Source of the DNA: Jimgerdemannia flammicorona
Taxonomy: Eukaryota
DNA: 39,410 nucleotides
Assembly (NCBI GenBank): GCA_003990765.1
Contig: RBNJ01000142.1
Location: forward strand, 1 to 39,410
Direction: 5' to 3'
The notes below the pieces were generated by a model, which had not been told where the DNA came from, did not search any database, and saw nothing but the letters and a program-made list of their open reading frames with translations. The position numbers and the translations under genes are program-made. Every line of letters begins with the position of its first letter. Within the stretch, counting starts at the first letter, position 1. Positions 1 to 39,410 of the stretch are shown here, piece after piece.

Positions 1-859
1 TCCAGTTCTGAGCTCCGTGCCCTCCCAGACCTTGAACCCCACGTCCACAATCTCACCATACTCCTTTATCGCCTCTATGACCACCTCCCTGGTCCTTTCC
101 TTCGACACCGTAGGGAGGTCCAACACCATCAACTGCACCACCCGGGGGTCCCAGCGCATACACCGAGCCATAGGGACCACAACCCCGCCAACCATCACCC
201 CCTTTTCCATGGCTGCCAACAAGGCATCTTCCTCCTCGAACCCCACTTCAACCCCTTCCTTCCCCCTCAAAAACTTCACCAACGCTGCTCCCCTAGCCTC
301 CTGCGCCACCAGCCCCAAAATCATCCTCGCCGTCACAGCCAAGCCCCGGAAGCACATTGTGACCGCGAATTCTGACCTCGACTTTGAGTAACGGGGCCGA
401 CACCATGCCCATCACCCCATCTGCCAGGTCCCCGGGCCTCATGCCCACTCTAAGTCCCAAATTGCCAACCGCCGTCACATCTGGATTTTTTGCCAGATCC
501 CCAGTCACAGCCCCATCAACCGTCACATCTCCAGCCCCTACTCCGGCCTCTACCCTACCACCAGAAGCACCCTGGGGTGCACCTCCTTGACCCCCGGTAG
601 TAGCCATCGATGCCTTCCCCAGGCCCAGCCAACTATCCAGCCCAGAAGCCATCGCCCCCATCCTGACCTTGTCAGCAAAGGTCGTCCTCTCCCCTCCTCT
701 CTGCCTCAGACCTCCCCTCCCTCCGCCGCTGGGGCCCCGGCTAGCCATCGAGGCCCCTGGCATCCCCAAACCATCTCCCCTCCTCCCCACCTGCTGCCAG
801 CCAAAGGCGCCGCCACCCCCCTGGCTAGTATGCTCACCAGATCGATCGTTGCCATCCAT
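1..859 (-). pseudogene. LINE ORF1-like protein with one frameshift near 390-412
   Basis: Gly-rich N-terminus with TFADKV. A second frame is open from ~410 to base 1: ...GVEVGFEEEDALLAAMEKGVMVGG...VVQLMVLDLPTVSKERTREVVIEAIKEYGEIVDVGFKVWEGTELRTG, resembling the RRM-like core of L1/Tx1-clade ORF1. Confidence 0.65.
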
Positions 860-943
860 GTTATTAGTCGTTGGACACCAAAAACATTGTAGAAAGTGTT
901 GTCTGAGTCTTGTGTAACCTGAATGTTACCAGAGAAAGATGTG
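1..943 (-). mobile_element. 5' end of a non-LTR retrotransposon (L1/Tx1-like LINE) inserted into the 3' LTR of Gypsy element A; continues off the left edge
   Basis: GC- and CpG-rich block abutting element A LTR homology at 944; ~85-nt leader before ATG 859; ORF1-like translation. Confidence 0.7.
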
Positions 944-1697
944 TGAAGGATAGAATGTCAGAAGTCTTCTACTTCATCACTATTGAGGGTGATAGTGGAC
1001 TGGGCTTCTGTAGCTACCCTGGTTTCTAGTACATTGATATAGCAGGATAATAGGTCTCTGAAGTCTGAGACTCTAACATACTCTAAGTTGGAGATTAACT
1101 ATGATGCATGCCTGAAGATCTGATAGATCTTCTTAACTATCTTTGTTTCACATATATCCATGAGAGTGGCATCTTATAGCTCTTGAGTGCTGGCTTGTAG
1201 AAACTCCTGGCAGAAGAGATTTCTTATTTTGTACATACTCCTGCTATATTTGGAGGCATTCAGTAGCAATAGTGATCCTTGTTTTCATTTCACAGTAGTA
1301 GAGAATATAGTGATAAGGGTTACCAGTACCCAGGTTGATACTAGGAGTCCTTCTTGAGCAGGTCCTTATGACTCTTCTGATATCTTGGAACATCCTTTCT
1401 TCGACCAAGGTGCCTTGGTGGTTTCTTGATCCTGAGGTTTAGCAGGCAGCAGGCATTTCATTTGTAGTGAGTCTTTGAGCTATTTTGGGATTGGTGGGTC
1501 TTATTAGTTACTGCTACTACAGTTCCTTGATCCTTCTTTTATATTCCTCAAAATACTATACTGTGGTCATAATGACTTACAGTTGGTCATCATTACTCAT
1601 CTCGTATACTGTATAATTTTCTTGTACTCTGATCTAGTAGCTTGCAAGAAAAGACTGTCTCCTGTGCTGATGTCATCATTCTGAGGTCACTATTATA
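944..1697 (-). repeat. 3' LTR of element A, truncated by the LINE
   Basis: Aligns with ~9916-10665; terminal TTACA decayed to TTATA; followed by PPT. Confidence 0.9.
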
Positions 1698-1707
1698 TCT
1701 TCCTCCT
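1698..1707 (-). other. Polypurine tract of element A
   Basis: AGGAGGAAGA on the minus strand directly abutting the 3' LTR. Confidence 0.8.
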
Positions 1708-2901
1708 GAATAAGGATCTTCTCAAGTGTCCTTATTCATTGGTCCAGTCCTGAAAAATTTACTGATCCCATAACCTCTGGCAAGGGGTCGAAAAGTGGTA
1801 TTTATGGGCTGATATCTTCCTCTTGTATTTTGGCATAATAGTGAAGGATTACTCCCTTCATATAGAGTAAGGGCCTGATTCTGATCTTGACCAATCAGTT
1901 GATGGTTCAAACTTCTCTAGCTTTGAAAGTCTCATAGATGAGTAGTTGCTGATGCCATATCTCTTAGAGAATGGTCCAGATAGATAGCCTACTGGTCATG
2001 GAACATGCTGTTACGATTCACAGACTAGAACCTCATGGGTGGTCATCACATTTTGCTTCTTTTGTATAGATTCATGGTACTTCTTGAGTCTGTTCCTATG
2101 TACTATGGTAGACAGTATGGTTTCTGAGATTTTTCTAAGTCAGAAGATAGTTTTCTTGATATCTTGTATATAGAAGAGTCCTTCCCATTTGGGCTTCAGT
2201 TTTTGCAACCATGAGGCTTCTACCATATTTTGATACAGTAGAACCTTTTCTCCAATTTGGATGGGTTCTAGGGTCTTGTAATTCTTTTCTGCATTCTTCC
2301 TTGTCAGTGCTTGTAACTTGGTGATATAATCTTCAGCCTTCTTCCTGATTTGGTGTAGTCTCCAGATTTCTGCATCAACCCATCTCCAAGTTAGGTCTAG
2401 ATTTGTGGCTGAGGTTCCATCAGAATCTTCTTCTCTGAAGAGCAGCTCTCTTGGAGTAAAGTGTGTGCTCTGTGACCATATATCTCATAGGATAGAGAGG
2501 GCAGTTGGGAGATAGTTATCTCAATTCTCATATGTCTCTGAGATCTTCACTAGGATGTTCTTAAGGGTCTTGTTAGTTCTCTCTATCTATTCATTTTCTT
2601 GAGGGTGGTATGCTGTAAGCACACAATCTCCAAGCCACCAAAATTACATGTCACCCTCTGAACAAGCCACTGAAATTACACGCAACCTCTGAACAAATCT
2701 GGAAATCACCTGCTTGATCACGAAGCTGAGTCAAACCGAAGTCACAGTGCACAAAGCTGAGTCAATACAAAGTCATGGAATACAAGATTTACACAAACGG
2801 AATCTTACCAATCAGGACCAAATGCATATATACTGAGCACTGAGATGCATCAAATCAGAGAACCAAAACAAATAACAACTACAACTTCCAAATACACAAA
2901 T

Positions 2902-3998
2902 ATGACCACTGAGATCTACAACCATATCTGTACTGACATTTGGAATGCCATTGTCAACCGAGCCACACCCCCTCTGCCCCTTATGAATATCCATAGCCTG
3001 ACACCCCTCTACTTCATGGAAGCCCGATGGAATGCCTGAACATACTTAGTGAGGTCCACCGAATCAGACAAATCTCAAGCTACTACTAGATTGGCCGTCT
3101 CCTGGAAGATATGGTTGAACACCACCATGATACAGACATTACCCAGATATCTCAACACCAGAAGCTCATTGCCCACAAATATTGAGAACTCTTCTATGAG
3201 TACAACACCTTTATTCCCTGCCTCCAAGTCACTACTAGCAAAATGGTTGCTACCCTGTCCTATAGCCAAATCGATGACATGATACAAGAACTCAACCACA
3301 AGTACCTCAAATACGTGCAGACCACAGATAGAACCTTCCTGCACCCTGATGACCATATCCTACAAATGCCTCAAGTTGGATACACCATGAAGGACATCTA
3401 TGATATAATCCACTTTGATGAAGATGAAGCAGAAGACAATGATCCCTCTGATGCCAACATGACCTCTAGCCAAGGATCTCTGCCAACCTTGATCACACCA
3501 CCAAACTTGCTGATGAACTTGCAACAGTTCATAACTGTATACGAGACTTATTGGGACAATGACCACTGGCACAAATACCAACCTGCATTCACCCCCGACT
3601 ACTTCAACTACAATGAGGAGACTGGAGAACACAACCTGTACCTCCAGACAACCATCGAGATTGAACCAACCACTCCACTACCTGAGTATGAGCGATATGA
3701 ACCACAGCCACCAACTTACTACAATCCTGCAACTCATAGTACTGTAACCTATAGAAGGTATGCAGACAGTGAATCTGATGAAAGTGAAGACAACACACCC
3801 ATCCTTCATCCACCAATACCTTATCCAGTCTACAAGACAGACGATGCTATCCTGTGGGATGGAGACGAAGTTCCAATGTACTATTACCTCAGCGAACAAG
3901 GAGAAGTAATCCGCAAACCATTATTTCTAGATGACTACTTCATCAGAGATGATACAATCGATGGTGATGTCATCGAAGACTACTTAGACAGCACCTAA
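2902..3998 (+). pseudogene. LTR (U3)-encoded protein of unknown function, about 365 aa when reconstructed; last 251 aa still open (3243-3998)
   Basis: ATG 2902. One 1-nt deletion near 3036 and a TAG are both repaired by the paralogous copy in solo LTR D; one TGA is probably from CGA. Acidic, Tyr/Pro-rich C-half. Confidence 0.75.
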
Positions 3999-4187
3999 AT
4001 TCATAAATAGCCTAGCAGTCATAGTATAGTTAGATTAGCTTTGTACGATGTGACTGTGAACTAACTCAGCAGTCAGACAATCTCTTGACATGTCAGATCA
4101 CACTTGTACTATGTGACTGCATTCTGACTCAGCAAGGCACTTAGTGCTACATCCATATTCAGCATAGTCCAGATAGCCCCTCACTAG

Positions 4188-4195
4188 TATAAATA
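4188..4195 (+). promoter_or_regulatory. LTR TATA box
   Basis: TATAAATA followed by a pyrimidine-rich tract; same motif in D (~16139), B LTRs (18142-18149, 23035-23042, minus) and the A LTR (9338-9345, minus). Confidence 0.65.
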
Positions 4196-5019
4196 CCCCC
4201 TCCCCCAGACCTCAGAATCTCAGACTCGAACACACCAGAACATTCCTGAATACTTCCCCACAATATCCCTTCCAGAACTATGTAAAGGTTACCCTAAAAA
4301 GTAACCCTCTTACATATGCAGTGGTCTTGATATGCTGGATCTTGTATTTTTGATATATTATCTCATGGAATCTATTGACAAATTCTGTGCTATGGTCTGT
4401 TGTGATTTGCTTCAGTGTTTTGTAGTAGCAGATAATTTCTCAGTATAGGAAGTCAGCTATAGAGAGTACATTGACTTCTTGTAATGCTCCTGCCTCTATC
4501 TATTTAGTGAAGAGGTCTACAATAACTATAATATAGTAGTTTCCTGATAGTATTACTGGTAGTGGCCCAATAATATCTATTGCAATGTGGTAGAAGGGGA
4601 TAGGCTCAATTCTTGATGACCCGGGTGCCTGGTCTTGTTGATTTTGTTTCTGTTTTTAATACTTGTCACACTCTTTGACAAATTGGCATAGGTCTTCTTC
4701 CATCTTGGGCCACTACATGGTTCTTCTTGTCTTATCATATATGTTGGTTCCTCCTAGGTATTCTTGCTTATATACTTCTTTTATTATTTGATACTTCTTG
4801 TATTTGGGTATTACTAGCTTTCCTCCTTTTCTGAGTATAGTGTTGTCTAGTTCAAACTATTTCCAAGTCCAGTTGATAATGGTGATTATTCAGGGTTCGA
4901 GGTGGTTGGGTATCTTCTGCTGCCCAAGATAGCTGATTAATCCATAGTATAGCTCTTTATTCATATTGAATAGTCTTGATGGGGGTGTTTCAGGGTATTC
5001 TTGAGAGTGCATCAGTGTT

Positions 5020-6300
5020 GATATTGGTTCTTCCTGAGTGGTACTTGATTGTACAGTCATACTCTTGCAGTCTGTAGATCCATCTGGCATATACATATTT
5101 CTTTGGAGTTCATAGTGTGGAATAGCCAGGCAAGAGCAGAATGGTCTGTTTGAATAGTGAAGTATTTCCCAGCTAGGTAGTAGTGGAACTTATCTACTGT
5201 CCAAACTACTGCTAAGCATTCGAGCTTGCATGACTCATAGTTCTGTTCTGCTTCATGGGTATCTTGACTTACATAGGAGATAATATATTCATATCCATCT
5301 TTCTTCTGAGCTAGGACTGCTCTAAGTCCTATAGCACTTACATCTGTCTGCAGGATGAATTCTAGGTTCCAATCTGGTTTTCTGAGGATAGGTGCTTGGG
5401 TCAATCTGGTCTTGAGTTCATTGAAGGTTTCTTGGTACTCCTTGGTCCATTTAAATTTAGTTTTCTTCTTCAGTAGCTCATAGATAGGTACTGCAATATT
5501 AGAGTATCCTTTGATGAACCTTCTGTAGTAGCTGGCCAGTCCAAGGAAGGCATAGACTTCTGTGGTTGTTCTGGGTCTCAGGTAGGCTGCAACAGTCTCA
5601 ATCTTCATGGGGTCTGTGTGGATTCCAGTCTGATTGATGAAGTGTCCTAGATAGGTGATTTTCTGAGCTGCAAACTTGCATTTCTTGGGCTTGATATAGA
5701 GGCCATGCTCCTTGAGCTTCTTGAGGGCTAGCTATATGTAATTGATATGTTCCCATACAGTGTTGCTGAAGATAATCATATTATCAACATAGACAAAGAG
5801 CTATTTTCCAATCTTATTGCTGAAGACTCTGTTCATCATTCGCTGAAAACTTACTGGGGCATTGTACATTCCAAATGGTATTCACAGGTAGATATAGGTG
5901 GCATCAGGTATGATGAAGGCTGATTTCTCACTGGTATCTTGTATGAGACCAATCTGATAGAAGCCTGAGAACAGATCCAAGGTAGTGTAGTATTTGGCTT
6001 TACTTCTAAGAGTAGTAAGGATTTCTTGAATATTTGGCAAGAGCTATCTATCTTTCTTGGTGATGGCATTGAGCTTCCTGTAGTCAATGCAGAGTCTTGG
6101 TGCAAACTCTTCAGGCTTGCTTCCTTTCTTTGGGGCAAGGACAATGAGTGAAGCCCAGGAACTGATAGCTTGCTTGATGATTCCAGCTTCTTCCATTTCC
6201 TTGAGTTCTGCTTGCAACCATTCTCTGTAGACAGGTGATATGGGTCTGGCTTTCTGGTAGATGGGCTTGGTATCACCAGTGTCAACTTTATGGTAGTACT
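5020..6300 (-). pseudogene. Reverse transcriptase and RNase H of element A
   Basis: VLAPKK...PRLCIDYRKLNAITKKD; VYVDNMIIF (decayed YVDD); FLGLASYYRRFIKGYS; FILQTDVSAIGLRAVLAQ; LECLAVVW; TDHSALAWL. Confidence 0.95.
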
Positions 6301-6481
6301 TGGGTTCTTGATTGTAGATATCCCTAAAGTCTGTAGTGAGTACTCCTTTGTTCTAGTGCAGAATCTTGAGAAGTTGTTCTTCTAGAGGAAAGTTTTCTCC
6401 AATGATATATGTGTGCTTGTTCTGGTCCTTATCTTTCTTGTACTCAAGTTTAGTAATCTTGATAGCAGTATAGGCTCCTCT

Positions 6482-6893
6482 TCCAGTAGATCCAAAGCCT
6501 TGTTCTTCTCTTTTAATCTTGATGAGTTTGATGGCTTCTATGATCTTGGGCTTCTTGACTTCATAGATCAGCATCTGGCTAATCCTGTCATACTTCTTGA
6601 TTTCAAATAGAGTGGTGGAGTTGTGATTCCTGACTATGAGAAAGATCTCATCAGTGTAATCAGAGTCAATTACTCCTCCTTTAACTGAGATTTCGCTTTT
6701 GGCCAGACTGCTCCTGGTCTTGATAATTCCAGTATGATTCTCTGGCAGCTTGACTCCAATTCCAGTGCCAAGTAGGGTAGTGGTCTGTGGTTCAAGGGTA
6801 GCATCTTGAATGCTAGCAAGGTCCATTCCTATGGCTCCTTCAGTCTTGTATTCTGGGATCTTGGCTTCGGGGTAAAACTTCTTGATCTTGAGG
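6482..6893 (-). pseudogene. dUTPase domain between protease and RT in element A
   Basis: Motifs GAIGMDL, KTRSSLAK, GGVIDSDYTDEI, DRISQM, QGFGSTG. Confidence 0.95.
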
Positions 6894-7289
6894 GTGATGT
6901 CTGATTCTTATTCCTCCTCATCATCACTATCAGCCTGAAGCTCTGGGGGCTAGTCATCTTCTTCAGCTTTTCATTTTGCTTTAGTAGCTTCTTGCTCATA
7001 TTTCTGATGGCAGATTTTCCTGACTTCACTGATATAGGACCAGCAGTCATTCAGGTGTTCAGAGCAGTACATCCTAGTACCATGGAGGTATCTTCCTTGA
7101 GGGGTATAGCCATTGATGATCTTGCTGTACCACTGCTCATCTGTAAGCTTGGGTGTCTTATTCTTATTCTTATTTACTGAGTACATGAAGACTTCTGTAT
7201 CCTCTTCATCTCCTTCCTCCATGTCTAGTAGGACTCCTTTGTGAACATTGATAGAGACTTGTACCTTTCTTCCTCTATAGTTGATCTGC

Positions 7290-7610
7290 ATCTTCTGGGC
7301 ATTGAGGTCAATGATGGCCTTGGCCTTATGAAGCCATTGGTTGCCAATGAGGATATCATAGTTGGTGGCACTTGTAACAATTACATCTACTGGGATAGTA
7401 GCTTCTTCTATCTTTATGGGGACTTCTCAGATTTTGCCAAGGGGGGTAGCTTGTGTACCATCTACTGTGATACAGACCATCTTGGTAGACTCTTCAATGT
7501 CCCAGCCTAGGCAGTCAATTGCCTTCTTGCTTATAAGACATCCTCCAGCACCAGTATCAATGATAGCATCAAAGATACAGTCTTCAATCTGACATGGGGT
7601 ATAGGCTGAT
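7290..7610 (-). pseudogene. Aspartic protease of element A
   Basis: DAIIDTGAGGCLIS catalytic motif; downstream DILI-GNQWL-like segment (frameshifted). Confidence 0.85.
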
Positions 7611-8179
7611 GTCTTGTGCTGATCTTCAGATTCTTCACCTGAGTTCTCAGATTCTTCCTGTGCATTGTGAGCTTCTACAATCTTGTACTCTTGATTCTTG
7701 GTGGTAGTTGTAAGTCCTACTCTCAACTACTGTCTAAAGGTAGGAACTTTAGCTAGCTGTCCAAAGGTAGCATTGACCTTCTATTCCTTGAGGTCCTTGT
7801 AGATATCATACTGATGGATCTTGGTCTTGCACAGCTTCTGTTCCTTCTTGCTTTCATTTTCTCCTGAGACTGGAGTAGTACCTTCTATGATTTGGTAGGC
7901 AGCTTCATCTAACTCTATATCTTGATCAATCTCCTCAGATTGAGTCTTTCTTTGAATGGTGACAGCAGGGGTCTTCTTTGGTCTTCCAACTGGCTTACTG
8001 TTGCTCTTCTTGTCATAGGGCTTGGACCAGGTTCTGGTACCTTCAGTAGCAGGGTAGAATTCAAGCTCCTCATAATATTCTTCATCATCAGTGTCACCAA
8101 TCTCCTTGATGACTACTGCATTGGTTTGTTCTCTGGTTCTGCTAGCATTGCTTGGTTGGGCTTTGTGTCTTGTTTTGGT

Positions 8180-8986
8180 TATGCAATTCTTTGCATAGTG
8201 GCCTTCTTCTCCACATCTGAAGCATGTGATATTGTATTCTTCTGTAGTAGCTGCAAATCTCTGCACTGGTCTCCTGTTGGCACTTCAGACTTCTCTAACA
8301 ATATCACTAAGGTATGTAGTCATCTTGGTGAACTGCTTGATAAGTTCTTCTACTGGATCAGCTTTGGCTGTCTTGGGGGTAGATGGGGATGGTTATCTGT
8401 TTACAACTATGGTAGGTATGATACTAGTTGGTTTTGATGGCTCCATCTTGATGCCAGTTATTTTCTCTATTGAGTGTTCGGCAGGGTGTCTGGCTGTCCA
8501 ATATCTCTGTATAAAGACTACTTTCTGATCAAGGGTCAGTGCAGCTGAAATAGATCAGATTGCTAGGGCAATTTTAGGGTGAACTCTTTTGAGGAAGGTT
8601 GAATCTGCTATTTGTTCCTTGAGGCAGTCATCATAACCAGCCAAGACAATCTGATGGCAGATTCAGGTATAGAATAAGTTGGGATCTTCACTAAGTCTCT
8701 GATAGATAGTATTGAGTTGATCCTTGAGAGCTTGCTTAATCTCTTCAGTATAGTATGTTGTTCTGAGGAAGGCCTTCATATTGGTAAGTTTGGCTGCATC
8801 ATTATCAGCAATAGTAGCTACATTGAACTTATCTCTAGTAGATCCTCTGAGGCTGACTGGTAAAAGGGCCAATTATATATCCATACCAAGGGCTCATATA
8901 GTGGCAAATTGTTCAAAGTCTTCAATGAAGGTCAGGATTGACTCTTCAGTAGTATATCTATAGAATGTGGGGGGATATATTTCCAT
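8180..8986 (-). pseudogene. Gag of element A with CCHC zinc knuckle
   Basis: MEIYPPTF...FIEDFEQFA; LLPVSLRGSTRDKF; CFRCGEEGHYAKNC at ~8185-8226. Confidence 0.85.
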
Positions 8987-9086
8987 TTTGTCTTGAATAC
9001 TTGCAGGGGTGACTCTTGTAGTCAGGGTAGTTATTGTGGAAATTGTTTGTTTTTTAGCTTGAAAGTGAGGAATTCATCTTAAATTA

Positions 9087-9103
9087 TCAGCCAATAGGTA
9101 CCA
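9087..9103 (-). other. Putative primer-binding site of element A
   Basis: LTR end ...TGACA, spacer ACT, then TGGTACCTATTGGCTGA; same 3-nt spacer as in element B. tRNA not identified. Confidence 0.55.
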
Positions 9104-9106
9104 AGT

Positions 9107-10665
9107 TGTCATGTAGTAGTCACTGAGTTCTTCAAATATACCAGATTCTCTTCAAGATGTATCTCTTAGACTAACTCAAGTTTGTTATAAGCAAGTTCTT
9201 ATTGGAGTGCCTTTCCAAGGTCTTATAGTCCTCAAACTTCTTATTTTTAACTATCTTGTTATCTCTTAGATTGCTTGCAAGGAAGTGTGTGTATTACACT
9301 GAGAAGACTGACTTTATTTCAGAGGAAATAAGAGGGATATTTATACAAAATATAATTCAATGATTGCTAAGATATAAAACTAAATATAAATTCCAATAAC
9401 TAAAATAAAATACCAGAATAGGAAAAACTACTAAGTTCCAGGGTCAGCACTGATAGTTGTACAGGTTTAGGATGCTGATATAATTCAGTGTCACATCAGA
9501 ATACTGGTGCTGGTATTATTCAGTGTCACATTAAATACCAGTACTGAAACAATTTTGCATCACCTCAGAATATCAGTACTGATATTATTCCATATTATAA
9601 GAGACTTAGAGCAGAATTTTCAGAATTATGGGGGCTTCATCCTCATCATCAGAGGTCAGGATATCTTCAAAGGAGATGAGGTCTGTGAACATCTCGTCAA
9701 GGTCACATAGGTCACATGGGATGATGTCATCACTGATGACATCATCACATTCAATGGTGGGAAAATTGGAAACAAGAAGATCTGGAGCTCTCCAGTCTAT
9801 AAAGTTCTCTTCCACAAAATAGGGAACAAATATGGGGTCTTGAGGAGGTCTAACCTAGATGCTTGGGTCTTGGAATACTGAGATCAATCCTTACAGGAAT
9901 TGGTCTGGGTTATCCTGAAGAATAGGATGCCAGAAGTCTTCTACTTTATCACTATTAAGGGTAATAGTGGACTGAGCTTCTGTAGCCACCCTGGCTTCTA
10001 GTGTATTGATATGGTGAGATGACAGGTCTCTGAAGTCTGAGACTCTAACATACTCCAAGTTGGGGATCAACTATGGTACATATCTGAAGATCTGATGGAT
10101 CTTCTTAACTGTCCTTATTTCACATATATCTATGGAAGTGGTATCTTGTAGCTCTTGAGTACTAGTCTGTGGGAACTCCCAGTAGAGGAGGTTTCCTATT
10201 TCATACTCCTGCCATATTTGGAGGCATTTGGTAGTAATGGTGATCCTTATTTCTATTTCATAGTAGTAGAGGATATAGTGATAAGGGTCACCAGTACCCA
10301 GGTTGACACTAGGAGTCCTTCTTGAGCAGGTCCTCATGGCTCTTCTGATGTCTTGGAACATCCTTTCTTTGACTAAGATACCTTAGTAGTTCCTTAATCC
10401 TGAAATTTAGCAGGCAGCAGGCATTTCATTTGTAGTGAGTCTTTGAGCTATTTTGGGATTGGTGGGTCTTGTTGGTTACTGCTACTGCAGTTCCTTGATC
10501 CTTCTTTTATATTCCTCAAGATACTATACTGTGGTCACAATGACTCACAGTTGGTCATTATTGCTCATCTTATATACTGTATAATCTTCTTGTACTCTGA
10601 TCTGGTAGCTTGCAAAGAAAGACTGTCTTCTGTGCTGATGTTATCATTCTGAGATCACTATTACA
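9107..10665 (-). repeat. 5' LTR of element A (~1.56 kb)
   Basis: TGT...ACA termini; TATA at 9338-9345; ~36-bp tandem repeats at ~9470-9600; matches 944-1697. Confidence 0.85.
9606..10361 (-). pseudogene. LTR (U3)-encoded protein of element A, 251 codons with three in-frame TAG/TAA stops
   Basis: Track ORFs 10071-10361 and 9606-9815 are in the same frame (offset 546 nt) and join through stops compatible with CAR>TAR; shares a motif with the LTR C ORF. Confidence 0.7.
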
Positions 10666-10839
10666 ATATACTACTACTTATAATTAGCAAGATACTAAAT
10701 CAGATTTATTAATCTATATCTTAAGAATGTACTTATACTCATCTAATATATCTGTGTCTATCAGATATATCTGTACTTAGTGAACACACCTGATCACTCT
10801 CTCTCTTCTCAAAATAATATTACTATATATTCTATAGTT

Positions 10840-13103
10840 AGCTATATAGATAACCAGATAGTAATCACAACTATTTAAAATACTCTAGAGATAAGAGTAA
10901 ATAAACCTCAGTTTGAAATTGAAACTAAAAAGTAAAAGATAAGCCTATCTACTATACTTTGAGAGATATACCTACTAAAAACCACTTGATCCTAAAAGAA
11001 AAAAAATTATAATATTTAGAAGAAATATCTACTCTAAAGTTACTTTTAGGAGATTGTAAGCTTGTCTGATTTATACTCTGGTCAACTTTCTGATATAAAG
11101 AAGTCTACTACTCAAAGTTAGTCTAGTATAAGATATATCTTTATAACAAATCTATTTATACAAATAAAGCAGTCTTTGATATAACTTTGAAAAGTCTGCT
11201 ATATTTTGGTATATTTGCCAGATAAAGCTAGAAATCTATCAATTTAGAAAGAATCTATATTATCTATTATTTTTGAGTAAATCTGTATCCTCCAAAGTTA
11301 TCTATTAAATTTACTAACTTATTATCTAATAAGAAAGTCTGCCAAATTATCTGTATAATAAATAAGACTATTATATAGAAATTGTATACTTTTGAAAGTA
11401 GATCATTATATAGAAATTATGTATATACTTTTGGAATCCATTATGCTATACAGAGATTATTATATAAATTACTATTATATTCAAGAACTATACTAATAAG
11501 AAAATTAATAGAATTATTTATAAATATCCAGATTTATCTATTATATATATACTACTACTAAACATTAATAAGAAATTGAGAATTATAGAATATTTTATTA
11601 CTTTTGACAAAGTAACTGAGGGCTCAAGTCAATCTATATAGTAGTTTTAACCTTGTAATTTATCTCTATTAAGTCAGTATATTATATTTAAGAGGCTTAA
11701 CTAAAAAGATTTTCTTTAAATCTATATGACTTTTTAGCTTACAAGAATTCAAGAGTCAAACTGAATATATTTGATATAATACAAATCTCTATTACTATAG
11801 AAAAATGAGTCATTACTAGTATTTGGACAGAAAGAGAAGTAATTATCTTAAGACTTATCAATTACCTAGTATCAGAAGGATTCTAATCAGAAATCAGTAT
11901 AGTATAGAATTCTCAACCAGTACTAACAGACTTACTACCAGGAAATCTGATTCAGCCAGATCAACCAGATAATATAGATAGCTCTGCTAGAAACTTCAAT
12001 AAGCTTATATAAGAATTAAAAGATTTTATTACACAATTCTAGTTTCTCTCAAAAGTCCCACCAGTCTTCCCTATTGAACCACTATTAAAACTAGTAACTA
12101 TAGAATTAGAAGGATCAGAAATAGTTTCTTCAAGAATACCCAGACCTACTGCACCTCACTCAAGATTAATAACATTATCTTTAGGATATCCAAGCATTTC
12201 AAGCTCTAGCAACAACTCAAAAAGTAAATTAGAACTAAAAGACAGTGATAATAAAATGACCACCTCAATAACAATTTTTACAAGATATTCAAAAGAAGAC
12301 CTAAGAGATTTTCTTGATATAATTAAAGGAATAACAGCTTTAAAGAATCTCTCTACTCAGAGAAAAGTTACTATCTATAAGACTCAACTTAGAGAACTAG
12401 CTAAGGGAATTTTCAACTAAGTAGTAAGTAATGTACATTTAGACCTTAGAGCAGTTATCTATATAGTATTATCTTGAGAAGAAGAATATAGAGTTATAAC
12501 CCACTAGCTTATTGAAAAATATACAGAAAATAAAATCTACTATAAGGCTCAAGAATCTATTATAGAGATGAAGATAAATTTCAGAGAATTGCTCAGAGTA
12601 TTCTTTATTAGAATCTAGAAAAGAATATATATAGCTAGGTTCAATACTACTAACTAAGACATTATAGGTCCAATAATCTTTATGAATAAGATTCCTCCAA
12701 ATATTACTTAGTATATTTATACTCTAGATATTAGAAAGCTTGAAGAATAAGTAGATATAGCTTAAGAATTTTTTAATGTTAGACAAGGAACTATCTAGAG
12801 TAATTATGATAAGAAGAATGATAAAGAAGATCTTTTGGTTAAAACCCTATAAGAACTTTTTCAAGAATATGAAAAATCAGAAGAAGAGAAGCCAGTTAAG
12901 GAGTAAAAGAAAGAGAGAAATAAAATCCAAGATCTTAACTTCAAGTTGGACTGATTAGTTGGACAAATTGAAAAACTCACCATATATAAAAATTGAAGCT
13001 ATTTATAGAATGATAGAGGGTATATACTATAAAGAAATCAAGACTACCTATTCAGTATAATGTGTCCAGCTCAATGGGAGTAAATTATAAGATTAGATAT
13101 TAA
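10840..13103 (+). mobile_element. Very decayed Gypsy remnant F: LTR (to ~11638), PBS-like remnant and gag
   Basis: LTR-like part matches 13104-14120 in inverted orientation; gag-like IFTRYSKEDLRDFLDIIKGI...KVTIYKTQLRELAKGIF at ~12270-12420. Confidence 0.6.
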
Positions 13104-14120
13104 TGTAGTTTGGTTTAAGCCTCTAGTTACTTTGTCAAAAAGTAATAAAATATTCTAATATTCCTGAGGTTCTTAGTATTTAGTGATATAATAGTCAAGT
13201 CTAGATACAGTGATTGATTCTAGTAGTTTTCTTATTGAGATAGTTCTTGAGTATAGTAGTAATTTCATATGATAGTCTCTATATAACATAGTATTTTTCT
13301 TATATGTATAGGACAATCTGGTAATTTAGTAGTTTCTTTCTTAAATAGCAGCAATCTCTTTCTGTATAGTGTGATAATCTCTATATAGTATAATGATCTC
13401 CAAAAAAAATGTAATTTTTAGTATAATAATCTTGGCAGTATTTCTTATATAGATTTGATAGATAACTTGATTTAGCAGGTGATTTGATTTTATATAGATT
13501 CTCCTAAATTAGTAGGCTTTTAGAAATATCAGATAACTTGGATAACTTAGATGATTTGAATAACTTAGATAACTCAGATAACTCAGATGATACAGATTCT
13601 TAATAGGTTATATCAAGACTGATTTCATTTATATAGAATTATATTATAGACTGGCTCTACTATAAAGTTATATCAGAAGACTAACTTATGGCAAGGTTTC
13701 TTATAGTAGGCTCTTTGAAAATGATAGTAGATTTTTCTCTTGATAAAGTTGTATCAAGACTGGCTTCATTTATATAGAGTTATGTTAGATAGACTAGCTC
13801 TACTATAAAGTTGCATCAATAGACTAGCTTTATAACAAAAGGTAGACTTCTTCTTGAAAGTGTCAGCTTATTTCTTAAATAACAAATTACTCAAATAGCA
13901 GTAAAGTTCTTCACTCAAACTTAGATAGTAAAATACTCAGGTTCTTCAGGCTTATCTAGTGAATATACTAATCAATCTATATCAAAAAGTGGACTAGAGT
14001 GGAAAGAAAAGCTATTATTTTAGATTCAATTTTAGACTAAGATTTATTCACTCTTGTCTCTGGAGTATTTTATATAGTTGTAGTTACTATCTAATTACTA
14101 TCTGATTAATTATAAAATAC
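13104..14120 (-). repeat. Decayed LTR related to the element F LTR, inverted (possibly the 3' LTR of remnant E)
   Basis: Starts TGTAGTTTGG; reverse complement aligns with 11560-11638 and 10860-10930; internal 9-bp and ~90-bp duplications. Confidence 0.6.
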
Positions 14121-14597
14121 ATAGTATAGCTAAATATAATATATGACTTCCACTGTACCCTCAGGATATAGTATCTTTAAGATATAGTGCCTTTAAGGTT
14201 CAGTTATCATAATCTAGGTATTTGGTACTATTTATATGGTTTTTACAGCAACTAGATAACTATGAGAGTAACTATGATATATGGTCATATTATCTGGGTA
14301 TCTCATATATATATCACATTAGTCTTCACTAAAGGATGATCTGTACTCAGACTATTCTTTAGTTATCATTTTAGTAGATATAAGCATCTTCTGCACCAAT
14401 ACCTATACTATCACTATATTAGAGTCAGGGTCACTCTATTCAAGATCTGAGCCTTATTACTCTAGTGGAGAATAGAAACTCCACTTATTGTAGTATACTT
14501 TGGAAGATAGCTTTATTTATCTTTTGAATATTATTATATGAAATTGTACTTAGGTGAGTACTCTCTCATTGTGTCTATAGAGTATATAGATCTTTTT

Positions 14598-16641
14598 TAT
14601 AAGTATACAACCTCCAAGCTACTGAAATCACATATCACTCTCAGAAAAAATCTAGAAATCATATATAAGATTATGAAGCTGAGTTAAACTAAAGTTACAA
14701 AGTACAAAGCTGAGTCAACTCAAAGTCATAGCACACAAGATTTACACAAATAGAATCTTACTAATTAAGACTGAATATATATATTGAGTACTCAGATATA
14801 TCAAAACAAAGAACTATAACAAATTAAATAAATAACTACAACTCTTAAACATATATATAAACATGACCACTGAGATCTACAACTATATCCATACTAATAT
14901 TTGGAATGCCATTATCAATTGAGCTATACTACCTCTACCCCTTATAAATATCCATAGTCTGATACCTTTTTATTTCATAGAAGCTCAATGAAAAACCCTG
15001 AACATACTCAGTAAAGCCCACTAAATTAGATAAATCTCAAACTACTATCAGATCAGCCACCTTCTAAAAGACATGATTGAATACTACTATAATATAGATA
15101 TTATCCAAATATCTCAACACTAGAAGCTCATTGCCCATAAATACTGAGAACTCTTTTATGAGTATAGTACCTTTATTCCCATCTCTAAGTTACTACTGCA
15201 GAAATAGTTACTACTCTATTCTATGGCCAAATCAATGATATGGTACAAGAACTTAACTACAAATATATTAAATATATTCAAACTACAGACAGAACCTTCC
15301 TATATCCTGATGACTATATTTTGCAAATACCCCAAGTTGGATATGTCATAAAGGATATTTATAATATAATCTAGTTCAATAATTATAAAGTAGAAGATAA
15401 CAATCCCTTTAATGCTGACATGATCTTCAGCCAAAAATCTCTGCCAGCCCTAATTATCCCACTAACCTTACTAATGAACTTATAATAGTTTATAATCATC
15501 TATGAGATCTATTGGAATAATGACTATTGTTATGAGTACTAATCTGCATTCATATCTGATTACTTTAACTATAATGAAGAAACTAGAGAATATAATCTAT
15601 ACCTCCAGACAACTCTTAAGATCAAGCCAATAACCCCCTCTGAGTATGAATAAAATATATAAGCTACAGTTGTTAATATACTATAATCCTGTAACTTATA
15701 GCACTATTATCTATAGAAGATATATAGACAGTAAATCTGATGAAAGCAAAAATAATATATCTCTCCTTTACCTACTAACTCTATATCTAGTATATAAGAC
15801 AGATGATACTATCCTATAGAATAGTAATATGGTCTTATCTGAGCAAATAGAGAGAAGTAATTCAAGAACTACTCTTCCTAGATGACTACTTCATCAGAGA
15901 TGATATTATTGATAGTGATATCATTGAAGACTACTCAGATAGTATCTAAATCTATAGATAGCTTAGCAGTCATTAGTATAGTTAGATTAGCTTTATATGA
16001 TATAATTATATATTGACTTAGCAGTCAGACAATCTCTTGATATATTAGTTCACACTTATACTATATGACTGCATTCTGACTCAGTAAGGTACTAAGTACT
16101 ATATCCATATTTAGCATAGTCCAGATAGCCTCTCATTAGTATAAATATCCTCTCCTCCAGATCTCAGAAACTCAGACTTAAATAGACTTGAACAGATCTA
16201 TATATAAGAACTCCTGAATACTTCTCCACAATATCCCTTTATATAACTACTTCTAGTATAGTAATATTATGAATAGCAAATAAATCTATTTAATAACTCA
16301 CAACTCACTTTTAAGTAAATCTATACTCTATTAGGTCTCACTTCTAAATATATTATAAAATTTTCTAATTGGATATTGTCTGTAACAATATGTCAATTCA
16401 ACTAAGCTGATTTTAGTTTTTTAAACTTTCTGAAATACAGAAAATCCTGAACATCTAGAATAAATCCAAAAAAAGAACTTTGATTGAGATATTAATCTAA
16501 TCTTAAAATCAATAAGTATAGATAATATACTCTATATAAAATTGATCTTAACCTTAAGAAAACAGTCTTCTAGAATATCTAGAACTTCAGAAAACTCTTC
16601 CAGAACTATATAATGGTACTTTTATAAGTAATTCTATTATA
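14598..16641 (+). mobile_element. Solo LTR D (~2.04 kb), older copy of the LTR C family
   Basis: Collinear with 2614-4314 including the dead ORF (14863-15949); also has the ~370-bp 3' segment present in B LTRs but deleted in C; flanks TTTTT/CTTCT fit a C>T-decayed TSD. Confidence 0.9.
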
Positions 16642-16919
16642 CTTCTAGTAGCTATATTATTTCAGTAGTTTAAACATACAGATATTCTTATATATATGGG
16701 GTCTTAAAAGACTTATCTAATGAAGAAATAGATTTATAACTGATGGACCTATAGCAATCTCTGAGCTATAGTAAGGTTTTTGAGATACTCTTGAATTCAT
16801 CTACCTAGAGTTTCTTAGAGTTAATGGAATATAGGTATGGAGATAGGTAGAGACTATAGAAAACTGAGAATAAGGGTCTGAAGATACTAGTCAATTATCT
16901 AATTTATAGTATAGAGAGA

Positions 16920-17652
16920 TATATCTTAAGGCAATTGATATATACTAGTATCCTTAGAGTTCATCTATCTATACTTCTTAAATAGATACTAGTTCCTCTG
17001 ATATTATATACAAGATAAGGTCCTTTCCATTTAGGCTTCAGTTTGGTAGTAAAGTTTATTTCAATCACACTTCTTCAAACTAATATTTGATCTCCAATCT
17101 TAATCTTCTGATCCTTCTACTTCTAGTTATAATACTTCTGTTGTCTTTTTTGGGCCTTAATAATCTGGATTCAGACTTAATTATATAACTGTTCTGTCTT
17201 CTTGAGGAGATCTCCAAGATTCTTATGATCAGAAGTTCTGATCCTTTTGATAAACATCATCTTGAATAACTTCTATTTGGTGGAGATAATAGGGGTATTA
17301 TGAATTCTCCATAGGATCTCAAATAAGCAGAGATCCTAGTTGATAGAATTAACTTAGGTAAGTCCTTTCTTAATAGTCTGATTTATTTGTTCTATCATAC
17401 CATTAGTCTGAGGATAGTATGATATAGTTTACTTGAGATGAATCTTGTAAATTCAGATATAACTTATAATTATATTATTGATAAATTCTGTGTCTCAGTC
17501 AGAGATAAGTTTTTCTGAAAGTCTATCTAAGTATAAGTCTATAGAGAAGACCAATAATGATCAGGGTATCTGTAATTTTCATTGGAAAGACTTTGGGCTA
17601 CTTAGTCAGATATTCTACAAATATAAGAATATACTTATTTCTCCTTGGTATA
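16920..17652 (-). pseudogene. Integrase core and C-terminus of old Gypsy remnant E (host of element B)
   Basis: NKYILIFVEYLTK*P; YYPQTNGMIEQINQTIK; KLKPKWKGPY. Confidence 0.85.
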
Positions 17653-19151
17653 TGTAAGAGGGTTACTTTTTAGGGTAACCGTTATGTAGTTCTGGAAAGG
17701 TTTTCTGGATATTTTAGATGTTCTGGAAGACCATTTTCTTATGGTCAAGATCAATTTTGTATGGAGTACATCCTCTATGCTTATTGATTTCAAGATTGGG
17801 TTGACGTCTCAACCAAAGTCCTTTTTCGGACTAGTTCTGGATGTTCAGGATTTTCCGTATTTCAGAAAGTTCAAGAAACTAAAGCCAGCTTAGTTGAATT
17901 GGTGTATCGCTGCAGACAATACCCAATTAGGAAATTTCGTGATGGGGTTAGGAGTGGGACCTAACAGAGAGCAGATTTACTTAAGAGTGGTTTATGGGTT
18001 ATGGAATAGGTTTATTTGCTATTTATGATATTGCTATACTAGAAGTAGTTGTGTGAAGGGATATTGTGTGGAAGTATTCAGGAATGTTCTTATGTGTTCG
18101 AGTCTGTTCAAGTCTGAGATTCTGAGGTCTGGGGGAGGGGGTATTTATACTAGTGAGGGGCGATCTGGACTATACTAGATATGAATATAGCACTAAGTGC
18201 CTTGCTGAGTCGGAATACAGTCACATAGTATAAGTATGATCTGACATATCAAGAGATCATCTGACTGCTGAGTCAGTTCACAGTCACGTCATACAAGGCT
18301 AATCTAACTATACTATGACTGCTAGACTATTTATAGGTTTAGGTGCTGTCTGGTTAGTCTTTGATGACATCACTATTGATGACATCATCGCTGACAAAGT
18401 CTGAGCAGTTTTCTGACTTCTGATATCATCAGTTTCAAGGTGTCATCACTTCTATCTCTTGCAAGATTAAGGCTGTCCTTGGTAGCAGTGGTTATACAAG
18501 GATAACAGGTCTTGGTTCTCTTTTTTTTTGGTCTGCTGGTGCATTTGTAAGGACTGGCCATTCTCATCTAGGGCGAGGGCTCCCAATGTCGCAGCTGGGG
18601 GTTCGAACCTCTCAGAAATGATATTTTCTGTAATCCGAGGCAATTTCTAGTAGTAATATCTGTTACATGGATGGCTTGAGATTGGTTTCGACATTGTCGG
18701 CTTTCTTGAGTTCAGATGAAGTGTCCATCACTCTCCAATAGAGGTGATACAGATAAAGCAAACAGAGTTGTTCAAATGCATTTTGCTTCTGCTAAGTAAT
18801 GAGGTCTTATATAGTCGCAGTATATCTTAGTCTTGAGTTAATAAGTGCAGTTCATAAACCTTTTGATGGGTGAGATAGGGTTCTTTTTGTCTTGATTTGA
18901 GTTTGGTACTTTTGGTTTCTTTTGTAATAGTACAGTACACCAAACTAGCTATAGCGGTTCAGAGTCAGTCTTATGGTTATAGTACTTCTTCTAGTATTCT
19001 TGTATCTTGGCAGTGGGTTCTCATGCTTGCTGGCATATTTGTGTAACCAGATGATCTCTTCAGTAACTTGTTTTGTAGTCTTGCATGTAGTTTCCAAATT
19101 AGTTCTGAGGATACTATGTGATTTTGGTGGCTTGGAGGTTGTGTGCTTACA
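17653..19151 (-). repeat. 3' LTR of element B
   Basis: TGTAAG...CTTACA termini; collinear with 22546-24043. Confidence 0.97.
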
Positions 19152-19165
19152 ACTCTCCCCTTCTT
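19152..19165 (-). other. Polypurine tract of element B
   Basis: AAGAAGGGGAGAGT abutting the 3' LTR. Confidence 0.85.
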
Positions 19166-19199
19166 AGCTTTCGACGTCCTTGTCAGGGCCTTCTAATTT

Positions 19200-19335
19200 G
19201 TTCTGATGTTGTTGTACCATTTGGATGGTTCTTGTAGCTGTGTTTGTTGAAGATTTGTTCAACTTTGTACTCTTCTTGGTCATTAATAATAACAGGTGCA
19301 GGTGGTTTTGTGGTTTGGTTCGGAAATGTGTCTCA
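19200..19335 (-). pseudogene. Truncated chromodomain and linker remnant
   Basis: DTFPNQTTKPPAPVIINDQEEYKVEQIFNKH resembles the chromovirus PPPP..DGEEEYEVE.IL chromodomain start. Confidence 0.7.
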
Positions 19336-19559
19336 GATCTTCTGGAGTAGTGGTCTGACATGGTTGTCAACTTTGGAAAAATCTTCTTCAGAGTTCTCAG
19401 GTTCTCCTTTGGGTAGTTAGATGGAGATAGCGAAGAGAGGGTATTTCTTGGCCAATTTCTTGAGTTGTAGCTTGTTGATATGGGTGATCTTTGGTCCAAG
19501 GTCACTAGAGTTGAGTGAGTCCTTTTTGCCTTGTAGTTTGAAGTTGTGGTGTCCTTTCT

Positions 19560-19900
19560 TGATGGTCAGAGAATGGTTTACCCAATCGATCATGGGGTTC
19601 TCTTGTTTTAACCATGGAGTCCCAAGGATGATTTCATTGTCAGGAAGTGGTATGATTTGGAGGATAACATATACTCAGTAGTCACCAATTCAGAAGGGTA
19701 GATTGCGGACTTCTTTGCTAATAACATGTGAGGTTCCATCAGCTGTAGCAACTGCTTGAGTTTGCTGTACTGGGGAGGTGAAGACCTTGAGTCTATTGGC
19801 TGTCTCTTCATTAATGAAGTTGCCTGAGGCACCACTGTCTATCATAATCTTGACAGGTGCTCCATTGACAAAAGTCTTAAGGGTGAGCAGTTTGTCTGAT
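19560..19900 (-). pseudogene. Aspartic protease of element B
   Basis: VNGAPVKIMIDSGASGNFI; IILGTPWLKQENPMIDW. Confidence 0.92.
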
Positions 19901-20107
19901 CCAATGGTGGTGATTTCAGTTGTAGGAGCCTTTCTTCTGTTGGTTCTTCTTTGAGCCAGTTTGTTGACACAAGAGAAGCAATCATCAATCATTCGGGAAG
20001 AGTATATTCCAATACCATGAGGGCATCGGCCACTTGATATATATCCATCTTTGATCTTCTTGTAGAATTGTTCTTCTTTGCTTATGGTAGATTGGGCTGG
20101 GGCCTTG

Positions 20108-20520
20108 TTTGATGAGCCAAATCCTTTGGATCCTCAGATGGTGGGCAGTAGTTCAGGGACTTCTTTGACTGTCAGGGTTGACTTGATTTTTTCGAATAGG
20201 ATCTGGGTGATGCAGAAGCCAATAGGGATCTTGAAGGGTGTCCAACTGTGATTTCGAATGAGGACAATGATTTCGCCTGTATAATCTTCATCAATGACTC
20301 CTCCTTCTACTGAGAGTCCTTTCAGTACTAGGCTGCTGCAACAGCATATTCTTCCAACATGTCCTTCAGGGATTTGGATACTGATTCCTGTATAGACTTG
20401 TTTGACTTCTTGGTTAGAAACTGTAGCTTCTTCGGCTATATACAGGTCATATCCAGCTGCTTTTTGACTTTCTTTTGGTTGGGGTCTTAGCAGTTTGTCT
20501 TAACTTGACAAAGTCCAGTG
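20108..20520 (-). pseudogene. dUTPase of element B, between zinc knuckle and protease (absent from the ORF track)
   Basis: Manual translation: AAGYDLY...GHVGRICCCSSL..GGVIDEDYTGEII...CITQILF...*GSKGFGSS; the motif Arg residues appear converted by CpG decay. Confidence 0.92.
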
Positions 20521-20589
20521 TTCTGGTGGTCAGGTTGTTGAGGTGGTACAGAGTGGTAACAGTTGCTCATGTTGCTGTTCAGGGTTTTC

Positions 20590-22540
20590 GGTTGGGGCAG
20601 GCACTGGCCATGTGTCCTGTCTTTCGGCAATAGAAGCATGCTCTGCTTCTTCGAAGTTCATTTCTTTCACCTTCAGTAAGTTTCTTGAAGGTACTTGGCT
20701 GGGTGGGTTCATGATTTCTGGGTGTCCAAGAGGTGGATGTAGAGGGAGCTCGAGATGCTTCATGCTTGGGTTCTTCTTTCTTGGTCCAAGTCTTTTCCTT
20801 GTTGTTGAATTGCCTTCAGGGCAGAATTGGTCCAGCTGTTAGGATTCACTTAACCATGGTCTTAATTCTTGCTAGGCACCATTGTTGGTGATCACAACCA
20901 ACTGGGTGGCCTTGCTCTTGGATTTTTCTAGTAAGCCATTCAGGCAAGGCATCAAATAAATAGTCTGCTCTTGTACCATTTCATGCTTCATCATTGGCGA
21001 TGTATCCTAGGCCAACAGTGTTCAGGAGTGACTCGAGTTTTGTATAGAAGGTTTCGAATTCTTCTTTGCCATGTACATCAAATTTGAGGTTGCAGAGTTT
21101 TACTCAAGATTCAGTAATCATGATTTCACTGTGGTATTGAGCAATCATGAGTTGTTTGAGTCCAGGGGCTGCAGGATGGGCTCTATATCCTGGGGCATTG
21201 TTTGCTGCATTCTGAGCAACTACTGTAGGTCGGGTGTCCTATGTGAGGGGTTTTTCAGGAAGGGTTCGCCACCATTCTTCAGCAGGTCCTTGGAAGAATG
21301 TAACAACTTGGCAGACATAGGCTGTAGTGGTAGCAAAGAGTTGTTCCAGGGTGTGGTCTTGATTGTTTGTCAAAACGCGGTCAGCAACTCGCTCATTAGT
21401 CCATTGATTTGCTTCGAAGTTGGTGTCAACTATACTAATGAAGCTTTGGACTTCTTGTACAGTACCATTGAAGGTAGGTAGGCTCAGATTTTTTGTAGGT
21501 CGGGTCTGTTCAGCTAAGGCAGTAATAGTTGCTGCCATTATAGCTACTTGGGCTGTGAGATTAAGAATCTGTTAGTTTGCCATGTTGATTGCTGGAGGCA
21601 GTTGGACTGCTGGTAGTGGTGTTACTGGTACTACTTGAGGTACTGGTGCAGAGTGTGATGGGGTTCTTTGGGTCTGTGTAAGCTGCTGGAGTAGTAGTTG
21701 TGGGTCTGGAGTGAGGGCTTGATAGATAGCTATTTGTTGCTGTGTAGGTGTATTCTGTCCTGATGGAGGTACTTCTCCTTCGGTGGTGTATCCGGGATTG
21801 AATTCAGTGAGATACTCCTCCTCTTCTTCGGTTTGGTCTCTGTGTAATTGGGTTTGTTCGGCATCAAAGTAGATAGAATCAGTTGTATATCTGATTTCAG
21901 ATGGACTTAATTCAAAGTCAAGTTCAGGTTCGGTATTGGTTTCAGATTCAGGTAGGGCTGTAGCAGGGCCTGCTTCAGGTTCAGGGTCAGGTAGTTGGTG
22001 AAGGGTTTCTCTTGCTTCTTCTTTGAGGATATGGCGGGCCTTGCTGTTCTGGAATCAGTAGTATAAGGCGGTCTTGGTCCTGGTGCAGTGAAAGTCAGTA
22101 GAGTTGATCCACTTGGCTACAGAGGCTTGGGCTTTGTGAGAAACTAAGGCTAGAAAGACTGCTGCTGGTTATCCTAGGTCGCTCGGATTTGTAGAGCTGA
22201 CAAAACTCTTGTTGAGAAGAGTAAAGAAGGCTTCAATAAGACCTTCTTTGTCTTGACTTGCTAGGTGTAGTGCAAGGAGTTTGGTGAATAGGGTTTTGCC
22301 TATTTGCTGGTTTAACTGGAGTACTCCTTTCTTAGAATGAAGTTTGTCCCACTTGTTGCAGGTGTGGAGGTCAAATTGTCCTTGTATGTTAGGTTCAATT
22401 CTCTCCAGATTGTCGGATGATTCAGGATAAATTCCAGTTCAGAGGTTGGGCTTTATACCAACTTGTAGGAATTCGCAGAAGGGTTTATAGCAGGGTGAGG
22501 AAGCGTCTTGAAGTGGAATTGGATTGTAAATCACTGCTAC
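20590..22540 (-). pseudogene. Gag of element B with long N-terminal extension and CCHC knuckle
   Basis: LSLPTFNGTVQEVQSFI...FFQGPAEEWW; CFYCRKTGHMASAC at ~20598-20640. Confidence 0.85.
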
Positions 22541-22542
22541 CA
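22531..22542 (-). other. Primer-binding site of element B, initiator-tRNA-Met-like
   Basis: TGGTAGCAGTGA 3 nt after the LTR end; TGGTAGC is the usual complement of fungal/animal tRNA-iMet 3' ends. Confidence 0.7.
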
Positions 22543-22545
22543 AGT

Positions 22546-24043
22546 TGTAAGAGGGTTACTTTTTTAGAGTAACCATTACGTAGTTCTAGAAAGGTTTTCT
22601 GGATATTCTGGATATTCTGGAAGACTGTTTTCTTATAGTTAAGATCAATTTCATATGGAGTATGTCCTCTATGCTTATTGATTTCAAGATTGGGTTGACG
22701 TCTCAACCAAAGTCCTTTTTCAGACTAGTTCTGGATATTCAGGATTTTCCGTATTTCAGGAAGTTCAAGAAACTAAGGCCAGCTTAGTTAAATTGGTGTA
22801 TCACTGCAGACAATACCCAATTAGGAAATTTCATGATGGGGTTAGGAGTGGGACCTAACAGGGAGCGGATTTACTTAAGAGTGGTTTATGGGTTATGGAA
22901 TAGATTTATTTGCTATTCATGATATTGCTATACTAGGAGTAGTTATATAAAGGGATATTGTGGGGAAGTATTCAGGAATGTTCTTATGTATTTGAGTCTG
23001 TTCAAGTCTGAGATTCTGAGGTCTGGGGAGGGGGTATTTATACTAGTGAGGGGCGATCTGGACTATACTAGATATGGATGTAGCACTAAGTGCCTTGCTG
23101 AGTCGGAATGCAGTCACATAGTATAAGTGTGATCTGACATGTCAAGAGATCATCTGACTGCTGAGTCAGTTCACAGTCATGTCATACAAGGCTAATCTAA
23201 CTATACTATGACTGCTAGGCTATTTATAGGTTTAGGTGCTATCTGGTTAGTCTTTGATGACATCACTATTGATGACATCATCGCTGGCAAAGTCTGAGCA
23301 GTTTTCTGACTTCTGATATCATCAGTTTCAAGATGTCATCACTTCTATCTCTTGCAAGATTAAGGCTGTCCTTGGTGGCAGTGGTTGTACAAGGATAACA
23401 GGTCTTGGTTCTCTTTTTTTTTGGTCTGCTGGTGTATTTGCAAGGACTGGCATTCTTGTCTAGGGTGAGGGCTCCCAATGTTGCAGCTGGGGGTTCAAAC
23501 CTCTTGGAAATGATATTTTCTGTAATCTGAGGCAATTTCTAGTAGTAATATCTGTCACATGGATGGCTTGAGATTGGTTTCGACATTGTCGGCTTTCTTA
23601 AGTTCAGATGAAATGTCCATTACTCTCCAACGGAGGTGATACAGATAAAGCGAACGGAGTTGTTTAAATGTGTTTTGCTTCTGCTAAGTAATGAGGTCTT
23701 GTATAGTCACAGTATATCTTAGTCTTGAGTTGATAAGTACAGTTCGTGAACCTTTTGATGGGTGAGATAGGGTTCTTCTTGTCTTGATTTGAGTTTGGTA
23801 CTTTTGGTTTCTTTTGTAATAGTACAGTACACCAAACTAGCTATAGCAGTTCAGAGTCAGTCTTATGGTTGTAGTACTTCTTCTAATATTCTTGTATCTT
23901 GGCGGTGGGTTCTTATGCTTGCTGACGTATTTGTGTAACCAGATGATCTCTTCAGTAACTTGTTTTGTAGTCTCGCATGTGGTTTCCAAATTAGTTCTGA
24001 GGATACCATGCGATTTTGGTGGCTTGGAGGTTGTACACTTATA
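22546..24043 (-). repeat. 5' LTR of element B
   Basis: Collinear with 17653-19151; differences almost all transitions; terminal TACA decayed to TATA. Confidence 0.97.
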
Positions 24044-24660
24044 GTATAACTAGTAGAGGTTTAATTACATCTACTCTCCATCTTTGGAAGATATTGTCTA
24101 GTGGTACAATTAGTTATAATGGTGTTTGATAATTCTTCTTTCCTTAGTACTTCTGACAGATATCACATTTCTTGAGTATATCTCAGACTTGTGTTCTGAG
24201 ATTAAGTCAATGTTGGTATATTGTTCACAGTTTTTCTTCTATATTCACTTATCCTTAATGAGCTTTCTGGTATTCTTTTCAGATGAGATCTTCTTGTACT
24301 TTGATAATCAGAAGAGCTTTCTTTAGGGTATAGTTCCTCAGTATATCCTTTTTCTGATTTATTGGGATTAGTAGGAAAGTATATCAACATTGTTATGAGC
24401 TTTCTCTGCTTTATAAATAATAGTGATTTTGTAATTCTAAAGGATAAGAATCTAGCAGGCTAGGATTTCAATAAGTTTCTTATAATTGAATAGCTATTTA
24501 AGGGCAGTATAGTTAGTTATCAGAGTGAACCTTTTTCTGACAAGATAATACTTGAATAGAGTGATAGCCTATATAACTGTAAGATATTCCAATTTGGTGC
24601 TACCATAGTTAGTCTGCTACTGATTAGTAACTCAGCTTATATAAGCTATTATATGGTATT
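24044..24660 (-). pseudogene. RNase H end and integrase N-terminus of remnant E
   Basis: FTLITNYTALK*L (decayed TDHxALxWL); FQRWRVDVIKPLLVI|PRRNKYIL joins across element B. Confidence 0.8.
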
Positions 24661-24699
24661 ATTGGTCAGATTTTTCTTGAACTAAAACTGTTATTGAAG

Positions 24700-25100
24700 A
24701 TATGATCTCAGGAAGTAGTGAAGATGTAGTCTTGGGAGATAGTGAAGATGTAGTCTCAGAGGACAGTAAATATGCAATCTCAGGAGATAGCAAAGATGTG
24801 ATCTCAGGAGATAGTAAAGATATGATCTCAGGAGATAGTGAAGATATAGTCTTAGAGGATAGCAAAGATGTAGTCTCAGGGGGCAGTAAAGATATAGTCT
24901 CAGAGTAGTAAAGATATAGTCTTAGAGGAGAGCAAAAATACAGTCTCAGAGAGTAGTAAAGATGTAGTCTTAGAGGGGTAGTGAAGATACAGTTTTGGAG
25001 AGTAGTAAAGAGAGGAGTGAAGATATAGTCTTAGAGATAGTCTCAGGAAGTAATAAAGATATAGTCTCAAAGATAGTAAAGATACAGTCTCAGATAGCAG
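24700..25100. repeat. Decayed 24-bp minisatellite, about 16 units
   Basis: Consensus approx. GGAGATAGTAAAGATATAGTCTCA; produces the spurious GDSEDVVS / SSLSPEII ORFs. Confidence 0.9.
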
Positions 25101-25259
25101 TGATGGAGATATAATATAGTTTTAGTAGTGCTGAATAAAAAAATAATATCATCTAATAGATATTATTAAAAATAAAATAAAATAAAATAAAATAAACTGC
25201 TGAGTACAATGATTGATGACAAAATGATAGTAGCAATGGATGATAGAGGAGATTTGAAT

Positions 25260-25870
25260 AGGTGAGGTGTAGGTGAGTGAGGTAGAGAGGAGGTAGGAGT
25301 AGGAAGAAGATGTGAGTAAGTAGAATAAAAAGAAGAAAGAAGAGAAATAGAAAGAGATTTAAAGATTTGAGGAAGTAGAAAGAAGAAGAACAATACTCTG
25401 AATATTATTTTCCCTCTCATTCACAATTATATTTTCTACTATAAAAATTGTCAGCTAACCTATCTAGTATCTGTTTTTTATAGCTGAGAGAATAATTTAC
25501 TAGTATAAGACAATTTACTGATATGTGATAATTTACTACTGAGTGACAATTTACTACTAGATGAGGATAGGAGTATAGAGAAGACAGAGGATAGAGAGGA
25601 AGTATAGGTGGTGGAGTAGGGAGGAGATGTGGATAGGTGAGATAGAGAGGAAGAGGAGGAGAAATGAGAGAAGATTCAGATAAGTAGAGAGAAGATTTAG
25701 GTGAAGTAGAAAGAAGAACAATACCTATCCAAATATTATTTTTTCTCTTATTTACAATTACATTTTCTATCATAAATATAACTTATCTAATATCTGTTCC
25801 CTGTAGCTAAAAGAATGATTTACTGATATAAGATAATTTACTAATAAATAATAATTTATTACTGAGTGAC
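25260..25870. repeat. Two diverged ~300-bp direct repeats
   Basis: Purine-rich block + GAAGAACAATAC...AATATTATTTT...AATTTACT arrays seen at ~25290-25560 and ~25610-25865. Confidence 0.75.
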
Positions 25871-27850
25871 CAGGTGAGTATAAAGAAGATATTTGTTAAA
25901 GTAATTAAATCTTATATAAGAGAAGAATTCAAATAAAGGAGGTTATATTGAAGATATATTATTATTTATTTCAAATAAGTTAAATAGGTTGCAATATTAT
26001 ATTCTACTTGAAATAACTTCCAAATATAGAAGAAGTAGTAATCTGATACAGATATCTAGTATAAGAAGTATAAGTATTCTAATATAACTCTGTATAAGAT
26101 AACCCACTCTTCTCAATATGAATACTTAGCAATAATACTGAGAATAAGTCAAGAATAAGATTGCTGCCACAGTTTTTAGAGCAATTGAATATCAATAGAA
26201 CTCTATTGAACTACTATCTATCAATATAAATATCTCTAAAGACCTAGACCCAAATGAAGTCCAATAATATTTTGAAAGAATATAGTATTTTTAGATCTTT
26301 CAATATTAATAAGAACTCAAGAAGTACTATGAGATAGAATGTCTACAAGCTACTCTTAGTACTGCCAAACAATGAGTCTGCCTCTTCATTGATCACTATA
26401 CTTACATATATAGTTATCAAGAGACTTTATATTCTCTTCTGTATCTAACTCTAAGTTCTCAACTACTTCTATAGAATATTTTCTGAGAATATTACCAACT
26501 TGAGTAATAAACAATAGAGCAAAATTATCTTTTAAGTAGTTCAGTACACTGCTCTTCAGTTTGATAAATATCTAGAGTTTAGTACTAAGTCTAATGAGTA
26601 GGCTCAAGCAAAGAAGAGAAGGATATAATAAATCATTACAAGTCTCTAAAATTTCTAATAGAAATTTCTATATAAATTCCTATAGAATTTCTAACTAGTA
26701 GTCATAGTTATCTAAAGTAGTATGACTATATAAGGATATATTCAGCATACTATATTTAGTTATAGTTTTGAATATATATAAATATTCTCTATACTGAGTG
26801 AATTGTAATCTCAGCTTTACTTTTTCTAAATATAAGAATAAAGTAGTATTCTTACTATATCTGATTTATTAACAATTCTAAGTCTGATCAACTTAGGATA
26901 CAAGCACAGTCTTCTATACTTAGTCAAACTTTAAAAGTAATACATACTGACTTTACTACAACAGATGATTCAGAACTCAGCACTTCTTCAAAAACTCAGA
27001 ACTTAGAGCTAATAGTTATCTTGATTATCTGCAATATAGTAATTCTATTGATATATAGTTTTATTACAAATATAGTGAATATATAATTTGAAAAATATAG
27101 TAAATTTCTTTATTTTGAATATTTAATCTTCTTTGACTTCTCAGAGCTCTTTAAATATAGAGGTGAGTGAGATTGAAGTATATCTATCTACAAGCTTACT
27201 AGTTTCTTTATCTCTTTATTTTTGAACTATTTTAATCTAAAATTTATTTACTCTAAATACTGAGTAATTTATATAAGTTTACTAGCTATAGTATAAGTTA
27301 TAACTAATTTTAATAGTATATAGATTTTTTACAATTATAAGTTTTTTATATAAGTGAGAGATTTCTTTATATTGTATAGATTGAGTAACTGCTAACTATA
27401 TATTATACTAAATTTGAAAATTAAATTCAGATATTATGATCAAATATCTATTCTCTAATTATTTCTAATTTAGATTAACTATCACAACTTTCTCTTAAAT
27501 ATAATCTTATCTCTGAAATATTTATTCAAACTCCCAAGTTTCTATATCTCAAATAATCTTATACTGCTCTATTTAAGTAATTATATCTTCTTAATGAGTC
27601 CTTTATATATCTGAGAAATCTACTAGAGTTATCTTTCTAAGATATAGCAATACTGATTTATCATCTTTGAACAACTTGAAAACTCATTTTACAATTGTGA
27701 CCTGTTTATAAAAGACCTAGCAGATAGCAATCTAATCTTCCTTCAACTTCTGTAGATACTGGGTGATAAGTTGTCCAAACTTGTAGTACTACTTAGTATT
27801 AATAAGTAGCAAAGAGATTTAGGCAGATGAGTTTATATAATACTTTGGAT
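25870..27850. other. Unclassified, heavily transition-decayed repeat DNA
   Basis: Essentially CpG-free, TpA-rich; no interpretable motifs. Confidence 0.5.
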
Positions 27851-28580
27851 GCTTTCATAAGATTCCTCTATAGTTAGTAGTATACCATTGTCTCTCTTCG
27901 TCATATCCGAGATGTTGTGACAACTGGCGAGGTCAATGTCCCGCATTTGTGGACACGCTCGAGCGCTCTGTATCCTGCAGAACAACGCCATCAAAATTAA
28001 TGTATATACGTCAATCGCGGGCATGTCTGAATGACTCGCACCATCGCGTCCGTTTCGATACAATGGTGATCCCATATTGATCCGTCGCAATCCCATATCG
28101 ATAGCGATCGTAGTTGGGGGTAACAGCGACTTGTTTGGGACAATAACGCGCACCGATGGATATATGGTGAGTATGCCGTCCATGGGACGCAAACGCGTCC
28201 CGCATGTATGTTACACACAAACTATCTTGGAGCGAGTCATTTCTAACGGTATTTACATATTCTGCGGGGTGTGTGCATCAGAAATCAGCAAATGCCGTTT
28301 GTGTATCTCCCATGGCCTTACTATGGCCTAAAGCAACGGCAATGCTAAGACATACCATCCCCAGCACACGAGTAATATTGGGAGTCCGAGGCAACCCCGT
28401 CTCACCAAAGCTCCAATGGAAGTGTCTTTGTGAGCAAAGCCATTGATCATAAATAATGAACACAACCCACTTCTTGTGAGGAGCAGCTCATTGACATGCA
28501 TCAATCTCAAGCCAGGGTACGTACACATCCATAATATAAAAATATAAGACACAGAGTGATGCGAGTTAATGGCAAGCATC
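27833..28580 (-). pseudogene. Cys-containing LRR (F-box/RNI-like) gene remnant
   Basis: PQLRSLSIWDC...IETDAMVRVIQTCPRLTYI and ARACPQMRDIDLASCHNISD in different frames; no F-box seen. Confidence 0.55.
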
Positions 28581-29306
28581 CATATGCGTGCCCATTGACG
28601 TTCGACTGGATGATGGAGGTGATGGGCCGGATTCCTCGCTATTTCAGTCTACCTGACCTATCGTTCGATGTCTGATCTCCTACATTAAACCTATACAATT
28701 ACTTCACGGCAGCATACACATTCTGCATGAAACGACACCATCATGCCACTTCCGGAAATAGGATTTCATGCACGACTGGAAAAACGAAGAGCCAAATAGA
28801 GGCCACTCAATCAGCAAGCACGCTGTATTACTTAGCTGTCGTTTTTAACGCCCGCCCGTGCTATTTATTGGGCGTAGTGCGCAGACTTTCCGATAATGTT
28901 GTCAATTTTACTAATGGCATGCAAGAAATCCGAACAGAGTGCATATCGAGATTTCCTCTAGTATGTTGAGCGCCTGGATGCTCATTGTCTTTAATAAGCT
29001 GTCAGCGCTGAGACTAGGAATATATAGCGCTCCAAGCGACATTTAAGCCATCAGAATGGACATCAGCAAAACGTACAACTGGTATCGGTCATTATCATGT
29101 TTCATGCCTCGAGGCGGTTGCACCTAGCAATTGTTGATGGGTCGTCTGTAACCATTTTTGGACCACAGATTACCTGCATGCATATTGAGTGTGCAAGAAT
29201 TGATGCTCATGTTTGATGCGACGTTAATAGGAACGTATTCTGATATGAATAATAGATCGAATTGAATGACAAAAAGCGACCTTCTGGTCACCATGGCTTC
29301 ATAATC

Positions 29307-30030
29307 CTAGATGTGGTTCATTGCTCCCTGCATCGTTCGCGCCAGGTCGACTTTCAGCACCCATTGCTCGATGCGCTTGAGTGCCTTGCTTCTCGCATTC
29401 GTGTTTTTCAGGGGCTTCTTGGGCATCGTGTAGTTCTGGAGTTTAAAGTCATCGTGGATGTCATCGGGCACGATGAAGTATAGCTGGATCTTAGCCGACG
29501 GGTCATCAGTGTAAATCGCATGTGAGTGACAATGTTGACGGTCTCTGCCATCTTGATCGGATGTGTTGGCTCTCAATGACCTGGAAGACCCTTATTAGGA
29601 AAAAAGCAAGACATTGCCGTTTTTGTGAATCAGTCCGATCTCGAATAGCCAGGCCACCGGCCCGAAGCAGATGCAGTACGCTCGAACTATGCAGCCCTTG
29701 GTGCCGCCATTAGTATAATAGATGCGCTTCAGCAGGTCGACGCCCAAATACTGTTCATGGAAGGGCCTTTCGAATCGTTCCAAGATGTAGGGCGATGCCC
29801 ACTCCAAATGCCAGCTCTGATAATCTGTGCTGGATTGGAGATAAAGGAGACGATTGCTTCCATATTGGCAAAATTCTCTTCCAAGGCATCCTGGCTAAGG
29901 TGCATGAAGAGCTGCTCGGAGCTATCGATGTTATTTATGGTGCTTTGTATCTCTTTAAATATCGTATTCACAATTGCAGTAAAATTGGAGCCATCCTTTG
30001 TGGAAGCGTCTTGTGTATCTGTGGCGTTCC
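29307..30030 (-). pseudogene. Crinkler (CRN)-like C-terminal ATPase/REase-type domain remnant
   Basis: EWASPYILERF, GGTKGC, VFQV..S..HPIK (frameshifted), IQLYFIVPDDIHDDFKLQNY, IEQWVLKVDL spread over several frames; recalled as CRN-family motifs, not searched. Confidence 0.65.
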
Positions 30031-30695
30031 ACCTCTGCGAACTTGCGCTGCGCCGTCCTCAGCTTGAGCTTCAGCATGTCAGCCGCGCCTGAACCACGCG
30101 CGCCATTTGCTGCTCTTCGGCCAGGCCGCAGCTGTCCCGTACGGGCAAGAGTGGTGCGCAGATCGGCTAGCTCATGGTCGTTGTGGGTTGTGGCGTGGAT
30201 AGAGCGCGCACGAGCTCGCTCGAAGCGGGGCAGAGGATGACGGTGTCAGCAAGTCACCGAGAGGTAAGTGCATTGCTACCCACATTATTTTTGCATACCC
30301 TCGCTTGCACAACATAGTACTTACAGACTTAGCGACGTTTTTGTATCAACGGAGGCTTAGTCAATATTTTATGCTGGTCTTGAAATCATAGAAAATATGC
30401 TTACAAATTTGGTCAATAACTTACTCCAACTTCAAAAATGCTCCAAGCATCCAACAAAGAGCACTGTTTATATTCAGCGATGGGCATTCGAGCGGTTGCT
30501 TTCTGGAGTTGGCCGTCGGGTGGCCACTCTCACAATATGTAATCCCAAGATTCAGAACTTGAGTATTATCTCAAACAATTCGGACAAAGTCAAAATTGAA
30601 TCGCCATTGAAACACACACAGCTATGGAATCAATATTATACACCGATAATCTTCTGGTTATGTTAGGACAGCCATCACTTCGCTGCAGTTACCAT

Positions 30696-33600
30696 CTGAA
30701 AATAAACAGAGGATGGGCGAACACAAATAGATCGTGAGCTCAATTCCGTCGCGCAGCTTCACACAATGTTTTACACAGTCGCTGATGCTGTTAACTGAAC
30801 ATGAAAGAGGTGGGTGAGCGGACACGCACAGATCGTGAGTTCAATCCCATCATGTATCTGCACACAATGCTCCACACAGTTCCGAGATACATTCGAGATT
30901 CAGCGTGGTCAAGGTCGTATTCTACTCTAGAGACTCGGCTAGTGCGCTTGATCCTTCTGTTTCCCTGAACATGGATGGGCAAATACGCACAGATCGTGAG
31001 TTTGATTCATCGCGCAGCTGCACACAATGCTTCACACAGTTCCGACATACTGTAGAGATTCAGTGTGGTCAAGGTCGTGTTCTGTTTCCGAGACTCGGCT
31101 AGGGCGCGTGGCCCCTCACTGCCGATCTGTTCTCTGAACATGAATAAGGAATGGATGAGCAAATACACACAGCTCGTGAACTTGATTCCATCGCGCAGCT
31201 GCACACAATGCTTCACACAATTCCGACATACGTTCAAGATTCAAAGTCGCGCTCCGTTTCAGATACTCGGCTAGGGCGTGTGCCCCCTCGTCGCCGATGC
31301 TGTTCCCTGAACATGAATAAGGGATGGAGGAGCAAACACACACAGACCGTGAGCCTGCTCCCTGCACACAATGCTTCTCACAATTCCGACATACATTGGA
31401 AATTCAGCGTGGTAAGCGTCGTATTCTGCTTCAGAGACTCGCCCAATGCACGTCCTCCCTCGTCATCGATCCTATTGCCTGATGCACAGGGGATGGATAG
31501 ATGAGCAAACATGAAAACATGCAAAGATCGTGAGCTAGAACTCAGCAAACAGCAGTTCACACAGTTCAATCATACTTGAGAGATTCAGCGTGGTCAGCGT
31601 CGCGTTCTGCTTCAGAGACTCGCCCAGTGCGCGTCCTCCTTCAGGGCCGATCTCATTTACTTAAAATGGGATGGATGAGCAAACACGCAACGATCGTGAG
31701 CTGGAACCCATCACCCAACTGCAAACAGCAGTTCACACAGTTCAAACATACCTCCGAGGGCAAGCGTAGTCAGCGTCGTGTTCTGCTTCAGAGACTCTCC
31801 CAGTGCGCGTCCTCCCTCGTCACCAATCCTATTGCCTGAAGATGCACAGTGCCCGGGGGATGGATAGATGAGCAAACATACAAAGATCGTGAGCTGGAAC
31901 CCATCATACAGCTGCAAACAGCAGTTCACACAGTTCATACATATATACTTGAGAGCTTCAGCGTGGTCAGCATCGCGTTCTGCTTCAGAGACCCGCCCAG
32001 TGCGCGTCCTCCCTCAGGGCCGATCTCATTCACTTAAAATGGGATAGATGAGCAAACACGCAAAGATAGTGAGCTGGAACCCATCACCCAGCTGAAAATG
32101 CAAACAGCAGTTCACACAGTTCAAACATACCTCCGAGGTCCAGCGCGGTCAGCGTCTTGTTCTGCTTCAGAGACTCGCCCAGTGCGCGTCCTCCCTCATC
32201 ATCAATCCTATTGCCTGAAGATGCACAGTGCACAGGAGATGGATAGATGAGCAAACATGCAAAGATCGTGAGCTGGGACCCATCATGCAGCTGCAAACAG
32301 CAGTTCACGCAGTTAATAAATACTTGAGAGATTCAGCGTGGTCAGCATCGTGTTCTGCTTCAGAGACTCGCCCAGTGCGCGTCCTCCCTCAAGGCCGATC
32401 TCATTCACTTAAATGGGATGTATGAGCAAACACGCAAAGATCGTGAGCTGGAACCCATCACCCAGCTGCAAACAGCAGTTCACACAGTTCAAACATACCT
32501 CCGAGGTCCAGCGTGGTCAGCACCGTGTTCTGCTTCAGTGCGCGTCCTCTCTCAGGGCCAACCCTATTCACTTAAAATGCACAGGGGATGGATGAATGAG
32601 TAAATATAGCTGGAATTCATCACCCAGCTGCAAACAGCAGTTCACACACTTTGAGATTCAGCGTGGTCAGCGTCGTTTTCTGCTTCAGAGACTCGCCCAG
32701 TGAGCGTCCTCCCTCATCACCAATCCAATTTCCTGAAAATGCACAGTGCACGGGGGATGGATAGATGAGCAAACATGCAAAGATCGTGAGTTGGAACCCA
32801 TCACGTAGCGGCAAACAGCAGTTCACACAGTTCAAACATACTTGAGATATTCAGCGTGGTCAGCGTCATGTTCTGCTTCAGAGACTCGCCCAGTGCGCGT
32901 ACTCCCTCAGGGCCGACCCTATCAACTTAAAATACATAGGGGATAAATGAATAAGCAAACACACACAGATCGTGTGCTTGATTCTATCGCGCAGCTGCAC
33001 ACAATTTTTCACACAGTTCCGGCATACATTCGAGATTCAGCGTGGTCAAGGTCGAGTTCTGTTTCAGAGACTCGGCTAGAGCGTGTGTCCCCTCGTCACC
33101 GATGCTGTTCGCTGAATTAAAGAAGGGATGGATGAGCAAACACGCACAGATCGTAAGCTTTATTTCATTAAGCAATTGCACATAATACTTCGCATAGTTC
33201 TGACTTACCGGAGAGATTAAGCTTGGTAAACGTCGTGTTCTGCTTTAGAACCTCAGCTAGGGCCCGTACTCCCTTGTTACCAATGTAGTTCTCTTTATAA
33301 TGAACAGGGATGAGCAAACACGTATATACAAATCGTGATATTAGCTTATAATACAACTGTACACAATTTTCACACACCTTCGAGATTCAGCTCGGCGGTG
33401 TTCTGCTTCACAGACAAGGCTATAGTGTGAGCAACCTTGTAGCCAATGCTTTTTACTATACATAACAGGGGAATAGCGAAAACGCCACATCGTGAGTGAG
33501 CTTAATTCCATTACGCAGATGCACACGATGCTTCCCATGGTTCTGACATACAGGAAATAGTCAGCTCCGTCAATGTCGCATTCTGTTTCAGACTCAGCAA

Positions 33601-35720
33601 GGACGCATACCTCCTTGTCGCTGATAAAATGAACGGGAAATGAGCGAACACGCACAGATATTGAACTTGATTCCATCACCCAGTTGCACACAATGCTTCC
33701 TGACATACTTTCGAAATTCAGCTTAGTTAAGGTCGTGTTCTGCTTCAGAGCCTCGGCTAGGACACGCGCCCCGTCATCGCCAATACAGTTGTCTGAATGT
33801 GAACAGGTGATTAACGAAAATGAGCGAACATGAACAAGGGATGAGCGTTCACACAGATTGTGAACGTGATTCCGGCATGCAGCTCTATACAATGCCTCAC
33901 ACAGTTCTGACATACTTTGGAGATTCAGCCTAGTCAAGGTCGTGTTCTGCTTCAAAGAATCGGCAATAGCATGCGCGCCCTTATGGCCAATGCTGTTGTC
34001 TGAACATGACCAGGGGATGAGCAAACACACACAGATGGTGAGTTTGAATTTCATTACACACAGTTGCACACAATGTTTCCTGACATACTTTCGAAATTCA
34101 GCTCAGTTAAAGTCGTGTTCTGCTTCAGAGTCTTGGCTAGGACACGCGCCCCGTCATCGCCAATGCTGTTGTCTGAACATAAATATGGGGTGAGTGAACA
34201 GGAAAGATTCAGCTGGGTAAAATTCTTGTTCCGGTTCAGAAACTCGGCTAGGGCGCATGCCCCTTTGTCGTCGATGTTGTTCTCTTTAAATTGAACAGGG
34301 GATGAGCGAACACATACAATCGTGAGCTTGATTCTATCGTGTTGTGGCATACAATATTTCTCACAGTTCTGACATACTTTCAAGATTGAGCTCGGTCATC
34401 TCCCGCTTCACAGACAGGGCTATGGTGTGTGCCGCCTTATAACCGATACTGCTTACTGTACATAAACATAGAGTGGCGAAAACTTCCAATTTTGAGTTGT
34501 GTTCCATCACGCAGTTGCACACAATGCTTCGCACGATTCTGACATACAGGATAGAGTTAGCTCGGTCAAGGTCAGAGACTCGGCAATTACTTGTGCCTCC
34601 TTGTTGCCGATGTTGTTCGCTTTTGGATAAGCGAACATGTATAGATCATGAGTTTGATTCCATCATGCAGTTCTGACATACAATAAATGTTTAGCTCGGT
34701 TAAGGCCATGTTCTTCCTCAGAGTCGTGGCGAGGACGTTTTCTCCACCGCCGCCGACGCCGCCCCCCTTGAAACAAACAGAGGATGGGCATACATGCAAA
34801 GATTGTGAGCACAATCTATCACCTAGCTGCACGCAATATTTCACCCATTCTGACATACGGGATAGATTCAGTTTGGCCAAGGTCGTGTTTAGCGTCAGGG
34901 ACTCCGCCAACTCGTGACCCTTTAAATGAGTGAACACGTACAGATCGTGAGCTTACTTCCATCAAGCAGTTGTACAATGCTTAACACAGTTCTCACATAC
35001 GAGAGAGATCCAACTCGGTCAAGATCGTATTCTGCTTTATAGAGGGCGCGTGCCCCCTCGTTGCCAATGCTATTCCCTTTAAAATAAATAGAGGGTTAGC
35101 AAACACACGCCTTTATTCCATCACTCAGCTGAACACAATACCTCAAAAAGTTCTGACATACAAGAGAGATTCAGTGCCATTAAGGTCTTGTTTTGTTTGA
35201 GAAACTCGGCTAAGAAGCGGGCAAACAGAATGCCGATGTTGTTGACTAAATATGAACAAGAAATGTGAGCATATCTGGCTCACAAATTTGTATCTACAAC
35301 ATAACAGGAAACAATAGTTAACTTACTGCTGAGATTGAGTTTGATTATATTTATATTCTGCTTTAGAAACTCGATGACAATATGCACTGCCCTATCGTTG
35401 ATATTCTTTCCTGAAAATGAAGACCAGGGATGAGAAACCAAGCCATATAGTAAGCTTGACTTTCTGCAAACAAAAGTTTGACAGAGTTCTATCATACCAA
35501 AGAAATTCAACTCATTCGAGATTGTGTTCCGCTTCAAAAACTGAACTAGGGCTCTGGTCCCTTCATTATCAATGTCATTGTTTGAAGATGAACAGAGGAT
35601 GGGCAAATACTTATAGATTGTAAGCTTGATCCCATCAGACAGCTGCAAACAATGGTTTTCAAAATTCTGACATACTGGTCATATTCTGCTTCAGAGGCTC
35701 GGCGATGGCGAGGGTCTCTA
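30696..35720 (-). repeat. Tandem array of ~30 exon+intron units (~170-195 bp when intact); 84-nt exon = 28-aa LRR xNxIGDEGxRALxESLKQNTTLTTLNLx
   Basis: Repeated GTATGT donor, homologous ~90-110-nt introns with GCTCAC/GCTCAT and YAG/AAG acceptors. Intact 84-nt exons include 31395-31478, 31576-31659, 31752-31835, 31949-32032, 32131-32214, 32324-32407, 32842-32925, 33028-33111, 33209-33292, 33709-33792, 33916-33999, 34089-34172. Confidence 0.95.
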
Positions 35721-36119
35721 GACTTCGTTGAGGCTCTTCCGTGATTCGTTTGAGTTGTTCGCAGGTGTGGAATTCGTTGCTGGTAGCGTTGCTGTTTCGG
35801 GATTCTAGATGGGAGTAATTTGTATATAAATTGATATGCAGTGTTAACTGTGAGACTCGTGATGAAACCTACCTCGACTTTGCTGAGAAATAGCCACTAA
35901 TCGTGAGTGCTCTTCCATGATTCGTTTTAGTTGATCACCAGTGTAGAATTCGCTGCCAGAAACGCTGCTGTTTCGGGGTTCTAGTTCTTGCTGATGGTTA
36001 GCCCGTCGTGTGACAATGATCAATTGTACCTCAGGTGAAAACGGCAAGTGTGCAATTGCAAGCTCTCCCAGAATTTGCCATTCCATGTTTGGTTGCAAAC
36101 CCCGACTAAACTGGCTGCA

Positions 36120-36880
36120 CATTCGATCAATTGATTGTAGACTTGAAGGGTGCTCGGTCGCTGGTCGGGATCAAGGTGCCAGCAACTCCGAATGATATTG
36201 TTAAATGCCGTTGGTGCAGGCCATCTGGATTGCTCTCAACGGCCGTGGATGCGAAACCTTTTGGTGGAACGCCTACAATCAGCCGCCACAGCAGGGTTCC
36301 CAAGCAGTAGATGTCCGATTTCTGGATATACTGCTTTTCCTCAAAAATCTCTGGAGGAAGGTATTCTAATCGACCATAAACTCCTTTCGTGGAGTGTACC
36401 TCTTCTACAGAACTGCTAAGACCAACATCAATCAAGAGCGCGATATCAGAGCTATGAAACACTACATTACCCGCGTACCCCATGACAGAAACCCATATTG
36501 TGAAGAATGACCATGTGGCTGGCAAGTTTCATGCCATATGTTAAAGCGGTGTACCAATCACCATCTTGTTCGCATGATATAACCATGAGATATATACTCT
36601 TCAGTTTTTGAATATTGTGACAAACTAGCAACAGCCATTATCAAATAAATATTCAACACTAACTATATTGATGAGATAAAGACAGTAGAATTACTTATAA
36701 GCTAGACTATATGAAGAGTACTATATGACACCAACTGAATCTCACCTCTATAACCATTGATGGCTTCGGCTAACTTATAAAATGCGGGTTTCACATAAAC
36801 CTGTGTCTGGTAAACCTTTGCAAACCCGCCTTCAGCAAGTAGCTTAACATCGTTGACCGGGATCCAGGCAAGATATGGGT
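36120..36880 (-). pseudogene. Kinase domain (TKL-like), catalytic loop frameshifted
   Basis: LAWIP..LLAEGGFAKVY; LHNMGFCHG/AGNVVF; LIDVGLS; YGRLEYLPPEIF; KSDIYCLGTLLW; IIRSCWHLDPDQRPS in a shifted frame; VAIK region not found. Confidence 0.9.
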
Positions 36881-37822
36881 CCAGCTGTGGCACGCCCAAG
36901 GTGTTGAGACAGGCACGGAGTTTTTGGTCGTCACGGGGATATAGGTTCTTCCATACCGATATTTTCTTTTGGTGGGCTTTTTTCTTTTGGCGGGCTTCGT
37001 CCAGGTGTTCGAAGGGCTTGATTCGGGCCAGCAGGTTCTGTAGGCGAGTGTGGGGGGACGATTTTGACACAACCACAAAGGCGATTTCGGTGAACACAAT
37101 ACGTCACATGATCACGTATGACCACAGGTCAATGATGCAGGAATGTCTTGGGCGCCTAGCGCAAAAATGTTTCAACGCCGTTGTTTCGTCTAAGGCGTAT
37201 GTAAAATTGGGCGTAGGTTTCCTTTTATGGTATTAGCGCAGTGTGCACTATTTCTATATGTAATCTATCATTCAGCTTTACACTTACGCTCTACGCTTCC
37301 GTACATTCGTACGCATTTTTCATTACCACCCACCCCCCCCCCTCTACATATGTATATACACTTATTGGCTGGGCCGGTTTTTTATACCGTGTGTTTCACC
37401 CAAATACAGAACAATGATCATTCATTTGTTACTTGGTCATTCATTGGTTGGCAAGAGGTTATTGGTGTATTCTCGTCGTAACGTAGTTGACATCACGTGA
37501 GCGTAGCGTAGTCGTTATCACGCGGTTGCAGCGTAGATTGACATTACGGCAAAACATTGACGGTATTGAATCAGTAGTTTCAAGCCAACGCTTGGTGACG
37601 CTATGCTTATGAATTCTTACTATACGTCAACTCGCTTTAGCTACACTCTAGTCTACACCCACATGGCGCATGTCTCGAGTGGGATGATTCCGTGCCCAAT
37701 ACCCGAGTATACTCATATTTTTGAACATATAGAAATAGGACAGATGTAGTTCCTCCAATAATGGGGAAGACTTTTGGTCACGGTAAGCGGGATATCTTTC
37801 ATCTACTGGTATAGTTTTTTAT

Positions 37823-37824
<2 letters not shown>

Positions 37825-37894
<70 letters not shown>
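37825..37894 (+). repeat. Poly(T) tract (~70 nt) at the left end of a ~430-bp AT-rich island that also has a poly(A) run at ~38157-38172
   Basis: Seen directly in the sequence. Confidence 0.95.
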
Positions 37895-37897
<3 letters not shown>

Positions 37898-38219
37898 GAT
37901 ATTACTTTCAGACATTATTGCTGTTCAATATATATTATTTTTATGTATATTAAACAACTATAAGTAAAGATTTAGTAGTTAGTAAAAATTGATAGATGAG
38001 ATTTTTAATAAAGTATTATATATATTAAGATATAATTTAAGCTTATAAAAGATTTACTTTAAATGTGATCAACTTATTAAAGATGATATATATTTATATA
38101 GACAAGCAAGAGAAAAAGATATAAAAATACGATTTTTAAGTTTAATAAATAGTTAGAAAAAAAAAAAAAAAATATTATTAAAAAAGAGACAATTTGATAT
38201 GTAATATTATTACTTTGGC

Positions 38220-38480
38220 TTAAGATATAATTATACAAGTTATTAGTTCTTCGTGGTCAAACTTGCAGCCAAGTGGAGTGGCGGCACACCGCCCTTGCTT
38301 TTGACGTTCGCATCCATCCCAAACTTTAACAAAAGCAAGTTCACCACCTCGACGTAACCGGCCGATGCTGCCCAGTGCAATGGCGTCCGGCTGTCCATTT
38401 TCTCGATGTTGCGGTGGCATTCTGTGTCTCCGGCGATACCCGTAAGTGCCCTCTTCACTTCGATATTCCCTACCAATGCG
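38220..38480 (-). pseudogene. Ankyrin-repeat gene fragment
   Basis: DSRTPLHWAASAGYVEVVNLLLLKFGMDANVKSKGGVPPLHLAA, continuing as DHEELI in another frame before running into AT-rich DNA. Confidence 0.85.
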
Positions 38481-39410
38481 GTCCATTGCGATATTGTCCA
38501 ACCACAGACGACGTAACATTCTTTGCATGTACCACTAGCTGCTAGTTCCTAAATTGTTGGTTCTAACCGCACGTTACAAAAAGTGACTTGAGTGGTTATG
38601 TTTCCAAAGCTTGCATGATGGGAAGGATTCAGACATACCTTGATTTGCCTGGGATGTATTTTGCCCTTTCGTTGCCCTTCCGTTACCGCTGGCGATTGCG
38701 AATATTTTTTGCCGGTTAAACCGGGAATGCGTGCAATTTTTTTTTTTTTTCCAAGCCTCGACATCTTGAACAGGGTTCGTTCTTGTCGCACAATTTTCTA
38801 CTCCTGTCGCGTCGTTTCCTGGGGCCGATTCCGTTCCGCTTAGTTGTGGCGTCTCAATGAAAAATTGGTCACCAATATGAGTAGGAGTGTTTGTACGCTC
38901 ACTTCAAAGATGGGTTTTTTATTTCACTTGAGGGAACCCAACTAAGTTGTGACATGTTACCAATTTACGTTCAAGAATGTGAGTTGATGGCTTGTGGGCA
39001 TCACCTACAAAGAATTCGTGATTATACATCGCTAATAATGCCATGTATTTTTTGTCATTGTCATTTATCCACATATTATTGAGTCCGGCCGTATCTTACA
39101 TGTCACAGAAAATTTGCGCGTTCTAATGTCACGGAGGAGTTTGTGCGCGTTCGGAATGTCACGCTTGGAAAGTCGCGGAATCGAAAAAGATTTTGAATGC
39201 AACACTCCGGCGACGGAATGCTCCGCAGCTAGTGATCGACAGTTCTCCCCGCGCCCGCTCAACGGTAAAGAGCATACAAACGAGAAGGGTATCCGCAATC
39301 GCAAAGGAAGTAAAACCCAACAAAGAGTTTCAGTGACGATGCCTGTGGCGGTTTGGACGTTGAGGGGGACTTGTATGGTGACGGGGGAAGGTTGTTCAGT
39401 GGGCGGGGGG

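Follow-up and report, generated by a model that had tools for sequence, protein, structure and literature searches.

Candidate protein-coding genes within the long terminal repeats of two Gypsy retrotransposon lineages in Jimgerdemannia flammicorona

The window analysed here, meaning the whole stretch of 39,410 nt, covers positions 1 to 39,410 of the forward strand of contig RBNJ01000142.1 in the Jimgerdemannia flammicorona assembly GCA_003990765.1. Self-comparison and reading of the ends resolved four retroelement pieces within this window, which we call element A, solo LTR C, solo LTR D and element B. As listed in Table 1, LTRs of two kinds carry a sense gene in their U3 region. Within each LTR, the gene occupies the stretch that follows the first ~300 bp and precedes the TATA box.

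Table 1. Positions of LTRs, U3 genes and associated signals in the window.
Feature	Position	Strand	Basis or remark
Element A truncated 3' LTR with second decayed A-family gene copy (1393 to about 850)	850..1697	-	blastn and family profile
Element A polypurine tract AGGAGGAAGA	1698-1707		adjoins 3' LTR; sequence
Left target-site duplication of solo LTR C, TATGC	2609..2613	.	same 5 bases at 4315-4319
Solo LTR C, 1701 bp, in pol region of element A	2614..4314	+	TGTAAG...CTTACA ends
TATA-like ATATATAC, ~70 nt upstream of C ORF start	2826..2833	+	conserved as ATATATAT in D
C-family U3 gene (365 codons in intact form); pseudogene in this copy	2902..3998	+	stop TAA at 3996-3998
Still-open part of C gene, 251 codons from inner ATG	3243..3998	+	corresponds to whole of P0001
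TATAAATA, presumed LTR promoter (TATA box)	4188..4195	+	190 nt downstream of ORF stop; conserved in D and B LTRs
Right target-site duplication of solo LTR C, TATGC	4315..4319	.	sequence read
Element A 5' LTR, 1559 bp	9107..10665	-	TGTAAT start at 10665; putative 3' end from ACA/ACTTGGTACC
A-family U3 gene, 251 codons, 3 in-frame stops	9606..10361	-	five homologues
Solo LTR D, C's family, 77% identical to C	14598..16641	+	heavy C>T/G>A decay, AT-shifted
Element B 3' LTR, C/D LTR family, without gene	17653..19151	-	last ~19 codons and stop remain (18342-18398)
Element B 5' LTR	22546..24043	-	then PBS ACTTGGTAGCAGTG (from 22545)

The piece designated C is a true solo LTR. It has TG...CA termini, is flanked by the TATGC duplication, and has an empty counterpart among the contigs to which C was compared. 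Four sequencing runs (X1-X4) supplied these contigs at a likeness of at least 80%, two of the runs being from soil metagenomes and two from a coded organism. Contigs of run X2 connect 2610 to 4319/4321, that is, element A without the C insertion. The claim that the gene is carried in solo LTRs was borne out. Two features are private to C: a 31-bp duplication near 2663 and, relative to D, a deletion of ~360 bp at 4267; contigs show loose ends at both positions. The ~360 bp of R/U5 that are absent from C are retained in D.

In the C/D alignment, the two solo LTRs begin at the identical base in differing flanks. The C/D LTR matches the LTR pair of element B over its first ~110 nt and over ~750 nt at its 3' end, and the two differ in the middle of U3, which comprises ~1.2 kb with the ORF in C/D versus ~0.7 kb without a long frame in B. 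No full element with a C-type LTR occurs within the 39,410-nt window. A loose end resembling a polypurine tract (PPT) precedes 2614 in contigs of X2 and X4 and is compatible with either a C-type or a B-type LTR. In agreement with the earlier note, a set of observations made from the same DNA by eye, the C ORF runs in the sense direction upstream of the TATA box at 4188. The additional TATA-like motif at 2826 is a possible promoter of the C ORF itself.

That note had described an ORF of ~365 aa in C, which stands as a feature of the family and fails as an open frame in this copy. The interval 2902-3998 measures 1097 nt, and because this length is not a multiple of 3 it cannot be a single frame. 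From the ATG at 2902, frame 1 continues for 45 codons until a stop. The peptides originally assigned to C belong to frame 0, which is open from 3186 to 3998 only (270 codons). Copy C has three lesions, namely a 1-nt deletion after 3034, a TAG at 3087-3089 and a TGA at 3183-3185, with both stops attributable to C>T changes.

An exhaustive search of 1.84 billion representatives for homologues of the C protein returned three proteins (P0001, P0002 and P0003). P0001 has an open frame of 247 aa and matches C at 66% identity over 250 residues; its start corresponds to C's inner ATG at 3243. Like P0003, it comes from metagenomic data. P0003 is cut to 128 aa by the end of its contig. Its N-terminus reads MTTEIYN, as at C's ATG at 2902, and it passes uninterrupted across the site of C's frameshift and both of its stops, with Q and R at the stop positions. 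P0002 was rejected as a homologue: it is a 436-aa protein of six tandem repeats with a match of only 36 aa and a repeat-inflated score, and its Pfam rows contained no passing stretch. No longer, fused forms of the C protein were found among 495 candidates.

Other copies of the gene were also visible in the contigs. At 3087 they have a C, giving a CAG codon, at a depth of 1325/1434 in X1 and at all depth in X2, X3 and X4. An extra C behind 3034 accounted for 5.45/5.45 of the depth in X4, 14.3/14.3 in X3, 6.3/20.3 in X2 and 13.4/239 in X1. The TGA at 3183 falls outside the contig rows that were listed for C. Given that P0003 and these other copies repair the breaks in C, we conclude that the family has a 365-codon gene, of which copy C holds a pseudogene broken at three points. 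The same ORF had been ascribed to solo LTR D, where remnants do occur at about 14863-15949, shredded and distributed over three frames. Scans of metagenomes and viral contigs for the DNA of homologues yielded no confirmed match.

Element A lies on the minus strand at about 850-10665 and contains a CCHC gag, protease, dUTPase, an RT remnant and RNase H. Its U3 gene is present in both terminal repeats of this single element. In the 5' LTR, the frame is followed on its 3' side by TATAAATA (9345), AATAAA (9318) and ACA/ACTTGGTACC (9107). The PBS-like ACTTGGTACC extends from 9106, a plausible gag start is found shortly beyond it, and the ACA/ACTTGGTACC junction matches the junction of LTR end and PBS in element B, ACA/ACTTGGTA.

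Pairing of A's two LTRs with blastn covered 944-1695 and 9916-10663 and ended mid-frame at 9916/944. The A-family protein profile reached further, matching 10361-9609 in the 5' copy and 1393-1232 plus 1236-850 in the 3' copy, where it passed a small deletion; from about 850 the 3' copy is replaced by unrelated GC-rich DNA. Because the profile reaches ~850 in the 3' copy, and because a TATA box, an AATAAA and a PBS-like junction lie downstream of the frame, the A gene can be assigned to the LTR itself, in a position upstream of the TATA box. The 251-codon sense ORF (10361-9606) reported earlier in this position, upstream of the TATA box at 9345, was thus recovered, with three stops in this copy. 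TATA-like boxes also occur upstream of the A ORF, at 10576 and 10511. The A protein has five homologues of 161-271 aa, with E-values from 9e-109 to 2e-35. They share 61-79% identity with the A frame and 61-80% among themselves, and in their alignment (A3) the three stop positions of the A frame are occupied by W, Q and Q/R. RIP-like C>T mutation, together with small indels, has inactivated the gene copies in the window.

We considered whether the boundaries had been misread, such that the LTR would be shorter and the ORF stretch an internal ORF3 separating it from pol. Such an arrangement would explain why the blastn pairing of A's LTRs ends within the ORF at 9916/944, and why the LTR of B is common to C/D at its two ends only. 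However, the target-site duplication abuts TGTAAG and CTTACA of C exactly, and the first ~110 nt of C match the beginning of both B LTRs, immediately next to B's polypurine tract. C and D moreover share their start base in different flanks, while A has its ORF twice, once ahead of gag in the 5' repeat and once beyond the PPT in the 3' repeat, to about 850. An internal location is extremely improbable in light of these boundaries.

Element B, on the minus strand at 17653-24043, has LTRs of 1.5 kb that are 94% identical to each other and are positioned directly after a polypurine tract, AAGAAGGGGAGAGT, and directly before a PBS, ACTTGGTAGCAGTG. Its short internal region holds gag-like sequence and a dUTPase followed by a protease, the opposite order to A. 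Searching with the family profiles revealed no third copy of the gene in B's U3 or elsewhere in the window. Since element B belongs to the same LTR family as C and D and has lost the gene, the gene appears to be dispensable in cis. The idea that two different Gypsy lineages are involved, both bearing a dUTPase, was borne out: the order of protease and dUTPase differs between A and B, their dUTPases are 42% identical and a neighbouring segment 36% identical, and blastn detected no DNA similarity between A-type and C-type LTRs. Of the LTR pairs of A and B, one shows 88 transitions and 0 transversions and the other 87 and 1, mostly at CpA/TpA. That these differences are nearly all transitions implies that the genome strongly mutates its repeats.

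Transversions between C and D provided a measure of constraint on the ORF. Across the three codon positions they numbered 7/6/22 (p=0.001), alongside 80/47/108 transitions, and their concentration at third positions points to selection at the protein level. As a control, we used the two LTR copies of A, whose differences accumulated after insertion; these were distributed 22/15/23 (p=0.39) and were all transitions. A hand tally of the 31 best-supported differences between C and its other copies (11/7/13 by codon position) was uninformative, as it mostly records the decay of copy C itself.

We also simulated neutral evolution by substituting the window's DNA to the amino-acid identity of the homologues in 1000 runs, with transition shares of 0.67 and 0.9 for C. 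Frames remained open in 8 and 19 of 1000 simulations for the C family and in 31-63 of 1000 for the A family. Positives amounted to 81% in the observed comparison versus a simulated mean of 76% and a simulated maximum of 80.5-81.3%.

These results bear on whether the frames are merely non-functional relics or chance frames, with the appearance of conservation coming from database copies that are young or were picked for being open. Openness nevertheless persists at 61-80% mutual identity, where the neutral expectation is 1-6% per copy; the third-position excess of transversions in C/D is missing from the post-insertion control; and substitutions were more conservative than those simulated. What speaks for relics is that every gene copy in the window is broken and that homologues number only 2 for C and 5 for A, located on contigs of only 778-1625 bp and drawn from a protein database of called ORFs that favours open copies, as gene callers report open frames only. 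On the whole, we judge it very unlikely that the frames lack function. There is, by contrast, a strong case for a real coding gene embedded in U3. It is also fairly probable, with somewhat less assurance, that each of the two LTR families has a genuine accessory gene, maintained by selection and wholly within U3, of which the window copies are dead.

The encoded proteins are uncatalogued as a family, as had been suspected. None of seven proteins had a Pfam match, at E<=1 for the window copies or at E<=10 for P0001, P0003, P0004, P0005 and P0006. Accordingly, Pfam identified no recognised DNA-binding domain, nor any match that would make them members of the Sag, Nef or foamy Bel/Tas families. 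A sequence profile search of the PDB returned nothing for alignment A3 and only SKA1, at E=0.14, for alignment A4. The Atlas model of P0001 had a pLDDT of 0.39 and no feature match, and P0004 had only sub-threshold matches in the Atlas (0.85-0.86), to unnamed and mostly Basidiomycota clusters. AlphaFold, run on shallow alignments, gave pLDDT values of 34.4 and 43.3 and predicted helices over the first ~130-160 residues with low confidence.

Both proteins are acidic overall, and the A family has a basic patch at its N-terminus. C-terminal blocks have a net charge of -8 to -13 per 40 residues and contain 11-19 bulky hydrophobic residues. In the last 40-residue blocks of the two window proteins the net charge is -13 and -10, consistent with the acidic tails that had been noticed in both.

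Whether the A and C genes belong to one family was more difficult to decide. The earlier note had aligned the two proteins by eye and proposed a shared family. Pairwise, this alignment did not rise above shuffled controls: BLASTP gave E=15, the local whole-protein score of 33 compared with 37+-5 for shuffles (405/500 reached 33), and the score of the core was 30 against 24.8+-4.6 (81/500 reached 30). When the proteins were compared as profiles, the alignment was present and weakly above chance. The hhalign score was 29.3 (P 0.0024, probability 12%), and it was 28.3 with only intact A homologues included, 24.1 with P0003 alone, and 23.8 (P=0.017) when the C alignment was composed differently. 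Depending on the choice of rows, the hhalign probability ranged over 2.7-12%.

Starting at both N-termini, the profile match runs collinearly through ~105 columns, with 19-23% identity, and brings together the motif pairs DIRRAM/DIWNAI, QMWQEYEIGNLL/QISSYYQIGRLL and KKIHQIFRHAPWSIPNLEY/RKHRELFYEYSTFIPRLRA. Shuffling of columns resulted in a mean score of 14.2 (sd 2.6, maximum 24.9), with 0/200 reaching 29.3 and 0/75 when the other side was shuffled. Shuffling in blocks of 8 columns, which keeps local motifs, allowed 1/75 to reach 29.3. Reversed-profile controls scored 17.2 and 16.7. No similarity between A and C was found past the first ~110 residues.

Two readings of this match have to be weighed. 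In one, both ORFs are real U3 genes with no relationship, each lineage having captured or evolved its own gene at a permissive spot in U3, and the shared motifs reflect chance or a common helical, acidic composition. Pairwise scores at the level of shuffles, low hhalign probabilities, a score that a single added row lowers from 29.3 to 23.8, the single block shuffle that reached 29.3, and the restriction of similarity to the first ~110 residues all fit this reading, which we hold to be quite plausible if somewhat short of probable. It leaves to coincidence the collinearity of the match from both N-termini, its superiority over 200/200 and 75/75 column shuffles and over the reversed controls, and the like position and layout of the gene in A and C. 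The degree of divergence is also as expected from shared descent: with host elements related at 36-42% in the dUTPase and the neighbouring segment, an identity of 19-23% in a faster-evolving accessory gene fits common ancestry. The proposal of a shared family is suggestive only, with a profile match that at best beats 200/200 column shuffles and pairwise similarity at chance. From sequence comparison, we put homology of the A and C genes at a roughly even chance.

If the genes are homologous, both lineages may have inherited theirs from a common dUTPase-Gypsy ancestor. U3 starts where plus-strand priming starts, so a shift of priming to a polypurine tract upstream of an accessory ORF located after pol would carry that ORF into the LTR. 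Expression would then resemble that of MMTV sag or the foamy-virus bel genes, with the copy in the 3' LTR sitting at the 3' end of the genomic RNA. A gene in that position would need a subgenomic RNA, or else the TATA-like boxes found 70-210 nt upstream of the start codons. These upstream boxes (2826 in C; 10576 and 10511 in A) would also let a solo LTR express its own gene.

As for the action of the protein, the predicted helical N-terminal domain and the acidic, hydrophobic-rich tail could make it a trans-acting regulator of the element's own LTR, in the manner of Tas/Tax-type activators. We regard this activator mechanism as a doubtful, if conceivable, proposal. The product of a real gene might instead counter host defence (RIP, methylation or RNA silencing) or serve targeting or nuclear import. 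Such a gene would pay in a genome that mutates its repeats as heavily as the 88 transitions/0 transversions and 87/1 in its LTR pairs indicate, and acidic tails are also known in histone- and DNA-mimic proteins. Yet no motif or relative suggests such an activity, and the gene copies in the window were mutated regardless, which leaves a role in counter-defence or targeting unlikely, although counter-defence is a serious rival to the activator model. An equally low probability attaches to the full scenario, in which an ancient accessory gene lying wholly in the LTR was inherited by at least two dUTPase-Gypsy lineages, each LTR forms a unit of promoter, gene and terminator, and the protein acts in trans on LTR promoters or against repeat-mutation defence, supporting gene-less relatives such as B.

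Retrotransposon LTRs are usually treated as non-coding control regions; they are masked by pipelines, and solo LTRs are counted as dead. If our interpretation is correct, fungal Gypsy elements can bear accessory genes in the style of retroviruses, and a conserved U3 gene of 250-365 aa would mean that solo LTRs may still carry a gene. Orphan 'hypothetical proteins' in catalogues of fungi and soil metagenomes could likewise be LTR-borne. The two families also offer a system for studying the movement of LTR boundaries and the sharing of accessory genes between retroelement lineages. In the openly readable full text of papers, we found no description of a fungal or plant LTR retrotransposon with a gene in its LTR.

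Extra ORFs as such are not new to LTR retrotransposons. According to the accessible portions of the relevant papers, elements of plants, bdelloid rotifers and Botrytis have extra and often orphan ORFs in most copies of a family, and in bdelloids one type of ORF is common to different retroelement lineages (PMC5408684, PMC7264820, 10.1101/2021.04.13.439636). The accounts available put these aORFs or ORF3s in the internal part of the element; most follow pol and precede the 3' LTR, or lie ahead of gag (PMC5408684, PMC7264820). The A and C ORFs differ in being situated within the LTR repeats rather than internally, and in persisting in solo LTRs. Fungal Gypsy elements with a dUTPase include PosPlaTy3 of Postia placenta, elements of Phanerochaete and Tmt1 of Tuber, as described in the accessible part of one report (PMC2864245). 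A figure legend there mentions an 'add. ORF' without giving its position, and the text available describes no LTR-embedded gene (PMC2864245). Like the elements in that partial account, A and B carry a dUTPase at a position that varies with respect to protease and RT.

Outside the elements described here, it is mainly a few retroviruses that are known to have protein genes embedded in their LTRs. Foamy-virus tas/bel and lentiviral nef are accessory genes located downstream of pol/env that extend into U3. Whereas these overlap U3 only in part, the A and C genes are entirely inside it and have no sequence match to them. Foamy Tas, a transactivator, has an acidic activation domain and is expressed from an internal promoter; similarly, the protein proposed here would be an acidic trans-activator made from an upstream TATA-like box. 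The sag gene of MMTV, which encodes a superantigen, is a whole sense ORF in U3 upstream of the LTR promoter, and its product is a membrane glycoprotein. Our genes are unlike sag in having no Pfam Sag match, in belonging to Ty3/Gypsy elements without env in a fungal host, and in encoding a protein that is acidic and predicted to be helical. In their layout they are like it: the A and C ORFs are in the sense orientation, lie in U3 upstream of the LTR's TATA box, are duplicated in both LTRs, and would be placed at the 3' end of the genomic RNA.

Both Gypsy elements in the window carry long terminal repeats (LTRs) that differ almost entirely by one kind of substitution. In the minus-strand element A, comparison of its LTR pair (944-1697 vs 9916-10665) revealed 88 transitions and 0 transversions. 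The LTR pair of the minus-strand element B (17653-19151 vs 22546-24043) differed by 87 transitions and 1 transversion. In both pairs the differences fell mainly at CpA/TpA, and this almost transition-only pattern is, as judged from sequence, a RIP-like mutation signature. AT-rich blocks at ~11000-17000 and ~24000-28000, with GC contents of 24-30%, are compatible with the same RIP-like process.

Runs X1-X13, which comprise soil-metagenome runs drawn from several studies together with runs from a single organism, contain parts of LTR C, a solo LTR of the same family as the LTRs of element B. Diverged copies were numerous, with 3037 contigs aligned in X1 at ≥ 80% likeness, and we therefore consider the family to be abundant in soil samples.

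Near the 5' end of copy C, around position 2663, 31 bp are duplicated. The copy also lacks ~360 bp of R/U5 (at 4267) that are present in metagenome contigs and in D, another solo LTR of this family, where the stretch includes an AATAAA. In one contig of run X2, the sequence passes from 3410 through 30 other letters back to 2614, where the LTR begins; this reflects either a truncated LTR beside another LTR or an assembly artefact.

Outside the LTRs, a GC-rich block (1-850, 58% GC) with strong strand skew lies directly next to element A's truncated 3' LTR. Its two long frames had no match when searched against Pfam. A tandem array occupies 30800-34200, with 10-11 copies of diverged ~180 bp units that are 60-89% alike. 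Other short frames surround the protein kinase domain fragment, which may represent a decayed host gene.

Coding features and long frames, with strand.
Feature	Position	Strand	Remark
dUTPase/protease region	6353-7426	-	one per Gypsy element
dUTPase/protease region	19690-20499	-	one per Gypsy element
Long frame	293-925	-	GC-rich block
Long frame	392-892	+	GC-rich block
253-aa frame	33341-34102	-	tandem-array region; weak, sub-threshold match to LRR family
Protein kinase domain fragment	36127-36528	-	Pkinase, E=1e-9

The two Gypsy elements share a dUTPase, although its order relative to the protease is reversed between them. Whichever the order, a ~50-aa segment (EQ.Y.KI..GY..GR..HG) lies between dUTPase and protease in both.

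Follow-up and report, generated by a model that had tools for sequence, protein, structure and literature searches.

A probably decayed kinase–LRR gene built from 30 one-repeat exon units with homologous introns

Results

A kinase-like region and a tandem array of single-repeat LRR exons

The window, that is, the whole 39,410-nt stretch of DNA that was analysed, carries on its minus strand a kinase-like region followed by 30 tandem LRR units (Table 1). When P0004, an Endogone protein described below, was used as a tblastn query, the N-terminus, kinase, linker and LRRs were found in the same order as in that protein. Each unit consists of an 84-nt exon, encoding one 28-residue LRR of the ribonuclease inhibitor (RI) type, and a homologous intron of 60–123 nt. 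An nhmmer search seeded with a single unit recovered 29 units, with matches in exons and introns alike, and all of them fell within 30711–35711; an exon profile detected 29 units plus one remnant, with nothing credible elsewhere in the window on either strand and 0 matches on the plus strand of the array. With TRF, a 193-nt period (7.9 copies) and a 379-nt period (3.1 copies, 87% matches) were reported, together with two others of 172 nt and 162 nt. Together with a motif scan and Pfam, these searches confirmed the original prediction of a kinase gene with about 30 one-repeat exon cassettes and homologous introns.

The motif scan covered both strands of the whole window and sought canonical exons, defined as AG, 84 nt and GT with an open frame and the motif L[KR][QRK][NS]. 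All 14 matches lay on the minus strand inside the array, with 0 on the plus strand. These canonical exons make up 14 of the 30 units and are without exception phase 1-1 (14/14), as had been claimed for intact exons. Six further exons are shortened but in frame (u08, u09, u14, u15, u20 and u27; lengths in Table 1), three are full-length and open without one splice site (u02, u10 and u19), five are frame-broken or degenerate (u05, −8 nt; u06, 5′ half gone; u07, +1 nt; u28, −1 nt; and u29), and two are terminal remnants (u01, continuous with the linker, and u30). Several damaged units have an alternative in-frame acceptor, and the intron after u10 has shrunk to 27 nt (34173–34199), so that u10 and u11 are joined in frame.

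The 17 full-length open exons gave the consensus LxxLxLxxNxIgdeGaxxLaxxLkxN, with Leu invariant at positions 16 and 25. Every canonical unit has 28 residues, so that the alternating 28-/29-residue A/B repeats of RI and NLRP3 style are absent; two alternating sequence types do occur in the array, confined to the young block (u18–u26). On the window read-through ORF alone the Pfam profile LRR_6 gave an E-value of 0.0019, below the cutoff because introns interrupt the ORF. An intron-only profile matched 29 sites, all inside the array, and gave 0 matches in 20 shuffles. Because this profile was built from the array's own introns, the single-unit nhmmer seed, which covers exon and intron, provides independent evidence for intron homology. 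The conservation of introns between units thus reflects real homology, as anticipated, and extended splice signals are conserved across the array introns.

Table 1. Coordinates of the kinase–LRR gene, its segments and the individual LRR units in the window.
Feature	Position	Strand	Description
Whole kinase–LRR gene	about 37049 to 30697	minus	kinase-like region first, then 30 tandem LRR units
N-terminal region and glycine-loop part of kinase-like domain	36759..37049	-	tblastn 50% identity, E 3e-24; P0004 residues 4–101
Short kinase fragment	36591..36638	-	matches P0001 residues 1–16
Kinase segment up to catalytic loop	36483..36574	-	second frame
Kinase segment, ..GN of catalytic loop to DVG, PPE to alpha-G region	36217..36477	-	third frame; 74% identical to P0001
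C-terminal kinase helices	36098..36200	-	second frame again, after multi-codon deletion with frameshift
Kinase-to-LRR linker, copy 1	35877..36116	-	another frame; stop codons at end; tblastn to P0001, P0002 and P0004 linkers
Linker, copy 2	35707..35802	-	tandem duplicate, continuous with u01
Whole LRR array	30697..35740	-	30 units of one exon and one homologous intron; TRF, nhmmer, exon profile, intron profile
Young block u18–u26	31395..32925	-	two alternating unit types (alpha, beta), 379-nt higher-order repeat
u01	35676..35740	-	first, partial LRR sharing exon with linker copy 2; GT donor present
u02	35498..35581	-	84 nt, open; acceptor CAA, not CAG
u03	35327..35410	-	canonical (AG, 84 nt, GT, open)
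u04	35162..35245	-	canonical
u05	35001..35076	-	76 nt; frame shifted by internal 8-nt deletion; both splice sites kept
u06	34859..34940	-	5′ half missing; just 3′ part recognisable
u07	34682..34765	-	degenerate, G-rich; 85 nt from nearest AG (+1 nt); both splice sites kept
u08	34548..34619	-	72 nt, 12-nt in-frame deletion; AG and GT retained
u09	34378..34455	-	78 nt, 6-nt in-frame deletion
u10	34200..34283	-	84 nt, open; donor lost
u11	34089..34172	-	canonical
u12	33916..33999	-	canonical
u13	33709..33792	-	canonical
u14	33552..33620	-	canonical acceptor gone; 69 nt, in frame if internal CAG used
u15	33378..33455	-	78 nt, 6-nt in-frame deletion
u16	33209..33292	-	canonical
u17	33028..33111	-	canonical
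u18	32842..32925	-	canonical, beta type
u19	32649..32732	-	84 nt, open; 3-nt deletion destroys donor, no in-frame GT remains
u20	32499..32570	-	72-nt hybrid; 5′ half beta, 3′ half and intron alpha
u21	32324..32407	-	canonical, beta type
u22	32131..32214	-	canonical, alpha type
u23	31949..32032	-	canonical, beta type
u24	31752..31835	-	canonical, alpha type
u25	31576..31659	-	canonical, beta type
u26	31395..31478	-	canonical, alpha type, then older-type intron
u27	31232..31306	-	75 nt, 9-nt in-frame deletion
u28	31051..31133	-	83 nt; frame shifted by 1-nt deletion; both splice sites kept
u29	30891..30964	-	5′-truncated; TAG stop at Lys of LKQN motif
u30	30715..30794	-	terminal remnant; exon start of about 25 nt, then intron-like sequence

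Disruption of the kinase-like region

Between the upstream in-frame stop codon (about 37104–37106) and the conserved TRLQ start we found no ATG. Pfam recognised Pkinase (PF00069; E 1.2e-9, 38.4 bits versus a cutoff of 31.7) and PK_Tyr_Ser-Thr (PF07714; E 7.7e-8) in the ORF at 36127–36528 on the minus strand, the kinase match spanning profile positions of about 128–199 only. Upstream of this ORF, the short kinase fragment is followed by a frameshift within a TATATAT run and the loss of about 11 codons of the N-lobe. The next segment has a shorter stretch in place of HxDLH, with loss of the catalytic Asp and a shift of frame: the catalytic loop reads ..GFCH and then, across the frameshift, G-Y-A-G-N, a 5-nt net loss that leaves no HxD...N. 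About 7–8 codons are lost after ..NPDGL, and the linker is duplicated, with a 76-nt core of 82% identity at a spacing of 176 nt. The metal-binding Asp of DFG is kept, as IDVGLS is present in the window and in P0001–P0004 and DVG aligns to DFG. In P0001, HKD..N is kept and aligns to HRD..N of a solved EGFR kinase, and in the relatives P0001–P0003 the same kinase stretch lies in single predicted proteins. Since the matching segments in the window change frame four times without room for introns, the kinase is decayed; the missing ATG, the four frame changes, the absent HxD motif and the multi-codon deletions agree with the earlier judgement that it is dead.

An intact relative and sister arrays

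The sole full-length relative found was P0004 (hypothetical protein BC937DRAFT_86469 of Endogone sp. FLAS-F59071; 769 aa, Pkinase and LRR_6), which is intact and has the kinase-plus-LRR order. It shares with the window gene a conserved N-terminus, an atypical kinase (HED..N, DVG), a linker and 28-residue RI-type LRRs extending to the C-terminus. Identity between the two is 50% in the N-terminus and 51% in the kinase C-lobe, and the window exons are 45–65% identical to the P0004 repeats. P0004 carries 12 repeats, all in exact 28-residue register, whereas the window has 30 units, and the divergence of P0004 is too great for the same locus; P0004 is known from its protein sequence, in which the exon–intron structure of its gene is not visible. 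Its LRRs matched LRR_6 (PF13516; E 1.3e-33) and the solved ribonuclease inhibitor chain 1dfj_I (E 5.3e-29). Among solved structures the best matches were EGFR, ABL1, FAK and MAP3K12, and by Pfam score PF07714 ranked above PF00069 for P0004. The Pfam alignment of P0004 begins at about profile position 73, the N-lobe being too divergent to place the beta-3 Lys and the alpha-C Glu.

P0004 contains no TM-like or signal-like segment (maximum Kyte–Doolittle 19-residue mean, 1.36), so that the proposed architecture, a kinase first and then RI-type LRRs without a TM or signal segment, is borne out in the intact relative. Pfam detected neither a NACHT or NB-ARC domain nor a ROC-COR GTPase domain in P0004 or the window ORFs. 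An NLR/STAND identity was rejected, because the intact relative is without NACHT or NB-ARC. Among named relatives, the best belong to Endogone and Jimgerdemannia (Endogonales), which makes the suggested fungal origin plausible. With just one full-length intact relative on record, the family rests on few sequences.

A search for sister arrays, proposed along with the original prediction, succeeded in one metagenome scan: five of nine pattern matches were real arrays, corresponding to four distinct ones because L004 duplicates L002. They have 84-nt AG..GT phase-1 exons (7 of 8 exons in L002, 6 of 8 in L005, 4 of 5 in L007 and 2 of 4 in L008) and, array by array, introns homologous to one another; two of the four distinct arrays carry a different, non-kinase N-terminal domain. 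The third codon position was less conserved than the first and second in L002, L005 and L007; this comparison was limited to these three arrays, each of which has four or more 84-nt exons. These results show the one-repeat-per-exon cassette layout at other loci, which supports reading it as a family trait.

Array growth and past constraint

Array growth occurred by tandem duplication of exon-plus-intron units. In the young block, exons of the same type are 87–95% identical and introns of the same type 88–96%, and u20 is a recombination product that joins a beta 5′ half to an alpha 3′ half and intron. Unequal crossover, which had been put forward as a source of diversity, fits both the 379-nt two-unit repeat and this hybrid exon. 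Among the old units the pooled dN/dS was 0.31, with identities of 0.69/0.70/0.54 at codon positions 1/2/3, which shows past protein-level constraint. In the young units dN/dS was 0.80 and the corresponding identities were 0.83/0.85/0.85; the lack of codon-position bias indicates that the recent two-unit block is drifting neutrally. The u18/u21 pair differs by 9 nonsynonymous and 0 synonymous changes, and some recent pairs are purely nonsynonymous; with such pairs, and a dN/dS of 0.80 rather than 1, diversifying selection would look alike. Variability between repeats, compared here as paralogous repeats of one dead copy, was highest at positions 3, 24 and 28. The x positions of LxxLxLxxNxI also vary, as is expected of any LRR protein; this is no evidence of allelic hypervariability.

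Discussion

We conclude, with a probability of roughly 0.8, that what remains at the locus is an unprocessed, decayed pseudogene belonging to a small kinase–LRR family from Endogonales-like (Mucoromycota) fungi. Introns and gene order are kept, as in an unprocessed copy, together with disabling lesions: no start codon, four kinase frameshifts, a missing catalytic loop, five frame-broken or degenerate exons (u29 with a stop codon) and three lost splice sites. The term relic, one of the options offered in the original prediction, fits this copy. Short homopolymer runs at at least one frameshift and a 70-nt poly-T run in the window mean that some indels could be assembly errors, and one could propose an intact gene in the organism whose frameshifts all arose in long-read assembly; of the kinase frameshifts, one falls within homopolymer runs of G and T and a second within the TATATAT run. 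However, most lesions are multi-nucleotide and not typical consensus errors, including the net loss at the catalytic loop, the codons lost in the N-lobe and after ..NPDGL, and exon deletions of 8, 12 and 23 nt. Neither the point change to TAG, nor the CAG-to-CAA acceptor change, nor the spaced linker duplication is readily attributed to assembly, making this explanation very unlikely.

Alternatively, the locus could be a still-working variable receptor gene in which damaged exons are skipped and exon subsets yield different LRR solenoids, the kinase damage being tolerated or bypassed via another start site. Because the exons are phase 1-1, skipping would always be in frame; units without a splice site would naturally be left out, and the conserved splice signals would be in keeping with such use. 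With an open frame and usable AG/GT in 20 of 30 exons (the 14 canonical and 6 shortened ones), an LRR-only product via exon skipping is conceivable, and the literature on brown-algal ROCO genes and human NLRP3 documents LRR exons that are alternatively spliced. Yet u05, u07 and u28, in which both splice sites are retained, shift the frame when included, u29 contains a stop codon, and the young units lack codon-position bias. Considering also the absent start codon, the four frameshifts and the lost catalytic loop, we regard a working receptor as very unlikely. Pseudogene segments act as a copied reservoir in some antigen-receptor systems, and a dead array could likewise supply cassettes to intact paralogs by gene conversion or unequal exchange. 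The many intact cassettes, the conserved flanking introns, which could act as homology tracts, and the recombination within the array seen in u20 would suit such a role. However, no sister-array cassette exceeded 74% identity to any window cassette, so the suggestion of a cassette donor was not upheld, although this test is weak because the sister loci probably come from other organisms. As neutral decay accounts for the data without cassette copying, a reservoir is extremely improbable.

Kinases lacking the Arg of HRD are linked to innate-immune receptors. Plant LRR receptor kinases share with the present family an LRR domain and a kinase without this Arg, but consist of extracellular plant-type LRRs followed by a TM helix and the kinase, whereas here the kinase comes first, the LRRs are RI-type and the relative P0004 has no TM or signal segment. 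Brown-algal LRR-ROCO genes, as outlined in Zambounis et al. 2012 (PMC3341825) and Teng et al. 2024 (PMC11378527), have in common with the window gene one LRR per exon, fixed exon length, symmetric phase and tandem LRR exons; they include many pseudogenes and 'inactivated exons' and have been proposed as diversifying candidate receptors. Their exons are 72 nt long, phase 2, and encode a plant-specific-type LRR located N-terminal to a ROC-COR GTPase; by contrast, the window exons are 84 nt long, phase 1, and encode an RI-type LRR C-terminal to a kinase. LRR-ROCO genes are also described as carrying LRR-encoding exons along the noncoding strand inside introns (PMC3341825; PMC11378527). This hallmark of shuffling is absent from the window array, which has 0 opposite-strand exons by either profile or motif. 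In the same accounts, Ectocarpus LRR-kinases are specifically said to be without shuffling (PMC3341825; PMC11378527).

The LRRs of vertebrate NLR and RI proteins, as summarised in Hoss et al. 2019 (PMC6642158), share the RI class, strictly modular exons with a fixed border within the repeat, and possible in-frame skipping. NLRP3 exons of 171 nt, however, encode a 28+29 pair (PMC6642158), whereas an 84-nt window exon encodes one 28-residue repeat; the window gene also differs in having no NACHT domain and evident intron–intron homology. Fungal NLR-like STAND proteins are likewise fungal and cytosolic, with internally conserved tandem repeats whose number changes through recombination, and those with highly conserved WD40/ANK/TPR repeats have been proposed as non-self sensors (Dyrka et al. 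2014, PMC4986451). In that survey, NACHT or NB-ARC was present and no LRR was found (PMC4986451), whereas the window gene has no NOD domain, carries LRR repeats and has every repeat in its own exon.

Proteins of the family would be cytosolic and begin with a short conserved N-terminus, followed by an atypical kinase of TK/TKL-like character without the Arg of HRD, a linker and a C-terminal RI-type LRR solenoid, in which each 28-residue repeat would correspond to one 84-nt phase-1-1 exon and the short introns would go back to a single ancestral intron. The array may expand and contract as exon-plus-intron units are duplicated in tandem and recombine unequally. We infer that the ancestral gene was functional and that the latest amplification, that of u18–u26, probably at or after the loss of constraint, inflated the array to 30 units compared with 12 in the intact relative. 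In intact proteins, putative ligand-binding LRR modules would be coupled to kinase output.

Two LTR-retrotransposon remnants lie within the same window and were counted as context for the pseudogene reading.

The LRR array is built from single-repeat exon cassettes with homologous introns

Six-frame reading and Tandem Repeats Finder revealed a repetitive minus-strand region, with periods of 193, 379, 172 and 162 nt within 31008-33116. Searching with nhmmer from a single-unit seed recovered 29 unit copies from 35711 to 30711, in which exon as well as intron sequence of the seed was matched. An exon-only profile made from clean exons detected 29 units, together with a terminal remnant; every one of them was on the minus strand, and there was nothing credible outside the array in the 39.4-kb window. 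The original prediction of about 30 cassettes was thus right, 30 units being counted (u01-u30, in gene order). It had also placed all intact exons in phase 1-1. A scan of both strands of the window for an open 84-nt exon between AG and GT with an LKQN-like motif gave 14 matches, all within the array and none on the plus strand; with the frame set by the LRR translation, all 14 were indeed in phase 1-1. These canonical units, each encoding one 28-residue RI-type LRR, amounted to 14 of the 30, under half of the array. Six further units were shortened in frame with AG and GT retained, three were full length and open and had lost one splice site, and five were frame-broken or degenerate (see table).

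The introns of the array, 60-123 nt long with the exception of a 27-nt intron after u10, are clearly homologous to one another, as the extension of the seed matches into the introns revealed. An intron-only profile, made from those same array introns, matched 29 sites in the array and none in 20 shuffles. Conserved blocks comprised an extended donor (GTATGTCAGAAC..), CAGCTG, a branch-site-like block (..AGCTCACGATCT..) and TTGCTCATCC. Alignment-based intron identity, with gaps counted as mismatches, was 0.48 between old units and 0.61 between young ones, compared with 0.17-0.20 in shuffled controls.

Positions and state of the features in the window and in the metagenome loci
Feature	Locus	Position (strand)	Description
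LTR-retrotransposon copies	window	5057-8284 (-) and 19690-20499 (-)	decayed, broken into separate ORFs
Zinc knuckle	window	7781-8284 (-)	
Protease	window	6971-7426 (-) and 19690-20133 (-)	
dUTPase	window	6353-6907 (-) and 20134-20499 (-)	
RT-RNaseH	window	5057-5731 (-)	
Tandem repeat	window	24697-25090	
AT-rich stretch within kinase	window	36600-36760 (-)	
Poly-T run	window	37825-37894	
Ankyrin-repeat ORF	window	38243-38548 (-)	
u01	window		runs on from linker
u02	window		full length, open; acceptor CAA
u05	window		frame-broken or degenerate; -8 nt
u06	window		frame-broken or degenerate; 5′ half absent
u07	window		frame-broken or degenerate; +1 nt, G-rich
u08, u09, u14, u15, u20, u27	window		shortened in frame; 72, 78, 69, 78, 72 and 75 nt, respectively
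u10	window		full length, open; donor gone, intron down to 27 nt, in-frame fusion to u11
u19	window		full length, open; donor gone via 3-nt deletion
u28	window		frame-broken or degenerate; -1 nt
u29	window		frame-broken or degenerate; truncated, TAG stop
u30	window		remnant
Sister array	L002		8 units; 7 exons of 84 nt (AG..GT), one with a stop
Sister array	L005		8 units; 6 exons of 84 nt (AG..GT)
Sister array	L007		5 units; 4 exons of 84 nt (AG..GT); extends to contig end
Sister array	L008		4 units; 2 exons of 84 nt (AG..GT); extends to contig end
Shared N-terminal domain	L008	2616-3329 (+)	
Shared N-terminal domain	L002	6087-6503 (+)	
Divergent 612-aa ORF	L008	692-2527 (-)	
Divergent 612-aa ORF	L002	3817-5451 (-)	
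Copia-like retroelement parts	L007	7302-11227 (-)	

An Endogone kinase-LRR protein is collinear with the window copy

At the kinase end, ORF 36127-36528 (-) matched the Pfam families Pkinase (E 1.2e-9) and PK_Tyr_Ser-Thr (E 7.7e-8), and a database search with this ORF found 11 proteins. The closest were three unnamed fragments, P0001-P0003 (67-74% identity), and another was a Jimgerdemannia kinase without LRRs. The sole protein of the 11 also bearing LRRs was P0004, a 769-aa hypothetical protein of Endogone sp. FLAS-F59071 (Endogonales, Mucoromycota), which matched PK_Tyr_Ser-Thr (E 1.9e-22) and LRR_6 (E 1.3e-33) in Pfam and carries 12 repeats in an exact 28-residue register. Its LRRs matched solved ribonuclease inhibitor (E 5.3e-29) and its kinase matched ABL1-type kinases (E 1.6e-16); no TM-like or signal-like segment was found in it. 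By tblastn, P0004 was collinear with the window copy, residues 4-101 aligning at 37049-36759, followed by kinase, linker and LRRs. The N-lobe piece and the kinase piece after it are separated by some 120-160 nt of AT-rich sequence, in place of about 22 residues in P0004; this stretch may be decayed coding sequence, an insertion or an intron that has degenerated. P0001 has HKD..N as its catalytic loop and an activation segment starting from DVG, which aligned to HRD..N and DFG of a solved EGFR kinase. The catalytic Asp, Asn and Asp are therefore retained in the intact relatives, whereas the Arg of HRD is absent.

A full-library search with P0001 gave 104 proteins at E <= 1e-30, and Pfam detected LRRs in none of 20 relatives, long and high-scoring picks among the 150 matches listed. 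The whole-length P0004 search returned mostly NACHT-LRR and RanGAP-like LRR matches; further proteins combining a kinase with LRR_6 were two Tetraselmis entries and P0078, the last of which was rejected as a family member, its domains being in reverse order. The kinase-LRR fusion looks rare, although the closest P0001 matches are short fragments.

The window copy has decayed and its array probably grew by unequal recombination

The window copy is dead, as had been claimed for its kinase. From the in-frame stop upstream to the conserved family start, the window contains no ATG, and the HxDLH motif had been swapped for a shorter stretch, removing the catalytic Asp. Kinase homology ran across frames -1, -2, -3, -2 and -1, with neighbouring segments ending only a few bases apart, which leaves no room for introns and indicates four frameshifts; in P0001-P0003, the same stretch is contained in single predicted proteins. 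In addition, about 11 N-lobe codons and about 7-8 codons after ..NPDGL were deleted, and the end part of the linker occurs as a tandem duplicate, its two copies lying 176 nt from each other and sharing a 76-nt core at 82% identity. One or two of the frameshifts lie within short homopolymer or TA runs and could stem from assembly error, but such error is unlikely as a general cause of the lesions because most of them are multi-nucleotide.

A young block, u18-u26, consists of alternating units of two types, alpha (..NRIGDEGG..LGG, short intron) and beta (..NEIGPEGG..LNLSS, longer intron), and this alternation produces the 379-nt repeat. Units of the same type within the block were 87-95% identical in their exons and 88-96% in their introns, the latter on aligned columns. 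The exon of u20 is a hybrid, with a 5′ half of beta type, a 3′ half and intron of alpha type and a 12-nt deletion at the junction, and is direct evidence of unequal recombination within the array; together with the two-unit 379-nt repeat, it fits the unequal crossover initially proposed. The old full-length exons (n = 9) bear the mark of past protein-level selection, with a pooled dN/dS of 0.31 and identities of 0.69, 0.70 and 0.54 at codon positions 1, 2 and 3. In the young exons (n = 8), dN/dS was 0.80 and the corresponding identities were 0.83, 0.85 and 0.85, so that there was no codon-position bias. Most simply read, the last amplification either coincided with the loss of constraint or followed it; it would have inflated the array to 30 units, compared with 12 in the intact P0004. 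Diversifying selection may instead have acted on the young units, since u18 and u21 differ by nine nonsynonymous and no synonymous changes, over few sites. Variability between repeats was highest at positions 3, 24 and 28 (x of LxxLxLxxNxI), then at 6, 9 and 20, but variability at x positions between repeats is expected in any LRR protein and is uninformative on allelic variability.

With high probability (about 0.8), the window locus belongs to an Endogonales-type kinase-LRR family as an unprocessed pseudogene in decay; the LRR domain of this family would be built from exon-plus-intron cassettes multiplied by unequal recombination. The earlier interpretation is supported in part, for a relic with unequal recombination within its array; a receptor function, exon skipping, variation between isolates and donation of cassettes are hypothetical. 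The relic clearly documents growth by exon-plus-intron duplication, with the hybrid exon and the higher-order repeat of two units, and it points to intact family members worth study.

Sister arrays in metagenomes

Metagenome contigs were scanned with a degenerate pattern of exon end and donor, which also matches eight window units. Nine loci (L001-L009) were matched, of which five held real LRR arrays, four of them distinct (L004 duplicates L002); L001, L003, L006 and L009 were chance matches without LRRs. Exons of the sister arrays share the phase of the window exons, and their introns (63-154 nt) are homologous inside each array. Codon position 3 was less conserved than positions 1 and 2 in L002, L005 and L007, which suggests coding constraint on these three. 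Sister cassettes were at most 74% identical to window cassettes. Their introns matched the window introns at the right places with nhmmer E values of 0.015-0.8, a marginal similarity that we attribute to shared splice signals and, possibly, distant common descent.

No P0004-like kinase was found upstream of the sister arrays. L002 and L008 have in common a domain of about 130 residues ahead of the array, apparently helical, for which searches gave no above-threshold Pfam family, longer homologs or usable language-model match. From the layout of the sister arrays and their differing N-termini, we therefore conclude that the design of one repeat per 84-nt exon is a trait of a wider LRR gene group, whose N-terminal heads are of two kinds or more.

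A 612-aa ORF in divergent orientation, split in two in L002, adjoins the LRR genes of both L002 and L008. It had no Pfam match even at E <= 10, and AlphaFold gave no usable model of it (mean pLDDT 29.3). Language-model features gave a weak MACPF-like signal (score 0.91, with just 138 of 256 features shared), and the ORF contains a GTHF..G stretch that we take to resemble the MACPF signature; a putative MACPF pore-forming protein is a lead only. Copia-like retroelement parts (gag-pre-integrase and integrase core; Pfam) adjoin the L007 array, so that the L007 and window arrays both lie beside transposon remnants.

Comparison with known systems

The genomic design of the window locus is like that of brown-algal ROCO genes and of vertebrate NLR genes such as NLRP3, yet it belongs to neither. 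It differs from the former in having no ROC-COR and no opposite-strand exons, from the latter in having no NACHT or NB-ARC, and from both in repeat length and phase. The exons of human NLRP3 are 171 nt long, each a 28+29 RI-class repeat pair with a fixed border, and one exon is skipped (PMC6642158). What the window locus shares with vertebrate NLRs and brown-algal ROCOs is the symmetric one-repeat exon, which permits in-frame gain, loss and skipping of repeats. Fungal NLR-like proteins are described with WD40, ANK or TPR repeats, and a systematic survey detected no LRRs in them (PMC4986451, PMC10197012). The literature searched, including the accessible parts of PMC8778642, gave no account of the kinase-LRR family or its exon structure.

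That RI-type LRR proteins exist in an early-diverging lineage of fungi is shown by the window locus, the Endogone relative and the four distinct sister arrays from metagenomes; the repeats are laid out as symmetric one-repeat exons, a layout predicted for the Endogone gene. By contrast, fungal candidate intracellular sensors were reported to lack LRRs (PMC4986451). A more speculative idea, which we regard as rather improbable, is that Endogonales-like fungi hold an undescribed cytosolic LRR repertoire in which interchangeable 84-nt phase-1 cassettes sit on different N-terminal heads and are diversified by unit recombination. The heads may include an atypical kinase without the HRD Arg (window, Endogone) and the helical domain (two metagenome loci); diversification may proceed by exon-plus-intron duplication and recombination and possibly by exon skipping, and dead arrays may be left behind by a rapid birth-and-death process, or even serve as stores of cassettes. 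If real, such a repertoire would give fungi an LRR-based equivalent of the receptor sets of brown algae (ROCO) and animals (NLR).

Rest of the window

Decayed parts of LTR retrotransposons abound in the window; they comprise zinc knuckle, protease, dUTPase and RT-RNaseH from two copies, with the dUTPase between the protease and the RT. An ankyrin-repeat ORF (Ank_2, E 1.1e-18) lies just upstream of the pseudogene, separated from it by a 70-nt poly-T run and an AT-rich stretch. The window end at 1-925 is GC-rich (58%), and both of its strands carry long, overlapping open frames rich in Pro and Gly; its 210-aa ORF at 293-925 (-) had no Pfam match. A 24-nt tandem repeat (16.5 copies, 70% matches), in which periods of 36 and 70 nt are nested, is set in a strongly GC-skewed, AT-rich stretch.
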